From IMG/VR virus record IMGVR_UViG_3300028844_004984: a stretch of 64,000 bases of DNA; one strand, written 5' to 3'. This stretch comes from a virus. Shown here in pieces: positions 1 through 64,000 of this stretch (positions within the stretch are counted from its first letter, which is position 1; each line of letters opens with the position of its first letter). The notes under the pieces are model-generated. The model made no database searches. It saw only the letters and a program-made list of their open reading frames with translations, and was not told where the DNA came from. The translations under genes were made by a program, and so were the position numbers.

Positions 1-2
1 GA

Positions 3-485
3 ATCGCACTACATAAGAATCCATACAGATATGGTTCTACTAAATTCTTTGAGTACTACAACGATTTGAGAGCACTAAAGCTAGAGACTGTATCCAAAGA
101 TTTAGATATGTTTCTAAGTTCTGATATAGGTACGGTTGGGGTTTACGAAGGTAATGATGTACTTTTAGATTTCCCAATGTTAGTAGAAGCCGAATATCAA
201 GGTAAAAAAGTTGAACTTAACAAACCAAAGAGAGGTGGCTCCAAAAAGTTTCAGGTTTATGTAAAAGACCCTAAAACAGGAAATATCAGAAAAGTAGCAT
301 TTGGGGCAGATAGTGGTGGTGGTAAATTAGCAGTTAAGTTAAAAGACCCTAAAGCAAAAGCCGCATTCAAATCAAGACATAATTGTGAACAAACAAAGGA
401 TAAAACAACTGCCTCATACTGGAGTTGTAGATTACCTCGTTACGCAAAATCATTAGGTTTAAGTGGTGGTGGGCAGTGGTGGTAA
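3..485 (+). CDS. Conserved phage hypothetical protein, 5'-truncated by the window edge (C-terminus resembles DUF6321)
   Basis: Frame is open from position 3. C-terminal motifs KKFQVYVKDP..VAFG..AFKSRHNC..ASYWSC. Confidence 0.6.
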   Translation: MALHKNPYRYGSTKFFEYYNDLRALKLETVSKDLDMFLSSDIGTVGVYEGNDVLLDFPMLVEAEYQGKKVELNKPKRGGSKKFQVYVKDPKTGNIRKVAFGADSGGGKLAVKLKDPKAKAAFKSRHNCEQTKDKTTASYWSCRLPRYAKSLGLSGGGQWW

Positions 486-750
486 TCCATATAACGAAGT
501 AAGTAAAGGTAATAATACTTACATCAGAGAGTTCTCAGTAGATACCGATTCATCAGAGTTGGTTTGGCACAGAGATAAAGAAGATAGAGAGGTTACAATC
601 CTAGGAGGTAGGGGTTGGAAGTTTCAATATGATGATGAACTTCCGTTTGAGCTAAAAGAGGGTGATACGATTCGTATTAACAAATTAGAGTATCACAGAA
701 TCATTAAAGGTGATACAAATCTCAAAATACGTTTATTGAAAATATTTTAA
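463..750 (+). CDS. Small cupin-fold protein (start uncertain)
   Basis: WHRD.EDR..GW.FQ..LKEGD.I.I...EYHR cupin-like pattern. Confidence 0.6.
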   Translation: MVVGSGGNPYNEVSKGNNTYIREFSVDTDSSELVWHRDKEDREVTILGGRGWKFQYDDELPFELKEGDTIRINKLEYHRIIKGDTNLKIRLLKIF

Positions 751-758
751 TATTTATA
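751..758 (+). promoter_or_regulatory. Putative late promoter TATTTATA
   Basis: Recurrent intergenic octamer upstream of structural genes. Confidence 0.6.
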
Positions 759-800
759 TACGACCGTTGGTCAAAAATAGTTTAATTAAAAAGGTATATT

Positions 801-1133
801 ATGAATACATTGTTGGTAATTTTAGCATTAGTTGCTGTAGCTGCGGGTACATACGCAGTATTGTTGTACACAGGTAAAATCAAAGATGAAGATGGAGATT
901 TTATTCCTGATGTAGTGGAAGATAAAGTGGAAGATATCAAAGAAGATATTACTGAAGTAAAGACTGAGGTTAAGAGACGTGCTAAGAGAGTAAAAGAAGA
1001 AATTAAAGACGTAAAAGCCGCTGGTAAGAATCTTGTTAAGCAATCTAAAGATGTTGTAGAAGCTGCAAAAGGTGGAAACCGTAAAGGTAGACGGCCGTCA
1101 AACAGAAGAAAAAAACCAGCTGCTAAGAAATAA
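801..1133 (+). CDS. Membrane-anchored hypothetical protein (possible lysis accessory)
   Basis: N-terminal hydrophobic helix, charged coiled region, basic tail. Confidence 0.55.
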   Translation: MNTLLVILALVAVAAGTYAVLLYTGKIKDEDGDFIPDVVEDKVEDIKEDITEVKTEVKRRAKRVKEEIKDVKAAGKNLVKQSKDVVEAAKGGNRKGRRPSNRRKKPAAKK

Positions 1134-1141
1134 ATTAGTGG

Positions 1142-1726
1142 ATGAAATCATATTTCGGAGATATACGAAATCTAATAATATTTGGTTTAATAGTAGTAAT
1201 TCTATTGTTGAGGCAATGTTCTGGTGATGTAACTCCAACTGAACCTGTAACCATTACCAAAACAGAAGTTAGGTATGATACGATTACAAATGAAGTTACG
1301 AAATATGTACCAAAAATAGTTACGAAGATAGAAACACAGATAGATACTCTGTTGGTATCGCAAGAGATTGATACATTATCCATATTAGAAGATTACTTCG
1401 CAACATATATCTACGAAGATTTTCAGAATTTGGATTCACTCAATCTAACCATAACTGATACGATATCACAAAACAAAATCTTATCAAGAAAAATTGTATA
1501 TGATTTAATCTATCCTACCGTAACTGTTACTGAAACCAGATACATAAACCAAAGAGAGTTTTATGCTGGGTTTGGGTTAAGTGGTAGAACTGACCAATTC
1601 AACTATGCTGGTGGTCAGCTACTATACAGAACGAAAAACAAACAGGCGTTTGGGTTGGGTGTGGGTTTAAATCAAAATTTTGAGCCAGTTATTTCAACCC
1701 AATTCCTTTGGAAATTGGGAAAGTAA
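1142..1726 (+). CDS. Envelope protein, possible spanin-like lysis protein
   Basis: N-terminal TM segment followed by Cys (LLLRQC); C-terminal amphipathic beta-strands. Confidence 0.45.
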   Translation: MKSYFGDIRNLIIFGLIVVILLLRQCSGDVTPTEPVTITKTEVRYDTITNEVTKYVPKIVTKIETQIDTLLVSQEIDTLSILEDYFATYIYEDFQNLDSLNLTITDTISQNKILSRKIVYDLIYPTVTVTETRYINQREFYAGFGLSGRTDQFNYAGGQLLYRTKNKQAFGLGVGLNQNFEPVISTQFLWKLGK

Positions 1727-3297
1727 TGGCCAAAACAATAAAAGAACTTATTAGGGAAGAGTACGTTAAATGTGCTAAAAACCCAGTTTACTTCTTTAAG
1801 AAGTATTGTTACATTCAACACCCAAAAAGAGGTAAGATTCTTTTTGATTTGTACCCCTTCCAAGAAGATGTTATGGGTGAGTTAGATGAACATCGTTACA
1901 ATGTGATTCTTAAATCACGCCAGCTAGGTATCTCAACATTATCCGCAGGTTATTCTTTATGGATGATGTTATTTCACGAAGATAAAAACATATTGGTAAT
2001 TGCAACCAAACAAGAGGTAGCTAAAAATTTGGTTACCAAAGTAAGATATATGCATGAGAACCTACCCAGCTGGCTTAAAGGTGATACTGTAGAAGATAAT
2101 AAACTATCTTTAAGATTAGGTAATGGTTCAACAATTAAAGCAACATCAGCAAGTGGTGATGCTGGTCGTTCTGAAGCATTATCAATGTTGATTATAGATG
2201 AGGGCGCATTTATCAAAGGTATTGATGAGATATGGGCATCGGCTCAATCTACATTATCAACGGGTGGTAAGGCAATCGTATTATCAACCCCAAATGGCGT
2301 TGGTAACTTCTTCCATAAAACTTGGTTAAAGGGTGAAGAGGGTGATGGTTGGAATCCAATCAAATTACATTGGACTGTACATCCTGAAAGAAATGATAAG
2401 TGGAGAGCAGAACAAACTCAACTATTGGGTGAGAAGATGGCAGCACAAGAGTGTGATTGTGATTTTATCTCATCTGGTTACACAGTTGTAGATGGCCAAC
2501 TATTAAAGTGGTTTGAAGAAACGCATGTGCAAGAACCTGTAGAGCAAAGAGGTTTCGATGGTAACTATTGGATGTGGCAACAACCCAATTATTCGAGAGA
2601 TTATATTGTGGTGGCTGACGTTGCGAGAGGTGATGGAGCTGACTACTCAGCATTTCACGTTATAGATGTGGAAGCTGTAGAGCAAGTTGCTGAGTACAGA
2701 GGTAAGATTGAAACCAAACACTATGGTAATATGTTGGTTAACGTTGCAACTGAGTGGAATGATGCACTTCTTGTGATTGAGAACGCAAACATTGGTTGGG
2801 CTGTAATTCAAGAAGCAATTGATAGAAACTATACAAATCTATATTACTCATATAAGGAGTTTGGATATGTTGATGAAGATATCCACCTACAGAAAGCATA
2901 TGATTTGAAAGATAAAGCACAAATGGTTCCTGGTTTTTCTATGACGAGTAGGACTCGACCACTTGTTATATCCAAATTAGATACCTATATGAGAGAGCGA
3001 GTTCCAATCGTTCGTTCTAAAAGATTGATTGATGAGTTGTTCACATTTATTTGGAATGGTAGTAGAGCGGAAGCACAATCAGGTTACAATGATGATTTGG
3101 TAATGTCCTTCTGTACCGCACTATGGGTTAGAGATACTGCGTTGAAGTTACGACAGCAGGGAATTGAACTAAACCGAAAAGCTCTATCAATGACCAGAAA
3201 GAATTCAGGTGTATTCAAAACAAACCCACAAGCGGCAAAAAGTAGCTGGCAAATGAGAACTGGTAGGGGTGATGAAGATATAAGTTGGTTACTTTGA
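1726..3297 (+). CDS. terL: Terminase large subunit (T4 gp17-like)
   Basis: LYPFQ motif, Walker A KSRQLGIST, Walker B LIIDE, STPNG, nuclease ADVARG and NDDLVM. ATG overlaps the upstream TAA. Confidence 0.96.
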   Translation: MAKTIKELIREEYVKCAKNPVYFFKKYCYIQHPKRGKILFDLYPFQEDVMGELDEHRYNVILKSRQLGISTLSAGYSLWMMLFHEDKNILVIATKQEVAKNLVTKVRYMHENLPSWLKGDTVEDNKLSLRLGNGSTIKATSASGDAGRSEALSMLIIDEGAFIKGIDEIWASAQSTLSTGGKAIVLSTPNGVGNFFHKTWLKGEEGDGWNPIKLHWTVHPERNDKWRAEQTQLLGEKMAAQECDCDFISSGYTVVDGQLLKWFEETHVQEPVEQRGFDGNYWMWQQPNYSRDYIVVADVARGDGADYSAFHVIDVEAVEQVAEYRGKIETKHYGNMLVNVATEWNDALLVIENANIGWAVIQEAIDRNYTNLYYSYKEFGYVDEDIHLQKAYDLKDKAQMVPGFSMTSRTRPLVISKLDTYMRERVPIVRSKRLIDELFTFIWNGSRAEAQSGYNDDLVMSFCTALWVRDTALKLRQQGIELNRKALSMTRKNSGVFKTNPQAAKSSWQMRTGRGDEDISWLL

Positions 3298-3331
3298 TTT
3301 GGATATTAAAAATAATTTTCGTATATTTATA
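3298..3331 (+). promoter_or_regulatory. Overlapping Bacteroidota-type promoter (TTTG-N20-TATATTTA) and late TATTTATA motif upstream of portal
   Basis: TTTG at 3298, TATATTTA at 3322, TATTTATA at 3324-3331. Confidence 0.55.
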
Positions 3332-3361
3332 GATTGTAATGGTATATAAAAGAATAAGATT

Positions 3362-5239
3362 ATGGCAGATACTACATTATTTGGTAGATTAAGGCGGTTG
3401 TTCTCAACTCAAGTCGTTGTACGTCGGGTTGGTAAAAACAAATTAAAAGTGGTTGATTCATCTCGACTGCAAGGTGATGGTAACCGCAGAGGTTCTGCGT
3501 ACTACGATAGGTATGGTAGATTGCATGGTTCTAACTCAAGAAAGAATTGGCAAACATACAATGAAAGATTCAACTACCATTCAAACAAACTTGAGTTGTA
3601 CACCGATTATGAGGCGATGGATAAGGATTCAATCATCTCATCAATCTTAGATATCTACTCAGATGAGTGCACACTAAAGAACGATATGGGTGATGTGATT
3701 CGAATCAACTCATCAGATGAGAAACTAAAGAAAACACTACACAACCTATTCTATGATGTATTGAATATTGAGTTCAATCTTTGGTCTTGGGTTAGAGGTA
3801 TGAACAAATATGGTGATTACTATTTGTATTTGGATATCGATGATGATTTGGGTATCGTAAACGTACAGCCATTATCAGCATATGAGACTAGAAGAGAAGA
3901 AGGATATGATTTAGATAATCCCTATTCAGTAAGATTTGAGGTTGAAGAACAAAACACAAATGCAATCTCACAAAGAAACAATACTAAGTTTTTAGAATCA
4001 TTTCAAGTAGCTCACTTTAGATTACTTACAGATACAAACTTCTTACCATATGGACGTTCGCTGTTAGAAGGTGCAAGAAAGACTTGGAAGCAATTAACTC
4101 TTATGGAAGATGCTATGATGATTCATAGAATTATGAGAGCACCTGAAAAGAGGATTTTTAAAATTGATATTGGTAACATCCCACCGGGTGAGGTTGACCA
4201 GTATATGCAAAACATTATCTCTCAAATGAAGAAAACTCCATATTTGGATGAATCGACTGGAGACTACAATTTAAAATTCAACCTTCAAAATATGTTGGAA
4301 GATTATTATCTGCCAGTTCGTGGTGGACAAAGTGGTACTGAGATTGATTCTTTAAGTGGTATGGAATTTACTGGTATTGATGATATCGAATACTTAAAAA
4401 ATCGTATGATGGCAGCACTCAAAGTTCCAAAAGCATTTATTGGATATGAAGAGGGTGTTGAAGGTAAAGCAACATTAGCACAAGAGGATATTAGATTCGC
4501 ACGTTCAGTTGAGAGAATCCAAAAGATTGTTCTTTCCGAACTAACAAAGATAGCAATTGTACACTTATATACACAAGGTTATACGGATGAGGAGTTGGTA
4601 AACTTTGAGTTAGAACTTACAAATCCATCCATCATCTATGAACAAGAGAAAGCAAATTTATGGTCTGAAAAAGTAAATCTCGTTAGAGATATGAAAGACC
4701 TAAAAATGGTATCACAGGAGTGGATGTACAAAAACATATTTAATATGAGTGAAGATGAGTGGACCAAAGAGCAGTACAATGTTATTAGTGATTTGAAATT
4801 AGGATTCAGACACGAACAAATAGAAAACGAAGGAAACGACCCGGTTAAGACTGGAGAATCGTTTGGTACACCACATGATTTAGCAGCAATGAGCCAACAG
4901 AGTAGTGATGATAGTGCAGGTGGAGATAATCCATTTGGTGAAAATAAAGGTGGAGCACCCAAAGGTGGTTTTGATGGAGCTGGTAGACCTAAAGAGGGTG
5001 GTAACTACGGAACAGATGATAATCCATTTGGTAGAGACCCGCTGGGTAACAAATCAATTTCGGCAAAAGCAGAAAAGTATAATTCATCATCTGTAATCAA
5101 TAAAGAGAACACAGATGCTATGCTTTCACAGATGAAACGAAATGTTAAGACCAAAAAAATTATAATGGAATCCCTATCTGATGATAGCTCTGAAGAGACG
5201 GTATCTCTATTAGATGAAAAAAACATATTGGATTCTTAA
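3362..5239 (+). CDS. Portal protein (T4 gp20-like)
   Basis: LMEDAMMIHRIMRAPEKRIFKIDIGN, MLEDYYLPVRGG..GTEID.L.G, ALKVPK. Confidence 0.95.
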   Translation: MADTTLFGRLRRLFSTQVVVRRVGKNKLKVVDSSRLQGDGNRRGSAYYDRYGRLHGSNSRKNWQTYNERFNYHSNKLELYTDYEAMDKDSIISSILDIYSDECTLKNDMGDVIRINSSDEKLKKTLHNLFYDVLNIEFNLWSWVRGMNKYGDYYLYLDIDDDLGIVNVQPLSAYETRREEGYDLDNPYSVRFEVEEQNTNAISQRNNTKFLESFQVAHFRLLTDTNFLPYGRSLLEGARKTWKQLTLMEDAMMIHRIMRAPEKRIFKIDIGNIPPGEVDQYMQNIISQMKKTPYLDESTGDYNLKFNLQNMLEDYYLPVRGGQSGTEIDSLSGMEFTGIDDIEYLKNRMMAALKVPKAFIGYEEGVEGKATLAQEDIRFARSVERIQKIVLSELTKIAIVHLYTQGYTDEELVNFELELTNPSIIYEQEKANLWSEKVNLVRDMKDLKMVSQEWMYKNIFNMSEDEWTKEQYNVISDLKLGFRHEQIENEGNDPVKTGESFGTPHDLAAMSQQSSDDSAGGDNPFGENKGGAPKGGFDGAGRPKEGGNYGTDDNPFGRDPLGNKSISAKAEKYNSSSVINKENTDAMLSQMKRNVKTKKIIMESLSDDSSEETVSLLDEKNILDS

Positions 5240-5247
5240 AAATTCAA

Positions 5248-5255
5248 TATTTATA
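5248..5255 (+). promoter_or_regulatory. Putative late promoter TATTTATA
   Basis: Exact octamer in intergenic gap. Confidence 0.6.
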
Positions 5256-5297
5256 ATAAATATATAGTTGATTTCGTGAAAAACGATGAGGAACACA

Positions 5298-6146
5298 ATG
5301 AGAAAACTAAAACATAGTAAGTATAAGAATACGGGAATATTGTTTGAGTTATTGGTACGTCAAATCGCTACCGATACGTTAAACAATCGTGATTCAAAAG
5401 CTACTTACATAATAAAGGAGTTTTTTGGTAAAAAAGCTGAGCTCGCTAAGGAGTTAAAATTGTATAAGCTTTTTACAGAAGAAAATTTTAGTTCAGAGTA
5501 TAAAGCATCCGAATTTGTAAACATTGTGTTGGAGGAGAGACGGAAGTTAAATGATTCTGTTTTAAACAGACAGAAGTACAACCTCATCAAAGCAATTAAG
5601 AAAACATTTGTGTTAGAAGATTTTTTCAACTATAGAGTATCTAATTACAAAGAAAACGCATCTGTATATAAGTTGTTCGAACACAACAAATCAGATAACC
5701 CAAAAGAATATGTTGAGTGTAAATCTACACTATTAGAGCACTTGACTGGGAAGCAATCACAATCAGATAATGTGGTTACTACAATCAATGAAGATTATTC
5801 AAAGCAGCCAAAAGAAGTTAGATTATTGGCTTGGAAGATGTTAGTTGAAAACTTCAACGATAAATACACACACCTTACGGATAAGCAACGTGATATACTT
5901 AGAGAGTACATCAACTCAGTCGATAATTCAGAAAAACTAAAAAAGTTCGTTGTTAGAGAATGTAACTCTCTGAAGAAATCTATAAACGAAATCAATGTTT
6001 CGGATAAGGTTACTCAGATAAAAGTAAACGAAGTTGTAAAGTTGATTTCTAAATTGAAGAATTCAAAAGTTATTACAGAATCTCAGATTCTATCGTTATT
6101 GAGATACTATGAGTTAAGTGATGAACTAAAAAGGGTTTTCAAATGA
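5298..6146 (+). CDS. Head-module hypothetical protein (start 5286 or 5298)
   Basis: Long ORF between portal and protease; N-terminus KHSKYKNTGILFELL. Confidence 0.6.
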   Translation: MRKLKHSKYKNTGILFELLVRQIATDTLNNRDSKATYIIKEFFGKKAELAKELKLYKLFTEENFSSEYKASEFVNIVLEERRKLNDSVLNRQKYNLIKAIKKTFVLEDFFNYRVSNYKENASVYKLFEHNKSDNPKEYVECKSTLLEHLTGKQSQSDNVVTTINEDYSKQPKEVRLLAWKMLVENFNDKYTHLTDKQRDILREYINSVDNSEKLKKFVVRECNSLKKSINEINVSDKVTQIKVNEVVKLISKLKNSKVITESQILSLLRYYELSDELKRVFK

Positions 6147-6631
6147 AAAGCTTGCTAAGAGAGATTGAAGATAAGTTTGAAGAAATCGATGAGGCCAATG
6201 TAACTGGTAACTTAGATGGCGGTGAAGGTCCTATAAAAACCCCACATGCATTTGCTAAAAGTGATGATGAGGATGATTTAGATACAGACCATATTGAAGT
6301 ATTGGGATATAAGAAATCTAAGGAGAGTAAAATGAATACTAAAAAGTTAGAATCATTGGAACGAAAGTTAGAAGATAAAATCAATGAGATTTCATATAAG
6401 GAGTTTAAGAAAGATGATTCAAGAAAGAACCATCAGAAGATTAACGATTCAATCAAAGAAATCAACAGTATGTTGTTTAAGTTGGAAAGAATTGTTAATC
6501 AAAATGCAAAACTGAAAACTGAGGCAGAAGTACACAGTGGTCAGTATTGGAAATCTACACAGAAAAGATTTGGAAAAATATCCGAAAGAATGTTAACTGT
6601 TGCTCGTAAGTTAAAAGAGTTGAGTGCATGA
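6143..6631 (+). CDS. Hypothetical head-associated protein
   Basis: ATGA overlap with the upstream gene; several I/L-x-E sites. Confidence 0.6.
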   Translation: MKSLLREIEDKFEEIDEANVTGNLDGGEGPIKTPHAFAKSDDEDDLDTDHIEVLGYKKSKESKMNTKKLESLERKLEDKINEISYKEFKKDDSRKNHQKINDSIKEINSMLFKLERIVNQNAKLKTEAEVHSGQYWKSTQKRFGKISERMLTVARKLKELSA

Positions 6632-6762
6632 GTTCTAAAAAGAAAATACTAAAAGAAGAACTCACAAATAAAGATTTGGAGAACATTCGTCTACTTATAA
6701 GATATGAGGTAGCACAAGTCATGTTTGACCTGTACAAAAAACGTAAAACTTGGGGAGCGTAA
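6628..6762 (+). CDS. Small hypothetical protein (44 aa), not in ORF track
   Basis: MSSKKKILKEELTNKDLENIRLLIRYEVAQVMFDLYKKRKTWGA; overlaps both neighbours (ATGA, TAATG). Confidence 0.65.
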   Translation: MSSKKKILKEELTNKDLENIRLLIRYEVAQVMFDLYKKRKTWGA

Positions 6763-7376
6763 TGGGTAAATTACTGATAGATACAATTCCATTTAAAATG
6801 AGTAAATCTCAAATCAACGAATCCATTAAAGAAAACAATGGTAGGTTGATTGTTGAGGGTGTACTACAACGCTCCGAAGCAGAAAATCAAAATGGCAGAA
6901 TCTATCCAACTGAAATTCTCAAAAGAGAAGTTAAGAAATATATGGGTAGAGAAGTTAAGGAGAGTAGAGCATATGGTGAACTCGACCATCCGGAATCTTC
7001 AGTTGTTGAGTTAAAGAATACATCACACATTGTTAGAGATGTTTGGTGGGATGGTAACGATGTAATGGGTAAAGTTGAAATCTTAAAAACACCAGCAGGT
7101 AACATCCTAAAAGAATTGTTGGAAGCTGGGTGTACTGTTGGTATCTCATCAAGAGGTATGGGTTCAGTTAAGGAATCTAACAATGGTGCTACTGTAACTG
7201 TAGAAGATGATTTTGATTTGATTTGTTGGGATTTTGTATCAAACCCATCAACACATGGTGCATTTATGAAACCAGTAAACGAGTCGGTGGGTTCTAAACC
7301 ACAACCATCGTATAAGAAAATAAATACATTAGTGAGAAATATCATCTGCGAAATCGATGGTGTTTGTTCAATATAA
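6762..7376 (+). CDS. Prohead core protease (T4 gp21-like)
   Basis: NQNGRIYP, GELDHP (His), GISSRGMGS (Ser), DFVSNPSTHGA. Confidence 0.95.
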   Translation: MGKLLIDTIPFKMSKSQINESIKENNGRLIVEGVLQRSEAENQNGRIYPTEILKREVKKYMGREVKESRAYGELDHPESSVVELKNTSHIVRDVWWDGNDVMGKVEILKTPAGNILKELLEAGCTVGISSRGMGSVKESNNGATVTVEDDFDLICWDFVSNPSTHGAFMKPVNESVGSKPQPSYKKINTLVRNIICEIDGVCSI

Positions 7377-7386
7377 GAGGAATATT

Positions 7387-9177
7387 ATGAAGTTAACTAA
7401 CCTATTAAATCTAAATGAAGCCAAATACGATATTGGTATGGCTCGTAAGGGTAATGGTATAACAGTATACAACCGAGCTGAAGAAGAGAGTGGTGATTAC
7501 AAAAATGTAGCACATATTGATTCTAAAGGTAAGGTAAAGTATTACGATAAAAAAGTACCATCTAACATTAAGAAACAAATCGAAGCTGAGGCTAAGAAGA
7601 TGGTGGAAATAACAAAAGAGGGAACTATGAAACTAAAAGATATATTAAAAGAATCATTTGAAAGTGGTAAAGTTTATTCAAACCCATTTCACACCCCATT
7701 CGTTAAAGAAAACGATGAAGAGAGAAGAGAAGAATCATCAGAGATGACTAACGAGCAAAAGATGGCATTTTTAGAAGCAGTTAAGGCATACAAATCATTT
7801 GGCGAAACTGTATATAGAAATGAAGGATTGGCTGAAGTTTATGAATCAATCAGAAACGTAGTAGAATCCGCTGGAAAAAATATGGTTAAAGAAACCGAAG
7901 GTTCTTTTGATGGTATTACAGTTGGTAGACACGTAAAGAGAATGAATGAATCATTTAAAATCTTTGAGAAAACTTTAAGAGAAGTTGGAACATTACAACA
8001 AAGATTAGAATCAACTTATGATGAGATTGGTGAAGTATTAGGAAAGTATTACGAAATCAGTGAAGTAGAAGAAAACGATATTGAAGAAGGTAATGAGTTT
8101 GGGGCTGCTAGAGCTAAAGCAATCGCAGCGGGTGATAGCGAATTCGAAGTAGATGGTAAGAAATATCCTGTAAAGGACGTTGATAAAGATGATAAAGAGA
8201 ACGCTAAAAAGTTCGCTAACGAATCTAAATCAATGAAACTTACTTCTATGTTAAAAGAAGGATTTGGTATTGGTGATTTACCATCATCTAAACTACCTAA
8301 GATGAAAATGAGTTTTGCAGAACTTATGAGCGAAGCTAAAAACGACGGTAACTTAGATACTATCGCTGATTATGTAAAACAAGTCTTAGATAGCGGTAAA
8401 TCATTTATGGATATCGGTAAAAAACTTAAAGGTGCATATAAGTATGATTTTAGTACCGGCATGATGCCGATGTATGTTATTCCAGTATCTGGAAATAAAA
8501 TTGTTATAATTAACAAAAAATACGTTGAAAAAGGACAAGCGGATAGAATCGTTGGTGATATTGCAATCGGCCTGATGGAAAATATCAAAAACGGATTAAC
8601 AACCGAAGGTAAAGATGATTTCAACGCAAGCTATTCTGGTGTGAACATCAACCTAAAGAAAGGTTATAAGAAACACAACGAAGATGATTTGATGAAACTA
8701 TATTCTGCACTCGGAAAGGCAATAAATCGTGTGAAGGGTGTGAAATCAGTTGAGGTTGTATTTGAAGGTGTAGTGAACGAAAGTAAGTACACTGTAATCA
8801 ACCCATCAAATGGTAACCCAATGGGTTTCGGCTCAAAAGCTCAAGCAGTTGCGATGGCTAAAAAGAAGGGTGGTAGTAAGAAGGGATTCTATGTAGTTCC
8901 ACAGAAGAACGCTTTGAAAGCCAGAAGAGCAATGGAAAAGCATCAGTTCAAAATGACATCTAAGTTAAAGGGTATTCTTGATAATTTGTACTACGAAAGT
9001 ACAATCGAACAACTTGTTGGTGAAGGAGCATCTACCGAAGAGAAGCGAATCGTTATGTTGGCAGTTAGAAAAATCGCTAAATACAGAAACGTTGATATCG
9101 AAACCGCAGCACTTGATGTGATGAGAGCAGCAAATGAGTTGGAAAGAGATATCAAAAAAGGTAAGGTAAAGAAATAA
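7387..9177 (+). CDS. Modular hypothetical protein, probable internal head polyprotein
   Basis: SD GAGG before ATG 7387; repeated MKL..(L/I)L.E segments and many x-x-E-(A/S/G) sites. Confidence 0.55.
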   Translation: MKLTNLLNLNEAKYDIGMARKGNGITVYNRAEEESGDYKNVAHIDSKGKVKYYDKKVPSNIKKQIEAEAKKMVEITKEGTMKLKDILKESFESGKVYSNPFHTPFVKENDEERREESSEMTNEQKMAFLEAVKAYKSFGETVYRNEGLAEVYESIRNVVESAGKNMVKETEGSFDGITVGRHVKRMNESFKIFEKTLREVGTLQQRLESTYDEIGEVLGKYYEISEVEENDIEEGNEFGAARAKAIAAGDSEFEVDGKKYPVKDVDKDDKENAKKFANESKSMKLTSMLKEGFGIGDLPSSKLPKMKMSFAELMSEAKNDGNLDTIADYVKQVLDSGKSFMDIGKKLKGAYKYDFSTGMMPMYVIPVSGNKIVIINKKYVEKGQADRIVGDIAIGLMENIKNGLTTEGKDDFNASYSGVNINLKKGYKKHNEDDLMKLYSALGKAINRVKGVKSVEVVFEGVVNESKYTVINPSNGNPMGFGSKAQAVAMAKKKGGSKKGFYVVPQKNALKARRAMEKHQFKMTSKLKGILDNLYYESTIEQLVGEGASTEEKRIVMLAVRKIAKYRNVDIETAALDVMRAANELERDIKKGKVKK

Positions 9178-9332
9178 TGGATAAGATTGAATTACTTCAG
9201 GAATTATCTGTTGAATTATCTCAAATGGTAAAGAAGCACATCAAACACATTAAGCAGTTAGATGGTAAGACCCAACGGCAATTAGGAAAGTTGATTGGTG
9301 ATTTCAAAGATGGTCTAGATGATATGAGCTAA
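9177..9332 (+). CDS. Small hypothetical protein (51 aa), not in ORF track
   Basis: TAATG coupling; MDKIELLQELSVELSQMVKKH... Confidence 0.6.
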   Translation: MDKIELLQELSVELSQMVKKHIKHIKQLDGKTQRQLGKLIGDFKDGLDDMS

Positions 9333-9358
9333 ACTTAACTTTATAAAAAATATTCAGA

Positions 9359-9366
9359 TATTTATA
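9359..9366 (+). promoter_or_regulatory. Putative late promoter TATTTATA upstream of bS21
   Basis: Exact octamer. Confidence 0.55.
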
Positions 9367-9400
9367 TACACCTATCGGTATTCGGTAGGTGTATTTTTTT
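9366..9400 (+). terminator. Intrinsic terminator-like hairpin
   Basis: ATACACCTATCG-GTATT-CGGTAGGTGTAT followed by a T-run. Confidence 0.65.
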
Positions 9401-9412
9401 AACATAGAATAT

Positions 9413-9664
9413 ATGCAGAATAACAAACCTTACAAAAAAGCAAAACGTGAAGATATGGATATTCCGGGTTGTGCTACAGGAGTTAGAGTAATTAATGGTA
9501 ACATTGAGTTGGCATTAAAAGTGTGGAAGCGTAAACTCAAAGATAGTAATAAGCTTGAAGAGTTGAAAGACCGTAAAGAATATACCAAACCAACTACTAA
9601 GCGTAGAAAGCAAAAGAAAGATGCCATCAGAGCAGAATGGCGTAGAAGAAACTACGAAATTTAA
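9413..9664 (+). CDS. rpsU: Phage-encoded 30S ribosomal protein bS21
   Basis: V.V.NGNIELALKVWKRK...LEELKDRKEYTKPTTKRR matches the bS21 signature. Confidence 0.88.
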   Translation: MQNNKPYKKAKREDMDIPGCATGVRVINGNIELALKVWKRKLKDSNKLEELKDRKEYTKPTTKRRKQKKDAIRAEWRRRNYEI

Positions 9665-9818
9665 TTGGTAAACACTTTTTTAGTGTTTTCAATTTTATTA
9701 CACTATTTATTGTAGATTATAATATCACCTCTAAATAGGTGGTTAAAATATTAGTATATAATATTCTATTAAGATTCTCAATAATCTTATTTCCAAAACA
9801 AATTTTAGGAGAACAATT

Positions 9819-10826
9819 ATGGCAAGAAGAAAAGACTTGTTATCTGAAGCTATCGCTGATGCAAAGGCCGTTAAAGAAACTGCTCTAGCAAATGCTAAGT
9901 TAGCTCTAGAAGAAGCGTTCACTCCAAAACTACAATCAATGATTTCTGCAAAGTTAGCTGAAGAAGCTGATGAAGAAGAAATAGACGAAGATTTGGATTC
10001 ATCTGATTTAGGTACTGGCGATAACGCTGAACCTGCTGATGATGCATCTGATTCCTCTGATATCGAAAACGAAGAAGAATTGACTGAAGAAGAGGACATG
10101 GACGAAGAAGAGGAAGAAGTATCTGAAGAAGAAAACACAGATGAAACCTACGGTGAAGGTGAAGAAGTGGATGAAGATGAAGATATGCATTCTGAAGAAG
10201 AAATGGGTGATGACATGGAAGATGATGATGAAGATGATTTAGATTTAGAATCTGTAATCGCTGAGTTAGAAGCTGAAATGGATGAAGAAGAAGCCCCAGC
10301 TGATGAAAACTATCACGAAGAAGAGGACATGGACGAGGAAGAGGACATGGACGAAGAAGAAGAAATCGATTTGGATGAAGTAATCAAAACTTTGAAAGAA
10401 ATGGAAGAGGGTGATTACAACGAAGAAGAGATGGATGAAGAAGAAGAGGTGGATGAAGAAGAAGATTTAGCAGGTGAATTAGAAGAAGCTTACAGCACAA
10501 TCGCATCATTGAAGGATACTATCAATGAAGTAAACTTGTTGAACGCTAAACTACTTTACACTAACAAATTATTCAGAACATTTGACTTGAACGAAAACCA
10601 AAAGGTAAAAGTTCTTGAAAACTTCGATAGAACATCTTCTGTAAGAGAAGTGAAGTTAGTTTTCTCAACTTTAGCTGAAAATTTAAATGTAGCTAAAAAG
10701 AAAAGAAGTGTTGTAAAAGAAGGATATGCTTCTAAAGCAACAAAGAGTTCAGCACCAAAGAAAGAAATTATTTCTGAAGGTAACGAGCTATCTGCTAGAT
10801 GGAAAAAGTTAGCAGGACTAAAATAA
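9819..10826 (+). CDS. Prohead core scaffolding protein (T4 gp22-like)
   Basis: Highly acidic; EAIADAKAVKETALANAK..LEEAF; immediately upstream of the capsid gene; SD AGGAG. Confidence 0.85.
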   Translation: MARRKDLLSEAIADAKAVKETALANAKLALEEAFTPKLQSMISAKLAEEADEEEIDEDLDSSDLGTGDNAEPADDASDSSDIENEEELTEEEDMDEEEEEVSEEENTDETYGEGEEVDEDEDMHSEEEMGDDMEDDDEDDLDLESVIAELEAEMDEEEAPADENYHEEEDMDEEEDMDEEEEIDLDEVIKTLKEMEEGDYNEEEMDEEEEVDEEEDLAGELEEAYSTIASLKDTINEVNLLNAKLLYTNKLFRTFDLNENQKVKVLENFDRTSSVREVKLVFSTLAENLNVAKKKRSVVKEGYASKATKSSAPKKEIISEGNELSARWKKLAGLK

Positions 10827-10851
10827 TAAATAAGATTCAAAGGAGAATAAA

Positions 10852-12489
10852 ATGAATTTATCAAACATCCTAAATGAAGGAACATCTCATCAGAAGAGAC
10901 TGTCTGAGGCAACTCGTGTACTCGCTTCAAAATGGGAAAAAACTGGTCTTCTTGAGGGTATTGCAAATGACGTTGAAAAAGCTGGCGTTGCAACTCTATT
11001 GGAAAACCAAGCTAAACAACTTGTAAAAGAGGCATCTTCTACAGGTACTTCAGCAAACTCAGAAGAGTGGGCTGGTGTTGCGTTACCATTGGTACGCAGA
11101 ATTTTTTCTGAAATTGTAGCTAAAGATTTCGTATCGGTTCAACCAATGAACCTACCATCGGGTCTTGTGTTCTACTTAGATTTCAAATATGGTACAGGTC
11201 AACCTGGTTTCGCTACCGGTAGCGGTAAAGATTCACAAGCTGATTCTGTATTCGGTGTTACTGAAACTACTGATGACCCATCAGGTGGTTTGTATGGAGC
11301 TGGTCGCTTTGGTTACACTATTAACGATAGTGTATCTGTTGCACAAACATTGGGTACTGCAGGCTCTAACAAATTCGTAACAGGTTCTGTTGCAGCTGTT
11401 GATTACAACTATGATACTAACTTCTCATCATCTTACGCACTTCAGATTGCTAGTGGTGAAGTATTTACTGCCGCTGTACCTACTGCATCTATCGCTGGAT
11501 TCGATGATAAAGGCATCAGAGCATTCAGAGTATCATCAGCTCAAGTAACTGACCAATTCCCACAATTCACTAAGTTGAGTGGTGGTGATGTTGAGTTTGT
11601 ATTGAGAGGTACATTAGATGCTACAGATGACTTGAGAGTAAAGTATCACAAACAACCAACTGATGTATCAAGAGGTGATTTCGAAGCTAGTGGTAACCAG
11701 TTAACTGGTAATCCAGAAGCAGCTCTTGATATTCCAGAATTGAACGTAGAGATGAAGTCCCTACCAATTGTTGCTAAGACACGTAAGTTGAAAGCACAAT
11801 GGACTCCAGAATTCGCTCAAGACTTGAACGCATATCACTCAATTGATGCTGAAGCTGAATTGACTTCAATGCTTTCTGAGTACATCTCACAAGAAATCGA
11901 TTTCGAAATTTTGGATATGTTGATTCAGGACGCTAAAACAGAAGGTTTCTGGTCAGCTCAAATCGGTAGAGAGTGGAATGGTAATAACTTCGGTAATTAC
12001 AATTCAACCCAATCTGCAGCTGCAGCATTTACTCAGCAAGCATGGTATCAGACACTTGGTACTGTAATTGCAGGTGTATCTAACAAAATTCACCAAAAAA
12101 CATTGCGTGGTGGTGCTAACTTCTTAGTAGTATCTCCTGATGTTGCCACTATCATCGAATCTATCCCAGGATACGCTTCGACTGCAGATAATGGTGATGC
12201 TCAATTCGCATTTGGTGTAACTAAAGTTGGTTCATTGAACAGCAGATTCCAAGTTTATAAGAATCCTTATATGAAAGAGAACGTAATCTTGATGGGTTAC
12301 AGAGGAACACAATTCCTTGAAACTGGTGCTGTATACGCTCCATATATCCCATTGATTATGACTCCGCTTGTATACGACCCTAAAAACTTCACTCCAAGAA
12401 AAGGTGTAATGACTCGTTACGCTAAGAAAATGTTGAGAGGTGAGTTCTACGGTAAGGTATATGTGGATGGCTTACACTTAATTCAGTAA
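10852..12489 (+). CDS. Major capsid protein (T4 gp23-like)
   Basis: VQPMNLPSGLVFYL, AKTRKLKAQWTPEFAQDLNAYH.IDAEAEL, YAPYIPL, MTRYA. Confidence 0.97.
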   Translation: MNLSNILNEGTSHQKRLSEATRVLASKWEKTGLLEGIANDVEKAGVATLLENQAKQLVKEASSTGTSANSEEWAGVALPLVRRIFSEIVAKDFVSVQPMNLPSGLVFYLDFKYGTGQPGFATGSGKDSQADSVFGVTETTDDPSGGLYGAGRFGYTINDSVSVAQTLGTAGSNKFVTGSVAAVDYNYDTNFSSSYALQIASGEVFTAAVPTASIAGFDDKGIRAFRVSSAQVTDQFPQFTKLSGGDVEFVLRGTLDATDDLRVKYHKQPTDVSRGDFEASGNQLTGNPEAALDIPELNVEMKSLPIVAKTRKLKAQWTPEFAQDLNAYHSIDAEAELTSMLSEYISQEIDFEILDMLIQDAKTEGFWSAQIGREWNGNNFGNYNSTQSAAAAFTQQAWYQTLGTVIAGVSNKIHQKTLRGGANFLVVSPDVATIIESIPGYASTADNGDAQFAFGVTKVGSLNSRFQVYKNPYMKENVILMGYRGTQFLETGAVYAPYIPLIMTPLVYDPKNFTPRKGVMTRYAKKMLRGEFYGKVYVDGLHLIQ

Positions 12490-12511
12490 TCATAACTGAA
12501 TTACAATAATT

Positions 12512-12537
12512 AAGGGGAGCTTCGGCTCCCCTTTTTT
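12512..12537 (+). terminator. Intrinsic terminator
   Basis: GGGGAGC-TTCG-GCTCCCC followed by TTTTTT. Confidence 0.9.
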
Positions 12538-12549
12538 ATGTCCATATGA

Positions 12550-12557
12550 TATTTATA
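12550..12557 (+). promoter_or_regulatory. Putative late promoter TATTTATA
   Basis: Exact octamer just after the terminator. Confidence 0.6.
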
Positions 12558-12589
12558 GTAAATGGTTACTTAATTTCTAAAAGGATAGT

Positions 12590-13249
12590 ATGGCAGACAA
12601 TATAAATAAAACTCCGCCGAAAGGGAACATTAGATTCTCAATCTCTTTATCAGAGGAACAAAAACAAGCAAAAGCACAAATTCTGACTCATCCCTTTAAT
12701 TTTGTTATAGGTAAGGCTGGTAGTGGTAAAACTCTATTGGCATGTCAAATTGGACTGGATATGTTTTTCAAACGACAGGTAAATAAAATCGTTATAACAC
12801 GACCAACTGTATCAAATGAAGATAATGGGTTTTTACCCGGCTCATTAGAAGAAAAAATGGAACCTTGGTTAGTGCCAATTAAATCTAATATGAGAAAGGT
12901 TTACAACAAACCTGCTATATTAGATAAAATGATTAGTGATGAAAAAATAGAATTGGTATCATTATCTCATTTTAGAGGAAGAACTTTTGAAAACTCAGTA
13001 TGTATAGTTGACGAGTTTCAAAACTTAACAAAGCAACAATTACTTATGGTGTTGGGTAGAGTGGGTAAAGGTTCTACTATGATTCTTTGTGGAGACAAGC
13101 AGCAAGTCGACTTAAAGTTTAACAATGATTCGGCAGTACATGAAGTTCCAAAACTAAAAGGTTCAAACTGGGTGTATGATGTAGTACTGCAAGATAATCA
13201 CAGACATGAATCATTAGATGAAATTTTAAAGTTACTTACTGATTATTGA
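12590..13249 (+). CDS. phoH: PhoH-family ATPase
   Basis: GKAGSGKT, ITRP, GFLPGSLEEKMEPW, FRGRTF, VDEFQN, GDKQQVD. Confidence 0.92.
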   Translation: MADNINKTPPKGNIRFSISLSEEQKQAKAQILTHPFNFVIGKAGSGKTLLACQIGLDMFFKRQVNKIVITRPTVSNEDNGFLPGSLEEKMEPWLVPIKSNMRKVYNKPAILDKMISDEKIELVSLSHFRGRTFENSVCIVDEFQNLTKQQLLMVLGRVGKGSTMILCGDKQQVDLKFNNDSAVHEVPKLKGSNWVYDVVLQDNHRHESLDEILKLLTDY

Positions 13250-13293
13250 TATTTGATATATTTATTAGTAGTACTAATTAATTAAGGAAACGT

Positions 13294-14238
13294 GTGGTAG
13301 ACTATTCAGGTTCTTTTAGCGGTTCATTTACTGGTTCAATACTTTCCACAAATGGCGTAATCTCATCATCAGCACAGGTGATTGGGAGTTTGCCAATGGG
13401 TGTAATATCGGGCTCATCACAAATAAGTGGTGATGATTTGACTATTGATTATTATAACCTAACAAATCTACCACTTACAATCACACCATTCCAAGCAAAT
13501 TCTATATTAGCCAATAACGCACTACGTGATAATTTCACAAGTAATGTTAAGGTTAGATTAAATGCTGAAGATGTACTTAGTGGTTCGTTAAAAGGGCAGT
13601 TGCCAGTTGGTACAATATCATCATCTTTACAATTAATTGGTGAATTTGATGATAGATACGGAAACGAACTAAACGATGGGTTGGTTAGTGGTTCGGCTCA
13701 AATTACCTTATTAGATACCGATAGAACTGGATTCGATACGGGTGATGTGCCTGAGGGTAGTAATCTGTACCACACAAATCAAAGAGTAAAATCTCTATTA
13801 GATACTGAAGGTGTAGTATCATCATCAGCACAGATAACCGCTCTTGGATTTAGTACAACCGATAATGATTCTCAAACCTTAACAATTGCAGGACAAACAT
13901 TATCAATTTCAAATGGTAATAGTATTATACTACCAGATGGTGGCGGCAGTGGTGGTGGTTCATCAATATGGAATACTGGTTCTCAAGACCCAAATTCATA
14001 TACTCATTTGATGACATCAAACAATCTACAAGTAACTGGTAGTTTTGATATAAAAGGAGCACTTACTGTAAATGGTAAGGCGGTGTTCATTCAGAGCCAA
14101 TCATCAGATGCTGGGATGGCCCTAGAGGTTAAAGGTAGGATGCGTGTTTTAGAAGAGCAAATAGGTAACTATATTGCATCAGCCTCAATACAAATAGGAA
14201 ATTCACAAGATTCTATAGATTGTGGTGGATTTTTCTAA
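13294..14238 (+). CDS. Ser/Gly-rich virion (fibre) protein
   Basis: Repeated (V/I)S(G/S)SAQ units; C-terminal IDCGGFF. Confidence 0.65.
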   Translation: MVDYSGSFSGSFTGSILSTNGVISSSAQVIGSLPMGVISGSSQISGDDLTIDYYNLTNLPLTITPFQANSILANNALRDNFTSNVKVRLNAEDVLSGSLKGQLPVGTISSSLQLIGEFDDRYGNELNDGLVSGSAQITLLDTDRTGFDTGDVPEGSNLYHTNQRVKSLLDTEGVVSSSAQITALGFSTTDNDSQTLTIAGQTLSISNGNSIILPDGGGSGGGSSIWNTGSQDPNSYTHLMTSNNLQVTGSFDIKGALTVNGKAVFIQSQSSDAGMALEVKGRMRVLEEQIGNYIASASIQIGNSQDSIDCGGFF

Positions 14239-14300
14239 AAAAAAATGATATTTATGATAAATACTACAGTAAACTGTAGATGATATAATGGGATAAAAAT

Positions 14301-16856
14301 ATGGCTCAAACAATAAAACATAGAAGAGGTTCGGTATCATCCGTAAGGAATATTACCTCATTTGGTGAAGCGGAACTTGTAATAGGTAGTGGTTCGGTTG
14401 ATGGTAAGGTAGATGGACCGATAGTATATATCGGTAAGCCGGGTGGAACAAGTGCGGCAAATGATTACGCACCCATATCAAAGATATACACAGGCGCTGG
14501 GATACCATCTATGACTCCTGGAAATTTTGGTTCTACAATGGATGGGTTACCATACTATGATTCTACTAATAAAAAGCTGTACATCTTAGGTTCACACGCA
14601 GATGGTGAATCGGGACATACCGAAATCATAATCACAACATCATCACTACAGAACTTTGATAATCATGTATCCGCATCTGCAGCAGCTGCTGGATTTGGAG
14701 CGGGTGGTTCTGATGGTATCTTTGTTTTAGAATCAGGAGCGATATATCGTTCATCGGATAAGGATTTGCAAATCACAGGTTCTAATTCCGACCAATACGC
14801 ATTAAAGGTATCTCAATCAATTCAAGCACATAATATAAATGCTGGTGTACCAACATCAAATGACTGGCAAAATAACTTAGATGGTTCGTACTTTAACAAT
14901 TTCACAAAAGATACAGATGTATCTGAAATACTAAGATTCATCGCTGGACTGCTATCATCATCAGCAGCGGATGCATCTCCAAACTCAAGAACATATTCGA
15001 CTATAGTTGAAAGTTTTTCAAGCACATCAGGAACAGGAACAATTTCAGGTAGAGTTTCACAAAATCACGATATCGATGATATTACATATTTGGTTGACCA
15101 AGGATTCGCATCAGTTGGTGGTACTCTTTTTCCTGGCAAAACAGTTAGAACAAATACTGGATATTCGGTTTCGTATAGGTCTAATTCAGGTGGTACATCA
15201 GATGTACAATCATCGGCCGATTCTCAATTATTTGGATTGGGCAAATTAACAAGTGGTGGTCCTACTGAATTTAGGGTTAGTGGTTCTCATATTTGGGAAT
15301 TTGATAACAATAATTCAGGAACTTTAACGGAAACATCTTCTTCTGCGGTGATTTTATCCAATTCTTCATTTGGAACTTCAAATGGACTAACTTTAGGTAA
15401 AATTAACACTGTGAATCCAACTGTAATTCCAGCAGCATATCAAGATGGTAAATTCTCGGGTGTATTTTCTCAAAATCTAATTGATTGGACTTCAGAAAGT
15501 TTAACATCTGTATCATCATCTGGTACATATACGATAACAACAACAATTGGTATAGAAACTGGCTCTCAATCTACATATGTAACAGCACCTGCTGTAAGTG
15601 AAGAAATATTTTGGGCACCAATTTCAACCATAAATACAAATATTGGTACAACTACACCAACCGATAGTAATACAGCAACTACCGCACTTACGTTAACATC
15701 AAGTTCTCTATCCGGAGCACCATATGTTACAGGTGGTACATATCGATTGATATCATCTGCTAGTGGATTATTCAATCCGATGTATGTTGCATCTACTACC
15801 GCAGCAAGAGTTGTTATATCTTCACCCACACCATCAAATGTGAGTGTAGCTAAAACAAGTGGTACTGATACTTTAAGTACAAATGGTGGTACTATACAAA
15901 CATCGAATGCAGTATTTTCTGAAACTGGAAACACTGTAAGAGCAACAAGCACAGTACCACATAAAACCGATAGATTTCATACCAACGCTACATACACACT
16001 TAGTGGAACGGGTACAACCTTCAGCGAGAATGGATTTGCAGATACAGACTTTACATTATCGGTTCGTGGTACAAACAGAAATAGTTCAGAAACAAATATG
16101 GGAACTGAAACCGTAGAAATCCACTCAGCGGGTGCATTCAACCAACCAGCAGCAAGTGGTTCAATGGGATATTTCGGTGGTGGAACTGCTAGTACAGCAA
16201 CAGTGGAACGATTTTCTAATGAAACATACAGAAGGCAGATAGGTACTTCAACAGGATTGACTACTGCTTGGGATTCTGAAGATAGAATAACATTAGGAGA
16301 TGGTGGTGATTTGCAAGTTAAGCCAGGATTTTTGGTAAATGCAGAATCTACCACAAATGGTACTGGGTATTGGTATCCTACATCTGGTTACAACGCAGCA
16401 CATTATAAGTGGTATCTGAGAGAAGTTGATACATCGGCAAGTAATAACAAAGGTAGCTTGATATTAAACTTTAATCCGGACTCATCATCTAATTTCGCAG
16501 CGTTTGATAGTACAACGACTGGTAAGATTGCCATAGGGGTAATCTTCGAAGCACAGCTACCATCAAATAGTGGTGATAGTAGAACAATAATATTTGATGC
16601 TGTTAAGGGTAATGGTACATATGGTGGTGGTGAAGATAATATCTCATCATCAAATCAAAAAAATCCATTTAGTGATAATGTAGATTTGCAAGCAGACTTC
16701 TCATCACTCACAGACTCATCAGGTACACTAACACTTGGCTTGAACAACTCAGTAAACCAAACTATTAATGGAACTTATGGTAAGGTTTGGGTTTTAATTA
16801 GATATACTGGTTCACCATCTGACACACTAACTCAATTAACAGTGACAACATCGTAA
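14301..16856 (+). CDS. Large Ser/Thr-rich virion protein
   Basis: N-terminal IKHRRGS..GEAELV fibre-type module; beta-rich composition. Confidence 0.65.
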   Translation: MAQTIKHRRGSVSSVRNITSFGEAELVIGSGSVDGKVDGPIVYIGKPGGTSAANDYAPISKIYTGAGIPSMTPGNFGSTMDGLPYYDSTNKKLYILGSHADGESGHTEIIITTSSLQNFDNHVSASAAAAGFGAGGSDGIFVLESGAIYRSSDKDLQITGSNSDQYALKVSQSIQAHNINAGVPTSNDWQNNLDGSYFNNFTKDTDVSEILRFIAGLLSSSAADASPNSRTYSTIVESFSSTSGTGTISGRVSQNHDIDDITYLVDQGFASVGGTLFPGKTVRTNTGYSVSYRSNSGGTSDVQSSADSQLFGLGKLTSGGPTEFRVSGSHIWEFDNNNSGTLTETSSSAVILSNSSFGTSNGLTLGKINTVNPTVIPAAYQDGKFSGVFSQNLIDWTSESLTSVSSSGTYTITTTIGIETGSQSTYVTAPAVSEEIFWAPISTINTNIGTTTPTDSNTATTALTLTSSSLSGAPYVTGGTYRLISSASGLFNPMYVASTTAARVVISSPTPSNVSVAKTSGTDTLSTNGGTIQTSNAVFSETGNTVRATSTVPHKTDRFHTNATYTLSGTGTTFSENGFADTDFTLSVRGTNRNSSETNMGTETVEIHSAGAFNQPAASGSMGYFGGGTASTATVERFSNETYRRQIGTSTGLTTAWDSEDRITLGDGGDLQVKPGFLVNAESTTNGTGYWYPTSGYNAAHYKWYLREVDTSASNNKGSLILNFNPDSSSNFAAFDSTTTGKIAIGVIFEAQLPSNSGDSRTIIFDAVKGNGTYGGGEDNISSSNQKNPFSDNVDLQADFSSLTDSSGTLTLGLNNSVNQTINGTYGKVWVLIRYTGSPSDTLTQLTVTTS

Positions 16857-16871
16857 TAAAGAGGGATAAAA

Positions 16872-18071
16872 ATGGCATATGATACAAATAATAGGTCGGA
16901 ACGTTTACTACAAGGTAGACGTTTTACCACAGATAATCTAACTCTAAGTCAGGAAGCATTTACGGATGTTTTCGACTTGGGAGCGGGTGAGATATTTACG
17001 GATGATGGTTTAATCCCAACTGGAAGTTCTCAATTGGCCTATAGTGGTTCATCGCAAGATGGCGAAATCATATCGGGTAGTATTGTAAATCCATCAATCA
17101 GTTCAGATGTTTCTGTATTGAAGTTCCATCACAGGCACAAATTAAAACAAGCGGCTGATGGACAACGTGAAGTATACTACTTTACAACATCAGAACCCGC
17201 ATCTGTGAGTGAAACTGTAACATCAGACCAGTTGATTGAGACCGACCAGCAGACAAATTTTGTATCACCAAAATACATTATAGCAGCACACTCAACGAGA
17301 AATGCTGAGGCGCTGAGTCCTGGTTACAAAGCAGTTGTATACAAAAGTACTGCAACAGATGGGGATAGTGTTTCCGAATCTGCAATAACAGATGATAAAT
17401 ATGTATTCGATTATAAGACTGGTGTGTTGACATGGGTGGGTAGTAATCAGCCAGCTTCAAATCAATTTGTATATATGACCGTTTATCAGTACGTTGGTAG
17501 AACCCTCCGTTCTCAGATTGATGATGGTTCAATTGGTGGGGGTGGTGCATCATCGTTTACCGAATTAACAAATGTGCCTGATGGATTGGTATCGGGTTCG
17601 GCACAAACTATAGCAAATCTACCTGATGGAACTGTATCTGGTTCAGTTCAGATTGAGATAAATTCCACTACTGGGACATTAACAACTCTTGGTACGGTAA
17701 CTTCGGGTGATGTAACAAATATACTACCATCGGGTGTAGTATCCGGCTCAATACAAGTATCATATACAGGATTATCAAACGTACCAGCTGATATAATAAG
17801 CGGTTCAGAACAAATAGCATCAAACTTACCAGATGGTGTGGTTAGTGGTTCAGCACAAACCATAGCTAACTTAGTTGGACAAGATGTTATAGTAAGAAAC
17901 CTAACGGCAGAAAACTATGTTGTAAGTTCATCAGTAACACATATGACTACATCATTTAGTAGTGGTTCGACTATATTTGGAGATGATATTGCAGATACAC
18001 ATCAAATGACAGGTTCTTTGTTTGTATCGGGAAGTATTTCGTTTAGTGAAATTGATGGTGGAAACTTCTAA
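16872..18071 (+). CDS. Virion (fibre) protein
   Basis: LP.G.VSGS.Q repeats, SGSTIFGDD..DTH..TGS, C-terminal IDGGNF. Confidence 0.65.
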   Translation: MAYDTNNRSERLLQGRRFTTDNLTLSQEAFTDVFDLGAGEIFTDDGLIPTGSSQLAYSGSSQDGEIISGSIVNPSISSDVSVLKFHHRHKLKQAADGQREVYYFTTSEPASVSETVTSDQLIETDQQTNFVSPKYIIAAHSTRNAEALSPGYKAVVYKSTATDGDSVSESAITDDKYVFDYKTGVLTWVGSNQPASNQFVYMTVYQYVGRTLRSQIDDGSIGGGGASSFTELTNVPDGLVSGSAQTIANLPDGTVSGSVQIEINSTTGTLTTLGTVTSGDVTNILPSGVVSGSIQVSYTGLSNVPADIISGSEQIASNLPDGVVSGSAQTIANLVGQDVIVRNLTAENYVVSSSVTHMTTSFSSGSTIFGDDIADTHQMTGSLFVSGSISFSEIDGGNF

Positions 18072-18089
18072 CGGTATCGGATTTCATAA

Positions 18090-18488
18090 ATGGCTTCACA
18101 GAATACTATTAAGTTAAAACGCAGTTCAACGCAATCCAATGTACCATCTTTAGGTGATTTAACATTGGGCGAATTGGCTGTCAATACATTTGATGGTAAG
18201 TTATTTATAAAAAAAGATGATGGTTCAGAGGCAATAGAAACAATTGTAACTACACATGCACAGATTACTGGTTCAATAGAACTAACATCTGCAGTTACAT
18301 CATCATTTCAATTAATACATAGTACAGATGGCTCATCATTAGATATGTTAACAATTCGTGTTGGTGATGAGGATAGAGTAACTGTAAACTCAGATGGTAC
18401 ATTTATAATAAAGGAAGTAGATTCATTACCAACTGGAGAAACTGGCGGACTTGCAGTTAGTGGAAGTAACTTTTTTATATACTTATAA
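18090..18488 (+). CDS. Fibre connector protein
   Basis: IKLKRSS...P...L.LGELAVNTFDGKLFIK, a typical fibre N-terminal module. Confidence 0.65.
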   Translation: MASQNTIKLKRSSTQSNVPSLGDLTLGELAVNTFDGKLFIKKDDGSEAIETIVTTHAQITGSIELTSAVTSSFQLIHSTDGSSLDMLTIRVGDEDRVTVNSDGTFIIKEVDSLPTGETGGLAVSGSNFFIYL

Positions 18489-18508
18489 TCGTAAACAAAA
18501 TTTTTTAA

Positions 18509-18516
18509 TATTTATA
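18509..18516 (+). promoter_or_regulatory. Putative late promoter TATTTATA
   Basis: Exact octamer. Confidence 0.6.
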
Positions 18517-18567
18517 TGCAACAACATAATGTTCATATAGTAAAAAACCAAAAAAGAGGAAAATAAA

Positions 18568-19887
18568 ATGGCAGAATGGAAAAAAGTAATTGTCTCGGGT
18601 TCAACAGCGGACTTAGCGGCAATTAATGTAGATGGAACGGTAACCGCTAACGCATTTAGTGGTGATGGTTCAGCCCTTACGGGCGTAGCTGCAGGAAGTA
18701 TCGATATCGATGGATTCACTGCAGGAACAGCACTGGTACAAGGAGACCTCTTCTTATATTCAGATGGTGGTACTGAAAAGAAAATTACATTTAGCAATGT
18801 AGAAGATGCAGTATTTGGTAACGTAAGTGGTGATGTAACAGTCGCTGCAGGTGGTGCTGCAACAATTGGAGCTGATAAAGTAGTAACTGCTAAGATTTTA
18901 GATGCTAACGTAACAACTGCTAAAATTGCAGATGATGCAGTTACCAATGCTAAAATCGGTTCAGGTGCTGTTGATACAACAGAACTTGCGGCTGATGCAG
19001 TTACCGCTGCTAAATTAGCAGATGATGCAGTTGTAACGGCTAACATTGTTGATGGTAACGTAACGACTGCTAAGATTGGAGCTGGTCAAGTTACAACTGC
19101 TAAGATTACAGACTTGAACGTAACAACTGGAAAAATTGCAGCTAGTGCAGTAACTACAGCTAAGATTGCAGATGACAACGTAACTACAGCTAAGATTGCA
19201 GAAGATGCAGTAACAACAACAGAACTTGCAGGTGATGCAGTTACAGGCAACGAAATCGCTGATGATTCGATTGATTCAGAACACTATGTCGATGGTTCTA
19301 TCGATACAGCCCACATTGCAAACCTACAGGTAACAACTGGAAAACTTGCAGCTGACGCAGTAACATCCGCTAAGATTGCAGATAATGCTGTAGATAGCGA
19401 GCACATTGCAGAAAACGCAATAGGAACATCAGAACTTGCGGCAACCATATCTGGCGCCCATACATTCCAAGCCTTGACTACAATAGGTGATTTGACTGTT
19501 GGTCAAGACCTTACTGTATCTGGTGATTTAACTGTAAGTGGTAATACTACTACATTGAACACTACAAACTTAGCAGTAGATGACCAATTGATTCTATTGA
19601 ATTCAGGTTCTACATCAGGTGATTCAGGTATCGTATTTGGTGGTTCGCTTGGAACAGCTAACTCTGGTATGGCACTTATCTTAGATGATTCAGATGATAG
19701 ACTTGTATTCCAAGCTACGGCTTTGGATCCAGATTCAACTGGAACACCATTTGTACCATCTGCAACAAACCACTACTCAATCGTAGGTTCATTTGAAGGT
19801 AGTGAAGCAGACGCTGCAACTGCAAAAGCAAACAAAGTTGGTAATATCAGAGTTGACTCTTCTGCTGATATCTTCATCTACGTTTAA
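18568..19887 (+). CDS. Fibre shaft protein with 10-aa repeats
   Basis: About 19 copies of a DxAVTTAKIA-type repeat; N-terminus WKKVIVSGS. Confidence 0.75.
   Translation: MAEWKKVIVSGSTADLAAINVDGTVTANAFSGDGSALTGVAAGSIDIDGFTAGTALVQGDLFLYSDGGTEKKITFSNVEDAVFGNVSGDVTVAAGGAATIGADKVVTAKILDANVTTAKIADDAVTNAKIGSGAVDTTELAADAVTAAKLADDAVVTANIVDGNVTTAKIGAGQVTTAKITDLNVTTGKIAASAVTTAKIADDNVTTAKIAEDAVTTTELAGDAVTGNEIADDSIDSEHYVDGSIDTAHIANLQVTTGKLAADAVTSAKIADNAVDSEHIAENAIGTSELAATISGAHTFQALTTIGDLTVGQDLTVSGDLTVSGNTTTLNTTNLAVDDQLILLNSGSTSGDSGIVFGGSLGTANSGMALILDDSDDRLVFQATALDPDSTGTPFVPSATNHYSIVGSFEGSEADAATAKANKVGNIRVDSSADIFIYV
18871..19440 (+). repeat. Coding tandem repeat, 30 bp/10 aa unit, about 19 copies
   Basis: VTTAKIADDA-like periodicity counted in the translation. 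Confidence 0.85.
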
Positions 19888-19912
19888 TCTAACCCAAAAT
19901 AAGTTATAAAAT

Positions 19913-20089
19913 ATGGGACTTACAGATTTAAGACGTAAAGATACATCTGAAAAAAAAGTTGAGCACGAGTTTACAAACGAGGAGTTAGATTTCCTCTTAC
20001 AACTAATAGCCAACTCAACGTTTGAAGGACGAGATGTTCAACTGGTGTATCAGGTCGCTCTGAAGATACAGAATAAAATAAAAGGTTAA
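19913..20089 (+). CDS. Small hypothetical protein (58 aa), possible fibre assembly chaperone
   Basis: MGLTDLRRK...FTNEELDFLLQLIANSTFEGRDVQLVYQVALKIQ. Confidence 0.6.
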   Translation: MGLTDLRRKDTSEKKVEHEFTNEELDFLLQLIANSTFEGRDVQLVYQVALKIQNKIKG

Positions 20090-20092
20090 CAG

Positions 20093-20121
20093 AAACCCCC
20101 ACAGAAATGTGGGGGTTTTTT
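20093..20121 (+). terminator. Intrinsic terminator
   Basis: AAACCCCCACA-GAAA-TGTGGGGGTTT followed by a T-run. Confidence 0.88.
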
Positions 20122-20159
20122 CATTTAATATATTTACTCACATACTTATTGTTAGAAGC

Positions 20160-20211
20160 TTTTGTATTGGCCCGAAAGGGAAGTGGGCTTATAGTAACCA
20201 ACCATATAAAA
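20160..20211 (+). ncRNA. Candidate structured cis-regulatory RNA in the 5' leader of a fibre gene
   Basis: Closing stem TTTTGTA(T)TGG/CCATATAAAA, hairpin CCC-GAAA-GGG, and TGG-GCT-tat-AGT-AA-CCA. GC-rich island in an AT-rich spacer. Confidence 0.45.
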
Positions 20212-20224
20212 CGGAATAAAGGAT

Positions 20225-22678
20225 ATGCCAAATTGGAAAAAAGTCGTTACATCTGGTAGCGACACAGCGTTAAACTCCCTATCGATGTCGGGAGATATCA
20301 TACCAGACCAGGACAATGTACATACACTTGGTACTGCTGATAATAGATTTAAATTGAATGGTGGGCTGCCAGTAAACGTAAGTGGCACAGGTACTGCTAA
20401 TAAACTCACCAGATTTCAGGGTTCAAATACTGTAGAAGATTCAAAGATAACTTCGACTGATACACAAACTACCATAGACCATGATAGCGACGGTAATATT
20501 ATATTTACTGTACAGGGTTCTAATGGTTCCTTAATGAACATAAGTGATGTAGATAATGGTGGCGCTGGGGTGTTATTCTCAGTTAATGATAATGCGGGGA
20601 TACCAATGTTTGAGGTATCATCAAGTGGTACATTGGTTGCTCAGAATCTATCATCGAGTAACGAATCGTTTATACTAACATACAATTCAGCTTCCGGCCG
20701 TATCCATTTTGCATCAAGCTCCACAGTAGGTGGTGGTGATGATTTAGGTAACCATACAGCCACTACTACCCTAAATATGAGTACTAACAACATAAGTAAT
20801 GTAACCTCTATTGATGGTACTTTTTCGCAAGACCTCACCATCAACGTAGGTGGTTCGGATGATTTGTTTGTATCTGCGAACAACATAAACTTGAATGATG
20901 AGGTAATATTAACCAATAATGGTGATGTGAATGCAAGTGGTGTTGTATCAGCGAGTACTGCAGTGAGTTCAAGTGATATATATACAACCAATCTACGCTC
21001 GATAGGGTCGCAGGATACTACAAGAATGAACCTAGGTGCTGGTCAGATACTTTTTTATGCTGGTGGGGGGGCCTCATCGTTCCAACATATGTCTATGAAT
21101 CTTGCACAGGGTACTATATTGAATGATGATGGTAACGCTAACTTTGATTTCAGAGTAGAAGGTGATACCGATACACATTTAATTTTCGCAGATGCAGGTG
21201 AAAATAGAGTTGGTATAGGTACTGATAGCCCAGCTTATTTATTTGATGTAGATGGAGCACTCCGTGCGACTGGAATGTATGTAGATACATCGATATTCCA
21301 TACTGATGATACTGACACCAAAATTACATTTGGTAATGACCAAATGTTCATGTACGTTGGTAATAAATCAACAATAGCATCAACTCCATCGATAGTAACT
21401 ATAAATGGTGAAGGAAACAATATGGATTTCCGAGTCGAAGGTGAAAATGACGGAGATTTGATTTATACGGATGCAGCTAACGACCGAGTTGGTATAAGTA
21501 CTAGCACCCCATCAACTCTCTTTGATGTGGCAGGCGAATCTTCTCTTAGTAGTATTTTATTGGGTTCTACAATGAGACATGAAGGTGACCTCGATACCAG
21601 AATTGCATTCACTACTAATCAAATAGTTCTAACAACCGACGCGGCCGCTGATACATCTGTCACCATCAGTAATCTGAGCGTAACGATAAATGATGATGGG
21701 GCTGATAAAGATTTCATTGTTAATGGTAATGAAGCCGATTTAATTGTAGCAAGTGGTTCTCAGAATAGAGTTTACATAAAAGGCAGAAACGAACTATTAG
21801 ATAAAACACTAAACATACAAGGTGAAGTAACAGCATCAGATGTTTACATAGATGATTGGGGTTCGGTATCATCATCGTTAGCAAATGCAGGAGGTACACT
21901 ACCCGATACTGGTCCTGGAGCTGGAACGTATGGTTCAACTTCCAATAGTACTAAAATCGACCAAATCACATTAGATGCGAAAGGAAGAGTAACCGCTGTA
22001 ACTACGGGAACTACTGGCGATGGTGATATCACAGGTGTAACTGCTGGAACTGGACTAACTGGTGGCGGTACATCAGGCACTGTAACTTTAAATTTAGATA
22101 ACCCTATATCAAAAGTAGGTATTCAGGTCGGTTCTGGAACTTCAGCAGCACCATCTATATCATTTTTTGATGGAACAGATTATGGGTGGTATCAAACTTC
22201 GCTTAGCAAAGTAAGTGTAGCGACCATAACCTTTGCCTTCAATGGTAATAACCAGATGATACACGATGAAGATGGTATTCAAATCACATCTGATTATGCA
22301 CTTGGGGTTGGTGTAGCACCATCAACAACTAATGGTAGAATTGATGCATCTAATGATATCGTAGCATTCTCATCTTCAGATATAAGATGGAAAGAAAATA
22401 TCAAACCAATTGAAAACGCATTGAATAAAGTATCTCAAATCGGGGGATATGAATTTGATTGGAAAGAGTTACCCGATGATAAAAAAGAAACTCAGCATGG
22501 AAATGTTGGACATGATGTTGGGGTAATAGCACAAGAGATTGAAAAAGTACTGCCAGAGGTTGTAACCACTCGTGATAATGGATTTATGGCTGTACAATAT
22601 GAAAAGATAGTTCCGTTATTGATAGAATCAATCAAAGAATTGAAAGCAGAAGTTGAAGAACTAAAACGGAGATTATAA
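20225..22678 (+). CDS. Tail fibre/receptor-binding protein with C-terminal peptidase S74 intramolecular chaperone
   Basis: DFRVEG..RVGI repeats; SSDIRWKENI...GVIAQEIEKVLPEVV...YEKIVPLLIESIKEL. Confidence 0.85.
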   Translation: MPNWKKVVTSGSDTALNSLSMSGDIIPDQDNVHTLGTADNRFKLNGGLPVNVSGTGTANKLTRFQGSNTVEDSKITSTDTQTTIDHDSDGNIIFTVQGSNGSLMNISDVDNGGAGVLFSVNDNAGIPMFEVSSSGTLVAQNLSSSNESFILTYNSASGRIHFASSSTVGGGDDLGNHTATTTLNMSTNNISNVTSIDGTFSQDLTINVGGSDDLFVSANNINLNDEVILTNNGDVNASGVVSASTAVSSSDIYTTNLRSIGSQDTTRMNLGAGQILFYAGGGASSFQHMSMNLAQGTILNDDGNANFDFRVEGDTDTHLIFADAGENRVGIGTDSPAYLFDVDGALRATGMYVDTSIFHTDDTDTKITFGNDQMFMYVGNKSTIASTPSIVTINGEGNNMDFRVEGENDGDLIYTDAANDRVGISTSTPSTLFDVAGESSLSSILLGSTMRHEGDLDTRIAFTTNQIVLTTDAAADTSVTISNLSVTINDDGADKDFIVNGNEADLIVASGSQNRVYIKGRNELLDKTLNIQGEVTASDVYIDDWGSVSSSLANAGGTLPDTGPGAGTYGSTSNSTKIDQITLDAKGRVTAVTTGTTGDGDITGVTAGTGLTGGGTSGTVTLNLDNPISKVGIQVGSGTSAAPSISFFDGTDYGWYQTSLSKVSVATITFAFNGNNQMIHDEDGIQITSDYALGVGVAPSTTNGRIDASNDIVAFSSSDIRWKENIKPIENALNKVSQIGGYEFDWKELPDDKKETQHGNVGHDVGVIAQEIEKVLPEVVTTRDNGFMAVQYEKIVPLLIESIKELKAEVEELKRRL

Positions 22679-23343
22679 TGGCGGTTGGTACAACAAACAT
22701 AGGATTAGCAAGTACACTTAGAACCGAAATGGGCCTAACCACGGGTATAGAAACATCGCTACAAAGTATAAGTAAGGGTACTTATGCAACAATAAACACA
22801 AACTCAGCAAACAGACCTGATAGTTCCGCACCATTCGCAATGAGTGAGTTCCAAAGCTACGACCATACTACTGGTGGTACAACAAAGTTCAATATAAATC
22901 ACACCAAATACTCAACCGGGGCACAAGCGTGCGCAGTTCCCGCTAATCTTACAGAATTTGGCGACCACGATGGTACTGGTGCATATCCGGTAGCAGGTGA
23001 TACAATCAGCATCAACGGTGCTGGGATTGGTACTGGTACTTGGAGATATCCAAGTGGATACCTTGTAACATCAAACTCAGTTGTTTCAGTAACAGGAGTT
23101 TGTGGTGGTCGTTCCGAACGCAGATACAAGCAAAATATCAAACAAATTGGCACATCTCCAATGGGAATTCCTATCTATGAATTTGAGTACAAAAACAAAT
23201 TACATGGTTCTGGTAAATATGTAGGAGCTATGGTTGATGATTTGATGAGAATTGGGTTTGAAAGTGCGTTGTACACCCTAAATAACGAAATTTGGGTAGA
23301 TTACGATAAAATTGATGTACCATTCGAAAAAATATACAAATAA
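22678..23343 (+). CDS. Small fibre-tip protein with C-terminal S74-like chaperone domain
   Basis: PFAMSEFQSYDH; SERRYKQNIKQIG..GIPIYEFEY...VDYDKIDV. Confidence 0.65.
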   Translation: MAVGTTNIGLASTLRTEMGLTTGIETSLQSISKGTYATINTNSANRPDSSAPFAMSEFQSYDHTTGGTTKFNINHTKYSTGAQACAVPANLTEFGDHDGTGAYPVAGDTISINGAGIGTGTWRYPSGYLVTSNSVVSVTGVCGGRSERRYKQNIKQIGTSPMGIPIYEFEYKNKLHGSGKYVGAMVDDLMRIGFESALYTLNNEIWVDYDKIDVPFEKIYK

Positions 23344-23981
23344 TGAATCTCCCCAAAAGTAGATTAGAGGCATACCTACAAAACAATGTTGAATATACAG
23401 ATACCTCAATGATATCAGATATTGCGGGTGTTTGTTGTCCCGTTATGGATGTTGAAGAAGATGGCATAATGAAAGAAACTGCCAGAATGTTATGTTCAAA
23501 TGGTGGTTCTGTTCTAAATGTTGGATTTGGTATGGGTATCATAGATAGTTACATAAAAAGCCACAACCCATCTGAGCATATTATGATAGAAGCACACCCA
23601 ATGGTCGTAGAACATGCCAATTCTTTGGGATTTGAACCAATATTGGGAAAGTGGGAAGATGTTATTCCAAAATTTATTGAAGAGGGTAAGAAGTTTGATA
23701 GTATATACTTTGATACATTCACATTTGATTACCACACCGACCCACAATGGGGACCATTTACAAAATTAGTACCTCAGTTACTGAATAAGAGTGGTATTTA
23801 TTCGTTCTTCAATGATATCGCATCGAAGGTTGAAAAAGTAGAAGAAATTATAGAACCTTGGGGGTGGGAACGTAATGTAAAATACGTTTCTTACATAGAA
23901 AGAGAACAACCAGCGGATAGTGAAGTAATAATCCCAGTCGATCGTGGTGATTATGAGTTAGTGTGGTATGTGAGTAACTGA
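23343..23981 (+). CDS. Class I SAM methyltransferase, RMT2/guanidinoacetate N-methyltransferase-like
   Basis: VLNVGFGMGIID, HIMIEAHP, GKWEDV, FDSIYFDTF, GIYSFFN. Confidence 0.8.
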   Translation: MNLPKSRLEAYLQNNVEYTDTSMISDIAGVCCPVMDVEEDGIMKETARMLCSNGGSVLNVGFGMGIIDSYIKSHNPSEHIMIEAHPMVVEHANSLGFEPILGKWEDVIPKFIEEGKKFDSIYFDTFTFDYHTDPQWGPFTKLVPQLLNKSGIYSFFNDIASKVEKVEEIIEPWGWERNVKYVSYIEREQPADSEVIIPVDRGDYELVWYVSN

Positions 23982-23997
23982 TTCTTAGTTATCTCCA

Positions 23998-24005
23998 TAT
24001 TTATA
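23998..24005 (+). promoter_or_regulatory. Putative late promoter TATTTATA
   Basis: Exact octamer. Confidence 0.6.
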
Positions 24006-24025
24006 TAAAAGATTAAGGAGATTTT

Positions 24026-25189
24026 ATGGCAGTAAATATTCCGATATGGCCAGGTTCATCATCGTTTTCGGAGGGTAGTACTCCATTTGGACACTACGAT
24101 ACTGATAATGAGTTCACATCATCAGCAGATAAGACTGCCGGTTGGTGCGCCAAACGTTTGGGGTATCCTATAGTTGATATTGAACTACAAGATATCAATT
24201 TTTATGCCTGTTTCGAAGAAGCGGTTACCGAATACTCATCTCAAGTCAATCAATTTAACATTAGAGAGAATCTACTTAATATTCGTGGTAACTCCACTGG
24301 TTCAAATCTGAGCCAGACTGAGTTGAACGCAAATTTAGGTGGAATTGTATCTCTCGCAAAAGATTATGGTACTGAAGCGGGTAGTGGTGGTAGAGTAACA
24401 TACTACACTGGTTCGTTTGTAATGAAATCAGGACAACAGGTCTATGATTTGACAGATACGGATTCGGTATCATTTGAAAGTGGTACGCCTGGAGTTGATA
24501 CCATAGAGATTAAGAAAGTACTACACACAGCTCCACCTGCGATGGTTAGATATTTTGACCCATTTGTAGGAACTGGATTGGGTTCGCAGCAAATGATGGA
24601 TACTTTTGGTTGGGGTAACTACTCACCGGGTGTATCGTTTATGATGCAACCACTTTACGATGATTTGTTAAGATTGCAGGCGATTGAGTTCAACGATTTA
24701 GTTCGTAAATCTCAATATGGGTTTGATTTAAAGAATGATAAGATACGAATCTTCCCAATTCCACAATATGGTGATAGGGGTACAAAAGTTCATTTCCACT
24801 ACATATTAGACTCGGAGCGTAGAGACCCAGTAGTTTCGAGGTCTGTTGTATCTGATTACTCAAATGCGAAGTATGATAGAATGGAGTACAAACACATTAA
24901 TCATGTTGGTAAACGGTGGGTTGAGAAGTACACATTGGCACTTGCCAAAGAAATGTTGGGTGCGGTTAGAGCTAAATTTAGTTCAGTTCCAATCCCAAAT
25001 TCGGAAATAACATTAGATGGGGCAGATTTAAGAAGTGAAGCGGCATCGGAAAAAGAAATCTTAATTTCAGAATTGAGAGAAAACTTAGAAGCTACTTCTA
25101 GAAAAGCATTGTTACAAGCACAGCAAGAAGAATCAGAAGCGATGGAGCAGACTCTTAACAGAGTCCCTCGTGCAATATATATAGGATAA
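24026..25189 (+). CDS. Neck protein (T4 gp13-like)
   Basis: RLGYPIVDIEL, WVEKYTLALAKEMLG..R.KF, TLDG..L..EA..EKE.L. Confidence 0.8.
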   Translation: MAVNIPIWPGSSSFSEGSTPFGHYDTDNEFTSSADKTAGWCAKRLGYPIVDIELQDINFYACFEEAVTEYSSQVNQFNIRENLLNIRGNSTGSNLSQTELNANLGGIVSLAKDYGTEAGSGGRVTYYTGSFVMKSGQQVYDLTDTDSVSFESGTPGVDTIEIKKVLHTAPPAMVRYFDPFVGTGLGSQQMMDTFGWGNYSPGVSFMMQPLYDDLLRLQAIEFNDLVRKSQYGFDLKNDKIRIFPIPQYGDRGTKVHFHYILDSERRDPVVSRSVVSDYSNAKYDRMEYKHINHVGKRWVEKYTLALAKEMLGAVRAKFSSVPIPNSEITLDGADLRSEAASEKEILISELRENLEATSRKALLQAQQEESEAMEQTLNRVPRAIYIG

Positions 25190-25192
25190 GCT

Positions 25193-25720
25193 ATGGCACT
25201 ATTTGGTGGACAACGAGATGCGGCATTCTTCAGTAAAGTAAATAAAGAGTTAATTAATGATATAATCGACACTGAAATTTACTACTATAAGATTATATTG
25301 CAAGATTCTAAGAGAAATATCTATGGTGAGGGTAAGGATAAGGTATACTACAATCCACTTAAAATTCCAACTTTGGTAGATAGAACTAATGCAGAGCAGA
25401 TTTTTGATGAATTTGGTTCATCGTACACAAGAAACGTTAACTTTTACTTTTTGAGAGATACATTGGTTGAAAAAAACATATTTCCTGAGGTTGGTGATGT
25501 CATTGAGTGGAATGATGAGCAACATATCGTTGATGTAACATTTACAAATCAGTTCTTCGCCGGTAAGAATCCTGAAACTTGGGATGGTGGAAACACACAA
25601 GGATACAACGTATCGGTAGTTTGTGAAACTCATGTCGCAAAACGTACTCAGTTGAAGTTAAGAGATGATTTTAGAGTTGGTAACAACAATAGTAACAACG
25701 ATTTACCAGTAGGAATCTAA
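25193..25720 (+). CDS. Neck/head completion protein (T4 gp14-like)
   Basis: Position after gp13; IYGE and PEVGDVI motifs. Confidence 0.65.
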   Translation: MALFGGQRDAAFFSKVNKELINDIIDTEIYYYKIILQDSKRNIYGEGKDKVYYNPLKIPTLVDRTNAEQIFDEFGSSYTRNVNFYFLRDTLVEKNIFPEVGDVIEWNDEQHIVDVTFTNQFFAGKNPETWDGGNTQGYNVSVVCETHVAKRTQLKLRDDFRVGNNNSNNDLPVGI

Positions 25721-25721
25721 G

Positions 25722-26525
25722 ATGGCACAGCGATATAGACAAAATAGAGATGAAAAAATTGATTTGAAGAGAACTCAGAGTTCATTTTCGGATGACCCTA
25801 AGTTGAACAAAGCAAGGCAAGTATCTCGTCGTAACGATGATGTTAAGAATGTATCGATTGGTATCTATGATATTGATTTGGCATTCAAAGATTTCTTAGA
25901 AAAGGATGTAAAACCAACGATTGAAGAAAGTGGTAAGTTTATACCAGTTCCAGTTGTATATGCATCGCCTGAAAATTGGGCATCTGCTCAAAAGGATGGA
26001 TTTATGAGAGATGCTAATGGTAAAGTACAAACACCATTAATTTCATTTAAGAGAAATTCGTTGGATGTGAACACAGAATACTCAAAACTAAAGGTACTTA
26101 CCGATAGTGATACCTCACAAACGTTTGTTAGGAAGTATACACACGAAAATCGGTATGATGCGTTCTCACAACTTATAGGTCAGAAGCCGGTTGATGAAAA
26201 ATACATTGTAGATAGACCAGATTATGTAAATATCCAATATGATGTGATAGTGTGGTGTGATTTTATGGAAGATTTAAACAAATTGGTAGAACAAATCATA
26301 TATTTTCAAGGTGGGGCATTTGGGGATAGATATAAGTTTCAAATCAAAGGAGAATCTTACTCATTTGAAACTACAAATGGTGTAGGTGAGGAACGATTAG
26401 TCAGAAGTAACGTAACATTGACTACAAAAGCGTACATTGTGCCAGAAAACAGAGGAAATGTAATAAATACTCAAAAAGCATTTGGTACATCCAAGATTGT
26501 TTGGAATTTAAAGTCCAATATTTAA
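25722..26525 (+). CDS. Tail terminator/sheath stabiliser (T4 gp15-like)
   Basis: VPVVYASPE.W, PLISFKR, PDYVNIQY; synteny. Confidence 0.65.
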   Translation: MAQRYRQNRDEKIDLKRTQSSFSDDPKLNKARQVSRRNDDVKNVSIGIYDIDLAFKDFLEKDVKPTIEESGKFIPVPVVYASPENWASAQKDGFMRDANGKVQTPLISFKRNSLDVNTEYSKLKVLTDSDTSQTFVRKYTHENRYDAFSQLIGQKPVDEKYIVDRPDYVNIQYDVIVWCDFMEDLNKLVEQIIYFQGGAFGDRYKFQIKGESYSFETTNGVGEERLVRSNVTLTTKAYIVPENRGNVINTQKAFGTSKIVWNLKSNI

Positions 26526-26545
26526 TCTTTGATAAAAAAATATCA

Positions 26546-26553
26546 TATTTATA
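26546..26553 (+). promoter_or_regulatory. Putative late promoter TATTTATA
   Basis: Exact octamer. Confidence 0.6.
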
Positions 26554-26583
26554 TACTGGAACAATTAAATAATTTAAAAAGTT

Positions 26584-26883
26584 ATGGCAGACGTTAAAAA
26601 TGTAAACGAAACAGAAGTAATCAGTATCGAATCAAAAGATATTGATAGAATTAAAAAATTCAGAACAGAATATACTGATATTGTAAGCCGGTTGGGTGAG
26701 GTAGAAGCTGAAATGTTAAATGCTGAAATGGTTTTAGAAAACATTAAAGCAATAAAAAACAATTTATCGGATTCTTTCAGAACGCTAAGGTTAGATGAAA
26801 AAAATCTAACAGAGGATTTTCAGAAAAAATATGGTAATGGGGAATTTAACATAGAAGATGGTACTTTCATTCCTACCAAATAA
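26584..26883 (+). CDS. Coiled-coil hypothetical protein
   Basis: Heptad pattern; C-terminal KYGNGEFNIEDGTF. Confidence 0.6.
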   Translation: MADVKNVNETEVISIESKDIDRIKKFRTEYTDIVSRLGEVEAEMLNAEMVLENIKAIKNNLSDSFRTLRLDEKNLTEDFQKKYGNGEFNIEDGTFIPTK

Positions 26884-26909
26884 ATATAATCGTTTTGAGT
26901 TTTTTGATG

Positions 26910-26917
26910 TATTTATA
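26910..26917 (+). promoter_or_regulatory. Putative late promoter TATTTATA
   Basis: Exact octamer upstream of the sheath gene. Confidence 0.6.
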
Positions 26918-26956
26918 GATATACTAAAAACTAAAAGAAATCAATAGGAGAATCAA

Positions 26957-29317
26957 ATGGCAGAAAGAATAGTAAGTCCTGGCGTATTTACGAGAGAAAA
27001 GGACTTGTCATTTCTACCTCAAGGGATTGGTGAGATTGGCGCAGCGTTAATCGGTTCAACAGTTAAGGGACCGGCGTTTGTACCAACACAAGTAGAATCT
27101 TTTCAAGAGTTTCAACAAGTATTCGGTGGATTGACAGAAGATTCATATCTACCATATACCGCACAAGCTTATTTGGAAGATGCAGGAACTGCAACAATCG
27201 TTAGGGTATTAGGGCAAGATGGATACACTCTTGAAAATCCAGTGGCATTAACAGTATCATCATCGCATGGTAGTAAAGTAGTAGCAGTACTACATCCAAC
27301 AAATCAAATCACATCCGATACAGATGTGTTTGATGAAACTTTAATAGTAGACCACTTAGGGTCATCTGATGTAAGTGCATCACTATTTACACTAACATTA
27401 TCAGGTTCTGAAGCAGCTGATACTGATTTTTCAGCATCTTTGAATCCAACAAATGATAACTACTTCACTAAGCTATTTGGATTCGGACCAAGAGGTGGTG
27501 AAGAGGCATACGTTTACTCAAACTTCAAAACATTCCAATCAGCATCATTTGCAACTGGTGAAATTCCTGTAGTAACATTGGATGTTGCTAAAGATATTGA
27601 TTACACAAAAGCATATTCTGAGGCAAATACACCTTGGATTACATCACAAAAAGTTGGTGGAAACACAACAAACTTAATTAAGTTCCATACGCTATCACAT
27701 GGTACTGCAACTAACTATGAATTCAAAATTGGTATTCAGGATATTAAAGCAGCAGGTACTGTTGCGGGTTCTGAGTATGGTTCATTCTCAGTAGTTGTGA
27801 GAAGAGTAGACCAGGATAAAATAAATGGAACTCCATTTGTTGGGGTTGTTGATTCTGATATCAGACCTAACTTGATTGAAACATTCCAAAATGTAAATTT
27901 GGATCCTGATTCACCAAACTACATTGCTAGAGTAATTGGAGATAAGTACATCACTGTTGATGCTAATGGTAAATTATCAACCAATGGTGACTATCCAAAC
28001 AATTCAGCAAATGTTAGAGTTGAGGTTTCATCAGTTGTTGCTAACAAAGGTATTGACCAATCATTAGTTCCATTTGGATTTGCTAAATTACAGAACCCAT
28101 TCGGAACTGCATTTGCACTGCCAAACCCAACATATGTTGTATCACAATCAATCAATGAATCTTACAACGATAAGGCGTTTTTAGGTTATAATTTTGATTT
28201 CGCAACAACAGATAACTTAAATTTCTTATTACCAACACCAGATTCCGCAACTGCGACTGTAGGTGATGCATTCTACTTAGGAGATTGTCATGATAACACA
28301 GCAAACGCAGCCGTAGCATTGACTGGTACATTAAGTTCTAAAAAGTTCTTAGTACCCTTCCAAGGTGGTTTTGATGGATTTAAACCATCTAGAACTGTAT
28401 CGTTGGGTAACGATATTTTAGCAGGAAATTCACAAGGATATGATTTATCATCCAATACAGCGACTGGTACTGTAGCATACAGAAAAGCAATAAATGCTGT
28501 ATCTAATCCTGATGAATTTGATATTAATATGCTAGTTATTCCAGGCGCTATCCACAGATTACACTCTTCAGTAACAACATTTGCTAAAGATATGTGTGAG
28601 GATAGACAAGATACATTCTTCGTAATGGATTCAGCAGCGTATGGGGATAGTATTTCAACTACTACTAACACTGTTCAATCATTTGATTCGAACTATGTAG
28701 CTACATACTACCCTTGGGTTAAAATATTGAACACAGATAAGAATAAGCCGGTATGGGTTCCACCATCTGTAGTACTTCCGGGTGTTATAGCATTTAATGA
28801 CCAGGTTGCCGCTGAATGGTTTGCACCTGCTGGATTAAACAGAGGTGGGTTAACTTCAGTAATTGAAGCTAAAACCCGTTTGACTAGAACTGAAAGAGAT
28901 GATTTGTATGAGGGTAGAGTTAATCCAATCGCAACGTTCCCTGGTCAAGGTGTAACGGTATTTGGACAAAAAACACTACAGGCAAAACCATCGGCATTGG
29001 ATAGAATCAATGTAAGAAGATTGATGATTGCAGTGAAGAAGTTCATCGCATCTTCAACTCGTTACTTGGTGTTCGAAAACAATACAGCAGCTACGAGAAA
29101 TAGATTCTTATCAATCGTTAATCCTTACTTAGAATCAATCCAACAAAGGCAAGGTTTGTACGCATTCCGTGTGGTGATGGATGAGACTAACAATACACCG
29201 GATGTGATTGATAGAAACATTATGGTTGGTGAGATTTTCCTACAACCAGCGAAGACTGCAGAATTTATAGTTCTTGACTTTAATGTATTACCAACTGGGG
29301 CAGCGTTTCCAGAGTAA
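26957..29317 (+). CDS. Contractile tail sheath protein (T4 gp18-like)
   Basis: SPGVFTREKD, WFAPAGLNRG, FGQKTLQ..SALDRINVRRL, FENN, PAKTAEFI. Confidence 0.96.
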   Translation: MAERIVSPGVFTREKDLSFLPQGIGEIGAALIGSTVKGPAFVPTQVESFQEFQQVFGGLTEDSYLPYTAQAYLEDAGTATIVRVLGQDGYTLENPVALTVSSSHGSKVVAVLHPTNQITSDTDVFDETLIVDHLGSSDVSASLFTLTLSGSEAADTDFSASLNPTNDNYFTKLFGFGPRGGEEAYVYSNFKTFQSASFATGEIPVVTLDVAKDIDYTKAYSEANTPWITSQKVGGNTTNLIKFHTLSHGTATNYEFKIGIQDIKAAGTVAGSEYGSFSVVVRRVDQDKINGTPFVGVVDSDIRPNLIETFQNVNLDPDSPNYIARVIGDKYITVDANGKLSTNGDYPNNSANVRVEVSSVVANKGIDQSLVPFGFAKLQNPFGTAFALPNPTYVVSQSINESYNDKAFLGYNFDFATTDNLNFLLPTPDSATATVGDAFYLGDCHDNTANAAVALTGTLSSKKFLVPFQGGFDGFKPSRTVSLGNDILAGNSQGYDLSSNTATGTVAYRKAINAVSNPDEFDINMLVIPGAIHRLHSSVTTFAKDMCEDRQDTFFVMDSAAYGDSISTTTNTVQSFDSNYVATYYPWVKILNTDKNKPVWVPPSVVLPGVIAFNDQVAAEWFAPAGLNRGGLTSVIEAKTRLTRTERDDLYEGRVNPIATFPGQGVTVFGQKTLQAKPSALDRINVRRLMIAVKKFIASSTRYLVFENNTAATRNRFLSIVNPYLESIQQRQGLYAFRVVMDETNNTPDVIDRNIMVGEIFLQPAKTAEFIVLDFNVLPTGAAFPE

Positions 29318-29330
29318 TACGATGAGATAA

Positions 29331-29372
29331 TTTAGTTCCTCCGTTTTTTTCGGGGGAACTAAATACTTTTTT
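29331..29372 (+). terminator. Terminator-like hairpin
   Basis: TTTAGTTCCTCCG/CGGGGGAACTAAA stem with a downstream T-run. Confidence 0.7.
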
Positions 29373-29383
29373 GGAAAGAACTA

Positions 29384-29391
29384 TATTTATA
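29384..29391 (+). promoter_or_regulatory. Putative late promoter TATTTATA
   Basis: Exact octamer upstream of the tube gene. Confidence 0.6.
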
Positions 29392-29419
29392 ATAAAGAAA
29401 AAATAACGGAGTAGTATAA

Positions 29420-29908
29420 ATGGCACAATTATTAGACCCAACTGAAGTAATGTTCACATCATTCGAACCGAAGATGTCGAACCGCTTTATTATGTATGTA
29501 GAAGGAATTCCGGCATATTTAATTAAAGCAGCCAACAGACCTGAGATAACCAATGGTAAAGTTACCGTTGACCATATCAATGTAAGACGATATGTAAAAG
29601 GAAGAAGTGAGTGGAGTGATTTGAGTATTTCATTATACGACCCAGTAGTTCCATCAGCAGCGCAAGCAGCAATGGAGTGGGTAAGACTACACCACGAATC
29701 GGTAACTGGTCGTGATGGATACTCTGATTTCTACAAAAAAGATATCACATTCAATAGTTTGGGTCCTGTTGGTGATAAAGTAGAAGAGTGGACACTTAAA
29801 GGAGCTTACATTCAGACAGCAAAATTCTCAGATATGGATTACACTGGTGAAGATTTAGCAACCGTAGATTTAACACTTACATACGATTACGCAATACTAC
29901 AATACTAA
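29420..29908 (+). CDS. Tail tube protein (T4 gp19-like)
   Basis: Follows the sheath; NRF, W..LSISLYD, YKKDI, EEWTLKGA, LTYD. Confidence 0.9.
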   Translation: MAQLLDPTEVMFTSFEPKMSNRFIMYVEGIPAYLIKAANRPEITNGKVTVDHINVRRYVKGRSEWSDLSISLYDPVVPSAAQAAMEWVRLHHESVTGRDGYSDFYKKDITFNSLGPVGDKVEEWTLKGAYIQTAKFSDMDYTGEDLATVDLTLTYDYAILQY

Positions 29909-29940
29909 TTCGGATTGTAATAAATACAAATTGGTAATTG

Positions 29941-29970
29941 AAAGTCCTCAGCATTTTGTTGGGGATTTTT
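29941..29970 (+). terminator. Intrinsic terminator
   Basis: GTCCTCAGCA-TTT-TGTTGGGGAT followed by TTTT. Confidence 0.75.
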
Positions 29971-29992
29971 CATTTATAAAGTAATAGTTACA

Positions 29993-30000
29993 TATTTATA
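29993..30000 (+). promoter_or_regulatory. Putative late promoter TATTTATA
   Basis: Exact octamer. Confidence 0.6.
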
Positions 30001-30041
30001 TATGGTTAACAAATATAGTTTTAAAACAAAAGAGTAATGTT

Positions 30042-30929
30042 ATGAGCGAAGAAAAGCAATTACAAGATGAGTACACCGCACCAGCATCCAATAAGGATAT
30101 GGTGGAGATGGCTAAACAACAATACGAGCAACAGAAGGTAGTTGATTACAAATTTCCTACCGAAATAGTAGAGTTACCATCCAAAGGATTAATTTATCCA
30201 AAAGAAAGTCCGCTATCATCGGGCAAAGTGGAAATGAAATATATGACCGCAAAAGAAGAGGATATTCTAACAACACAATCATATATCAAAGATGGTTCAG
30301 TTTTAGACCGGCTATTCCAATCTCTTATTATTTCAAATGGTGAGGGTGTTCCAGTTAAATACGTTGATATTACAATGGGTGATAAAAACGCAGTAATGAT
30401 TGCGGCTAGAATTTTAGGTTATGGAAAGGATTACGAAGTTGAGATTGATGACCCAACCTCACCTGGTGATAAGCAAAAAGATGTTATTGATTTAACTCAA
30501 TTTGAAGCAGTTGAGTATGATGGTTCTAATCAAACAAAGTTACATAGTAACGAATTTGAGTTTGAATTACCACAATCTAAAAGAAAAGTAACATTTCAGG
30601 CATTAACAGAAAGTAAAGAACGTAAAATTAAGCATCAATTGGAAGATTCTAAAAAAGCGGCAAGACGTATGAAGGATACTACCGATAGACAACTTACAAC
30701 GAGATTAAAGAATACAATTACATCAATCGATGGTGAAACTGACCAGAAGATGATAAACGAATTTGTGGATAACGAACTATTTGCGGTGGATTCAAGAGCC
30801 CTCAGAGCGCATATAAACACAGTTGTTCCAGATATTGACTTAACATATGAATTTGTATCTGAGGAAACTGGGGAAAGGAGAGAAATGCTACTGCCGATGG
30901 ATTTAGGGTTTTTTTGGCCTCAATCCTAA
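30042..30929 (+). CDS. Baseplate hub assembly/tail chaperone (T4 gp26-like)
   Basis: VELPSKG..Y, MTAKEEDIL, AARILGYG, ends GFFWP. Confidence 0.75.
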   Translation: MSEEKQLQDEYTAPASNKDMVEMAKQQYEQQKVVDYKFPTEIVELPSKGLIYPKESPLSSGKVEMKYMTAKEEDILTTQSYIKDGSVLDRLFQSLIISNGEGVPVKYVDITMGDKNAVMIAARILGYGKDYEVEIDDPTSPGDKQKDVIDLTQFEAVEYDGSNQTKLHSNEFEFELPQSKRKVTFQALTESKERKIKHQLEDSKKAARRMKDTTDRQLTTRLKNTITSIDGETDQKMINEFVDNELFAVDSRALRAHINTVVPDIDLTYEFVSEETGERREMLLPMDLGFFWPQS

Positions 30930-31122
30930 TTATAGAAAGCAGTTACATTCTCACATCTTTGATTTAATCTATCATGGAAATGGTGGATTTACTTGGAATG
31001 ATGTTTACAATATGCCTGTTTGGGCTAGAACATTTTACATCAGTAAAATTGTAGAGTTCAAAGAAGCTGAAAAGAAGGCATATGATAAGGAAATGAAAAA
31101 AGCAAAAGGTAAACGAAGATAA
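30907..31122 (+). CDS. T4 gp51-like baseplate hub assembly domain without a start codon; probably reached by frameshift from the upstream gene
   Basis: Frame opens after TAG at 30904: GFFGLNPNYRKQLHSHIFDLIYHGNGGFTWNDVYNMPVWARTFYISKI...; first ATG is at 31012. Confidence 0.65.
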   Translation, partial: GFFGLNPNYRKQLHSHIFDLIYHGNGGFTWNDVYNMPVWARTFYISKIVEFKEAEKKAYDKEMKKAKGKRR

Positions 31123-31156
31123 TAGAGATACCCAACAATTTTGTTGGGTATTTCTA
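31123..31156 (+). terminator. Long hairpin, terminator-like
   Basis: TAGAGATACCCAACAA/TTGTTGGGTATTTCTA. Confidence 0.7.
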
Positions 31157-31164
31157 TATTTATA
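31157..31164 (+). promoter_or_regulatory. Putative late promoter TATTTATA
   Basis: Exact octamer. Confidence 0.6.
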
Positions 31165-31191
31165 CTATATACAACCAATGGAGTACCCAAT

Positions 31192-31422
31192 ATGGCGACA
31201 ATAAAAGAATCACAATTAAGGAAGATATTCAAAGAGTATGGAATATCCGATGGTGTGTTTGATATCTTTAACAAAAAAAGAAAGAAGTTAAAGAAGCAAC
31301 TGAAACAAACCAGAGATGATATAGAAGATACTATACAATCTGCACCAAAAGACCAACAAGCGAAACTAAAAGATTTGGCAAATGCGTTTGATAAAGCGTA
31401 TGATGCTGGTGTATTCAAATAA
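31192..31422 (+). CDS. Small hypothetical protein
   Basis: SD GGAG before ATG; MATIKESQLRKIFKEY... Confidence 0.6.
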   Translation: MATIKESQLRKIFKEYGISDGVFDIFNKKRKKLKKQLKQTRDDIEDTIQSAPKDQQAKLKDLANAFDKAYDAGVFK

Positions 31423-31432
31423 GACTCAATAA

Positions 31433-34099
31433 ATGGCGGATGATAAGAATAAAAGTTTAAAAGAGAGAAAAGCTCTTCTACAAGCTGAGTATGATTTCAC
31501 TCAGAAACTTATCGCTGCCGCTAACACTACAAGAGCACTATCTAATAAAGCTAATGAAAGTAAGACTGAGTTACTGACTCAACTTGCACAAGAGCAAGAT
31601 TTAAAAACTAAAATATCTAATATAGATGATGCAATTGAGACTATGCTCAAAGAGCAGGTTGAGAGAGGTGATGAGGTCAACCAACACTACATCAGCCAGT
31701 TAGAATCAATGAAAAAGATTTTACAAGATAAAGATAAAGAAAAAGAAATAGAAGAACAGCTGAATGGATTTCGTCAGGACGCAAACGATAATCTATACAC
31801 CAGTTTGGGTACGATGGGTGATATGCTTAAAGCAGGTACAGCTCTTGGTGCTGCTATGGCATTGTTTAAAGGATTAACCGAACAAGTCGGAGCGGCATTT
31901 CAAAATACAATCGGATTCGCATCAGAGTTAAACCAAACGTTGGGTTTGAATGGCGCGGAGGCGATGAGAATGGGATTCGAAAACTTATCACCATCGATTA
32001 TTTTCTCCAGGTTTAGTGTAGAGGAGTTGAATGCCGCAACTAAGAGTTTCGCAGAAACTATGGGTACAACTGCTGGGTTAACGAACAACATTCGTAACTC
32101 AATGGCAGAGATGACCAAATTTGGTGTTGGTGGGGATGATGCAGCTAAGTTAGCACAATCATTTGATAGCGCTACTGGTGATTCTAAACAACTAACCACC
32201 GAAATCAAAAATATGGCTAAAGATGCCGGTGTATTAGCGAGTACCACATTCAAAGATTTAGCATCTCAGCAGAGGTTGATAGTGGGTATGACTGAAAAGG
32301 AAATAAAATTACTTGCTAAGAAAACAATCGAAATAAATAAGCAAGGATTGGCACTTGGTGATATGAAAGATATCTCTGATAGTATGATGGATATCGAAAG
32401 TTCTATGAAAGCTCAATCAAAGGCCAGAGTGATGTTGCAGGGTAAACTTACTCAGGAGCAAATAAATGGTATGACCGCTATGAATGCGGCAGCTCTTGAG
32501 TTCCAAAGAACTGGCGATGAAAGCGCACTTTTAGATTCATTGAAGCAAACTAATATGACCGCTGAGCAATTTAAGGAATTGGGTCCGAGAGGACAAGAAG
32601 TATACGCTACATCCATTGGTATGAGTGCGGATAAGTTAGCAGAGATGATTCAAAAGCAAGAACAAGCTCAGAAGATTGAAGAATCGGGTGTGTTCGGTAA
32701 AGCAGCAGCTGGTGCATTGGAGATGTGGGAAAGAATACCTGGTGGTTTGAAAGAAGCAACTACTGGTTTGATTGCATATATTGCACAAATGGCTATTCTA
32801 AATACTATGCAAGGTAGGGGTACTGGTTTGGGTAACCTAAATCCATTTAAGAAAAAAGGTGGAGGTGGTGGTGTACCAGGAATGGATGCTACTCAAGATG
32901 CTGGTGGACAAGCAGGACAAGCAGCACAAGGTAGTGGAGGTGGATTAAAATCACTTGCAGAAGGTTTAAGAGAAATGGGTGATGGTAAAGTATTCGCAGG
33001 TATTGGTGCAGTTGCATTAGCAGGACCTGCGTTCATATTAGCACTCCCATCAATTCCATTCTTATTATTTATGGGTAAGGTTAAACTAAAAGCATTAGAA
33101 GAAAACTTTAGTGGATTGGGTAAAGGTTTAGCTGAAATGCCACAGGGAGCACTGGGTGCGTTAACAATGATGTTAGTTGGACCTGCACTCGCGATGGGAA
33201 CGTTAGCCATCCCATTCCTATTGTTCATGTCCATACCGGGTATCGGACCACTAATGCAGGCGAACTTTACCGCATTAGCAGCGGGACTGGCAGCATTTGG
33301 TAATCCGGGTACGGCGGTGTTCGTATTGATTGGTATTGGTTTGATGGCAGCATTGGGTGTAGCTATGATTCCATTCGCATTCTCACTATCTCTACTCACC
33401 CCATTATTAGAAGCATTTGGTAATGTTGTGGTAGGTGTGATGGGAGCGATACCACCAATCATTCAGGCGATAGCAGATGGGTTCGTAACGATGTTCGGGG
33501 CAATAACACCAGAAACTGTGCTTGGATTGATGATGTTGGGACCAGCACTAACATTAGCATCATTTGGTATGATAGCATTTTCAACAGCACTATTGGCTGG
33601 TGGTATAATGTCATTCTTTGGTGGTGGTTTGGTAGATGATATTGTGAGATTGGGTACTGTTGGGCCTGGTGTTAAAGCAGCAGGAGATGGATTGGCATCG
33701 GTAGCTGAAAACATAGGAGTAATTACAAGCTCTATGAGTGGGTTGGGTGATTTGGTAACACCACTCTACGCACTATCTGGTGGATTATACTCAATAAGTG
33801 GTGGGTTGATAGCAATCGCTGGTGCGGGGTTATTGGCATTACCAACATTCGCAGCACTGCAAGGATTGGCAGCTATAGCTCCTGTACTAACTGGACTGGG
33901 TGAGTTCTTTGGTATGGGTGGTGATTCTGCTGAAGTAGAGAGTAGTGATAGTTCAGATAAAGAGTTGTTAGAAGAGATAAAAGGGTTGCGTAGCGATATT
34001 AAAGCACAGCCGATTGTACTCAACATTGATGGTAAGGCAGTTCAAAAAATTACAAGAGTACAAAGTAGACAGGGTGTATCAACAAGAGGATTTAGCTAA
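31433..34099 (+). CDS. Tail tape measure protein
   Basis: Long helical Ala/Gly/Met-rich ORF with a hydrophobic C-terminal half; ends IVLNIDGKAV; follows tube and chaperone genes. Confidence 0.85.
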   Translation: MADDKNKSLKERKALLQAEYDFTQKLIAAANTTRALSNKANESKTELLTQLAQEQDLKTKISNIDDAIETMLKEQVERGDEVNQHYISQLESMKKILQDKDKEKEIEEQLNGFRQDANDNLYTSLGTMGDMLKAGTALGAAMALFKGLTEQVGAAFQNTIGFASELNQTLGLNGAEAMRMGFENLSPSIIFSRFSVEELNAATKSFAETMGTTAGLTNNIRNSMAEMTKFGVGGDDAAKLAQSFDSATGDSKQLTTEIKNMAKDAGVLASTTFKDLASQQRLIVGMTEKEIKLLAKKTIEINKQGLALGDMKDISDSMMDIESSMKAQSKARVMLQGKLTQEQINGMTAMNAAALEFQRTGDESALLDSLKQTNMTAEQFKELGPRGQEVYATSIGMSADKLAEMIQKQEQAQKIEESGVFGKAAAGALEMWERIPGGLKEATTGLIAYIAQMAILNTMQGRGTGLGNLNPFKKKGGGGGVPGMDATQDAGGQAGQAAQGSGGGLKSLAEGLREMGDGKVFAGIGAVALAGPAFILALPSIPFLLFMGKVKLKALEENFSGLGKGLAEMPQGALGALTMMLVGPALAMGTLAIPFLLFMSIPGIGPLMQANFTALAAGLAAFGNPGTAVFVLIGIGLMAALGVAMIPFAFSLSLLTPLLEAFGNVVVGVMGAIPPIIQAIADGFVTMFGAITPETVLGLMMLGPALTLASFGMIAFSTALLAGGIMSFFGGGLVDDIVRLGTVGPGVKAAGDGLASVAENIGVITSSMSGLGDLVTPLYALSGGLYSISGGLIAIAGAGLLALPTFAALQGLAAIAPVLTGLGEFFGMGGDSAEVESSDSSDKELLEEIKGLRSDIKAQPIVLNIDGKAVQKITRVQSRQGVSTRGFS

Positions 34100-37000
34100 T
34101 GGCACTAAAAGATATGAAATCGGATTTATCCAAGTTTAGAATGCCAAAGAAAGAACCTTTGGAATCTAAGAAGAGAGAGGATATAAAATCAAAGCAGAAT
34201 CAAACACCATTGAGTTCATTGGTAGATTCAGCGCCAAAAATCCCACGTTCTCAAACAACAACAAATAAAGAGGGTGTAAACCCAAACAAAATTCAGCAGG
34301 GTGATAAGTTCAAAGGTGAAACATCAGCAACACCCATAGATAACTCAGAGAAGTTCAAAGGTGAAACTACACCCACTCGAATGAGTTTAGAACAAAGATA
34401 TTTAGGTCAGACTACACCAGAGAAGATGGATAATTCACCAAACTACTTAGGTGAAACAAATCCACAGCAGATGGATAACTCAGAAAAGTTTTTAGGGGAA
34501 ACTACACCAAATAAGTTGGATAGTTCCGAAAGATTCTTAGGCGAAACCAACCCCACTCCAATGGATAACTCAGAGGGGTTCTTAGGAGAAACTACCCCTA
34601 AGCCAATGAGTTTGGAAGAAAGATATTTGGGTGAAACAACACCAAACCCTTCTAACTTAGAATCAAAATTCTTAGGAGAGACTACACCAAACCCATCTGA
34701 TTTGGAATCAAAATTTTTAGGTGAAACAGACCAATCAAAGTTTGATAACTCATCTAACTACTTAGGTGAAACGGACCAATCAAAGTTTGATAACTCATCT
34801 AACTACTTAGGTGAAACAACACCAACTGAGATGAACAATGAATCTCAGTATTTGGGCGAGACAACCCCAAACTCAGCAGTACCTATATCTCAGTATTTGG
34901 GTGAGACAACACCAACACCATCTGATTTACAATCTAGATTCTTAGGTGAAACAACACCTACCACTATGAATCTTTCACCTAACTTTTTGGGTGAAACAAC
35001 ACCATCCCCATTTAAGGTTCGTTCGAACAAAGATGAGCAGGCAACTGAACCTAAGTTTGTAAACTTTATTGTGGATTCTGATGGTAAAGGATTCTCACCA
35101 TATCAGAAACCAATGAACAACTCAACGTTTATTGGTGTAGACCCATCACAAACACAATTTGATGGAATCACACCACTAACGGGTCAGTTCACTCTGAAGA
35201 AGTATGGAGTAACGCTACAAAGTGATAATGGTATCAAAGATAACTACTCAGATAAGGTACTAAAAAGTACATACAATAAGTTTAGCTTAAAGGAGGATTC
35301 TTATAACTCATCTATCTTTAAGCAACCATTTATCCTAAGTGGTATACAAAGGAAGAAGGGAGAACCACAGACACTTGGGATTGGTTCGTTCTCATTCATC
35401 AGAGGTGGTGCTGTTACATCAACCGCTAGAGCGGCAATTGATTTAGTTAGGATTGGAAAGTTCCTATTGACACCACGTGGTGTAACTTGGGGATTGAAAC
35501 AGGCCGCATTACAAGCTACAAACCCAAATGTTGAAGGTGCTAGTTTAACTAAGATTTGGACACCTGCTGGTTTACTATCAGCAGTTGGGGGAAACCACTT
35601 AGGATTACACCCACGTAGACATGGTAATTCACTAACACCACTTCCAGAGGCAGTTGGGCCTGAAAAGTATGAATCAATACTAAAAACAAAAGGATTAACT
35701 CAAATTGGTGATTTGGCATTGGGTGCTCCTGTAACTGGAAACCGACTGATTCAACTGTATAATGAATCATTTGTGATTGCTGGAACTACCAACTCATCAA
35801 ATAGCTTTATTGGAGCACCATTTGTTACTTTGGGTGGACCTGGTGGTATAAATTCAGTATATGGTATTATTCCTGGTGGGAAGTTTGCAAAACGTGGTGA
35901 TAACACTCGGAGCAAACCATTCACTGGGTATACTGCACAAACGCAATACAATCCAATAGATAACGACCCATCGACCGCGCCAACAGCAGGTCCGCTGGCA
36001 TCGTTACCATTTGATAGAGATAATAGTTCAATTGGTAAACTTATAAAAGAACCAAAAGAATTCAAACCACTCAGAGCACCAGCTTCAGACCCAAATGATG
36101 AGGGTAACTCAAAAGTAGGTGAGGTACATAATGAAGATAATACTTATGATAACGCTGTTAACGAAGGTTCAACAAAAGGTAACAGCTTAGAGAGTATATA
36201 CAATGATTATGTAGAAAAAGAAGGTAAACAACCACTTAACTCAGAAGAAACTCACACTGGTAATGATTCACCATTCAATAAAAAAATAGTAACTGAAGGT
36301 GAGTTGCACGGGAATGAAAGTTTCAATAAATCTGAGTTGATTAAAAGCTATGAGACTGTACCATATGGTAAGCTTCCAAAAAGAATTGCAGGTGATACTG
36401 AAATAAACGATTTTAGAAATCTACTCAATGATGGTACTAATAAAAAAATAGCTGAGTTGGATGATTACAAAGATTACAATCAGGACAAAAGAGTTAATTT
36501 TTCTAGTCCAGGTAAGATAGGCCCTAATGAAGATAGAGCAACTTGGTACAACACAAACAAAGCATTTGGTGGAAATACTGATAGATGGGATAAAATACAA
36601 GCATCTGAAATAGGTTCTGATGAAATAAATGATTTGGTACATTTGTGGTTTACTGAAGCTGATGGTGGAAGTAGAATACAATTCAGAGGTGCTGTTAGTG
36701 GTATTACAGAAACATTCTCACCATCTTGGGATTCTTTTAAATATAATGGTAGAGCAGACCAAGCATATAAGTACAGCACATTTGAACGTAGTTTATCATT
36801 TAATCTTCAGGTATACGCTACATCTAGAGTTGAGATGAAGCCAATATGGCAAAAGTTAGAAAGATTATCTACAATGACTATGCCTCAATATGGAACAAAC
36901 GGATATCAAGGTACATTAGTTAGATTCAGATTGGGTAATTTATATGGTACAAAGGCATCAGGAAAGTTGGCATTCATTGAATCTCTATCGTACACAATCT

Positions 37001-37149
37001 CTGATGAAACACCTTGGGAAATCTCAATGTTAGGTTCAAACGAGTACATTGGTGAATTACCTATGGGTATTGATGTTGCGATTGGGTTGAAGATATTGGG
37101 TGATAACTTACCTGAGTATGCTAGTAAGGTGTACGATACTAATTTTTAA
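34099..37149 (+). CDS. Baseplate/tube-initiator protein with N-terminal 15-aa repeat array
   Basis: C-terminal FRG..SGITETFSPSW..KYNGRAD...FERSLSF..P tube-initiator-like domain. Confidence 0.65.
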   Translation: MALKDMKSDLSKFRMPKKEPLESKKREDIKSKQNQTPLSSLVDSAPKIPRSQTTTNKEGVNPNKIQQGDKFKGETSATPIDNSEKFKGETTPTRMSLEQRYLGQTTPEKMDNSPNYLGETNPQQMDNSEKFLGETTPNKLDSSERFLGETNPTPMDNSEGFLGETTPKPMSLEERYLGETTPNPSNLESKFLGETTPNPSDLESKFLGETDQSKFDNSSNYLGETDQSKFDNSSNYLGETTPTEMNNESQYLGETTPNSAVPISQYLGETTPTPSDLQSRFLGETTPTTMNLSPNFLGETTPSPFKVRSNKDEQATEPKFVNFIVDSDGKGFSPYQKPMNNSTFIGVDPSQTQFDGITPLTGQFTLKKYGVTLQSDNGIKDNYSDKVLKSTYNKFSLKEDSYNSSIFKQPFILSGIQRKKGEPQTLGIGSFSFIRGGAVTSTARAAIDLVRIGKFLLTPRGVTWGLKQAALQATNPNVEGASLTKIWTPAGLLSAVGGNHLGLHPRRHGNSLTPLPEAVGPEKYESILKTKGLTQIGDLALGAPVTGNRLIQLYNESFVIAGTTNSSNSFIGAPFVTLGGPGGINSVYGIIPGGKFAKRGDNTRSKPFTGYTAQTQYNPIDNDPSTAPTAGPLASLPFDRDNSSIGKLIKEPKEFKPLRAPASDPNDEGNSKVGEVHNEDNTYDNAVNEGSTKGNSLESIYNDYVEKEGKQPLNSEETHTGNDSPFNKKIVTEGELHGNESFNKSELIKSYETVPYGKLPKRIAGDTEINDFRNLLNDGTNKKIAELDDYKDYNQDKRVNFSSPGKIGPNEDRATWYNTNKAFGGNTDRWDKIQASEIGSDEINDLVHLWFTEADGGSRIQFRGAVSGITETFSPSWDSFKYNGRADQAYKYSTFERSLSFNLQVYATSRVEMKPIWQKLERLSTMTMPQYGTNGYQGTLVRFRLGNLYGTKASGKLAFIESLSYTISDETPWEISMLGSNEYIGELPMGIDVAIGLKILGDNLPEYASKVYDTNF
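34306..35013 (+). repeat. Coding tandem repeat, 45 bp/15 aa unit, 16 copies ((F/Y)LGETTP core)
   Basis: Counted in the translation; two near-identical 45-bp units at 34717-34806. Confidence 0.9.
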
Positions 37150-37160
37150 ATCATTAAATT

Positions 37161-37460
37161 ATGCCGAATAGATACGATAAAATAGAAATCCTAAAGACCG
37201 ATAACGGGAAACGATACAGAAAAACTGTAAAATATCCAGAGATGTTACGCACTTCTAGAGATACTTACATCATATCAAGACAGGGTGATAGGTTAGATAA
37301 TCTTGCCTACAAATACTACAATGATTCTAGATTGTGGTGGATATTAGCGAGAGCTAACAACTTGGGTAAGGGTGATTTGGAAGTTCCTATTGGGATTCAA
37401 CTTAGGATTCCAGCGGAATACATAAAGATATATGATGAATACATAGAGTTGAACAAATAA
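37161..37460 (+). CDS. LysM-like baseplate wedge protein (gp53/tail X-like)
   Basis: GDRLDNLAYKYYNDSRLWWILARAN....G.QLRIP. Confidence 0.8.
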   Translation: MPNRYDKIEILKTDNGKRYRKTVKYPEMLRTSRDTYIISRQGDRLDNLAYKYYNDSRLWWILARANNLGKGDLEVPIGIQLRIPAEYIKIYDEYIELNK

Positions 37461-37473
37461 GGTTAAATAAGTT

Positions 37474-39423
37474 ATGTCAGATTTCGATAAGGATTTTCCA
37501 GGAGAAGTATCAGCAGAGTTGGATAGAAGAGCAACTTTTGTTGAAACTAAATCTATAGAATGGAATTACGATAAATATTGTTGGGTAAATATGAAAGCCA
37601 CTGGTAATAGTACCACTGTATTTTGTTCAACCGAAGGTAACCAAGTTGGGGATCCTGGTATTAGAAGTGGACACTTAGACCTATATGATAGCGAAGGTGG
37701 TGTTAGAAAATTTAAACCCCAATTAAAATCGGTAAAAATTACCAATCAAGGTGCACAAGATTACGCAGATTCCTTTATATATGAAGTGGAGGCATCGTTC
37801 ACACTATATACATTAGCTCAGCTAGAGGAGTTTGATGCTAGTTACTTTAGAGTTGGGGCAGAAGTTGAATTTAATTTTGGATGGGAAGGTTACACCGATA
37901 CCACTAATAGAGGAACCGTTACAGCGAACGTATATAATTTTGGATTTACTCTGGCGGATGATGGTTCATTTGATTGTAATATAAAATGTATGTCTGCTGC
38001 TGGATTATGGTCATCCGATGATATGGGTGGTATAACCAAAGATAAGGAGGGTGATGAAGATTCTGAGGAGGACCCGTACGCAGATTTCATAAAAGAACTC
38101 CAAAAGGGATTTAGAAGAGCGTTCGGTTTGGAGGATGATGAAGGACCAGATTCAATAGATGATTTAGGTAATAACAAATTACGGTATGCCTTTAAGACTG
38201 GATTAGATTATGGTACGGGTGTATTTTTTGCAGGAGAAATTGTAACAGCTCCAGGATGGATTAATGATGATGAAACGTATGTGGGTTACACAAACATAGA
38301 TACTCTCATAAGGTATTTAAACTATAAAGCTAAGGGTACTGATAGTATTTACACCTATGAAGTGGGTACGGGTGATATTGGCACATTCCCAAAAATAAGT
38401 GCAATTGGGTGTGCAGACCCAAGAAAATTTATAATACCTGGCGCACAGGGTTCCTATGGGGATACCAATGATGATAGCTTTGGTGATGGTGATTATGCAC
38501 TTAATTTTTCTAAATGGGGTAACCAACTTGAAGCAGCTTCTAATGCGGGAGTAGCAACATCAGATATCGGTAAAATCGCCGTATCAATACAGTATCTAAA
38601 TTCAGTATATAAGGATTTATCAAGTAAGGCAGGATTTAAAAATGGTGTAAAACTAAACCCTAAAGTTACGGAGTTTGTAAAAGCTGTGTTTGGTGAATTA
38701 GAATCATTAACAGGTGGGTTAATCTCACTAAACCTCATACCATTAGATTCTTCAGGCGAAGTACTAACACCAAATCAAACAATCTCAACAGGAGACCCTA
38801 TAAAGTTGGTTTTGGGAAATAAGAAAATGATTAGCAATGCCACTAAGGCAAAAGTACCAACACCATATGAGTTTGATGTTTTGGGTAAACGTTCAATTAC
38901 TAGAGGTGTTTCGTTGGATAGTGATTTTGATACAGATTTGATGATTGCAGCTACACCACAGAATGTTAAAAAGGGTACATCCAACATGGGCCCGCTTGCT
39001 AGTGGAGACGGGCCATACAAAATATGTAACCCAGTACCTAAAGATGAGCAGGGTGTTGATGAAGGAAGTAAACCACCAACTCTAAAAGAAATTGAAGATA
39101 CGAGATTACAATATGGTAATGGTGGTTTCGATGATGCAAAAGTACAATCATATGCGGAACTTTGTAGAAATTACATTCTGAGAGAATCTAGAACTGATAG
39201 TAAACTAAAGGCGGGTAGGTATGGTGAAATTCAGTTTGTGCTAAATCTAAGTGTAACTATCGATGGTGTTTGGGGAATCCCATATTTAGCACCAATTATA
39301 ATTGATAGACTGCCATCAAACTACAAACAAAATTGTATATTTAGTATCATCGGTGTAGAACATACATTTGATGGGCAGGGAGATTGGGAGACCAATATTA
39401 ACACTGTAATGAGGATGGTGTAA
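37474..39423 (+). CDS. Putative baseplate hub protein
   Basis: EFNFGW, NFGFTL.DGSFDC, LSVTIDGVWGI, FSIIGVEHT..WET; synteny. Confidence 0.6.
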   Translation: MSDFDKDFPGEVSAELDRRATFVETKSIEWNYDKYCWVNMKATGNSTTVFCSTEGNQVGDPGIRSGHLDLYDSEGGVRKFKPQLKSVKITNQGAQDYADSFIYEVEASFTLYTLAQLEEFDASYFRVGAEVEFNFGWEGYTDTTNRGTVTANVYNFGFTLADDGSFDCNIKCMSAAGLWSSDDMGGITKDKEGDEDSEEDPYADFIKELQKGFRRAFGLEDDEGPDSIDDLGNNKLRYAFKTGLDYGTGVFFAGEIVTAPGWINDDETYVGYTNIDTLIRYLNYKAKGTDSIYTYEVGTGDIGTFPKISAIGCADPRKFIIPGAQGSYGDTNDDSFGDGDYALNFSKWGNQLEAASNAGVATSDIGKIAVSIQYLNSVYKDLSSKAGFKNGVKLNPKVTEFVKAVFGELESLTGGLISLNLIPLDSSGEVLTPNQTISTGDPIKLVLGNKKMISNATKAKVPTPYEFDVLGKRSITRGVSLDSDFDTDLMIAATPQNVKKGTSNMGPLASGDGPYKICNPVPKDEQGVDEGSKPPTLKEIEDTRLQYGNGGFDDAKVQSYAELCRNYILRESRTDSKLKAGRYGEIQFVLNLSVTIDGVWGIPYLAPIIIDRLPSNYKQNCIFSIIGVEHTFDGQGDWETNINTVMRMV

Positions 39424-40067
39424 TGAATGAGTATCGTAGAAGTAGAGTTTACTATACAAAAGCACAAATAACTACAGGTCTTATTACAAACGGCCTCGAG
39501 TGGATGTTTTTGGATACGACTGAATATACTGGTCAGTATCACAAATACAGTAGTGGTGAGGTATTTTCGGAATCAACTTTTATTGATGGTAAGTCCAGAA
39601 AGCTGATACCTTATGTGGATGTGAAAAAGTTGGGTAGTATGGATTCGTTGGGATTGGATATTTCTAAAAACTATGAATACAATCTGATAAAAAATGTGGA
39701 TATTAAAAAAACATTTGTACCAAATGCTGGTCAGGTAGAAATCACAGAAAAGGATTTGAAACGATTGTACTTCGAACGATACTTTGCGTATAAGAGAAAT
39801 GATGGTAGAGTCTTAGAACTCACAAAAGAAGATTATGGTAAGGTGGGTAGTAAAGATGGATTAAGTGATATTCTATGGGAGCCATTTAAACTGAGATGGA
39901 AGATTAGAGGACCGATTAGCGATGTGTTGGATGGTATGGGTAATATAGCAGAATCTGGTGTATTTGATACTAACAAACGAACGGTAGAACTATACTGTGA
40001 AAATTACCCAACACTAAAAGAGTATCTAATGGATTTCACAGAGTACTATACACCTCCACAAATTTAA
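39423..40067 (+). CDS. Hypothetical (baseplate-associated) protein
   Basis: TAATG coupling to the hub gene; YFERYFAYKRN, LRWKIRG. Confidence 0.55.
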   Translation: MNEYRRSRVYYTKAQITTGLITNGLEWMFLDTTEYTGQYHKYSSGEVFSESTFIDGKSRKLIPYVDVKKLGSMDSLGLDISKNYEYNLIKNVDIKKTFVPNAGQVEITEKDLKRLYFERYFAYKRNDGRVLELTKEDYGKVGSKDGLSDILWEPFKLRWKIRGPISDVLDGMGNIAESGVFDTNKRTVELYCENYPTLKEYLMDFTEYYTPPQI

Positions 40068-40086
40068 GAATTTTTAACATTATAAA

Positions 40087-40118
40087 TTTGGATAATTCAG
40101 ATACTATTCGTATATTGT
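40087..40118 (+). promoter_or_regulatory. Bacteroidota sigma70-type promoter
   Basis: TTTG-N20-TATATTGT. Confidence 0.7.
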
Positions 40119-40136
40119 ACTTGTAACGATTGAGAA

Positions 40137-40403
40137 ATGAATAAAGTAAAAGAATTTGAAAAAGCTATTGAGGGTGTTAAGTTCACTCCAGCTCAAAAAA
40201 AGATTGTTGATTTAATCCTTAAAGGATATGAAATCGAAGTTGTTAACAAACACCATATGAATGGTGGTGAAATGATGTGGAAATCCCCACATTCAGATTA
40301 TTTAGAGCATGCTGGTAAAGTTTACAAAGCATTCTACAATGTATTCTACCAAATCAAAAAACAAAAAGGAATTGATATTCCTACCAATCGATTTGTAAGT
40401 TAA
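40137..40403 (+). CDS. Small hypothetical early protein
   Basis: ORF behind a host-type promoter. Confidence 0.6.
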   Translation: MNKVKEFEKAIEGVKFTPAQKKIVDLILKGYEIEVVNKHHMNGGEMMWKSPHSDYLEHAGKVYKAFYNVFYQIKKQKGIDIPTNRFVS

Positions 40404-40423
40404 CAAATAATTTTGTATATTTG
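40392..40423 (+). promoter_or_regulatory. Bacteroidota sigma70-type promoter (perfect consensus); likely leaderless transcript
   Basis: TTTG-N20-TATATTTG; ATG 4 nt downstream. Confidence 0.75.
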
Positions 40424-40427
40424 ATGT

Positions 40428-41690
40428 ATGGTTGAATTTCTTAGTGAAGGAAGTATATCTATAAACAAAGTATATATTCATCCCGTTTGGGAGAGTATAT
40501 CGGTACACCCACATAATGATGGGTTATCGTTGTTGTATATATATGATATAGAATCCGATAGGGAAATTGTAATCAACCTAAAAAACATCGATATACATAT
40601 AACCTCTTTGGAGAAGTTTAAGTTTCTATTTAAAGAGGCTTATGTGTACGATAACAAATCGTTGATGAATCACATTCAGATTCCAAATTCATATGATGCA
40701 AGTTTGGTTAAGTACTTACAATCGAACCACCCATTGGAATCGAAACTAACTCCAACACATACATTCTATCAACGTAGGTTCAGTAACCTAAAGGGAGTAA
40801 ACAATCTTATTCCAATCTCTAAACATATAGAATCCATCAGAGATACAAAAGATGAATTCATAGAGTATTACGATTTGGGCGGGGGAGAGTTCGATTGTGT
40901 GAAGAAATTTGAAAATTTCTATATCAAGCCACTTCACAAAGTAGAAAAGAATGGAATCAAAACCGAAGGGGGTATGGAGTGGACTCAGTATCACCCATTC
41001 ACTATCACATCACGACCTTCAAACAATTATGGTGGGGTAAATTATGCGGCATTGAATAAAGATGATGGGAGTAGGGATAGATTCGTAAGTAGGTTCAAAG
41101 GGGGGAAGTTGATTCAATTTGATTATGATGCATATCACCCTCGTATCATTGGTAAAATGGTAGATGAACCTATTCCAATAGATATAAGCGGTCACCAAGC
41201 ACTTGCCGATATGTATGGTGTATCCTATGGTGAATCAAAGGGAATTACGTTCCGACAACTATATGGTGGGGTACAATCGGAATATCTACATATTCCGTTG
41301 TTTTCCAAAGTTTCACACAAAATTGATTTGATGTGGATGGAATTCAATCGTAGGGGATATATTAAAACGCCATTGGGTAGGAGATTATCAAAGAGTAGTT
41401 TGAAAGATATGAATGCCAACAAACTATTCAACTATTTACTCCAAGCAACAGAAACGGAGTTGAATATGAGAATACTAACTAAGGTGGTAGACTTTTTAAA
41501 AGATAAGAAGTCCAAAATGGTTTTATACACTTATGATTCATATTTATTGGATATACATCCCGATGAAGTTAGTATTTTACAGAATTTAAAGATACTTATA
41601 GAAGGGAATGGATTCCCTGCAAAAATGGAAATTGGAGATAGATATTCTGAAATGAAATCTACAGATATTGAAACACTGGATATAGTATGA
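40428..41690 (+). CDS. Compact, divergent family A DNA polymerase-like protein
   Basis: TSRPSN, motif A FDYDAYHPR, motif B SKGITFRQLYG, NYLLQATE, motif C YTYDS. Confidence 0.8.
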   Translation: MVEFLSEGSISINKVYIHPVWESISVHPHNDGLSLLYIYDIESDREIVINLKNIDIHITSLEKFKFLFKEAYVYDNKSLMNHIQIPNSYDASLVKYLQSNHPLESKLTPTHTFYQRRFSNLKGVNNLIPISKHIESIRDTKDEFIEYYDLGGGEFDCVKKFENFYIKPLHKVEKNGIKTEGGMEWTQYHPFTITSRPSNNYGGVNYAALNKDDGSRDRFVSRFKGGKLIQFDYDAYHPRIIGKMVDEPIPIDISGHQALADMYGVSYGESKGITFRQLYGGVQSEYLHIPLFSKVSHKIDLMWMEFNRRGYIKTPLGRRLSKSSLKDMNANKLFNYLLQATETELNMRILTKVVDFLKDKKSKMVLYTYDSYLLDIHPDEVSILQNLKILIEGNGFPAKMEIGDRYSEMKSTDIETLDIV

Positions 41691-43900
41691 ATGAATTTCT
41701 TAACGAATTAATCACCATATGGTGGAATGAGGTACGTGGTGAGTTAACAGACCCACTATCTGAAAGTTCCATTAATGGGTTGAGAAAAGTATTGGAAGAA
41801 GAATACGATTTTGATTCTGATGTAATTGAGTACATTATAGAATCAACTGTAAAAACACCTACAAACTTTCACTTAGGTGGTGATAGAACATCGGGTATGG
41901 TTGTCGGTAAAAATGATACTGCGGTATCGGCACATTTACATGATGATGGCGATGATGATGATGAACCATCATATGTATGGGAAGAGGGTGATGAAGAGGA
42001 CGAGAAACGTGCGGAGACTGGTGAAGATAAAGATGATGCAGAAGATGATATTAAACAACATGCATTAACAAAATACGAAAAAGAAAAGATGATGCGTGAG
42101 GTTGTAGAGGGTTTAGGAATCCTTTTATCTGAGGCATCGATTTTTGATTCAAAGTATATGGTTGGTGATAAATTCCTTGCACTAACAAACACATCAGATT
42201 TGTTTACACAAGGATTACCACCCGGCGAAAGCGTACCAAAAGGCCCGTTTACGAAAGCAGCGCCAGTTGATGATGCAATTGAAGTGAATTTGGGTAGCGG
42301 CAAGGTTGTATATGTAACAGATGATGCTGGTGGTAAAACATATGTGATTAAGAGTAGTGCTGCTAAACTCAAATCGATGTTCGGTAAGATGCGTAAGGGT
42401 AAGAAACCAACCGATGTGAATTGGAACACAGATACGTTGGAAACGGCAGCTGCGATGGGATTGTATGTAAATGGTATTGGTGTACTCAAAGAGTTGAATT
42501 CCGCTAAAACCTCTGAAGATTTACCAAAGGTAATTGATTCGGTAAGGGATAGGTTTGAAAAAGCACTATCTATGAGTGGTGAGTATGCAGCACCTAGCAA
42601 TATTTTAAATAAGTTGAGTACAATGCCACTGGGTGATTTCTTTTTGACTGCTCAATTAATGGCGGGTATGACGAAGTTTACACAGGGTGTGATTCCATTC
42701 AAAAAACCATACCTAATCCACAAAAGCATCAGAAATTACTATTCTGCGACAGAACGTTCGGAGTTAGTAGATGGTGTAAAGGATAATACAGCGGATGTAG
42801 TTGTATCAAGTGTGCCTGGCTTAGAGTTGATAGCTGCATTGAACGCTGGTAAAGCTGTGGAGTTTGATTCTAAAGGTGTGTGTTCAGTAAAAGGAACAAA
42901 AATCAAATTCCTACAGGTTTCCCTAAAGAAAGCTAAGGATGAAGCTCAGCTTGGTAAGATATATGGTTTTTTAAAGGATAAATACGGATTACTATCTAAT
43001 GATGATGTAAAATCATTGGCATTAGAGGGTGTACATCTAAATGAGGGGTTATCTGACTTCTTTTCTAGAGGTATGAGCTTTATAAAGGGTATTGGTACTA
43101 AATTAATTGAAAAAATAGGTAAAATCGGTAAGTTACTTAGTGGTTTGTTCAAAAAAATTGAAAAAGGATTTCAAAAATCACCAAAATCAGAAGTTAAGAA
43201 GCTAGAGAAAGAACTAATCAGAGCAGGATTGCACGAAGGTGTACTGAACGAAGCTAAAAAACCATCAATATATGATTCATTCGATGATATCGCCAAAAAT
43301 CAGATATTATTGGATAAGTTGTTAAACAACACCAACTCAAAGCTTACAGAGTTGAACAAAGCAGCTATGAAAAATCCAGCATTTCATTATGATGGGTTCT
43401 CTAAGATTAGTGTAAAAGCACCTACATCAAAAGATAAGGTAGCTAAACTACTTACCAACTTCCAATCTGCCATTGTTATCAAAAATATGTTGGGTGATTT
43501 ATCTGGTGATGCAAAAACCCTATATACTCAGATGGTTGAGCTGGAAAAAGAAATGATATATGGTAAAACCAAACTACCAATCTACAAAGTTTATGGTTTG
43601 AGTAAAGATGGTGGTGGTACTGCATACGAACAATATCCTGGCTCTGAAGAGTTCGTTCAAGAAAAGATTGCTGGTGATTTAAGTGATACTGTGGTATTCT
43701 ACTTAAACACAACAAAGCAAGATGGGTACTTTACTATGAGTGGGTATGGTTTGAATGGCATATCATCAACTACTGGTGAATTAAAGTACTCTAAATTTAG
43801 AATGGGAACAAACGATAGTGGTAGATACAGCTATACATTCGAAGGTACTAAGCAAGTTCCTCTTGGTAAGGTATTAAATGCTTTAAGAAGTAAAGGTTAA
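41687..43900 (+). CDS. Large hypothetical protein, possible PD-(D/E)xK-like domain
   Basis: TADVV...LQVSLKK; multiple L-x-E-(A/G/S) sites. Confidence 0.5.
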   Translation: MNEFLNELITIWWNEVRGELTDPLSESSINGLRKVLEEEYDFDSDVIEYIIESTVKTPTNFHLGGDRTSGMVVGKNDTAVSAHLHDDGDDDDEPSYVWEEGDEEDEKRAETGEDKDDAEDDIKQHALTKYEKEKMMREVVEGLGILLSEASIFDSKYMVGDKFLALTNTSDLFTQGLPPGESVPKGPFTKAAPVDDAIEVNLGSGKVVYVTDDAGGKTYVIKSSAAKLKSMFGKMRKGKKPTDVNWNTDTLETAAAMGLYVNGIGVLKELNSAKTSEDLPKVIDSVRDRFEKALSMSGEYAAPSNILNKLSTMPLGDFFLTAQLMAGMTKFTQGVIPFKKPYLIHKSIRNYYSATERSELVDGVKDNTADVVVSSVPGLELIAALNAGKAVEFDSKGVCSVKGTKIKFLQVSLKKAKDEAQLGKIYGFLKDKYGLLSNDDVKSLALEGVHLNEGLSDFFSRGMSFIKGIGTKLIEKIGKIGKLLSGLFKKIEKGFQKSPKSEVKKLEKELIRAGLHEGVLNEAKKPSIYDSFDDIAKNQILLDKLLNNTNSKLTELNKAAMKNPAFHYDGFSKISVKAPTSKDKVAKLLTNFQSAIVIKNMLGDLSGDAKTLYTQMVELEKEMIYGKTKLPIYKVYGLSKDGGGTAYEQYPGSEEFVQEKIAGDLSDTVVFYLNTTKQDGYFTMSGYGLNGISSTTGELKYSKFRMGTNDSGRYSYTFEGTKQVPLGKVLNALRSKG

Positions 43901-43912
43901 TGGGGAGAATGA

Positions 43913-44302
43913 GTGAGAACGCAATTATTATGTACGTTTACTACAGAGACTGATTTCGAAGAACTTTTAAATCAAATTTTCGATACGTGTGAGTTGTTTA
44001 GTAGAAAAATATTTATTTTAAAGTTAGAACCATCCAAAGAATTGGTGGTTAGTTACAATATAGTACCAAACAGAGATAACAGATTTTTACCAAATAGCAT
44101 TATGGTACACCGAAAAAAAGAATCAAATACAATGTATACGATTAACTCGCTAAATAGGTTAATCAAAGAGTTAAATAGTGGTGTGATTGATAAATCATAT
44201 CAAGTAAATTGGCAAGATTACCGAAACTCTATGATTCTAACCGATGGTGATGGGTATAAGATTATGAAAACAAAGTTATTTAGAATAGTTGATGTAAAAT
44301 GA
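43913..44302 (+). CDS. Conserved hypothetical phage protein
   Basis: QLLCTFT, VHRKKESNTMYTINSLN; SD GGGGAG before GTG. Confidence 0.65.
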   Translation: MRTQLLCTFTTETDFEELLNQIFDTCELFSRKIFILKLEPSKELVVSYNIVPNRDNRFLPNSIMVHRKKESNTMYTINSLNRLIKELNSGVIDKSYQVNWQDYRNSMILTDGDGYKIMKTKLFRIVDVK

Positions 44303-45057
44303 GTACGACAATTGTAAACGCTACCACAGAAGGTGGTAGAACAGATGTAGGTGGTGGTCCTATTTGGATTGGGAATCTTTTATTTTATTTAGATGCTGGA
44401 AATCCCTTTGGTGGGCCTCAAGCTGGAGAAGGTAGTAGCGTCATTAACAACATTGCACCCAAAAGGAGTGCAAATAGATTCCGCCAAACATCAACACTCG
44501 ATAACAATGCACAGGTTTTGAATAATTACTTCAACTTTGATGGTGTAAATGATAGAATCGATATGGAAGCTGAATTCACTATGGATTCTGCGGGTGCTAC
44601 TTTGATGTGGTGGATGGCACCACATAGTGCAACTACAAACTATAATATCGTTGGAAATGGTGAAAATGGTGGAGTTCTTCAAAATATAGAGTTCAGACAA
44701 ACTTTCTTTTATGCTGAAACCAATAACAATTGTGGGTACTATCACTCACCATCTTTTGACCAATGGAATGATAATGAGTGGCATCACGTCGCTGTAACGT
44801 TTAATTCAAATCAAGAAGCAAATTGGTATATAGATGGGGCTGCCATTGGTGAAGCAACTACTTATGGTCAAGTGAACTGTACTGCTACAACATTATCAAA
44901 TTTAGGTGGTTATGATGCTACAATGAGATATTGGGGTTCAGGCGGGTATAGCTCAGATTATAAGGGAAATTTGAACCAAATGATGTTTTATGATACAGAA
45001 CTTACGCTTTTTCAAATAAGCACAAATTACCGAACTCAGAAGTATCGTTATTCTTAA
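44299..45057 (+). CDS. LamG/concanavalin A-like domain protein
   Basis: FYLDAGN, FNFDGVND, WHHVAVT, WYIDG, MFYDTELT. Confidence 0.8.
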   Translation: MSTTIVNATTEGGRTDVGGGPIWIGNLLFYLDAGNPFGGPQAGEGSSVINNIAPKRSANRFRQTSTLDNNAQVLNNYFNFDGVNDRIDMEAEFTMDSAGATLMWWMAPHSATTNYNIVGNGENGGVLQNIEFRQTFFYAETNNNCGYYHSPSFDQWNDNEWHHVAVTFNSNQEANWYIDGAAIGEATTYGQVNCTATTLSNLGGYDATMRYWGSGGYSSDYKGNLNQMMFYDTELTLFQISTNYRTQKYRYS

Positions 45058-45065
45058 CTTTTCTA

Positions 45066-45194
45066 TATTTATACTTGGAAATTAGAAATAATTTTCGTAT
45101 ATTGTAACCATATCAACACATGGGATTAAATAGTGGTGTTGAAAATAAAAAGTGAAATATAATTTGGAAGTTTGAAGAAACTTTCGTATATTTG
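45066..45194 (+). promoter_or_regulatory. Promoter cluster for SSB: late TATTTATA plus two host-type promoters
   Basis: TATTTATA at 45066; CTTG-N20-TATATTGT at 45074; TTTG-N20-TATATTTG at 45163. Confidence 0.7.
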
Positions 45195-45232
45195 TAAAAT
45201 AAATGTTTAACTAATTAAAAAATGGAGTAATT

Positions 45233-46015
45233 ATGGCAATTGATTTAAACGCTATCCGAAACCGTTTGGACAGTCTACAAACGAAAACTACAAAGACTGA
45301 TAATTTATGGAAGCCCAAACCAGGCAAGCAGCAGGTAAGAATCGTACCTTATGTACACAATCCATCAAATCCTTTTATTGAACTATTTTTCCACTACAAC
45401 TTTGGTGGTAAAAATATTCTATCACCACAAACACATGGTGAGGCAGACCCACTTATGGAGTTCGCTGACCAATTGAAATCAACTGGTGATAGAAACGATT
45501 GGAATCTTTCAAAACAACTTACTCCTAAAATGAGAACGTATGTTCCCGTTATTGTAAGAGGTGAAGAATCTGAAGGTGTTAAATTTTGGGGATTCGGTAA
45601 GACTGTGTATCAGGAGTTGCTGGCATTCTTTGCTGATCCTGACTATGGTGATTTGACCGACCCGACCAATGGTAGGGATGTAACTGTTGAGTTCAAAACC
45701 GCTAAAGAGTTAGGTAAGAACTATCCTGAAACTTACATCAGAGTTAAACCAAACCAAACAGCCATCACAGAAGATAAGAATGTTTTGGAATTGGTTAAAG
45801 ACCAGATTGAACTTCCAGGTATGTTTAAAAAATATTCCTACGATGAGATGAAAGGTTTGTTGGAGAAGTGGTTGGAAACTGGACAGGTAGCAGATTCTTC
45901 AGAAGAAGAAGAAACTCAACCAACGCAAACTACTCAAAGTGATGAACCAACTGCAGTATCAAATGCAACTACTGCTGATGTGAAAGACGCATTCGAAGAT
46001 TTATTTAATAGCTAA
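45233..46015 (+). CDS. Single-stranded DNA-binding protein (T4 gp32-like)
   Basis: LWKPKPG..VRIVP, GVKFWGFGKTVY, DLTDPTNGRD; acidic tail ending FEDLF. Confidence 0.85.
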   Translation: MAIDLNAIRNRLDSLQTKTTKTDNLWKPKPGKQQVRIVPYVHNPSNPFIELFFHYNFGGKNILSPQTHGEADPLMEFADQLKSTGDRNDWNLSKQLTPKMRTYVPVIVRGEESEGVKFWGFGKTVYQELLAFFADPDYGDLTDPTNGRDVTVEFKTAKELGKNYPETYIRVKPNQTAITEDKNVLELVKDQIELPGMFKKYSYDEMKGLLEKWLETGQVADSSEEEETQPTQTTQSDEPTAVSNATTADVKDAFEDLFNS

Positions 46016-46026
46016 TAAGTTAGGAT

Positions 46027-47151
46027 ATGTCCAAAACGAATCGTGATGAATTGTCCTCAATTCTCGCAGATAATCTTAACAAAAAGTTCAAAGGACAATC
46101 GAAAGTAGCTTACTTTCTTGATGGCTCCGAACAGACACCCACCGACCTTACTGAGTGGGTGTCTACCGGAGATGATATGCTAGATTTAGCAATATCAAAT
46201 CGACCAAATGGTGGATTTCCTGTAGGACGCATTGTTGAGGTAACTGGGCTTGAGGCAAGTGGTAAATCTCTACTATCAGCACATACATTGGCTAACACTC
46301 AAAAGAAGGGTGGTTTGGCGGTGTATATTGATACAGAGAACGCAATCAATCAAGAATTCTTAGAAGCATTGGGTGTTGATACTCAAAAGCTACTTTACGT
46401 TCCATTGGAAACTGTAGAGGATATCTTTGATGCAATGGATTCTATCATTGAATCTATTCGTAAATCAGATAAGAATAGGTTGGTAACAATCGTAGTTGAT
46501 TCAGTTGCAGCTGCAACTACAAAGGTGGAGCTATCAGCAGATTATGACCAGGCGGGTTACGCAACCCAAAAGGCAATCATTATCTCTAAAGCAATGAGAA
46601 AGATTACAAATCTTATTGGTAGAGAACGTATCTTAGTAGTATTCACCAATCAGTTACGTGTTAGAATGGGGGTATCGTTTGGTGACCCATATACAACATC
46701 GGGTGGTAAAGCATTGGGTTTCCACGCATCGTGTAGATTGAGAATGAAGCAGATGGGTAAACTTAATTCCAAAGTTGGTGGTGTGGACCAGACAGTTGGT
46801 ATCAAAACCAGAGTTCAGGTCATTAAGAACCGAATGGGACCGCCATTGAGAGCAGTTGATTTTGAAATCTACTTTGATAGGGGTATTGATAGATATGGTT
46901 CGTGGTTGAATACTATGAAAACATATAAGTTGGTACAGACTAGTGGAGCTTGGTATACTTGGGTTGATGAATCAACTGGAGAAGAGATTAAATTCCAAGC
47001 TAAGAATTTCACTAAACTCTTAGAAGATAGACCAGAGGTAAAGGAACAAATGTATAACCAAATCTGTGATGCATATATCTTAGGATACAAAGAAGCATCT
47101 GAAGCAGCAAATACAGATTCAACACAACTTGATGAAGGACACGAAATCTAA
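46027..47151 (+). CDS. recA: RecA/UvsX recombinase
   Basis: GLEASGKS, YIDTE, VVDSVAA, FTNQLR, TSGGKALGFHAS.R, KNR. Confidence 0.93.
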   Translation: MSKTNRDELSSILADNLNKKFKGQSKVAYFLDGSEQTPTDLTEWVSTGDDMLDLAISNRPNGGFPVGRIVEVTGLEASGKSLLSAHTLANTQKKGGLAVYIDTENAINQEFLEALGVDTQKLLYVPLETVEDIFDAMDSIIESIRKSDKNRLVTIVVDSVAAATTKVELSADYDQAGYATQKAIIISKAMRKITNLIGRERILVVFTNQLRVRMGVSFGDPYTTSGGKALGFHASCRLRMKQMGKLNSKVGGVDQTVGIKTRVQVIKNRMGPPLRAVDFEIYFDRGIDRYGSWLNTMKTYKLVQTSGAWYTWVDESTGEEIKFQAKNFTKLLEDRPEVKEQMYNQICDAYILGYKEASEAANTDSTQLDEGHEI

Positions 47152-48172
47152 CTACAGAGAAATGCTAAATAGCTTATCTAATACATCAAGTGGTGATGTT
47201 AACGATAAGGTTATGATTGTAGATGGATTGAATTTGTTCATCAGATGTTTTGGAGCAGTTCCAACTCTGAATGATGATGGAGAGCATGTCGGAGGGGTAA
47301 CAGGTTGTCTGTTATCCCTCGGCGCTCTTATTCGTAAAAACAAACCAACGAGAGTTTTGGTGGTGTTTGATGGTAAGGGTGGTTCGCATCGTAGAAAAAA
47401 GATGTATAAAGGATACAAAGAAGGTAGGACTGGATTAACAAAGGTAAATAGATTGGTTGGGTATGAAGATTTAGAAGACCAAGCAGAATCTATGAAAAAG
47501 AACTTTAATATGTTAATCAAATACTTAGAGTTCTTACCCGTTGATTTGTGTTACATTGATTACATCGAAGCAGATGATATTATGGCCTATGCCGCCAGAC
47601 ATATATTTAAAAAAGAAGTTATGATAATTTCCTCTGATAAAGATTTCTTACAATTGGTGGATGATAGAATATCAGTATATCTACCAACTAAAAAGAAACT
47701 TATGCACAAAGAGGATGTAAAAGAGTTATATGGAGTTCCATCAAAGAACTTAGTATATTATAGAATTTTTGATGGTGATAAATCCGATAATATTCCTGGC
47801 GTAAGGGGCATCGGACCAAAAACACTAATAAACAAATTAGATTTCCTTCAATCGGATGGATTAACATTAGATACCTTATTTGAAAGGGTATCTCAATTGG
47901 ATGATGAAAAACTGAAAAACAAAATATTGGAACATACCGATACTTTGAAATTAAATTACGATTTAATGCAGTTATCAGAACCAATAATGGGTTCAGCGAT
48001 TACATCAAATGTACGAAATATCATTGATACACCAATCAACGGGTTAAATTCTTTTGGATTCAAAAAAGAGTTTATGGTTGATAAACTTTACACTGCGTTT
48101 AAGAATGTAGAAACGTGGTTGGTAAATACTTGGGGTGATTTGGATAGGTATTCAAAACAAACCAAAAAATAA
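47132..48172 (+). CDS. 5'-3' exonuclease/flap endonuclease (T4 RNase H-like)
   Basis: IVDGLN, VFDG, YKEGR, EADD, SSDKDF.QL, GDKSDNIPGVRGIGPKT. Confidence 0.92.
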   Translation: MKDTKSNYREMLNSLSNTSSGDVNDKVMIVDGLNLFIRCFGAVPTLNDDGEHVGGVTGCLLSLGALIRKNKPTRVLVVFDGKGGSHRRKKMYKGYKEGRTGLTKVNRLVGYEDLEDQAESMKKNFNMLIKYLEFLPVDLCYIDYIEADDIMAYAARHIFKKEVMIISSDKDFLQLVDDRISVYLPTKKKLMHKEDVKELYGVPSKNLVYYRIFDGDKSDNIPGVRGIGPKTLINKLDFLQSDGLTLDTLFERVSQLDDEKLKNKILEHTDTLKLNYDLMQLSEPIMGSAITSNVRNIIDTPINGLNSFGFKKEFMVDKLYTAFKNVETWLVNTWGDLDRYSKQTKK

Positions 48173-48204
48173 TTTGGTAAATACAATAATAATTCGTATA
48201 TTTA
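48173..48204 (+). promoter_or_regulatory. Bacteroidota-type promoter; likely leaderless transcript
   Basis: TTTG-N20-TATATTTA; ATG 4 nt downstream. Confidence 0.7.
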
Positions 48205-48208
48205 ATCT

Positions 48209-49567
48209 ATGGATAAACTTGGAAATAAGTTTGGAACAAGCTTTCAGATAAAGATTATATCAGCACTATTATCCGATAGGATATTTTTACAAACGGTGTA
48301 CGATATACTCAAACCTGAGATGTTCGATTCTGAGGCAAATGAGTGGCTTGTAACCAAAACGTTATCACACTTTGATGTATACTCAACGTTACCAACATTA
48401 GATGTATTTAAAAACGAAGTAGATAGGGTTGAGAGGGATGTTCTTAAACAATCTATCGTAGATAACCTAAAGCAAGTTTGGAATCAATTAGAATCTGATG
48501 ATTTAAATTACGTTAAAGAGCAAACCTTAGAGTTCTGTAAGAATCAAACATTTAAGAGTGCTATCTTAGAATCGGTTGGACTGTTAGAAGAAGGGAAGTT
48601 TGATGTAATAAAATCTAAGATTGATTCCGCTATGAAAGCGGGGCAGGATACCGATATTGGACACGAATATAAGGAGAATATCATTGAAAGGTATGAATCT
48701 ACAGTTAGAGATGTAATCTCTTGTGGATGGGATGTGATTGATGAATTGGTAGATGGTGGGTTTGGTAAAGGTGAACTTATTATGTTCGCAGCACCACCGG
48801 GTATTGGTAAATCTTGGGCATTGGTAAATGTTGGAATGGCTGCTGCTAAAAAAGGTAAGACTGTAGTTCACTACACATTGGAGTTGAATGAGGGATACGT
48901 GGGTCAGAGATACGATGCAGTATTAACTGGAACTGCTGTACCTAACCTTAAATTTAATATCGATGATGTACGAACTCAAGTGGAAGGGCTGAGTGGTGAT
49001 ATCATTGTGAAACATTGGCCTACTAAATCTGCTGGATTGAATACTATGAGAGCATCATTAGATAAACTGAAGTTGCAAGGTAAGAATCCTGATGTGATTA
49101 TAGTAGATTACGCTGATTTGTTAAAGGGTAATAGTAGAAAAGAACGACACGAAGAGTTAGAAGAGATTGTAGAGGGATTGAGAGGCATCGCGGGTGAATA
49201 TGAAGTTCCATTATTTACAGCATCTCAAATCAATCGTAGTGGTGCTAATGATGATGTTATTACTGGTACTTCTATAGCTGGCTCATTCTCAAAATTGATG
49301 ACTGCAGATTTTGTAGTTTCATTGAGTAGAAAAATTGAGGATAAGTTAGCTGGAACAGGCAGATGGCACGTTATCAAAAACCGATTTGGACCAGATGGTA
49401 TGACTTTACCTTCAAAAGCTAATATGAGTAATGGTAGAATCAATATATATTCCGATGATTCCATTGATGGTAAACAAGCACAAAGTGATATGTCAAAGGG
49501 GGAGAGTTTGGTAAGAAAGAATTTGTTACAAAAATATAATGATATGAAGGGGGATATTGACTTCTAA
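48209..49567 (+). CDS. Replicative DnaB-like helicase (T4 gp41-like)
   Basis: APPGIGKS, YTLEL, IVDYADL, TASQINR, KNRFG. Confidence 0.93.
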   Translation: MDKLGNKFGTSFQIKIISALLSDRIFLQTVYDILKPEMFDSEANEWLVTKTLSHFDVYSTLPTLDVFKNEVDRVERDVLKQSIVDNLKQVWNQLESDDLNYVKEQTLEFCKNQTFKSAILESVGLLEEGKFDVIKSKIDSAMKAGQDTDIGHEYKENIIERYESTVRDVISCGWDVIDELVDGGFGKGELIMFAAPPGIGKSWALVNVGMAAAKKGKTVVHYTLELNEGYVGQRYDAVLTGTAVPNLKFNIDDVRTQVEGLSGDIIVKHWPTKSAGLNTMRASLDKLKLQGKNPDVIIVDYADLLKGNSRKERHEELEEIVEGLRGIAGEYEVPLFTASQINRSGANDDVITGTSIAGSFSKLMTADFVVSLSRKIEDKLAGTGRWHVIKNRFGPDGMTLPSKANMSNGRINIYSDDSIDGKQAQSDMSKGESLVRKNLLQKYNDMKGDIDF

Positions 49568-49623
49568 CCACTATATATTATCACCCAAATTAACAAAACA
49601 ACATCAGAATAGAAAGACGGAAT

Positions 49624-50619
49624 ATGGCACAATTATTTACAGAAAGAATCGCATTTAAACCATTTGAATACCCAACCTACTACACCGAAGGGTGGTTGAA
49701 ACAAGCACAAGCATTTTGGTTACATACAGAAATCCCAATGCAGGGTGATTTAAAAGATTGGAATGAAAATCTAAATGAATCAGAAAAGAACTTGGTTGGT
49801 AATATCCTATTGGGGTTTGCACAAACTGAATGTGCCGTATCTGATTATTGGACAACAATGGTGACCAAATGGTTTCCTAAGCATGAAATCAAACAAATGG
49901 CGATGATGTTTGGTTCACAAGAAACAATACACGCCACAGCTTACTCATATCTAAACGAATCATTGGGTTTAGAAGATTTTGAGGCTTTCCTACACGAACC
50001 TGCAATTGCAGAAAAATTTGAATTCCTAACCGCTACTTCGGCAGATTGGACTCACGAGGATTTACAGAAAAATCCTATTGCGAGAAAAGAAGTAGCCCGT
50101 TCATTAGCGATATTCTCAGCATTTGCAGAAGGTGTATCTCTATATAGTAGTTTTGCAGTCCTGTATTCCTTTCAGATGAGAAATCTTCTGAAAGGAATCG
50201 GGCAGCAAATGAAATGGAGTGTAAGAGATGAATCGTTACATTCCAAAATGGGGTGTGAATTATTCAGAGAAATGTGTAATGAATATCCTGAACTTCACAG
50301 TGAAGTTAAAGATGATGTTCATCAGGCAGCAACATATATGGTAGAAATGGAACATAAGTTCATTGATATGATATTTGAAATGGGTGATTTAGAGAATCTC
50401 AAATCTAAAGACCTAAAAAACTTTATCTCAAAGCGGGGAAATGAAAAGTTAAAAGAATTGGGATACGATACAACCTTTGAGTACAACAAAAAATCAGCAG
50501 AAGAGTTAGATTGGTTCTATCATCTTACTGGTGGTACTACACATACTGACTTCTTCGCAGTAAGACCTACTGATTACTCTAAGGCGAATGAAGGTGAAGA
50601 TTTTAATGATATTTGGTAA
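49624..50619 (+). CDS. nrdB: Ribonucleotide reductase class I beta subunit
   Basis: ETIHATAY (radical Tyr), EGVSLYSSF, RDESLH, DFFA. Confidence 0.95.
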   Translation: MAQLFTERIAFKPFEYPTYYTEGWLKQAQAFWLHTEIPMQGDLKDWNENLNESEKNLVGNILLGFAQTECAVSDYWTTMVTKWFPKHEIKQMAMMFGSQETIHATAYSYLNESLGLEDFEAFLHEPAIAEKFEFLTATSADWTHEDLQKNPIARKEVARSLAIFSAFAEGVSLYSSFAVLYSFQMRNLLKGIGQQMKWSVRDESLHSKMGCELFREMCNEYPELHSEVKDDVHQAATYMVEMEHKFIDMIFEMGDLENLKSKDLKNFISKRGNEKLKELGYDTTFEYNKKSAEELDWFYHLTGGTTHTDFFAVRPTDYSKANEGEDFNDIW

Positions 50620-50624
50620 AAGTT

Positions 50625-52397
50625 ATGAAGAATTATGGTGAAGAATTAGGTTGGGAAATCGGAGTAGATTTTCCCGATTGGGCGAATACGGAGATTTATG
50701 TTAAAACAATTTCAAAAGGATATCTTCTATCTGGCGAAACGCCTAAAGATGCTTATTGGAGGGTTTCAACAGCGGTCGCTAGAAGATTGGGTAGACCTCA
50801 GCTTGCTAGTAAGTTTTTTGATTATATTTGGCGTGGGTGGCTTAATTTGGCTACTCCTGTACTTTCTAATACGGGTACTGATAGGGGGTTGCCGATATCT
50901 TGCTTCGGAATTGATGTCGGTGATTCGATTCAAGAGATAGGTAGTAAGAATTTAGAAATGATGCTATTGGCTAAGCACGGCGGTGGTGTTGGTATTGGTA
51001 TCAACCAAATCAGACCGGCTGGTAGTAGAATCACTCAGAATGGTACATCCGATGGGGTTGTTCCATTCACTAAAATCTACGATTCAACAATCCTTGCTAC
51101 AAATCAAGGTTCAGTTCGTAGGGGGGCTGCATCGGTTAATCTAAACATTGAGCATGATGATTTTGATGAGTGGATTGAGATTCGTGAACCAAAGGGAGAT
51201 GTAAACCGACAGTGTTTGAACCTACATCAATGTGTGGTAGTGGGTGATAAGTTTATGAGAAGGCTCGAAGAGGGTGATGGAGAAGCAAGACGTAGATGGG
51301 GTAAGGTACTTCAGAAGAGAAAAGCAACTGGAGAACCATATGTTATGTACAAAGGTAATGTGAATAAACAAAATCCTGAAGCATACAAACAGAATGGGTT
51401 GAAGGTGTTTATGACTAATATTTGTTCAGAAATCACACTTCATACAGATGAATCACATTCGTTCGTATGTTGCCTATCATCGCTGAACCTATCAAAATAT
51501 GATGAGTGGAAGAATACCGACCTCATCTACACAGCAACTTGGTTTTTGGATGGTGTACTCGAAGAGTTCATTCAGAGAGCAAAGAATATGAGAGGATTTG
51601 AGAACTCAGTTCGTTCAGCAGAGAAAGGTAGAGCACTTGGATTGGGTACATTGGGATGGCACACATATCTACAAAAGAATGGTATCCCATTCGATTCTCT
51701 AACTGCTCAGTTTGAAACTCGTAAGATATTCTCACAAATGAAGATTGAATCTGAGAGAGCGAGTAGAGATTTGGCTGAAGAGTATGGTGAACCACTATGG
51801 TGTGTTGGAACTGGATTCAGAAACACTCACCTACGTGCCGTAGCACCAACTGTATCAAACTCTAAGTTAGCGGGTAATGTATCACCAGGCATTGAACCTT
51901 GGGCAGCAAACGTATTCACCGAACAGACAGCTAAAGGTACTTTCATCAGAAAGAACAAAGAGTTGGAGCGGGTTTTGAGAAAAGTAGGTATCAACAACAA
52001 AGAAACTTGGGATAAGATTCTATCCGATGGTGGTTCAATACAAGATATCGAAGCATTGGATGGTTGGGTATATTGTGATGGTAGAGTGATGAAAGAATCA
52101 GAATGTAGTACTGATAGGGATATTGATAAAGTAAAGAATGTTTTCAAAACGTTCAAAGAAATCAATCAGTTAGAGTTGGTAAGGCAAGCTGGAGTAAGAC
52201 AGCAATACATCGACCAATCAGTATCACTTAATCTAGCATTCCCATCTGAGGCAACACCTAAGTGGTTGAATCAGGTACATATGGAAGCATGGAAGCAGGG
52301 TGTTAAAACACTATACTACACCAGAACCGAATCGGTGTTGAGAGGGGATATCGCAGCACAGGCGATGGATCCTGACTGTTTGTCGTGTGATGGATAA
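50625..52397 (+). CDS. nrdA: Ribonucleotide reductase class I alpha subunit (no ATP cone)
   Basis: PISCF, GGGVG, RRGA, TNICSEI, VCCLSS, APTVS, IDQSVS, KTLYY, C-terminal CLSCDG. Confidence 0.95.
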   Translation: MKNYGEELGWEIGVDFPDWANTEIYVKTISKGYLLSGETPKDAYWRVSTAVARRLGRPQLASKFFDYIWRGWLNLATPVLSNTGTDRGLPISCFGIDVGDSIQEIGSKNLEMMLLAKHGGGVGIGINQIRPAGSRITQNGTSDGVVPFTKIYDSTILATNQGSVRRGAASVNLNIEHDDFDEWIEIREPKGDVNRQCLNLHQCVVVGDKFMRRLEEGDGEARRRWGKVLQKRKATGEPYVMYKGNVNKQNPEAYKQNGLKVFMTNICSEITLHTDESHSFVCCLSSLNLSKYDEWKNTDLIYTATWFLDGVLEEFIQRAKNMRGFENSVRSAEKGRALGLGTLGWHTYLQKNGIPFDSLTAQFETRKIFSQMKIESERASRDLAEEYGEPLWCVGTGFRNTHLRAVAPTVSNSKLAGNVSPGIEPWAANVFTEQTAKGTFIRKNKELERVLRKVGINNKETWDKILSDGGSIQDIEALDGWVYCDGRVMKESECSTDRDIDKVKNVFKTFKEINQLELVRQAGVRQQYIDQSVSLNLAFPSEATPKWLNQVHMEAWKQGVKTLYYTRTESVLRGDIAAQAMDPDCLSCDG

Positions 52398-52418
52398 TAA
52401 ATTAATCGGAGTAACAAA

Positions 52419-52658
52419 ATGAAGTATTTGTATTTTTCAGCACAATGGTGCGGCCCTTGTAAAAGCTTGGGGCCAATTATGAACGAAGTATCAACACATA
52501 TACCCGTTCAAAAAATAGATGTAGATAAAGACTACGAAATGGCACAAAAGTATGGTGTCAGAAATGTCCCAACGGTTGTGTTGGTCAATGGTGATTCAGA
52601 AATCACTCGTATTATAGGTTCACATTCAAAGCAAAGATATTTGGATGCTATCAAATAA
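52419..52658 (+). CDS. trxA: Thioredoxin
   Basis: WCGPC, VPT. Confidence 0.93.
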   Translation: MKYLYFSAQWCGPCKSLGPIMNEVSTHIPVQKIDVDKDYEMAQKYGVRNVPTVVLVNGDSEITRIIGSHSKQRYLDAIK

Positions 52659-52671
52659 TTTTGTATATTAG
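52640..52671 (+). promoter_or_regulatory. Bacteroidota-type promoter; likely leaderless transcript
   Basis: TTTG-N20-TATATTAG; ATG 5 nt downstream. Confidence 0.65.
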
Positions 52672-52676
52672 TAGTT

Positions 52677-53111
52677 ATGAAAGAAGTATTAAATAAACTA
52701 AAAGAGTTTCACTCAACGTATGGGCACCCAATCGAATTAGAGCCCACAGCTCAAACAGAAGAAATGGCTGAGTTGAGATACAAATTGGCAAAAGAAGAGT
52801 TAGATGAGTATTTGGAGGCAAATCAAAACGATGACCCTATTGAAATAGCAGATGCACTAGCTGACCAGTTGTATATTTTGTTGGGAACAATGTTGGTTCA
52901 CGGAATGCATGATGTTATCGAAGATGTGTTCAATGAAGTACATCGTTCCAATATGTCAAAGTTAGGTGAAGATGGTAACCCCATCTATCGTGATGACGGT
53001 AAGGTTATGAAAGGACCAAACTACACTAAACCAGAATTGGGTAGTATTATATCAAACGTTTGGAAAGAGAAACGAGCTCAGTTAAACATTCCGTTTAATG
53101 AGGAAGTTTAG
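52677..53111 (+). CDS. MazG-like (DR2231/PRA-PH type) dNTP pyrophosphohydrolase
   Basis: EELDEY, EIADALADQLY, EVHRSNMSK, DGKVMKG. Confidence 0.87.
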   Translation: MKEVLNKLKEFHSTYGHPIELEPTAQTEEMAELRYKLAKEELDEYLEANQNDDPIEIADALADQLYILLGTMLVHGMHDVIEDVFNEVHRSNMSKLGEDGNPIYRDDGKVMKGPNYTKPELGSIISNVWKEKRAQLNIPFNEEV

Positions 53112-53112
53112 G

Positions 53113-53316
53113 ATGGCCCTAAGAGGAGAATCCCACCCGGCACATAAACTTACTGAGGAGCAAGTAAACACTATCAGAAAACTATGGAAGATTGGGCATA
53201 GGAATGTTAGGGTTTTAGCAAGAAATCATAGCGTATCACCTGCGAATATTCGTAGAATTGTTAGGAATGAAACTTGGACACATTTGTTAGTGGGTGAGTT
53301 TGATAAATACCAATAA
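53113..53316 (+). CDS. Stand-alone HTH DNA-binding protein (HNH-endonuclease C-terminal type)
   Basis: GE.HPAHKLTEEQV..IR...LAR...VS...I..IV...TW. Confidence 0.65.
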   Translation: MALRGESHPAHKLTEEQVNTIRKLWKIGHRNVRVLARNHSVSPANIRRIVRNETWTHLLVGEFDKYQ

Positions 53317-54074
53317 TGAAGGAAGAGGGAAAGAACTATTGTGATGTATCAAAATTATCAATCCGACCGATTTCTAAATCGGTAGCAAAGGGTATCATTA
53401 TCAACAATCATTATAGTGGGTTGTGGACAAAGGTATCATACGCATTGGGTTTGTTCGTTGAGGATGGTTCACATCAGTTTTTTGATTCTACAGATAAGTT
53501 GATTGGGGTTGCGTGTTATGGCGACCCCATTGGTAGATTGACTGGGCAATCCATATCGGAAACGTTAGATAGGACTGAGGTTTTAGAATTAGTTCGATTG
53601 TTCGTTTTTGATGGGTATGGTTCAAATATCGAAAGTTGGTTCTTATCACAAACATTTGATTGGCTGAGAACAAACGTTTCAAAGATAAAAGCACTCATAT
53701 CCTACTCAGACCCAAAAGAAGGGCACGCTGGGACAATCTATCAAGCAACAAATTGGATTTATCAAGGTAACAAACTTAGATTCAATGATAGTTGGAGTTT
53801 TAAGTTTGAAGAAGATGGAAGATGGATACATGGTAAAACCATATTTCCACAATACAGAACAAACGACCCTAAGAAGATACAAGAGCAGGTAAATAAACCT
53901 TTTTGGATTCGAAAAGAACCAAGAAAACATAGATACGTTTACATATTAGCTAGGGGCGGTGAGCGTAGGAAACTACTGAAGAATTTGAAACACCCAACAT
54001 TTCCATATCCAAAGGGAAGTGAAGATGTTGAGATGGAAGTACATAAATTACAACCAATTGAAAGAAACGGATAA
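53316..54074 (+). CDS. Mom-like GNAT-fold DNA modification protein, paralog 1
   Basis: HYS, LIGVACYG, LELVRL, NIESWFL, ISYSD..GHAGTIYQATNWIYQG, KHRYV. Confidence 0.8.
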   Translation: MKEEGKNYCDVSKLSIRPISKSVAKGIIINNHYSGLWTKVSYALGLFVEDGSHQFFDSTDKLIGVACYGDPIGRLTGQSISETLDRTEVLELVRLFVFDGYGSNIESWFLSQTFDWLRTNVSKIKALISYSDPKEGHAGTIYQATNWIYQGNKLRFNDSWSFKFEEDGRWIHGKTIFPQYRTNDPKKIQEQVNKPFWIRKEPRKHRYVYILARGGERRKLLKNLKHPTFPYPKGSEDVEMEVHKLQPIERNG

Positions 54075-54858
54075 AATATATTGTGATGTATCCAAAGTGC
54101 ATATAGCACCAATCGCCAAATCGATTGCTAAGGATATCATCGTAAAGAAACACTACACTCACGCGTGGACTGCGTGTAGATATGCATTGGGCATCTACTA
54201 TAAAACTGATGGTGATTCATTTCAGTTTGGAGATGATAAACTCATTGGTTGCGCAATATATGGATTCCCAGTTGGAGCAAGAGCAGCAACCTCTGTATGT
54301 GAGGGATTAACTAAGGATAACGCATTGGAGTTGACCAGATTGTACATCGATGATGGGTATGGTTCGAATATCGAATCATATGCGATGGGACAAACATTCA
54401 AATGGTTGAAAGAAAACGATAAGAACATTAAGTTGTTGATATCGTATGCCGATGCGGGACAGGAACACTTAGGTAAGATTTATCAGGCAACTAATTGGAT
54501 TTATCAAGGGTTATCAACCGACATCGCACTAATGCCAAACTATGGTATCTCACTAACGAAAGACCCGTACAATTGGATTCATAGTAGAACGGTATATTCA
54601 CTTTGGGGTAGTTCAAATTTAGACCACCTTAAAAACGAAATTGGTAAAGAGGGGCATAGTGAATTTTGGAGGAGAATGGAGCCACCAAAACACAGATACA
54701 TCCAACTATTACCACAAAACAAAAAAGAGAAGAAAGATTTGATTAAACGGTTGAAGCATGAAATCAAACCATATCCAAAGAATACGGATGATTTTAATAC
54801 AGAGGTTGTGAATCATAAAACAACTTATGTAGCTGAGAGTACCGAAAGTTTTTGGTGA
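54058..54858 (+). CDS. Mom-like GNAT-fold DNA modification protein, paralog 2 (probable TTG start)
   Basis: N-terminus LKETDKIYCDVSK aligns with paralog 1 MKEEGKNYCDVSK; LELTRL, ISYADAGQEHLGKIYQATNWIYQG, KHRYI. Confidence 0.8.
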   Translation: MKETDKIYCDVSKVHIAPIAKSIAKDIIVKKHYTHAWTACRYALGIYYKTDGDSFQFGDDKLIGCAIYGFPVGARAATSVCEGLTKDNALELTRLYIDDGYGSNIESYAMGQTFKWLKENDKNIKLLISYADAGQEHLGKIYQATNWIYQGLSTDIALMPNYGISLTKDPYNWIHSRTVYSLWGSSNLDHLKNEIGKEGHSEFWRRMEPPKHRYIQLLPQNKKEKKDLIKRLKHEIKPYPKNTDDFNTEVVNHKTTYVAESTESFW

Positions 54859-55349
54859 TGAATAAAGTGTTAGTTCTAAATTCAGATTACACCCCATTGA
54901 ACGTAACAAATATGCGGCGTGGATTCATTCTTGTGATGAAAGGCAAGGCTGAAATTGTAAAAGAGGATGTGAACAAAATTGTAACTACGATTGGAGAGTT
55001 CGCTAAACCAATAATCATACGATTACTCAATTATATCGGATATCGGAATATGGGTATAAAGGTAAATCGTAAACGGATTATGAAGCGTGATGGTTTTGAG
55101 TGTGGATATTGTGGTTCGAAAAAGAATCTTACAATCGACCATATCATTCCTAAATCTCGTGGTGGTGGTAACACTTGGGATAATTTGGTGACTTGTTGTA
55201 GTAGATGTAACACAATCAAAGATGATAGGACTCCCAAAGAAGCAGATATGGTATTGAGAGTTAAACCACATCAACCATCTATATTTTCATCGGTAATTTC
55301 AGATGAAGTGGAAACTGAGTGGATTTTGTACAAAAAAAGTTTCCAATAA
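54858..55349 (+). CDS. HNH endonuclease (McrA/HNH_5-like)
   Basis: RD...CGYCG..LTIDHIIPKSRGG..W.NLVTCC..CN..K. Confidence 0.9.
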   Translation: MNKVLVLNSDYTPLNVTNMRRGFILVMKGKAEIVKEDVNKIVTTIGEFAKPIIIRLLNYIGYRNMGIKVNRKRIMKRDGFECGYCGSKKNLTIDHIIPKSRGGGNTWDNLVTCCSRCNTIKDDRTPKEADMVLRVKPHQPSIFSSVISDEVETEWILYKKSFQ

Positions 55350-55350
55350 A

Positions 55351-55382
55351 TTTGGTAGATTGAAAAACATTCCTTATATTAG
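55351..55382 (+). promoter_or_regulatory. Bacteroidota-type promoter
   Basis: TTTG-N20-TATATTAG. Confidence 0.65.
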
Positions 55383-55412
55383 TAGTATAAGAGATAAAAT
55401 GTATGTACCCGT

Positions 55413-56546
55413 ATGAACTTTTGGGATAGTGTAGATTATAACAATGCTAGAAAGGTGTTGGTGATACCTAATATCACTAACTCTTCTAATATTGAAAAAG
55501 ATTCGTTTATTGATGTGATACATAATCATATCAAAGGACTGGAGAAGTATGGTGAGTACTATTGGCATGTTTTAGTACCAACTGGAAATGTTACGAAGAA
55601 ACTAAACTTACCAAATGTGAAACAACATCAGATTGATATTCCAGGTGATATGATGAACCAACGTTCGTTCCCATCTGATAAGTTGATGAAACTTCTAAAG
55701 GATATCGATTATGATGTAATCTATTCACACCTGCCCGATTGGCCTCAAGTCGGTAGATACAAAAACGATATCAACACTAAAATAGTTGGGTATTGCCATT
55801 GGTGGGAAATGAAGTCCTGTAATGGTGTAGACCGTAGACCTGGTAAAGCAAAGTGGTTGTGGTTACCCATCGAACTATTAGGTATATCTCAGATGGAAAC
55901 CTGTTACTTAAATACACAAGACCAGAAGAATAGGGTGTTGGAAGAGGCGAGAGAAACATTCAATGAAGAGTTTGTTCAGAAGTTGGATGATATTCTCACT
56001 GTTTGGAACTTAGGATTGGAAGAATCCAAAATAGTATCCGAACCAAAATCAGAAAAGGAAAAGGTGATTGTATTCAACCACCGAGCAGCTGCATACAAGG
56101 GGTATCCTAAGTTTATGGAGTTGATGGAAGAATATCGTAAACAGCGACAGGATTTCAAAGTTTGGATTCCGCAATTAAATGGTAAACCACCATATGGGTG
56201 GGTAGATACTACCAAAGTACCAAAGCATGAGTACTATAAGAGATTGCAGGATTGTACCGTCGGTGTACAGATGAGGCAAACGAATTATGGTTGGAGCGTG
56301 AGTGGTACTGATTGTATGATGAATGGAACTCCAATGATTTGGCAGGAATCCGATTGTTATCACGAAATCGACCCGAATGGTATGTTCTTCAAATACAAAA
56401 AAGAATTCTTTGAGTATTTGGATAAGATGTTAGATGATGAACCATTCCGAAAAGAGCAAGAGTTAAAATCAGTAGAGAGGGCAAACGAGCTATCTAAGAA
56501 TGAGGGTAAAATGCTTGGAGAACTACACAAAAAGTTGTATATTTAA
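55413..56546 (+). CDS. GT-B glycosyltransferase, candidate DNA glycosyltransferase
   Basis: DYDVIYSH, VFNHR..YKGY, EYY..L, GWSVSGTDCMMNGTP; located next to PolB. Confidence 0.75.
   Translation: MNFWDSVDYNNARKVLVIPNITNSSNIEKDSFIDVIHNHIKGLEKYGEYYWHVLVPTGNVTKKLNLPNVKQHQIDIPGDMMNQRSFPSDKLMKLLKDIDYDVIYSHLPDWPQVGRYKNDINTKIVGYCHWWEMKSCNGVDRRPGKAKWLWLPIELLGISQMETCYLNTQDQKNRVLEEARETFNEEFVQKLDDILTVWNLGLEESKIVSEPKSEKEKVIVFNHRAAAYKGYPKFMELMEEYRKQRQDFKVWIPQLNGKPPYGWVDTTKVPKHEYYKRLQDCTVGVQMRQTNYGWSVSGTDCMMNGTPMIWQESDCYHEIDPNGMFFKYKKEFFEYLDKMLDDEPFRKEQELKSVERANELSKNEGKMLGELHKKLYI
56514..56545 (+). promoter_or_regulatory. Bacteroidota-type promoter; likely leaderless transcript
   Basis: CTTG-N20-TATATTTA; ATG 4 nt downstream. 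Confidence 0.65.
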
Positions 56547-56549
56547 GGT

Positions 56550-59066
56550 ATGTATCAAAACGCTTATTACGAAAAAGAGGGTGGTATCATCCATTGCTGG
56601 GATGATGAAAAAGGTTACTTTACCAAAAAGTATCGTAACTATGGTTATGTTAGAGATGGTAATGGTTCTTACGAATCAATCTATGGGGAACGGTTGAAGA
56701 AGATTAACTTTTGGAAAAACGAAGATAATCTAAAACTTTATGAATCGGATGTAAATGAAATGACCCGTTTCTTAATCGATGAATATGGTGATTCAGACGA
56801 GGTATCCACTGGTCATACTGTACTAACCTTTGATATTGAGGTAGAGATGAATAGTGGACTGCCCGATACAGATAAAGCAGAGAATACTATGACTTCTGTA
56901 GCATTCCACGATTCAGCAACAAACGATTATTATGCTTATGTACTAAGTGAGGGTGAAGAGATAAACAAAACTATCAAAGGGGCTAAAGTCCGTTCCTTTC
57001 GTAGTGAAGAAGATATGTTGATAGCATTTGTAAATGCTTGGGAAGAGATTTCACCGACTATCATTACGGGATGGAACATTGACTTCTTTGATGTTACATA
57101 TTTGTACAATCGATTAAAGCGGGTACTTGGGACATCAACAGCAAATAGGCTATCCCCAATCAGAAAAGTACATTGGAACAAATATCGTAAACGTTACATC
57201 ATCGCAGGTGTATCTGCATTGGATTACATCGCATTATTTAAGAACTTTACATATACGGAATATCCCAACTATCGCTTGGATACTATCGCTAAATTAGAAT
57301 TAGGTAGAGGGAAGATTGAGTACGAAGGAAACTTAGACCAATTATTCAGAGATGATATTGAGAAGTTTGTTGAATATAACTTAGTTGATGTTGAGTTGGT
57401 GGTAGATATGGATAAGAAACTACAATTCATCGATTTGGCTAGAGCAATATGCCATGCGGGTCATGTGTTCTATGAAGATTTCTTATTCTCATCGAAATGG
57501 TTAGAGGGAGCAATTCTCACATTCCTTAGACGGAGTGGTAGGGTAGCTCCGAACAAACCACAGCGGATGTTTAAAAATGCTGATGGTTCTGATGGGGAAG
57601 GTAAGTTTATAGGTGCATATGTAAAACAACCAAAGCCCGGCCTTTACAAATGGGTATACGATTTGGATTTAACATCACTATACCCATCAATCATTATGAG
57701 TATCAATATCTCACCTGAAACTAAGATTGGTAAGGTGAAGAACTACTCCGCTGAAGAATCTATGAAGGGAAATATTGAATCATATTCTATTATAGATAAT
57801 AATGGTAGTGAATCAAAGCCCGTATCAAAAGAACACTTTACCAACTTTATTGAACAACAAAAGCTATCAATAGCATCAAATGGTGTGTTGTATTCACAGA
57901 ATAGGGTTGGTATCATACCTGAGATTCTTAACGTGTGGTTTGATAAGAGAGTAGAGTACAAAGACCTGATGAAAAAATATGGTAAAGAGGGTAATGATGA
58001 ACTTTATAAGTTCTACTCTCAGCGCCAGTTGGTACAAAAAATTATGTTGAATTCCCTTTACGGAGTATTGGGATTACCATCATTCAGATTCTACGATGTT
58101 GATAACGCAGAAGCAGTAACACTTACAGGTCAGACTGTAATTAAAACAACTGAGATGATTGCCAATCAATACTATAGTAAGAACATTGGTGAAACAAAAG
58201 ATTACAACATCTATGTTGATACTGATTCTGTATTCTATGAAGCAGCACCATTGGTAAAGGCTAGGAATCCTAATATTGATGTAACATCTGATAAAGAAAT
58301 GATTCCAGCTATTCTATCAGTTGCTAAAGAGGTTGAGGACCATATCAATAAAGTATATGATTCAATGGCATTGAAAATGTTCAATATTAATTCACATAGA
58401 TTTGATATTAAGCAAGAAACTATCGCTAAGGGTGGGTTTTGGGTATCTAAGAAAAGATACGCTCAATGGATTATCAACGATAACACTGTAGATTGTGATA
58501 AGTTGGATGTGAAAGGATTGGATGTGAAACGTTCATCATTCCCAACTTACTTCAAAGAAGTGATGAGTACTGTGTTGATGGATATCCTAAAGGATGAGAA
58601 CAAAGATAAAATTGATGAGTATATTCTTAGGAAGAAAGATGAGATGAAAACTACCAACTTTATCGATATAGCAAAGAATTCAGCAGTTAAAGGTATGAGT
58701 AAGTATACATTTAAGAATCAAGCACTGGGTGAGTTTATGAAAGGAACACCAGCGCATGTTAAAGCAGCACTTACTTACAATCAACTATTGAAATATTATA
58801 ATGCAGCATTTAAATTTGAACCAATGAAAGATGGTGATAAGATTAAGTGGGTGTATTTGAAACCTAATCCATTAGGATTAGACTCCGTTGGGTTGACGGG
58901 ATATAACGACCCGAAAGAGATTTTGGATTTGGTAGAACAGCATATAGATTATGAGCTAATTTGGACAAAAGAATTAGAGAATAAGTTAGATGATTTCTAC
59001 AAAGCAATGGGGTGGGAAAAGCCAAATCCGAATCTAGCAAAAGCATCACAATTTTTTGGATTTTAA
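56550..59066 (+). CDS. Family B DNA polymerase (T4 gp43-like)
   Basis: FDIE, GWNIDFFD, YNLVDV, DLTSLYPS, KIMLNSLYG, YVDTDS, KKRYA. Confidence 0.97.
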   Translation: MYQNAYYEKEGGIIHCWDDEKGYFTKKYRNYGYVRDGNGSYESIYGERLKKINFWKNEDNLKLYESDVNEMTRFLIDEYGDSDEVSTGHTVLTFDIEVEMNSGLPDTDKAENTMTSVAFHDSATNDYYAYVLSEGEEINKTIKGAKVRSFRSEEDMLIAFVNAWEEISPTIITGWNIDFFDVTYLYNRLKRVLGTSTANRLSPIRKVHWNKYRKRYIIAGVSALDYIALFKNFTYTEYPNYRLDTIAKLELGRGKIEYEGNLDQLFRDDIEKFVEYNLVDVELVVDMDKKLQFIDLARAICHAGHVFYEDFLFSSKWLEGAILTFLRRSGRVAPNKPQRMFKNADGSDGEGKFIGAYVKQPKPGLYKWVYDLDLTSLYPSIIMSINISPETKIGKVKNYSAEESMKGNIESYSIIDNNGSESKPVSKEHFTNFIEQQKLSIASNGVLYSQNRVGIIPEILNVWFDKRVEYKDLMKKYGKEGNDELYKFYSQRQLVQKIMLNSLYGVLGLPSFRFYDVDNAEAVTLTGQTVIKTTEMIANQYYSKNIGETKDYNIYVDTDSVFYEAAPLVKARNPNIDVTSDKEMIPAILSVAKEVEDHINKVYDSMALKMFNINSHRFDIKQETIAKGGFWVSKKRYAQWIINDNTVDCDKLDVKGLDVKRSSFPTYFKEVMSTVLMDILKDENKDKIDEYILRKKDEMKTTNFIDIAKNSAVKGMSKYTFKNQALGEFMKGTPAHVKAALTYNQLLKYYNAAFKFEPMKDGDKIKWVYLKPNPLGLDSVGLTGYNDPKEILDLVEQHIDYELIWTKELENKLDDFYKAMGWEKPNPNLAKASQFFGF

Positions 59067-59098
59067 TTTGGATATTCCAAAATAAATTCGTATATTTA
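59067..59098 (+). promoter_or_regulatory. Bacteroidota-type promoter
   Basis: TTTG-N20-TATATTTA. Confidence 0.7.
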
Positions 59099-59129
59099 AG
59101 ACCAATAAACAATAAATAATTAATTTCAT

Positions 59130-59825
59130 ATGAAAAAAGCAAGTATTGAAAGTTTCATTAACCGATACAATCTCGGTGGTGAAGTAGAATCGGTAAAGAT
59201 TACATCTACTGATTCGGAGATGAAGGTAAGTTTTATCTCAGATGATAAAACTTTGTTAGGAGAGGTAACCTCTAAAGAGGGTGATTTTCCCAATGGTGAG
59301 TTTGGTGTTTACACAACTTCTCAGTTAAAAGCACTTTTGGGTGTATTAGAATCTAATGTGGAGGTTGACTCTACTGAATCTTACATCAAGTTTTCAGATA
59401 AGGGTACATCGGTTAATTATATGCTGGCAGACCTTTCTGTGATTCCAGTTGTTCCTGATTTGAAGCAAGTACCACCTTTCAACTCAGAAGTTACTTTGAA
59501 CGATGAGTTTACATCTAAGTTTATCAAATCAAAAGGAGCGCTGAGTGAATCAGATACATTTACATTTAGTTGTATTGGTGATAAGGGTGAGGTTGTTTTA
59601 GGATATTCCACAATTAACACTAACCGAATCTCAATCTCAGTAGAATGTAAGTGTGATGGGGATGTACAACCAATCTCATTTTCAGCTAAGTATCTGAAAG
59701 AAATCCTAAATGCTAACAGAGCCTCTAAATCTGCTACATTAAAAATTTCATCGCAGGGGCTTTCTTACATTGAATTTGAAACAGATACCATCACATCAAA
59801 ATACTATTTGGTAGAGATTAAATAA
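59130..59825 (+). CDS. Sliding clamp (T4 gp45-like)
   Basis: Size, FGVY...L..LL, FSAKYL, LKISSQG, YYLV; between PolB and clamp loader. Confidence 0.8.
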   Translation: MKKASIESFINRYNLGGEVESVKITSTDSEMKVSFISDDKTLLGEVTSKEGDFPNGEFGVYTTSQLKALLGVLESNVEVDSTESYIKFSDKGTSVNYMLADLSVIPVVPDLKQVPPFNSEVTLNDEFTSKFIKSKGALSESDTFTFSCIGDKGEVVLGYSTINTNRISISVECKCDGDVQPISFSAKYLKEILNANRASKSATLKISSQGLSYIEFETDTITSKYYLVEIK

Positions 59826-61039
59826 TGAGTATGAACTTTTGGGATACAGAACCAGCTAAACCAATCTTTGACTTTGAAACTCAAAAGAGGGAGTTAATCG
59901 AAAATATGGATTATCTATCTTCGATGACAGTTGAAGAACAAACACTTTACAAAAAGTGGGTTGAGTTACAAGAGCCCTCTATGATTAGGGATAAATCGCA
60001 CATTGCGGAACTATACCCAACACAGTGGGCTCCGGCTGATATTAACAATTTGGAACAAACCATTTCGGAGATTGAAGCGTTAGAACCTTATGTTGAGATT
60101 GTAGAAGATGCTAAGGATTCTACTAAATGGGCATATCTCAGAAGGATGATTCATACAATGGGGTTTACCGCCAATCCTGGTCGAAACGTTAAGATTAATG
60201 TTAAAGATAGGGTTACTGGAAAGCTTTTAGGGCAGATATCACTAGCATCTGATGTAACCTCTATGAAGGTTAGAGATGACTATATTGGGTGGAGTAAAGA
60301 TAATAAGTTCGTAGATAAAAAACTCAACCATACTACAATAGCATCTACAATTGTGTGTACTCAGCCACTTGGATTTAACTTCTTAGGTGGTAAGTTAGTT
60401 GCTATGATGACCACTGTGCCTGAAGTGAGGGAGTTTTGGAAAGATAAATATGGCCAGACCCTTATAGCAGTTGGGACTACATCTCTGTATGGAATTCACT
60501 CTCAGTACAATGGTATTCCTCACTTCAAAACATTAGGTGAATCGGCCGGAAAGATTTCAATAAAACCAGATGATAAGTACTACGAACCTTGGCATCAATG
60601 GATTAAAGAAAACAGAGCAGATTGGTACGAAACTGCAATTACGAATGAAAGAATCCGTAATGGTAAAAGTATGGGTGTAGCAAGTGGGCCTGTAAGTGGT
60701 ATCAAACAAAAGATTCTTGGGCAGATATTCAAAGAATGTGGTATCAAACAATCAGATTATCATCATGGGTTTAAAAGAGGTGTATATCTCGCTATGATGT
60801 ATGAGAATGGGCCGGAGTTCCTTAAAGGTGAAATTGGTGAAGATGAGCTAAAGATGAAGCAGAAGTTCGAAGAGGGTGTGGATTACATCAGTAGATGGTG
60901 GAAGAAAAAGGCAATAAAACGATACACCAAACTACACTCTGAAGGTAGATTGAAGCCAGAGCATTTGTTCTATATCGATGCGATTGGTATGAGTTGGGAA
61001 GATATGAAAAGTAAGTATTTGAAAGAAGTTGGTAGATAA
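59825..61039 (+). CDS. DUF4338/Druantia DruA-like protein
   Basis: NPGRN, LLGQISLASD..VRD.YIGW, QPLGFNFLGGKL, TTSLYG..SQY, LGESAG. Confidence 0.7.
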   Translation: MSMNFWDTEPAKPIFDFETQKRELIENMDYLSSMTVEEQTLYKKWVELQEPSMIRDKSHIAELYPTQWAPADINNLEQTISEIEALEPYVEIVEDAKDSTKWAYLRRMIHTMGFTANPGRNVKINVKDRVTGKLLGQISLASDVTSMKVRDDYIGWSKDNKFVDKKLNHTTIASTIVCTQPLGFNFLGGKLVAMMTTVPEVREFWKDKYGQTLIAVGTTSLYGIHSQYNGIPHFKTLGESAGKISIKPDDKYYEPWHQWIKENRADWYETAITNERIRNGKSMGVASGPVSGIKQKILGQIFKECGIKQSDYHHGFKRGVYLAMMYENGPEFLKGEIGEDELKMKQKFEEGVDYISRWWKKKAIKRYTKLHSEGRLKPEHLFYIDAIGMSWEDMKSKYLKEVGR

Positions 61040-61971
61040 TGAATAACACAGAAAACACACTTTGGGTTGAGAAGTACAGACCCGATACATTGGAAGGGTA
61101 TGTTGGAAACGAACATATCCTTGAGAAAGTAAAGATTTACATTGAGAATGAGGATGTACCTCACTTGCTACTCTATGGTGTGGCGGGTACTGGTAAGACT
61201 ACCCTCGCTAAAATCATTACCAATCAGATTGATTGTGATGTGATGTACATCAACGCTTCGGATGAAAACAACGTAGATACAGTTAGGGATAAGATTAGAG
61301 GATTCGCATCATCGATGGGATTCCGTAAGTGGAAAGTGATTATTTTGGATGAGAGCGATTACCTAACTCCGAACGCACAGGCGGCACTTCGTAATCTAAT
61401 GGAAACGTTCTCCAAAACAACACGATTCATTTTGACGTGTAACTATGTTGAAAAAATCATCGACCCAATTCAGAGTAGATGCCAAACGTTTGGTATTACA
61501 CCACCATCTAAGAAAGAGGTGGCGCTGCGTTTGAAAGAGATTTTGGATTCTGAGAATGTATCATATGAGATGCAGGATTTAGCTATTTTGGTAAATAGTG
61601 GATATCCTGATATTCGTAGAGTTCTGAACGCAGGACAACGGCAGGTTATAAAGGGTGAATTGAAGATTGATAAAACATCAACGATTCAAGCGAATTATAT
61701 GGATGAGGTATTGAATGTACTTAAATCTGATGGTAATGTAAAAGAGGTGTTCCTAAAGAGTAGGCAGATTATCGCAGATTCAAAAGTTAAGGACTTCACA
61801 CCATTCTACAGATTTTTGTACGATAATGTAGATGATTTCGCAGCTGGAAAAGTGGGTAACACAATAATCAAAATTGCAGATGCTCAATACAAAGATGCAT
61901 CAGTAGTGGATAAAGAAATCAACATCGTAGCGATGTTATTGGAAATTTTAATTGATATCAAAGGAAAATAA
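61039..61971 (+). CDS. Clamp loader AAA+ subunit (T4 gp44/RFC-like)
   Basis: LWVEKYRP, GVAGTGKTT, INASD, ILDESD, SRC. Confidence 0.95.
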   Translation: MNNTENTLWVEKYRPDTLEGYVGNEHILEKVKIYIENEDVPHLLLYGVAGTGKTTLAKIITNQIDCDVMYINASDENNVDTVRDKIRGFASSMGFRKWKVIILDESDYLTPNAQAALRNLMETFSKTTRFILTCNYVEKIIDPIQSRCQTFGITPPSKKEVALRLKEILDSENVSYEMQDLAILVNSGYPDIRRVLNAGQRQVIKGELKIDKTSTIQANYMDEVLNVLKSDGNVKEVFLKSRQIIADSKVKDFTPFYRFLYDNVDDFAAGKVGNTIIKIADAQYKDASVVDKEINIVAMLLEILIDIKGK

Positions 61972-61973
61972 TT

Positions 61974-62243
61974 ATGGCAAAAGGAAAGGGAAAATCAAAA
62001 ATAGTTGGAATGGGACAACCAACACAACAAGCACCACAAATGCAGTTAGACCCAACAAAGTTACCAACGGTACATTGTGAGAATTGTGATTCTATTTTTT
62101 GGGAAGAAGTGACAATGTTCAAAGAAGTTCCAGCGGTTCAATCACCGAATGGGCAGAAATCAATGTTACCAATTCCTGTAGTTAGATGTGCAGAGTGTGG
62201 GCATGTATCGGAAAAGTTTTTACCTAAAGAGTTATTACCTTAA
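61974..62243 (+). CDS. Small zinc-ribbon protein
   Basis: CENC...CAECGH. Confidence 0.7.
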   Translation: MAKGKGKSKIVGMGQPTQQAPQMQLDPTKLPTVHCENCDSIFWEEVTMFKEVPAVQSPNGQKSMLPIPVVRCAECGHVSEKFLPKELLP

Positions 62244-62698
62244 TGGCAAAAAAGAAAAGTGATAACACTGTAAAGGCTAAGAGTATCTTCCAACATCTTA
62301 GTGGTATAAAGGAGAAAAAAGATTCTTGGGAATCTCTATCTGAGATGGATAAGAAATCATTTACTCCATTTATCATAAATCGTTGGTTAAGTATGAACTT
62401 GGACTTACTACCTATCATAAATGTACTACAGAAGTACACAATCGGCTTGTTATCCGCCAGAGATGTATACAAAGTGTATTTGGATTTTCTACCAAAGCAA
62501 AAAACATTTGATAAGTACATCAAAGGTAAGAAAGATGGTAAGTACAACAAAGAGTTACTACAACACCTATCAACTTGGTATGGTGTATCACATAGAGAAG
62601 TAATTGATTATTTGGATATACTACCAAAGGATGAGGTGATTTCGATTCTAATGAAGTATGGTATGACCGATAAGGAAGCAAAAAAGTTATTGAAATGA
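62243..62698 (+). CDS. Clamp loader small subunit (T4 gp62-like)
   Basis: FTPFIINRWLSM, YIK, YGVS..E...YL; synteny. Confidence 0.7.
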   Translation: MAKKKSDNTVKAKSIFQHLSGIKEKKDSWESLSEMDKKSFTPFIINRWLSMNLDLLPIINVLQKYTIGLLSARDVYKVYLDFLPKQKTFDKYIKGKKDGKYNKELLQHLSTWYGVSHREVIDYLDILPKDEVISILMKYGMTDKEAKKLLK

Positions 62699-63105
62699 GC
62701 GAAGTATTAAGAGAATCAAAAACCAAAGTAGTTCACAGAGGTGAGCGAGTGGTTACAACGAATAAAGAAGAAACTGCAGTACAATACTGCGAACGAATGT
62801 ATCCTGATACCACAAATGAGTTCAAAGTTATTTTGGATGAGATGTATGATACATTCTGTAAGAAGCAACGTAACTATGGGCCAGGTAATATTTCGGTGGG
62901 AACTGATTTGAAAACCGATGATGATAAGAAGTTATCATTAACTGGGCTGTGGTTCAGAATCAACGATAAGGTTCAGCGATTGAAGCAATTGGTTGTATTA
63001 GGTCAACCAGATGAGGTTGGAGAATCAGTACAAGATACATATCAGGATTTGAGTGTATATGGTGTGATTGCTCAGATTGTTCAACGTGGAAAGTGGGCTA
63101 AATGA
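62695..63105 (+). CDS. Nucleotide modification-associated domain 1 (Nmad1/DUF1599-like) protein
   Basis: KKQRNYG, RINDKVQRL, ESVQDTYQDLSVYGVI. Confidence 0.75.
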   Translation: MSEVLRESKTKVVHRGERVVTTNKEETAVQYCERMYPDTTNEFKVILDEMYDTFCKKQRNYGPGNISVGTDLKTDDDKKLSLTGLWFRINDKVQRLKQLVVLGQPDEVGESVQDTYQDLSVYGVIAQIVQRGKWAK

Positions 63106-63539
63106 ACTGGAATGAATATTTCAGAGGTATAGCACACCAAGTAAAACTAAAATCAAAGGATGAACGTACTCAGATAGGTGCTGTTATCGTTGGAACTGAT
63201 AACGAAATCGTATCAACTGGGTACAATTCATTTCCCAGAGGTATTGTTGATTCTAAATCAGAAAGACAAGAAAGGCCTGAAAAATACTATTGGTTTGAGC
63301 ACGCAGAACGAAACGCAATCTACAACGCAGCTAGAATTGGAGTATCCACGAAAGGTTGTAGAATGTATCTAACTTGTGGTATTCCGTGTTCTGATTGTGC
63401 TAGGGGTATTATAAACGCAGGTATCATCGAAATCTATTGTGAGCGAGAGGGTGGTGCAACGGGCAGTAAGTGGGATGAATCAGCTATCCGTTCAATGAAG
63501 ATGTTCAATGAAACTGGAATAGAAATAAAATTCTATTAA
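63102..63539 (+). CDS. dCMP deaminase
   Basis: TGYN, HAERNAI, PCSDCAR.IINAGI. Confidence 0.92.
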   Translation: MNWNEYFRGIAHQVKLKSKDERTQIGAVIVGTDNEIVSTGYNSFPRGIVDSKSERQERPEKYYWFEHAERNAIYNAARIGVSTKGCRMYLTCGIPCSDCARGIINAGIIEIYCEREGGATGSKWDESAIRSMKMFNETGIEIKFY

Positions 63540-63561
63540 TTCAAAAAAATTAATCAAAATA

Positions 63562-63593
63562 GTTGGATATTCCAAATAATTTTCTTATATTAG
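63562..63593 (+). promoter_or_regulatory. Bacteroidota-type promoter; likely leaderless transcript
   Basis: GTTG-N20-TATATTAG; GTG 4 nt downstream. Confidence 0.6.
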
Positions 63594-63597
63594 TGTA

Positions 63598-64000
63598 GTG
63601 AAAGATAGTAAGATAAATAACGTATTTTCTCTTGGTATTAGAGAACCCAGTGATGGAGATGTTGGGGTATCATACTCCCAATACACAATGTATGCTAATT
63701 GCCCACATCAATGGAAGCTGAACTATATGGATGGTAACAGAACGTTTGACCCATCCATACATTTGGTGTTTGGTACAGCAATGCATGAAACACTACAAGA
63801 GTGGTTGGATATACTGTACAACAAATCACCCAAAGAAGCATCTGAGATAGATTTGGGTAAGATGTTGTATGAGTGTATGATTACCGAATATACAAAGATG
63901 CGTAAACAGACTGGTGTTGAATTTAGTTCACCATCTGAAATGGAGGAGTTCTTAGAAGATGGAATTGAGATTCTGAACTTTGTTACAAAGAATCGCTTGG
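63598..64000 (+). CDS. PD-(D/E)xK RecB/Cas4-like exonuclease, 3'-truncated by the window edge
   Basis: SYSQYTMYANCPHQWKLNY...FGTAMHETLQ; frame open to the end. Confidence 0.75.
   Translation, partial: MKDSKINNVFSLGIREPSDGDVGVSYSQYTMYANCPHQWKLNYMDGNRTFDPSIHLVFGTAMHETLQEWLDILYNKSPKEASEIDLGKMLYECMITEYTKMRKQTGVEFSSPSEMEEFLEDGIEILNFVTKNRL

Follow-up and report, generated by a model that had tools for sequence, protein, structure and literature searches.

Ribosomal protein bS21 is by far the most frequent phage-encoded ribosomal protein (PMC6375957, PMC9976891). The reason for its carriage has remained guesswork ("favours phage mRNAs") for want of a known mRNA feature that could confer selectivity. 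Chen et al. 2022 (PMC9723584) described freshwater Bacteroidetes myoviruses whose head module includes a bS21 gene, only a few genes away from those for protease and capsid. The gene is co-expressed with late structural genes, and Bacteroidota hosts were predicted. The authors already proposed that phage bS21 substitutes into host ribosomes and favours phage mRNAs; since their study includes no analysis of Shine-Dalgarno (SD) sites, it names no mRNA feature behind this selectivity. Pelagibacter phage HTVC008M (Mizuno et al. 2019, PMC6375957) is a marine T4-like phage with bS21. In that study a pelagiphage bS21 entered E. coli ribosomes, and competition with host bS21 was suggested. The source of the gene is the alphaproteobacterial host, and there is no link to an SD-blind host.

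A biochemical basis and ready reporters come from rpsU autoregulation in Flavobacterium johnsoniae (Jha 2021 PMC7797042; McNutt 2023 PMC9976891; Arpin 2026 PMC13000457). There, whether an SD is read depends on the 30S subunit's bS21 status. One host gene, rpsU itself, is SD-led and is read by ribosomes that lack bS21, which constitutes a negative feedback. The signature residue Tyr54 of Bacteroidia bS21 stacks on A1534 (PMC7797042). SD-led reporters are translated 1.7- to 5-fold more when bS21 is lost or has a Y54A substitution (PMC9976891), and the 16S 3' tail is released by mutations opening the platform pocket (PMC13000457).

The DNA analysed here (the window) is a 64,000-nt stretch from a marine phage lineage of about 176 kb. 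It shares the head-module placement of bS21 with the freshwater phages of Chen et al. and concerns the same ribosomal site as the F. johnsoniae system. In contrast to the Chen phages, in which bS21 is aromatic at position 54 in 61/61 cases, is said to work like the host protein and is encoded on the reverse strand, the window protein has Arg at this position and its gene is co-oriented with its neighbours. Unlike in F. johnsoniae, rpsU is SD-less, dozens of late genes have short canonical SDs, and the variant bS21 is proposed to enable their reading, not to block it. Among cultured relatives whose host is known to be a Bacteroidota, the nearest is immuto (vB_FspM_immuto, MW353176), together with its clade. 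Immuto orders its head genes in the same way and has similar late and early promoter motifs and a T9SS-tagged protein, but no bS21 in its genome and an SD on 0/17 head-region genes. Among the papers searched, we found none linking phage bS21 with SD sites.

The head module encodes a bS21 protein

The predicted gene content identifies the window as a T4-like myovirus, with a gp23 capsid, gp21-type protease, gp20-type portal, sheath, tube and a gp32/UvsX/gp43/gp44-62 replisome. Prohead protease, a 606-aa protein, rpsU, scaffold and capsid follow one another and form the head module. The structural features are as follows.

1726, TerL gene
3362, portal gene
6762..7376 (+), prohead protease (Pfam Peptidase_S77, E 1.3e-36; PHROG 207), SD-led (GGGGAG 4 nt before ATG, dG -6.7)
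7387..9177 (+), head-module protein of ~600 aa with same-slot homologues in relatives, SD-led (AGAGGA, dG -5.8)
9358..9366 (+), ATATTTATA, late-type promoter motif ahead of rpsU
9366..9401 (+), conserved hairpin and T-run overlapping the late motif (13-pair stem in the terminator scan; dG -16.7, z -4.7)
9413..9664 (+), rpsU, encoding bS21 with an N-terminal extension of ~20 aa and Arg73 at the Tyr54 position; start region unstructured (fold -1.1 kcal/mol) and without SD (dG +0.2)
9663..9694 (+), hairpin and U-rich run immediately 3' of rpsU, possible terminator (dG -9.6, z -4.1)
9807..9811 (+), SD AGGAG, 7 nt before the scaffold ATG (dG -7.3)
9819..10826 (+), acidic scaffold-like gene in the gp22 position between protease and capsid genes (Asp/Glu-rich translation; same-slot homologue in relatives)
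10840..10845 (+), SD AAGGAG, 6 nt before the capsid ATG (dG -8.0)
10852..12489 (+), major capsid protein of gp23 type (Pfam Gp23, E 1.2e-78)
12590, PhoH gene
24026..25189 (+), head-tail adaptor (neck; PHROG 211), SD-led (AAGGAG, dG -7.9), downstream of a late motif
26957..29317 (+), tail sheath (PHROG 23, E 2.4e-72), SD-led (TAGGAG, dG -7.3), downstream of a late motif
29420..29908 (+), tail tube (PHROG 4542), SD-led (CGGAG, dG -6.1), downstream of a late motif

The protease start at 6762 was preferred by eye over a TTG at 6750, and the start at 7387 was likewise picked by eye; an automated first-ATG analysis gave the same direction of SD result. Neither the 7387..9177 protein nor the scaffold-like protein matched a Pfam or PHROG family. 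The capsid protein is 56% identical to that of immuto and 60% identical to that of phage Mel-JY01. No tRNA genes were found within the 64,000 nt. Searches of cultured-phage records returned no match to positions 6700-12600 (megablast) or to the bS21 query (P0001; tblastn, E 1e-3).

The 83-aa rpsU product is assigned to Ribosomal protein bS21 (Pfam PF01165) by a profile match above the curated cut-off (Ribosomal_S21, 39.4 bits against 27, E 4.8e-10, residues 24-74). It also matches PHROG 21469 and, by phmmer, bS21 chains in the PDB from E 8.8e-5. The AF2 model (pLDDT 78.8) predicts helices at residues 31-52 and 60-82. Foldseek hits to this model were mitochondrial bS21 chains only, weak and none significant (E 0.27, TM 0.41).

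Late and early promoter motifs

The window contains 12 copies of the late-type motif ATATTTATA, where 2.3 would be expected; all are on the + strand and 11 lie in the structural module. The first-pass annotation had placed rpsU among head genes behind such a motif; the family matches and the copy at 9358-9366 bear this out, and the same motif lies upstream of rpsU in 16 non-redundant relatives. Its likeness to T4-type late promoters suggests that it is a late promoter. The hairpin at 9366..9401 is kept with compensatory arm changes in relatives L074, L077, L085 and L083/84. We read it as a putative terminator that would stop transcription arriving from upstream, with its 5' arm no further downstream than the predicted late start site. 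With its small number of G-C pairs, the hairpin behind rpsU (9663..9694) fell short of a call in the consensus terminator scan.

The early-promoter pattern TTGG-N17-22-GTATATT was found eight times against 0.36 expected, all on the + strand and seven in the replication module. This layout matches the Bacteroidota promoter consensus of -33 TTTG and -7 TANNTTTG (PMC6847099). Two early-type promoters before SD-less genes are listed as examples.

40404..40427 (+), early host-type promoter with a -7-like box TATATTTG at 40416-40423; an SD-less gene has its ATG 4 nt downstream
48174..48208 (+), early-type promoter upstream of an SD-less DnaB-like helicase gene

The box at 40404..40427 has no TTGG half and is not among the eight, so its assignment depends on reading the sequence.

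SD sites are concentrated on late genes

The SDs named in the first-pass annotation are all present: AGGAG before the scaffold gene, AAGGAG before the capsid gene and the gene at 24026, TAGGAG before the sheath gene and GAGG before the genes at 7387 and 18568. A GGAG or GAGG at -17..-5 precedes 12/38 genes of the structural module, 3/26 of the replication module and 5.4% of internal ATGs. Mean anti-SD pairing energies are -3.5, -1.7 and -2.0 kcal/mol, respectively (Mann-Whitney p 0.003). The window SD sites are thus real and late-biased, beyond chance, and the enrichment on late over early genes that had been anticipated is found. Genes that immediately follow an early-type promoter all lack an SD.

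bS21 carriage and SD use across relatives

The comparison covers 160 related contigs, drawn as IMG/VR capsid relatives (80 kept per query out of >599 matches each), and SD use was measured with the same automated first-ATG gene calls throughout. Contigs that carry bS21 (n=73) have a mean dG of -3.2 to -3.7, 25-29% SD-led genes and a mean capsid-gene dG of -5.5. Relatives that lack it (n=49) have a mean dG of -0.15, 3.6% SD-led genes and a capsid-gene value of +1.6, at equal GC content. GGAG/GAGG forms a sharp peak at -11 in the bS21 phages, with 28% of 920 gene starts within -15 to -8, and no such peak appears in 687 gene starts of the bS21-less phages. The capsid gene itself has an SD in nearly all bS21-bearing relatives and in no bS21-less ones.

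The coupling also holds on the capsid tree, where 38/38 bS21-less relatives are SD-free. These include two nested losses (L116 and L134) within the bS21 clade, in which the protease-scaffold-capsid order is kept while rpsU and the SDs are gone. Because bS21 presence changes only twice on this tree, there are only two independent contrasts, and the p-value for the association carries no phylogenetic correction. In the closest complete relative (G303) an SD precedes 30% of genes behind late motifs versus 4% behind early motifs, and a complete bS21-less genome (G312, no bS21 in the whole genome) has 1.3% SD-led genes.

The phage rpsU gene itself has no SD in 51/56 non-redundant relatives (mean dG +0.67). 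Host rpsU genes often have an extended SD, several loci reaching -12 to -17 against the 13-nt tail. The strong extended SD associated with autoregulation in many Flavobacteriales was not found before rpsU of the window. This opposite design is expected if unmodified ribosomes must read phage rpsU.

Carrying bS21 does not by itself ensure SD use, as L119 (Arg type, no SDs), L136 and L211/L224 have bS21 and few SDs. This would fit an explanation in which another factor unlocks the SDs, for example depletion of host bS21 after host shut-off or another phage product, and phage bS21 keeps ribosomes complete and active late or counters a translation-stalling defence, so that the two traits merely share a lineage. 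F. johnsoniae ribosomes without bS21 already favour SD-led mRNA (PMC9976891), Tyr-type phage copies look competent for tail sequestration, and a counter-defence role was proposed by Chen et al. 2022 (PMC9723584). The uniform absence of SDs from bS21-less relatives, nested losses included, argues against it, as does an rpsU that is consistently SD-less beside SD-led neighbours. Nor was a candidate for the second factor found: no phage copies of bS18 or bS6 were detected, leaving bS21 as the sole member of the bS21/bS18/bS6 pocket carried by these phages, and the window has no extended start-less SD decoy (58 matches against 52 expected). We regard this explanation as doubtful.

As a predictor in other phage lineages, bS21 was rejected: three huge phages with host-like bS21 have 0%, 2% and 17% SD-led genes near the bS21 gene. 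The bS21-SD coupling is not universal.

Residue 54 and other features of phage bS21

The first-pass annotation had put Arg at the Tyr position. Indeed, Arg73 falls in the Tyr54 column of Bacteroidia bS21. Residues 29-73 align without gaps to residues 10-54 of chain 9i5v_9, which ends in KAIY, and residues 29-71 to residues 10-52 of F. johnsoniae 7jil_z (phmmer). The Bacteroidia-type Tyr54 signature is thus absent from the window protein, and Arg73 is invariant among 12 close homologues. Across related phage bS21 (n=73), position 54 is Arg in 35-36 and Tyr or Phe in 37.

If host bS21 hides the anti-SD through Tyr54, phage Arg could be the single change that frees it for late mRNAs, as the annotation had suggested. 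The invariance of Arg73 in the close family would fit, in F. johnsoniae the Y54A substitution by itself increases the output of SD reporters 1.7- to 3-fold (PMC9976891), and contigs of the Arg type are slightly SD-richer than those of the Tyr/Phe type (mean dG -3.70 vs -3.23, p 0.016, uncorrected). The capsid genes of the two types hardly differ (-5.6 vs -5.5), and the link to SD-led genes is almost as strong with Tyr/Phe-type bS21. L069, with Tyr within the Arg clade, is equally SD-rich (39% SD-led genes), and L119 has Arg but no SDs. Furthermore, Bacteroidota classes with Arg54 in their single own bS21 are SD-poor (8-12%), and their rpsU genes retain a strong SD, a pattern that points to sequestration in the absence of Tyr54. 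Thus an anti-SD need not be free just because residue 54 is Arg, and since the coupling is equal with Tyr/Phe54 phage bS21, the Tyr-to-Arg change is not the switch itself. We consider the single-residue account very unlikely. The anti-SD-release mechanism first put forward is only partly supported, and the change at residue 54 is not supported as its cause.

Other protein features were also considered. The 22 residues after the KP(S/T) anchor have a net charge of +5.2 to +5.3 in the phage proteins, +8.7 in Proteobacteria and +3.0 to +3.4 in Tyr54 hosts (n = 6 and 8; small samples); the less basic C-terminal part typical of Bacteroidia-type bS21 was not found in phage bS21. The length of the N-terminal extension does not correlate with SD strength (rho -0.12), and this length or a PG motif was rejected as a predictor. 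No protein feature of phage bS21 that predicts SD strength was found. SD use tracks carriage of the N-terminally extended phage bS21 family, not residue 54.

The host

A Bacteroidota host is plausible, as the annotation had held, given the promoter layout, the T9SS domains in relatives and the isolation of immuto on Flavobacterium. T9SS sorting domains are encoded by the Arg-type relatives G306 and G307, the bS21-less G312 and immuto. By the same measure as used for the phages, sampled Bacteroidota genomes are SD-poor, with 5-12% SD-led genes versus 22% in one proteobacterium.

The coupling could alternatively reflect a host difference, with the bS21 clade infecting natively SD-reading bacteria, the bS21-less phages infecting SD-blind Bacteroidia, and phage bS21 topping up or mimicking the host protein. 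As bS21 changes only twice on the tree, a host shift could explain both traits at once. Microcystis is the recorded host of Mel-JY01, the sole bS21-bearing relative in culture; bS21 of the Arg type is similar to the non-Bacteroidia protein, and the bS21 tree fixes no donor. Against this, the same phages keep SDs off their early genes and rpsU, which would be odd in an SD-reading host, and bS21-bearing and bS21-less genomes have the early-promoter layout in common. T9SS cargo domains occur in Arg-type relatives, and phages with Tyr/Phe-type bS21 are SD-rich even though this type has the Bacteroidia signature. Sampled Tyr54 and Arg54 Bacteroidota genomes are both SD-poor. A host difference thus appears quite improbable.

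The likeness of bS21 itself was rejected as host evidence, since the bS21 tree sets the phage family apart from all bacteria. The best matches in Bacteroidota, which are of Balneolota type, and in Pseudomonadota are equally weak (E about 1e-7). A profile search of genome contigs with the family alignment returned no bacterial relatives beyond two weak ones, from one gammaproteobacterial and one Saprospiraceae MAG. A pelagiphage (SAR11) host, suspected from marine homologues, was dropped on the basis of capsid relatives, promoters and T9SS domains.

A possible role of phage bS21 in late translation

We propose, at about even confidence, that phage bS21 of this N-terminally extended family causes host ribosomes to read late mRNAs led by an SD. 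In a marine Bacteroidota cell infected by this T4-like phage of roughly 176 kb, native ribosomes would hold the 16S rRNA anti-SD tail sequestered, so that SD sites go unread. Early genes and rpsU, with SD-less, A/U-rich start regions, would be usable by these unmodified ribosomes, and several early genes appear nearly leaderless. The rpsU gene may form its own small late transcription unit between hairpins. bS21 is a loosely bound, exchangeable protein whose main binding partner is rRNA. The phage version, with its N-terminal extension and more basic C-terminal helix, would replace host bS21 in 30S subunits and make the anti-SD accessible. The SD-led virion mRNAs (protease, scaffold, capsid, adaptor, sheath, tube and fibres) would then be initiated in preference to SD-less host mRNAs. 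If rpsU is expressed late, the switch would act only as phage bS21 accumulates. In the Arg subclade, the replacement of Tyr54 probably weakens tail sequestration further and would not be required.

A long SD-anti-SD helix clashes with bS21 in F. johnsoniae (PMC13000457), which counts against this proposal. Tyr/Phe54 phage bS21 retains the tail-sequestering residue, which likewise counts against it.

Implications

The SD-blindness of Bacteroidia ribosomes and its control by bS21 were already known, and the present data join this field with that of phage-encoded bS21. What is new is that bS21 carriage and canonical late-gene SDs appear and disappear together in one large lineage (~120 phages), in which early genes and rpsU are SD-less. 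For gene calling, SD-free status is not to be assumed for phages of SD-poor hosts. The coupling furthermore offers a testable reason for phage-encoded bS21. Somewhat more tentatively than the proposal itself, we speculate that the phage family is a dedicated subunit that converts the 30S particle from SD-blind to SD-reading, which would give late mRNAs a private initiation channel, set up a translational early-to-late switch and explain the prevalence of bS21 in aquatic phages. If true, the causal link would be directly testable with the existing F. johnsoniae reporters, mutants and cryo-EM pipeline. It would then also clearly exemplify a virus resetting how host ribosomes initiate, by exchange of one small protein, and would provide a natural example of specialised ribosomes.

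Phage bS21 gene and its genomic neighborhood

The rpsU gene of the window encodes an 83-aa bS21 protein (P0001) that matches Pfam Ribosomal_S21 (39.4 bits, curated cut-off 27) and the PHROG for phage S21. Every large ORF is on the + strand. A T4-like structural module spans positions 1 to ~40,100 and includes PhoH (+), located after the capsid gene, and fibres (+). The replication module (40,400-64,000) encodes gp32, UvsX, RNase H, a DnaB-like helicase, ribonucleotide reductase, MazG, two Mom-like genes, PolB and a clamp loader.

Features of the structural module and the rpsU locus
1726, +, TerL
3362, +, portal
6762-7376, +, gp21-type protease
7387-9177, +, unknown protein of ~600 aa, between protease and rpsU
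9366-9401, +, hairpin and T-run (-16.7 kcal/mol, z -4.7)
9413-9664, +, rpsU, between the ~600-aa protein gene and the scaffold-like gene
9663-9694, +, second hairpin, after the rpsU stop codon
9819-10826, +, acidic scaffold-like gene
10852-12489, +, gp23-type capsid gene
24026, +, adaptor
26957, +, sheath
29420, +, tube

The ~600-aa protein and a 51-aa ORF (7387-9332) separate the protease from rpsU; neither has a family match, and homologues fill this slot in relatives. No cultured-phage record matched the window record. Metagenome contigs as long as 176 kb carry the identical P0001 protein, whose homologues are marine.

Promoter motifs and the rpsU unit

The late motif that the first-pass annotation had placed ahead of rpsU is present, as ATATTTATA at 9358-9366. 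It occurs 12 times in the window (2.3 expected), with all copies on the + strand and nearly all before structural genes. The early motif TTGG-N17-22-GTATATT has eight copies (0.36 expected), all on the + strand and 7/8 in the replication module. Its layout (TTTG, ~20 nt, then TAtaTT(T/G)) is that of the Bacteroidota sigma-A promoter, -33 TTTG / -7 TANNTTTG (PMC6847099), except that the final G is often absent. The strand bias of the early motif is strong in bS21-bearing genomes and in one bS21-less genome of the lineage.

In four early genes, encoding PolA-like, DnaB-like helicase, MazG and PolB proteins, a -7-like box ends 4-5 nt 5' of the ATG (box to start at 40416-40430, 48196-48211, 52663-52679 and 56537-56552, respectively). 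If the reported F. johnsoniae spacing of 4-5 nt from box to start applies, such mRNAs would have almost no leader or none at all. An early-type promoter overlaps a late motif before the portal gene (3299-3331, TTGG...TTCGTATATTTATA), and gp32 (45233) has both motif types upstream; each may have two phases of expression.

The clade of phages with Arg at the bS21 column of Bacteroidia Tyr54 (Arg type) shares a conserved hairpin and T-run directly 3' of the late motif at rpsU, with compensatory arm changes in the related loci L074, L077, L085 and L083/84. We read the window hairpin as a terminator of upstream read-through that overlaps the late promoter. Transcripts from this promoter would begin within the 5' arm and therefore escape termination, and rpsU would then be an insulated late unit. 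In the Tyr clade, a host-type TTTG...TTATATTA promoter precedes rpsU in place of the late motif and hairpin.

Shine-Dalgarno sites accompany bS21

Pairing energy (dG) to the anti-Shine-Dalgarno (anti-SD) sequence ACCUCCUU was scored over positions -20 to -4 of starts.

SD pairing in the window (gene set; mean dG, kcal/mol; GGAG/GAGG at -17..-5)
Structural module, n=38; -3.5; 12/38
Replication module, n=26; -1.7; 3/26
Internal ATGs (background); -2.0; 5.4%

Pairing is thus stronger in late than in early genes (p 0.003), as the first-pass annotation had anticipated, and all SDs it named before structural genes are in the sequence. The SD-led genes (those with an SD before the start) are those of high-copy virion proteins; TerL and portal lack an SD. 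The window rpsU likewise has none (dG +0.2) and its start region is unstructured. Phage rpsU lacks an SD in 51/56 non-redundant relatives, while an extended SD is common on host rpsU genes, in agreement with PMC7797042.

Capsid searches with the window and the Flavobacterium phage vB_FspM_immuto retrieved 160 related IMG/VR loci (80 kept of >599 matches per query), which were analysed with immuto, Microcystis phage Mel-JY01 and the window. A bS21 gene occurs in 73 of these loci, always between protease and scaffold; the Tyr54 column holds Arg in 35, Tyr in 32, Phe in 5 and Lys in 1. Gene calling was SD-blind and identical for all groups (first ATG of each ORF), and GC content is equal across them.

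SD use by bS21 type (group; mean dG; SD-led genes; capsid-gene dG)
Arg type, n=36; -3.70; 29%; -5.6
Tyr/Phe type, n=37; -3.23; 25%; -5.5
No bS21, at least 5 kb upstream covered, n=49; -0.15; 3.6%; +1.6

Among 920 non-redundant gene starts of bS21 phages, 28% have GGAG/GAGG between -15 and -8, with the peak at -11; the 687 starts from bS21-less phages show no such peak. Complete bS21 genomes carry exactly one copy. bS21 is absent from the whole of the complete genome G312, in which 1.3% of genes are SD-led. On the capsid tree, a bS21 clade (69 rows) and the bS21-less clade of immuto (36 rows) are sister groups. L116 and L134 (3300022752_000210, 3300010158_000271) are nested in the former and keep the protease-scaffold-capsid order, with neither rpsU nor SD sites. 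The coupling of bS21 to SDs has a p of 2e-19 that ignores kinship; the tree shows just two changes in bS21 presence, and the two independent contrasts that these provide agree in direction.

A host shift, in which the bS21 clade infects SD-reading hosts, could also produce such a split, but early genes are SD-less and promoters are shared, and we consider it quite improbable. In G303, the closest near-complete relative, 30% of genes behind late motifs are SD-led versus 4% behind early motifs.

Carriage of bS21 is not sufficient for SD use: L119, L136 and L211/L224 have the gene and few SDs, and SDs are sparse (0-2%) around the host-like, unextended bS21 of two huge phages. That a second factor unlocks the SDs while bS21 does something else is rather unlikely in our estimation. 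No protein feature of phage bS21 was found that predicts SD strength. The 735-kb uncultured phage L297 (LR756501), also with a host-like bS21 without extension (..KAIYIQ), has 17% SD-led genes within the surrounding 40 kb, versus 0-2% in the two other huge phages.

Residue 54 is not the switch

Arg73 of P0001 aligns gap-free to Tyr54 of Bacteroidia bS21, including F. johnsoniae chain 7jil_z, bearing out the alignment proposed in the first-pass annotation, and is invariant in 12 close homologues. The proposal that this Tyr-to-Arg change is itself the switch did not survive, since Tyr/Phe-type phages are also SD-led, L069 is SD-rich and Bacteroidota classes with Arg54 are SD-poor; we regard an Arg-only version as very improbable. 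Tyr/Phe types are basal on the capsid tree with the Arg type nested, and the extended phage bS21 proteins group together as a single clade, separate from every sampled bacterial bS21 (SH-aLRT 97), so the change to Arg took place in a phage family that already went with SD-led genes. The close relative L069 (IMGVR_UViG_3300025806_000133, 2589-2843; capsid identity 84%), a Tyr-bearing member of the Arg clade, is fully SD-rich. As a natural revertant or recombinant, it offers a way to probe what residue 54 does.

Non-Bacteroidia classes of Bacteroidota have Arg at 54, are SD-poor and carry a strong SD on rpsU; Arg54 alone thus does not mean a free anti-SD. About half of the bS21 genes read from a 151-genome Bacteroidota sample (L008-L020, L276-L293) have Arg rather than Tyr, in two forms, one Balneolota-type and one ending ..KAIRRAQR. 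Both Balneolota-type genomes that were examined proved SD-poor, and a strong SD precedes rpsU at the loci examined in each form, a hint that these bacteria may sequester the anti-SD and autoregulate rpsU without Tyr54. The Arg change could contribute, since Y54A gives a 1.7- to 3-fold rise (PMC9976891). Both phage types share an N-terminal extension of ~13-23 residues, Lys-rich and often ending (I/V)PG, and a C-terminal tail that is more basic (charge +5.2 to +5.3) than in Tyr54 hosts (+3.0 to +3.4).

Host and proposed role

The promoter layout, kinship with immuto and T9SS domains point to a Bacteroidota host. Immuto (capsid identity 56%) is the closest cultured relative whose host is firm. 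T9SS C-terminal sorting domains, a Bacteroidota secretion tag, occur in immuto, two Arg-type relatives and one bS21-less relative. Sequence likeness of bS21 does not fix the host. By crude gene calls, Bacteroidota genomes with Tyr54 or Arg54 bS21 have 5-12% SD-led genes and one proteobacterium has 22%. Mel-JY01 (L002, PP395634) is recorded on a cyanobacterium, yet falls within this otherwise Bacteroidota-linked clade; it has no T9SS domain, its bS21 is shorter with Lys at the Tyr54 column, and its rpsU is SD-led.

In F. johnsoniae, SD reading is governed by bS21 status (PMC9976891, PMC13000457); bS21 is known from published work to be exchangeable, and a viral bS21 can enter ribosomes (PMC6375957). 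The most likely reading, to which we give about an even chance, is that phage bS21 exchanges into host 30S subunits. The anti-SD would become usable in these subunits and late SD-led mRNAs would gain a private initiation route, with early genes and rpsU served by the host's SD-independent route. Published phage bS21 genes likewise adjoin head genes, with late expression and a proposed ribosome takeover (PMC9723584, PMC6375957). Those of PMC9723584 have only aromatic residues at 54, whereas the window phage has Arg, and SD sites were not analysed there. Our literature search found no paper tying phage bS21 to SD-led genes. With the coupling described here, the reason why phages carry bS21 becomes directly testable by experiment.

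Follow-up and report, generated by a model that had tools for sequence, protein, structure and literature searches.

A family of conserved three-way-junction RNAs in the leaders of distal tail fiber genes of aquatic phages

Tail fibers determine which bacteria a phage infects, and to our knowledge almost nothing is known about the post-transcriptional control of their production. Phage translational operators located in mRNA leaders are exemplified by those of T4, namely, the gene 32 leader pseudoknot and the RegA and gp43 operators. preQ1-II and SAM-II are riboswitches that act on translation by sequestering the ribosome-binding site within a pseudoknot, and the glnA RNA contains a GGAAGU-type stretch similar to that of the RNA described here, a similarity that serves as a lead only. 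In the c-di-GMP-II riboswitch, the ligand is bound within an adenine-lined junction of three helices; in structure 3Q3Z this junction is composed of P1, P2, and P4, a pseudoknot-forming stem, which is contributed by the 3' tail, and P3 acts as a bridge (PMC13715770). A catalogue of 10,006 candidate structured RNAs is available for the viruses in IMG/VR; its main text discusses candidate leader RNAs before gp32 and mentions no tail fiber motif (PMC10690425).

The window analyzed here is the whole 64,000-nucleotide stretch of viral DNA, in which the segment at 20160-20211 (52 bases, in agreement with the letters quoted previously) lies on the plus strand in front of a distal tail fiber gene. Sequence comparisons indicate that this segment is one copy of a large, uncatalogued, phage-specific family of three-way-junction RNAs with a core of 37 to 56 nt. 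Its members occur in hundreds of phages from marine and fresh waters that have little else in common.

Likenesses to the described systems were found in each case, together with clear differences. With c-di-GMP-II, the fiber-leader RNA shares a three-helix junction, nearby A-rich strands, and short sequence echoes; the initial annotation had remarked on the echo in the 3' half while noting that the kink-turn and pseudoknot are lacking. A kinship was not borne out: the fiber-leader RNA has neither a pseudoknot nor a kink-turn, its gene context is unrelated to c-di-GMP, and there is no counterpart to the bridging P3 or to the pseudoknot stem P4, all conserved 3' nucleotides being engaged in nested, covariation-supported P3 and P1 pairs. 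No match to RF01786 was obtained at E ≤ 10 in region 20050-20300 or in 20 diverse family members, and the same holds for RF01739, the glnA RNA, which resembles the fiber-leader RNA in its small size, its junction of three stems, and its frequent occurrence in marine metagenomes and phages but differs in its gene context. Operators of the T4 type likewise consist of a folded, phage-restricted leader RNA immediately 5' of the start of one phage gene, with a plausible function in setting dosage. In contrast to them, the fiber-leader RNA is a three-way junction whose junction helix measures 3 bp, shows no sequence similarity, and serves a structural fiber in phages of aquatic Flavobacteriia and of a group using Shine-Dalgarno (SD) sequences. 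Another parallel is that to preQ1-II and SAM-II, since the fold is of aptamer size and adjoins the initiation region, and about 40% of the members possess a loop complementary to the AUG; however, the RNA was not found in the cellular genomes searched, and the form present in the window is devoid of such a loop.

At the level of databases, Rfam 15 gave nothing at the gathering score in the window, and hits at E ≤ 10 were terminator-driven noise only, with the alignment of leader models confined to the terminator hairpin at 20091-20120. The suggestion that the motif may be new thus agrees with its absence from Rfam 15. No paper on an RNA in the leader of MP[NS]WKK fiber genes was found in the literature. 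The IMG/VR catalogue draws on the same data source and equally deals with candidate cis-regulatory RNAs within 25 nt of a start codon, and the family may stand there under a number (PMC10690425).

Collection and distribution of the family

The first 200 residues of the window's fiber protein, used as a query against IMG/VR, retrieved 49 loci that were alike over the first 20 to 30 residues only. Within the 130 nt upstream of these loci, the RNA was present wherever the protein started with MPNWKK. Four loci had been matched via a paralogous MAQWRKV start, where the RNA was absent; it was located 2 to 3 kb downstream, before an MPNWKK gene. The core DNA pattern led to at least 120 further viral contigs, with 167 of 170 instances being real, and the same approach applied to metagenome contigs provided at least 109 true copies. 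Another set was ascertained by peptide only, using MP[NS]WKK[VL], which produced at least 599 matches to the pattern; 482 of these were confirmed, and 80 were retained. All 80 loci had a covariance-model match of 39.7 to 69.5 bits that ended just before the ATG, the RNA lying 12 to 24 nt from ATG-CC. The pooled collection from IMG/VR and metagenomes amounts to 269 distinct motif-plus-start sequences, although these copies are phylogenetically related and their counts overstate independence.

The covariance model identified a single match in the 64 kb of the window, at 20155-20217 (58.9 bits, E = 5e-15), followed by a next best score of 13 bits; the window copy is part of the model seed, so its full-length match (model positions 1-68) holds by construction, whereas the peptide-ascertained set is independent. 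The window lineage derives from a marine metagenome and was met in several studies. Among 50,697 records of cultured phages, only strains of Flavobacterium phage vB_FspM_immuto from the Baltic Sea carry the RNA, with one copy in the 160-kb genome before a gene annotated as "putative tail fiber-like protein." The window and immuto thus each possess one copy, in both cases 12 to 24 nt 5' of the ATG-CC of an MP[NS]WKK fiber gene. A blastn search of the region against the same records returned no match, and a shorter query returned the immuto phages only. An RNA of this covariance type was not found in the 151 genomes sampled from Bacteroidia, the host class. A pattern scan of 596 Gb of genome contigs is uninformative on prophages: the 120 matches listed were all due to chance, and none was followed by a fiber start.

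Fold and its comparative support

In the window, P1 is formed by 20161-20167 with 20204-20210 and, after a single bulged nucleotide at 20168, by the GG at 20169-20170 with the CC at 20202-20203. The P2 hairpin (20171-20180; CCC, GAAA loop, GGG) is stacked directly on P1 and is followed by the unpaired, near-invariant junction strand AAG (20181-20183). P3 comprises three base pairs (U-A, G-C, and G-C; 20184-20186 with 20198-20200) and encloses the P4 hairpin (20187-20195), with which it is continuous on the 5' side, while a two-nucleotide bulge (20196-20197) lies between P4 and P3 on the 3' side. A single junction A (20201) precedes the return to P1, so that the junction strands measure 0, 3, and 1 nt. 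All these elements are on the plus strand. The copy represents the minimal form of the family, without an extended P2 or P4 arm and without any loop complementary to AUG, and no U-run is present 3' of the fold that would make the RNA itself an intrinsic terminator or attenuator. The minimum free energy structure of the 52-mer is the three-way junction, with an energy of -9.4 kcal/mol compared to a shuffle mean of -9.3 kcal/mol (z = -0.04). Since this stability is at the level of shuffled sequences and Rfam is blank, the window alone would establish nothing.

It is the homologous copies that support the fold. The initial annotation had proposed a structured RNA in the fiber gene leader and had named covariation in homologous leaders as its test; the structure proved real and conserved over 269 copies, and covariation was found. 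Paired cells accounted for 95.9% of the total, as compared to 81.7% in shuffled alignments (a value reached by none of 500 shuffles) and 30 to 48% in slid registers, and cells with double changes numbered 385 versus 128 in shuffles. P1 was subjected to an alignment-free test that used the invariant GG and CC as anchors and one bulged nucleotide (n = 139). The six positions outside the anchors were found to pair in 99, 98, 98, 88, 93, and 70% of sequences, and other registers in about 30%. Independently, RNAalifold predicted the same three-way fold from a plain MAFFT alignment comprising 136 sequences, with a consensus P1 of 5 to 6 bp, a one-nucleotide bulge, and then GG:CC.

Compensatory changes are present in all four helices. 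In P1, double changes occur in 6 of the 8 pairs, with 3 to 6 pair types, and the top pair changes from G-C to A-U in immuto and in one further locus (L379). P2 varies between 2 and 9 bp across the family with pairing retained, and its third pair is U-A instead of C-G in 40 sequences. The middle pair of P3 is never broken, with G-C being present in 99 sequences and A-U in 37, and double changes at the P4 pairs number 75 and 66. Pairs that were held fixed by the DNA pattern also covary, both in immuto and L379 and in the peptide-ascertained set, in which one locus (L436) has a C-G to U-A swap within the P3/P4 region. About 24 nucleotides are near-invariant and are concentrated at the junction and bulges, whereas stems and loops vary freely. 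The AAG strand is invariant in the family alignment (A1) and has one A-to-G exception in the peptide-ascertained set. Since the junction and bulge nucleotides remain near-invariant in that set, their conservation is not a search artifact. G-U pairs are common, being seen in 58 and 121 sequences, and the covariance model scores 7.9 bits on the reverse strand compared to 59.5 bits on the forward strand, which together place the structure on the mRNA strand.

Some details proposed initially have to be revised. The architecture of a three-way junction was right, but its junction helix is the 3-bp UGG:CCA rather than GUGG:CCAA, and 20168 is bulged in P1. The GNRA hairpin is present in the window, yet it is not a feature of the family, being found in about 39% of P2 loops. 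A mutually exclusive GGCCC/GGGCU pairing is permitted by the letters, but no covariation was seen, 443 of 500 shuffles paired equally well, and a G-to-A change at the third position breaks it in 15 sequences, a change that the junction fold tolerates. In the 269 sequences, mutual information for pseudoknots with the bulges or the junction did not exceed 0.16 bit, and the unpaired core nucleotides showed no covariation with the linker or the coding region. Pairing of the upstream leader with the start region in an outer helix was also considered and rejected, as its duplex energies equaled those of shuffled controls.

Locus organization, transcription, and the start codon

The RNA is preceded by a small open reading frame encoding 58 aa (19913-20089, plus strand), a member of a family found directly 5' of the RNA in most phages. 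Immediately downstream is a hairpin resembling an intrinsic terminator (20091-20120, plus strand; -21.2 kcal/mol, z = -4.87), with an A-tract on its 5' side and a U-tract on its 3' side, which closes the upstream transcript and agrees with the terminator noted initially; an automated terminator scan missed it because its A and U tracts pair. It is followed by a promoter-like box, ATATTTACT (20130-20138, plus strand), a variant of the recurrent ATATTTATA of this phage. Including variants, ATATTTATA has 21 matches in the 64-kb window versus 9.5 expected, a number reached by none of 100 shuffles. The 12 perfect copies (positions 750, 3323, 5247, 9358, 12549, 18508, 23997, 26545, 29383, 29992, 31156, and 45065) are all on the plus strand, and several boxes lie 20 to 60 nt 5' of gene starts. 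The excess and the uniform strand indicate that ATATTTATA is probably the main, and possibly a late, promoter element of this phage. In many homologous loci, a box of this type precedes the RNA by 10 to 17 nt.

Metatranscriptome contigs (runs X17-X20) contain motif copies of relatives, and some run through the motif. Contigs of a near-identical strain cover 20144-20341 and 19926-20112 (run X19) and 19940-20163 (run X20), so that one stops at the terminator, one starts 6 nt past the promoter-like box, and another bridges both; these are assembled contigs, in which transcript ends, strand, and level are not readable and DNA carry-over is possible.

Downstream of the fold, a linker (20211-20224, plus strand) with purine-rich GGAA and AGGA stretches leads to the fiber gene (20225-22678, plus strand), the ATG of which, as given initially, is located 13 nt past 20211. 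Its 817-residue product starts with MPNWKKVVTSGS and matches tail fiber families of PHROG as well as Pfam PF13884, the C-terminal Peptidase_S74 intramolecular chaperone (1.5e-18). Across the family, the N-terminal 20 residues of the fiber are conserved and the remainder diverges. The window contains three consecutive fiber-like genes (18090-18488, 18568-19887, and 20225-22678) with related N-termini (MAEWKKVIVSGS and MPNWKKVVTSGS). The RNA precedes the last of this chain only, the receptor-binding one. The paralogue at 18568, MAEWKKVIVSGS, starts with MAEWKKV and ATGGC, and has a ATATTTATA box followed by a plain A-rich leader. Related loci show the same order of an MA[EQ]W[KR]KV gene, the small ORF, the RNA, and the MPNWKK gene.

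In 126 of 133 loci, the one in the window included, the upstream ORF belongs to a single BLAST cluster; the other 7 loci lack it. Members of the small-ORF family (alignment A2) measure 47 to 104 aa and have a conserved Gly in the turn of a two-helix hairpin, which is also the AF2 model of the window member (pLDDT 83). The protein had no Pfam, PHROG, or PDB match, and its pI ranges from 4.5 to 10.4 across the family, with a value of 5.7 in the window, and is therefore not consistently basic. The small-ORF protein was considered as an RNA-binding partner, an idea that is not supported given the lack of a family or fold match and of a consistent positive charge.

The distance between RNA and start codon is narrowly defined. 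Measured between the P1 CC and the ATG, it amounts to 12 to 24 nt in the first set (137 distinct sequences having a downstream start) and 12 to 26 nt in the pooled 269, with 21 nt in the window. The sole long-spacing cases are two loci (L065:3946-4064 and L152:11533-11651) with about 118 nt extra between the motif and the MPNWKK start. The start is always ATG-CC; a scan that allowed both forms identified at least 109 ATGCC and no ATGGC among true metagenome copies. The fold ends 6 to 18 nt before the AUG, a stretch that in initiation complexes is covered by the 30S footprint.

Apart from the minimal form seen in the window, the family comprises copies with a long P2 and a UGGC-containing loop and copies with a long P4 and a GGCAU-containing loop; both extensions never occur in the same copy. 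About 40% of the members have one of these arms, the GGCA-type loop of which shows complementarity to the start region. Among sites within about 130 nt, the one forming the best duplex with the loop overlaps the AUG in 19 of 27 P4-extended copies and in 21 of 31 P2-extended copies. This pairing is beyond the reach of covariation because its AUG-CC target never varies. A bias toward A or G at the third base of the Pro codon was discarded as support for loop pairing, since it is equally present in the minimal class.

The family also spans different types of initiation signals. SD-like sites precede 51% of the ORFs in the long-P2 phages versus 11 to 17% in the others, the window having such sites before 6 of 57 ORFs (about 11%). 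The long-P2 sub-lineage (e.g., L036, L027, and L057) has a GC content of 35% and probably infects a different, SD-using host group. As the RNA occurs both with and without common SD sites, it functions in hosts whose initiation signals differ. In the SD lineage, AAGGAG follows directly after P1; simple occlusion of the SD sequence is a weak explanation because P1 overlaps it by 1 to 2 nt only, at the P1 3' strand. The stop codon of the upstream ORF lies inside the P1 5' strand, placing the fold in a polycistronic spacer, so a terminating ribosome would unfold the junction.

Proposed role and competing readings

On balance, we favor the reading that the RNA is a cis-acting leader element that gates translation of the distal, receptor-binding fiber, a function inferred from its position and conservation; it most likely controls the amount of host-recognition fiber that is made. 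The RNA would be transcribed within the leader of the distal tail fiber gene, and its folded junction would be stabilized by the invariant unpaired nucleotides and probably also by a bound factor. Lying inside the region needed by the 30S subunit, the fold would limit or time initiation. In about 40% of the members, the GGCA-type loop would lock the AUG in a pseudoknot, and in the SD lineage, upstream translation would melt the fold. The association with one gene only, the occurrence once per genome, and the absence from the host-class genomes searched favor a phage-side or ribosomal partner or coupling, so that a phage or ribosomal protein, or else translational coupling, is a more likely effector than a metabolite of the cell. 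The location of the RNA always before the distal fiber gene, in phages of hosts with or without SD dependence, implies that virion assembly or the expression of host range includes a specific control step. The RNA also represents a clean orphan for structural work and for the search for ligands or protein partners, for which immuto provides a cultured system.

A different proposal would be a small-molecule riboswitch of a new class, in which the junction is an aptamer for an infection-state metabolite or a signaling nucleotide, and the ligand stabilizes P1 and alters access to the start. The concentration of near-invariant nucleotides at the junction and bulges, with free stems and loops, speaks for it, as do a size comparable to that of the smallest known aptamers, a P1 that abuts the ribosome-binding region, and the precedent of the adenine-lined three-helix junction of c-di-GMP-II (PMC13715770). 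We nevertheless consider this reading unlikely, given a single type of gene with one copy per phage genome, the negative results with the 151 host-class genomes and with Rfam, the small number of unpaired conserved nucleotides, and the lack of a covariation-backed expression platform with mutually exclusive pairing. Its more specific form, an aptamer of a phage-only riboswitch that reads the state of the infected cell, for example, through an immune signal in the form of a cyclic di- or oligonucleotide or through another nucleotide, and gates the fiber accordingly, is a rather speculative possibility. It appears equally doubtful, or slightly more so, that the RNA is a stabilizer or processing signal that protects the fiber message from 5'-dependent RNases or marks a cleavage site for a host RNase. 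In promoter-bearing lineages, the fold does start about 10 to 17 nt past ATATTTATA, near the expected 5' end, and the contig starting at 20144 is a weak hint in this direction, yet another contig of the same study bridges the terminator. In the SD lineage, the fold lies in a polycistronic spacer beginning at the upstream stop codon, and a protective stem would require neither invariant unpaired nucleotides nor a fixed spacing to the AUG.

Small ribozymes abound in phages, and a small, highly conserved three-way junction between cistrons could be a new self-cleaving ribozyme separating the fiber message from the upstream transcript. This is very improbable: no match to the Rfam ribozyme families, including hammerhead, was found in the window or in 20 members, the junction strands are unlike a hammerhead core, and metatranscriptome contigs continue through the motif. 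Just as improbable is an element acting at the DNA level, either as a recombination or homing site for the swapping of fiber cassettes or as a protein-binding site, with RNA folding being incidental. It would fit the position of the conserved block (small ORF, leader, and first 20 codons) at the border of a hypervariable gene, as well as the HNH and GIY-YIG genes inserted exactly between motif and fiber ORF in several phages. However, compensatory changes and variable arms with pairing maintained are not explained by conservation of a DNA site, and the many G-U pairs correspond to A-C on the other strand; this reading is strongly disfavored because of the covariation.

Irrespective of the function of the RNA, homing endonucleases seem to favor the conserved leader and start block as a recurrent landing site, which may tie the block to the exchange of fiber cassettes. 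Endonuclease genes were observed exactly between the motif and the fiber ORF in four loci, namely, L055 (1550-1795, minus strand), L349 (3381-3977), L317, and L126 (10525-11247, minus strand), the last of which carries a GIY-YIG gene. The inserted HNH genes begin with MPNYL and thus reuse the first three codons of the fiber. The displaced fiber gene, starting with MPSWRK or LPNWKK, comes next and overlaps or abuts the endonuclease gene.

What the first reader, a model, noticed from the sequence alone, without database searches (positions are those of the whole stretch)
52677..63539. Candidate replisome-embedded multi-enzyme DNA hypermodification system
Seen: interleaved with PolB, clamp and clamp loader are a MazG-like pyrophosphatase, two tandem Mom-like GNATs, a GT-B glycosyltransferase, a DUF4338/DruA-like protein, an Nmad1/DUF1599-like protein and dCMP deaminase. 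Known: Mu Mom carbamoylmethylates adenine; T4 AGT/BGT are GT-B enzymes that glucosylate hmC; Nmad1 and MazG-like proteins travel with phage base-modification loci. Inference: the set could build a compound modification, such as a glycosylated base that is further acylated, or parallel A and pyrimidine modifications. I cannot match this combination to a characterised pathway. No hydroxymethylase or TET/JBP gene lies in this window.
Basis: partly seen in the sequence, partly recalled or inferred. Interest (0 to 1): 0.85.

Follow-up and report, generated by a model that had tools for sequence, protein, structure and literature searches.

The report
Mom-plus-DruA DNA-modifying genes in phage replisome
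An uncultured marine T4-like phage carries two Mom-type adenine-modifying enzymes and a third, Mom-like-fold enzyme of the unexplained DruA family among its DNA polymerase, clamp and clamp-loader genes; in relatives these genes are gained and lost together, which gives a testable lead on what DruA does.

Summary
The gene inventory is confirmed. MazG, HTH, Mom1, Mom2, HNH, a GT4-type GT-B, PolB, clamp, a DruA/DUF4338 protein, gp44, a Zn-finger protein, gp62, a Nmad1-like protein and dCMP deaminase are all on the + strand. The phage is an uncultured marine T4-like myovirus.

The accessory genes sit in two hypervariable slots flanking PolB-clamp. Across 90 relatives plus the window, 48 relatives have both Mom and DruA-like, 41 have neither, and 1 is an exception. 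Seven of 8 independent contrasts on the PolB tree agree and none opposes (p=0.016).

The best solved match of the DruA-like fold is Mu Mom (Z 10). Both Moms keep the Mu residues R111 and S124. In Mom-less relatives the clamp/loader slot holds a TAGT, a DNA-methylase-like gene or a GT-like gene.

Mom2, GT and DruA-like carry a terminal [NSQ]FW peptide resembling the PolB tail QFFGF. That suggests clamp docking, which is not shown.

MazG, Nmad1-like and dCMP deaminase do not co-vary. The GT is enriched beside Mom but also occurs without it. No pyrimidine pathway is supported.

Most likely reading: a Mom-centred, post-replicative adenine modification module with a coupled DruA GNAT. The chemistry is unknown. 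The scan found and followed up the same arrangement earlier on other genomes.

The parts
52677..53111 (+). MazG-like nucleotide pyrophosphohydrolase. Accessory nucleotide-metabolism gene, not linked to Mom/DruA.
   Evidence: PF01503 3.2e-16; phrog_671 3e-42. Present in 17/41 Mom+ and 5/16 Mom- relatives.
53098..53316 (+). 72-aa HTH protein. Backbone gene marking the 5' edge of variable slot 1.
   Evidence: Weak HTH_38 hit and phrog_517. Present in 41/41 Mom+ and 15/16 Mom- relatives.
53316..54074 (+). Mom1, a Mom-family GNAT with no terminal FW peptide.
   Evidence: PF25680 148.5 bits. Matches 8BV8 at 1.1e-10, aligned to the C-terminus. Equivalents of Mu H58/Y59, R111, S124, Y159 and W181 are conserved; R151 is K.
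54058..54858 (+). Mom2, a Mom-family GNAT that ends in ...SFW. The start is probably TTG 54058 (alternatives GTG 54019 or ATG 54025). It overlaps the Mom1 stop.
   Evidence: PF25680 153.5 bits. 44% identical to Mom1. R111/S124 equivalents conserved, R151 equivalent not basic. 48 of 49 Mom2 orthologs have an aromatic pair (FW, FF or FY) as the last two residues; every C-terminus listed ends in FW. Start-codon context.
54852..55349 (+). HNH homing endonuclease, a mobile insertion between Mom2 and GT.
   Evidence: HNH_5 6.6e-16; phrog_16726 1e-36. Found only in the window and L006.
55413..56546 (+). GT4-type GT-B glycosyltransferase with the N-terminal peptide MNFWD. Acceptor unknown.
   Evidence: AF2 pLDDT 83. 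VIA Z 26.7-25 to SPS, MshA, BshA and PglA over residues 10-377. N-terminal M.FW is conserved in orthologs. Distribution across relatives.
56550..59066 (+). Family B DNA polymerase (gp43-like) with the C-terminal tail ...KASQFFGF.
   Evidence: PF00136 7e-43 and PF03104. Tail conserved in 55 distinct (non-identical) sequences of the PolB cluster. 48% identical to Mel-JY01 PolB.
59130..59825 (+). Sliding clamp (gp45-like).
   Evidence: phrog_223 3.5e-12; weak PCNA_C hit. Its position matches the Mel-JY01 backbone.
59825..61039 (+). DruA/DUF4338-family GNAT in slot 2, between clamp and clamp loader. N-terminal peptide M(SM)NFWD. The start is 59825 (TAATG overlap with the clamp stop) or 59831.
   Evidence: PF14236 78.8 bits; PADLOC DruA 6.8e-17. 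AF2 pLDDT 94.9. Top match among 48,161 PDB representatives is Mu Mom 8bv8_B: Z 10.0, 166 residues aligned, rmsd 3.9. Co-varies with Mom.
61039..61971 (+). Clamp-loader large subunit (gp44-like AAA+).
   Evidence: AAA 6e-18, DNA_pol3_delta2, Gp44_lid.
61974..62243 (+). 89-aa Zn-finger protein. Backbone gene.
   Evidence: Mcm10-like Zn motif 6e-6. Present in nearly all relatives and in Mel-JY01.
62243..62698 (+). Clamp-loader small subunit (gp62-like).
   Evidence: PF16790 7e-6. Position as in Mel-JY01.
62695..63105 (+). Nmad1/DUF1599-like protein. Backbone gene, not specific to the Mom module.
   Evidence: PF07659 24.3 bits against a cut-off of 25; phrog_1485 6e-15. Present in 39/41 Mom+ and 15/16 Mom- relatives. 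54% identical in Mel-JY01.
63102..63539 (+). dCMP deaminase. Sporadic nucleotide-metabolism gene.
   Evidence: PF00383 1.4e-19. Only in the window and L006 among the first 80 loci.

Best explanation
The stretch is the replication-gene block of an uncultured marine T4-like myovirus. Related genomes are about 170-186 kb.

Two hypervariable slots flank PolB-clamp and hold swappable DNA-modification genes.
- Slot 1 lies between the HTH gene and PolB. Here it holds two overlapping Mom paralogs, a selfish HNH insertion and a GT4 glycosyltransferase.
- Slot 2 lies between the clamp and the clamp loader. Here it holds a DruA/DUF4338 GNAT.

Shown:
- The gene families.
- The fold of the DruA-like protein, whose nearest solved structure is Mu Mom.
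- Conservation of the Mu Mom catalytic R111 and S124 in both Moms.
- Near-perfect co-gain and co-loss of Mom and DruA-like in relatives.
- Conserved terminal [NSQ]FW peptides on Mom2, GT and DruA-like that resemble the PolB tail.

Inferred:
- The Mom proteins acylate adenine N6 in double-stranded phage DNA after replication, taking an amino acid from charged tRNA as Mu Mom does.
- Mom1 and Mom2 act as a heterodimer or have different specificities. Mom2 is the core, because single-Mom relatives keep the Mom2 type.
- The DruA-like GNAT performs a coupled second acyl transfer on the same adduct or on nearby DNA.
- The terminal peptides dock the enzymes on the sliding clamp, so that new DNA is marked as it is made.
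- The product protects phage DNA from host nucleases.

MazG, Nmad1-like, dCMP deaminase, RNR and thioredoxin are ordinary backbone or nucleotide-supply genes.
For: - Family assignments.
- Mu Mom mechanism and essential residues: PMC13219725.
- Equivalents of R111, S124, H58/Y59 and Y159 are invariant in 13 Mom1/Mom2/Mom3 sequences.
- DruA-like model has pLDDT 94.9. Its top PDB match is Mom 8bv8, Z 10.0, against at most 8.7 for generic GNATs. DUF4338 is called a GNAT in PMC10853773.
- Co-variation: in the first 58 rows (57 relatives plus the window), 42 have both, 16 have neither, 0 are discordant. In 90 loci, 48 have both, 41 neither, 1 is Mom-only.
- On the PolB tree Mom changes 9 times and DruA 8 times. 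Of 8 independent pairs, 7 go the same way and 0 go opposite, sign test p=0.0156.
- Positional analogues in slot 2 of Mom-less relatives: TAGT DNA glycosyltransferase PF20691 3e-35, an N6_N4 DNA-methylase-like 543-aa protein, and a 490-aa GT-like protein.
- DruA-domain fusions to ParB_N, UDG and GIY-YIG point to DNA as the substrate.
- A distant lineage (L090) has clamp-DruA-x-gp44-...-Mom-gp62. In cyanophage S-SSM7 the DruA-like gene lies between gp44 and gp62, and a Mom is encoded elsewhere in the genome.
- Terminal peptides.
Against: - No chemistry, activity or binding is shown.
- Mom and DruA-like show no detectable sequence similarity (hhalign probability 1%). The margin of Mom over generic GNATs is only 1.3 Z units.
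- Outside this clade each gene occurs alone. The pelagiphages Mosig and HTVC008M have DruA-like but no Mom. Of the 25 Synechococcus-phage records with DruA-like, only S-SSM7 was searched directly for Mom and it has one; a tblastn with that Mom at E 1e-10 counted 3 Synechococcus-named records in the phage collection. Most cultured phages with Mom lack DruA.
- The two slots are only about 3.3 kb apart, so linkage and cassette swapping could contribute to the co-variation.
- The Mu R151 equivalent is K in Mom1 and not basic in Mom2.
- The GT is separable from Mom/DruA.
Confidence: 0.55

Rival explanations
1. The genes are independent accessory cargo in recombination hot spots. Slots 1 and 2 collect unrelated accessory genes. 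Mom modifies adenine on its own, as in Mu. DruA-like does something unrelated. Their co-variation reflects physical linkage and block exchange around PolB-clamp, not a shared function.
For: - Mom and DruA-like each occur alone in other phage groups.
- Mu Mom needs no partner (PMC13219725).
- The slots are 3.3 kb apart.
- In methylase-type relatives the clamp gene itself is a divergent allele, about 50% identical while PolB is 81-87% identical. This shows block exchange that includes slot 2.
- Both slots are highly mosaic.
Against: - PolB lies between the slots, yet its tree shows 8-9 separate switches. Seven of 8 independent contrasts are concordant and none is opposite.
- The only exception is a 24%-identical Mom-like gene at another site.
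- A conserved terminal FW peptide is shared by Mom2, GT and DruA-like.
- A distant lineage again combines the two genes inside the clamp-loader operon.
Confidence: 0.25
2. DruA-like is a protein or small-molecule acyltransferase, or an anti-defence factor, and does not modify DNA. For example it could acetylate a replisome or host protein, or interfere with a host defence.
For: - Most GNATs act on proteins or small molecules, and generic GNATs score Z 8-8.7, close to Mom's 10.
- Foldseek gave only weak p300/GNAT hits.
- There is no sequence similarity to Mom.
- A conserved Q180-P-x-G183...G188-G189-K190 loop looks like a GNAT acyl-CoA-binding loop, judged by eye.
- The function of DruA in Druantia is unknown.
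Against: - DruA domains are fused to ParB_N, UDG and GIY-YIG DNA-binding or DNA-cleaving domains.
- The same slot in relatives holds DNA-modifying enzyme families.
- DruA-like co-varies with a DNA-modifying enzyme.
- No DruB-E genes lie nearby.
Confidence: 0.15
3. All seven accessory genes (MazG, 2x Mom, GT, DruA-like, Nmad1-like, dCMP deaminase) build one compound modification, or run parallel adenine and pyrimidine pathways.
For: - The genes are close together and co-oriented.
- Some GT is present in 41 of 48 Mom+ loci against 5 of 42 Mom- loci.
- The GT shares the terminal peptide.
Against: - MazG, Nmad1-like and dCMP deaminase do not co-vary with Mom.
- A GT377-like gene persists in a Mom-/DruA- clade, and 7 Mom+ loci lack any GT.
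- The ThyA homolog in a near-complete relative is a true thymidylate synthase.
- No TET/JBP hit was found.
Confidence: 0.05

Closest known systems
Phage Mu Mom (PF25680; PDB 8BV8; PMC13219725)
   Same: Mom1 and Mom2 match the family model at full length. They keep the equivalents of R111, S124, H58/Y59, Y159 and W181. The DruA-like protein has Mom as its nearest solved fold.
   Different: - Mu has one mom gene, controlled by Com and Dam and placed at the genome end. Here two or three paralogs sit among replisome genes.
- Mom2 carries a C-terminal FW peptide.
- The R151 equivalent is K in Mom1 and not basic in Mom2.
- The donor tRNA, target sequence and product are unknown.
- A DruA-family partner co-varies with the Moms.
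DruA of type I Druantia (PF14236/DUF4338)
   Same: The protein matches the family model above its cut-off (78.8 bits) and the PADLOC DruA model (6.8e-17). The family has a GNAT fold.
   Different: - It is a solo gene in a phage. There is no DruB-E and no DruE helicase.
- It is embedded between the clamp and the clamp loader.
- It carries an N-terminal FW peptide.
- The function of DruA itself is unknown, so this comparison explains nothing yet.
DruA-like genes of T4-like cyanophages and pelagiphages (S-SSM7, S-PRM1, Mosig, HTVC008M; noted in the Phold preprint 10.1101/2025.08.05.668817)
   Same: They are homologous at 27-35% identity. In S-SSM7 the gene also lies inside the clamp-loader cluster, between gp44 and gp62.
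   Different: - Mom was absent from the two pelagiphages searched; S-SSM7, the only cyanophage searched, has one elsewhere in its genome.
- They have no N-terminal FW peptide.
- The aligned part of the cyanophage proteins covers only query residues about 116-380; S-SSM7's own protein is 380 aa.
Replication-coupled DNA modification through clamp docking (eukaryotic DNMT1-PCNA; the T4/RB69 polymerase C-terminal tail on gp45). From general knowledge.
   Same: A short terminal aromatic peptide sits on the polymerase (…KASQFFGF). Similar peptides sit on the modification enzymes.
   Different: Binding is not shown here. On GT and DruA-like the peptides are N-terminal, and they are only three residues long.
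Phage DNA glycosyltransferases (T4 AGT/BGT, TAGT PF20691, the phage HY126 glycosyltransferase of PDB 9ir0)
   Same: The fold is GT-B. The HY126 GT is among the Foldseek matches (E 1.7e-9, TM 0.58).
   Different: The best matches are generic GT4 enzymes (SPS, MshA, BshA, PglA). No hydroxylated or hydroxymethylated base pathway was found that could supply an acceptor.

Membership tests
Mom family (PF25680) | Full-length match to the family model above the gathering score | tested here: met
   Mom1 scores 148.5 bits and Mom2 153.5 bits against a cut-off of 27.1. Both cover model positions 2-202 of 202. phrog_1384 gives 1e-49 and 8e-47.
Mom family (PF25680) | Catalytic residues R111 and S124 of Mu Mom | tested here: met
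   The alignment to 8BV8 (chain index = residue number - 9) places R94 and S107 of Mom1, and the same columns of Mom2, on R111 and S124. Both are invariant in 13 paralogs and orthologs.
Mom family (PF25680) | Essential R151 of Mu Mom | tested here: inconclusive
   Counting back from the aligned Y159, Mom1 has K, while Mom2 has G/F/E and Mom3 has T. This is a loop region, so the alignment is uncertain.
Mom family (PF25680) | Gly-tRNA(Gly)-dependent glycylation of N6-adenine in dsDNA, giving 6-NcmdA | not testable with these tools
   Needs LC-MS or in vitro assays.
DruA / DUF4338 (PF14236) | Match to the family model above the gathering score | tested here: met
   78.8 bits against a cut-off of 27, model positions 38-297 of 297. 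PADLOC DruA 6.8e-17.
Type I Druantia defence system | DruA encoded together with DruB-D and the DruE helicase | tested here: not met
   The neighbours are the clamp and the clamp loader. The window ORFs that were scanned (1708-5239 and 37474-63999) gave no large helicase or Dru genes. PADLOC found only the DruA hit among the 7 accessory proteins scanned: both Moms, GT, DruA-like, Nmad1-like, dCMP deaminase, MazG.
GNAT superfamily (DruA-like protein) | GNAT core fold | tested here: met
   Model pLDDT 94.9. Z 10.0 to Mom and Z 8.0-8.7 to many GNATs, over residues 81-350.
GT-B / GT4 glycosyltransferases | Two-Rossmann-domain GT-B fold | tested here: met
   Z 26.7-25 with 325-342 aligned residues to SPS, MshA, BshA and PglA. 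The Pfam GT4/GT1 hits are below their cut-offs (21.7 bits against 28.5).
DNA base glycosyltransferases (T4 AGT/BGT, TAGT) | Specific similarity to a known DNA glycosyltransferase, and an acceptor-forming pathway in the genome | tested here: inconclusive
   Only generic GT4 enzymes rank on top. The HY126 GT sits lower in the Foldseek list. The relatives' ThyA is a true thymidylate synthase. No TET/JBP hit was found, but the control did not ring.
Nmad1 / DUF1599 (PF07659) | Match above the gathering score, and association with base-modification genes | tested here: not met
   24.3 bits against a cut-off of 25, covering only 42 of 61 positions. The gene is universal in Mom+ and Mom- relatives and 54% identical in Mel-JY01.
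T4-type replisome cluster | gp43, gp45, gp44 and gp62 homologs in one block | tested here: met
   The order is the same as in Microcystis phage Mel-JY01. T4-like portal, terminase, gp32 and UvsX homologs lie elsewhere in the window.

The most novel reading that the evidence does not exclude
DruA-family GNATs are DNA-modifying enzymes. In this phage clade one of them works with Mom-type, aminoacyl-tRNA-dependent transferases as a clamp-tethered machine that builds a multi-step acyl or aminoacyl adduct on adenine of newly replicated DNA. The DruA-like enzyme might cap or extend the amino acid that Mom adds, and a glycosyltransferase might decorate the adduct in some lineages. If so, bacterial Druantia DruA would by analogy be a DNA-marking enzyme.
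Probability: 0.25. Interest if true: 0.85.

Novelty: new variant of a known kind. Interest (0 to 1): 0.68.

Why it matters
Mom-type modification was explained mechanistically only in 2026, and for a single enzyme acting alone. Here an abundant, uncultured group of marine phages keeps two or three Mom paralogs together with a DruA-family GNAT. DruA-like homologs number about 2,800 at E <= 0.001 in one search, and more than 560 PolB relatives were found in IMG/VR.

The function of DruA has been unknown since Druantia was described. Co-variation with Mom, a Mom-like fold, fusions to DNA-binding domains and a slot that otherwise holds DNA methylase or DNA glycosyltransferase genes together give a concrete, cheap test: co-express the genes and run LC-MS on the DNA.

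The swappable slots flanking PolB-clamp, and the shared terminal peptides, also suggest a general way for phages to couple DNA marking to replication. Such modifications matter for restriction evasion, for sequencing and cloning of environmental phage DNA, and as a source of new DNA-modifying enzymes.

Tried and rejected
- Megablast of the whole stretch against 50,697 phage records found no match, so no close cultured relative exists.
- hhalign of a Mom alignment against a DruA alignment gave probability 1%. The link between the two families rests on fold only.
- Foldseek of the DruA-like model against PDB gave only weak acetyltransferase rows, E about 1e-3. VIA-align was needed to rank Mom first.
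- Complex prediction with a clamp trimer plus DruA-like residues 1-78 scored 0.20 against a mark of 0.32. That is no verdict, and it is not used for or against clamp docking.
- Atlas search of the 658-aa slot-1 protein of L001 gave no usable hit. Pfam gave nothing for the 424-658-aa slot-1 proteins or for the 490-550-aa slot-2 proteins.
- The search for related loci with the L090 gp44 found no relatives in IMG/VR, so the second lineage could not be replicated.
- One context look-up (P0125) was not run because the queue was full. P0126 and P0137 gave uninformative or short contexts.
- The TET/JBP search gave no hits, but the control genomes were silent too, so it says little.
- No tRNA gene lies in the window.
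- I considered that the 18-nt identity at the GT and DruA-like starts marks an RNA-level operator. In relatives residue 2 varies (N/S/Q/D) while FW is kept, so selection on the peptide is the simpler reading.
- I considered HTH72 as a Com-like Mom regulator and rejected it, because the gene is present in Mom-less relatives.

Full report
**What is there.** All long ORFs of the stretch lie on the + strand. Pfam, PHROG, NCBIfam and PADLOC scans give this order:

- MazG-like pyrophosphohydrolase, 52677-53111
- a 72-aa HTH protein
- Mom1, 53316-54074
- Mom2, to 54858
- an HNH homing endonuclease, 54852-55349
- a glycosyltransferase, 55413-56546
- family-B DNA polymerase, 56550-59066
- sliding clamp, 59130-59825
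- a DruA/DUF4338 protein, 59825-61039
- gp44-like clamp loader
- an 89-aa Zn-finger protein
- gp62-like clamp-loader subunit
- a weak DUF1599/Nmad1-like protein
- dCMP deaminase, 63102-63539

Upstream lie a 5'-3' exonuclease, a DnaB-like helicase, both RNR subunits and thioredoxin. Elsewhere in the window are a T4-type terminase, a portal protein, gp32 and a RecA/UvsX homolog. It missed the HNH, HTH and Zn-finger genes.

**Which phage.** No whole genome is held for the window, and megablast against cultured phages finds nothing. The closest cultured polymerase is that of Microcystis phage Mel-JY01, at 48% identity. Mel-JY01 has the same backbone: thioredoxin, two small genes, PolB, clamp, gp44, a small gene, gp62, a homolog of the Nmad1-like gene, then a PD-(D/E)XK nuclease. 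It has no Mom and no DruA-like gene. IMG/VR holds more than 560 polymerase relatives, including contigs of 168-186 kb judged 90-98% complete.

**Two variable slots.** Gene maps of relatives show conserved backbone genes with two hypervariable positions.

- Slot 1 lies between the HTH gene and PolB.
- Slot 2 lies between the clamp and gp44.

In the window's type, slot 1 holds Mom1-Mom2 and usually a GT. The GT varies: a GT377 type, a distantly related 372-aa GT preceded by an unknown 598-658-aa protein, a 447-aa GT, or none. Slot 2 holds the DruA-like gene.

Mom-less relatives carry other cargo.

- L037: a P-loop-GNAT fusion in slot 1 and a TET-associated glycosyltransferase in slot 2 (PF20691, 3e-35).
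- L009, L012, L018: an asparagine-synthase-like amidotransferase, a DNA-methylase-like protein and a cupin/Asp-Arg-hydroxylase-like protein in slot 1. Slot 2 holds a 543-550-aa protein that the ESM Atlas groups with N6_N4 DNA methyltransferases.
- L044, L075: a 490-aa distant GT-like protein in slot 2.
- L153, L164: the clamp abuts gp44, as in Mel-JY01.

Slot 2 is thus a place where these phages keep a DNA-modifying enzyme. By position, the DruA-like gene is the analogue of a DNA glycosyltransferase or a DNA methylase.

**Co-variation.** In the first set, 57 loci could be assessed for both slots. With the window that makes 58 rows: 42 had Mom and DruA-like, 16 had neither, none had only one, and there were 5 concordant switches on the PolB tree.

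A second scan centred on a distant member (L080) raised this to 90 loci: 48 with both, 41 with neither, 1 Mom-only. The exception, L133, has a 24%-identical Mom-like gene near the RNR genes and a methylase-type slot 2.

On the PolB tree of 91 rows, Mom changes 9 times and DruA-like 8 times. Of 8 independent pairs that differ in Mom, DruA-like goes the same way in 7, the other way in 0 and is unchanged in 1. The sign test gives p=0.0156.

PolB and the clamp lie between the two slots, and the PolB tree does not follow the cassette type. Joint gain or loss therefore needs two exchanges, or selection. Linkage still contributes: methylase-type relatives carry a divergent clamp allele (about 50% identity where PolB is 81-87%), so the clamp and slot 2 can move as one block.

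**The Mom paralogs.** Both match PF25680 at full length and are 44% identical to each other.

The 2026 study of Mu Mom (PMC13219725) showed several things. Mom is a GNAT that transfers glycine from Gly-tRNA(Gly) to N6 of adenine in dsDNA. An on-base rearrangement to N6-carbamoylmethyl-adenine follows. R111, S124 and R151 are essential, and H58, Y59, W48, Y159 and W181 are important.

Alignment to the crystal sequence 8BV8 (chain index = residue number minus 9, fixed by H58/Y59, W48 and the S124A mutation) shows R111, S124, H58/Y59, Y159 and W181 conserved in both paralogs. These residues, apart from W181, are invariant in all 13 Mom1, Mom2 and Mom3 sequences aligned. The R151 position is K in Mom1 and not basic in Mom2.

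Mom2 probably starts at TTG 54058, as in relatives, and overlaps the Mom1 stop by 17 nt. Relatives with a single Mom keep the Mom2 type, followed by an unknown 424-583-aa protein. Some relatives have a third, short Mom between PolB and the clamp.

**The DruA-like protein.** It matches PF14236 (78.8 bits) and the PADLOC DruA model, but no other Druantia gene is present. An AlphaFold2 model built on 50 diverse homologs has pLDDT 94.9.

Foldseek gives only weak acetyltransferase hits. An exhaustive VIA-align search of 48,161 PDB representatives ranks Mu Mom first: 8bv8_B, Z 10.0, 166 aligned residues, rmsd 3.9, model residues 81-336. Generic GNATs score at most 8.7. Profile-profile comparison finds no sequence similarity to Mom.

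The Aravind group already called DUF4338 a GNAT (PMC10853773). Homologs elsewhere are fused to ParB_N, UDG-superfamily and GIY-YIG/NUMOD3 domains, which points to DNA as the substrate.

Homologs also occur in other marine phages.

- Pelagiphages Mosig and HTVC008M carry one but no Mom.
- 25 Synechococcus-phage records (T4-like cyanophages) carry one. Only S-SSM7 was searched directly for Mom: its DruA-like gene lies between gp44 and gp62, and a Mom is encoded elsewhere in the genome.
- The Phold preprint noted DruA-like proteins in six cyanophages without assigning a function.
- A distant metagenomic lineage (L090; DruA-like 43% identical) has clamp, DruA-like, x, gp44..., ClpP, Mom (52% identical to Mom2), gp62.

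**Terminal peptides.** An earlier first-reader note on this same stretch gave the lead, and I checked it.

- PolB ends in ...KASQFFGF in all 55 distinct (non-identical) sequences of the PolB cluster.
- 48 of 49 Mom2 orthologs have an aromatic pair (FW, FF or FY) as the last two residues, and every C-terminus listed ends in FW, usually [NST]FW; 0 of 45 Mom1 orthologs have such an end.
- GT377 orthologs start with M[NSQ]FW[DE].
- DruA-like orthologs start with M[QNSD]FWD.

These tails lie outside the predicted folds: DruA-like residues 1-6 have pLDDT below 50, and the GT aligns only from residue 10.

Several alternative slot proteins carry similar ends. The methylase-like protein starts MN[HY]FY, the 490-aa protein ends NKFF, and the P-loop-GNAT ends NFWDVE. 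More distant DruA-likes start with NQFFD, GSFFD or NQWF.

From general knowledge, T4/RB69 polymerases bind the clamp through a C-terminal aromatic tail. Clamp docking of the modification enzymes is therefore a reasonable inference, but it is untested. The one complex prediction gave no verdict (listed under Tried and rejected only).

**Genes that do not belong.**

- MazG is present in 17/41 Mom+ and 5/16 Mom- relatives.
- The Nmad1-like gene is universal and 54% identical in Mel-JY01.
- dCMP deaminase and the HNH gene occur only in the window and L006.
- The thymidylate-synthase-family gene of a near-complete relative passes the NCBIfam equivalog cut-off for true thymidylate synthase (339.6 bits against 325).
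- No TET/JBP match was found, though the control was silent.

Nothing therefore supports a hydroxymethyl- or hydroxy-pyrimidine branch.

**The glycosyltransferase.** The GT is an ordinary GT4 fold (Z about 26 to SPS, MshA, BshA and PglA). Some GT sits next to Mom in 41 of 48 Mom+ loci, against 5 of 42 Mom- loci. However, a GT377-like gene with its N-terminal peptide persists in a Mom-/DruA- clade (L164-L167), and 7 Mom+ loci have none. Its acceptor is unknown.

**Verdict.** This is a real, recurrent, replisome-embedded modification module. Its core is Mom2 (with or without Mom1) plus a DruA-family GNAT. Adenine N6 aminoacyl-type modification by the Moms is well grounded in homology. The role of the DruA-like enzyme, clamp tethering and any sugar addition are inferences.

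The scan has already followed up the same arrangement on other genomes and reached the same reading. This report adds four things: a larger co-variation test, the identification of the alternative slot-2 enzymes, the exclusion of MazG, Nmad1-like, the deaminase and a pyrimidine route, and the finding that the GT is separable.

Noticed in passing
L009:4277-9943 and 13304-14935; L018:992-7662 and 11321-12973: Mom-less relatives fill the same two slots with another candidate DNA-modification set. Slot 1 holds an asparagine-synthase-like amidotransferase, an N6_N4 methylase-like 409-aa protein and a cupin/Asp-Arg-hydroxylase-like protein. Slot 2 holds a 543-550-aa methylase-like protein that starts MN[HY]FY.
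   Followed up: partly
L037:8788-9969 and 13276-14529: Another alternative cassette: a P-loop NTPase-GNAT fusion (ending NFWDVE) in slot 1, and a TET-associated glycosyltransferase (PF20691, 3e-35) between the clamp and the clamp loader. No TET gene was looked for in that genome.
   Followed up: no
L009:12588-13301, L012, L018 (clamp genes): Methylase-type relatives carry a divergent clamp allele of 237 aa. It is about 50% identical to the window's clamp, while PolB is 81-87% identical. The clamp seems to travel with the slot-2 enzyme.
   Followed up: partly
window 54852-55349: An HNH homing endonuclease is inserted between Mom2 and GT. Among the first 80 relatives it is shared only with L006. 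L006 has two further small ORFs there (117 and 140 aa).
   Followed up: partly
L043:12523-13134 (also G002): A third, short Mom paralog (203 aa, PF25680 1.7e-35, ending ...QWFG) lies between PolB and the clamp in some relatives.
   Followed up: partly
L090:8285-14328: A distant phage contig from a Logan assembly has clamp, DruA-like, a 206-aa gene, gp44, ..., ClpP, Mom, gp62. This is an independent arrangement of Mom and DruA-like inside the clamp-loader operon. NAD-salvage genes (NAMPT, NUDIX) lie upstream.
   Followed up: partly
L084:4689-5831 (Synechococcus phage S-SSM7): The cyanophage DruA-like gene lies between gp44 and gp62. A tRNA-Gly gene lies 3 kb downstream, and a Mom gene is encoded about 70 kb away.
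   Followed up: partly
P0127, P0134, P0143, P0270: DruA domains are fused to ParB_N (P0127, P0134), to a UDG-superfamily domain (P0143) and to GIY-YIG plus NUMOD3 (P0270). BFVD also holds DruA-like folds in giant viruses (Faunusvirus, Yasminevirus, Dasosvirus).
   Followed up: partly
window 55411-55428 and 59829-59846: An identical 18-nt string (gtatgaacttttgggata) spans the starts of the GT and the DruA-like gene. It encodes MNFWD in both.
   Followed up: partly
window 40428-41690: A 420-aa ORF has only a sub-threshold DNA_pol_A hit (E 2.5e-4). Its neighbours of 649, 214 and 737 aa have no Pfam match.
   Followed up: no
If real, it offers a non-DNA context for phage glycosyltransferases. I could not read that DNA.
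   Followed up: no
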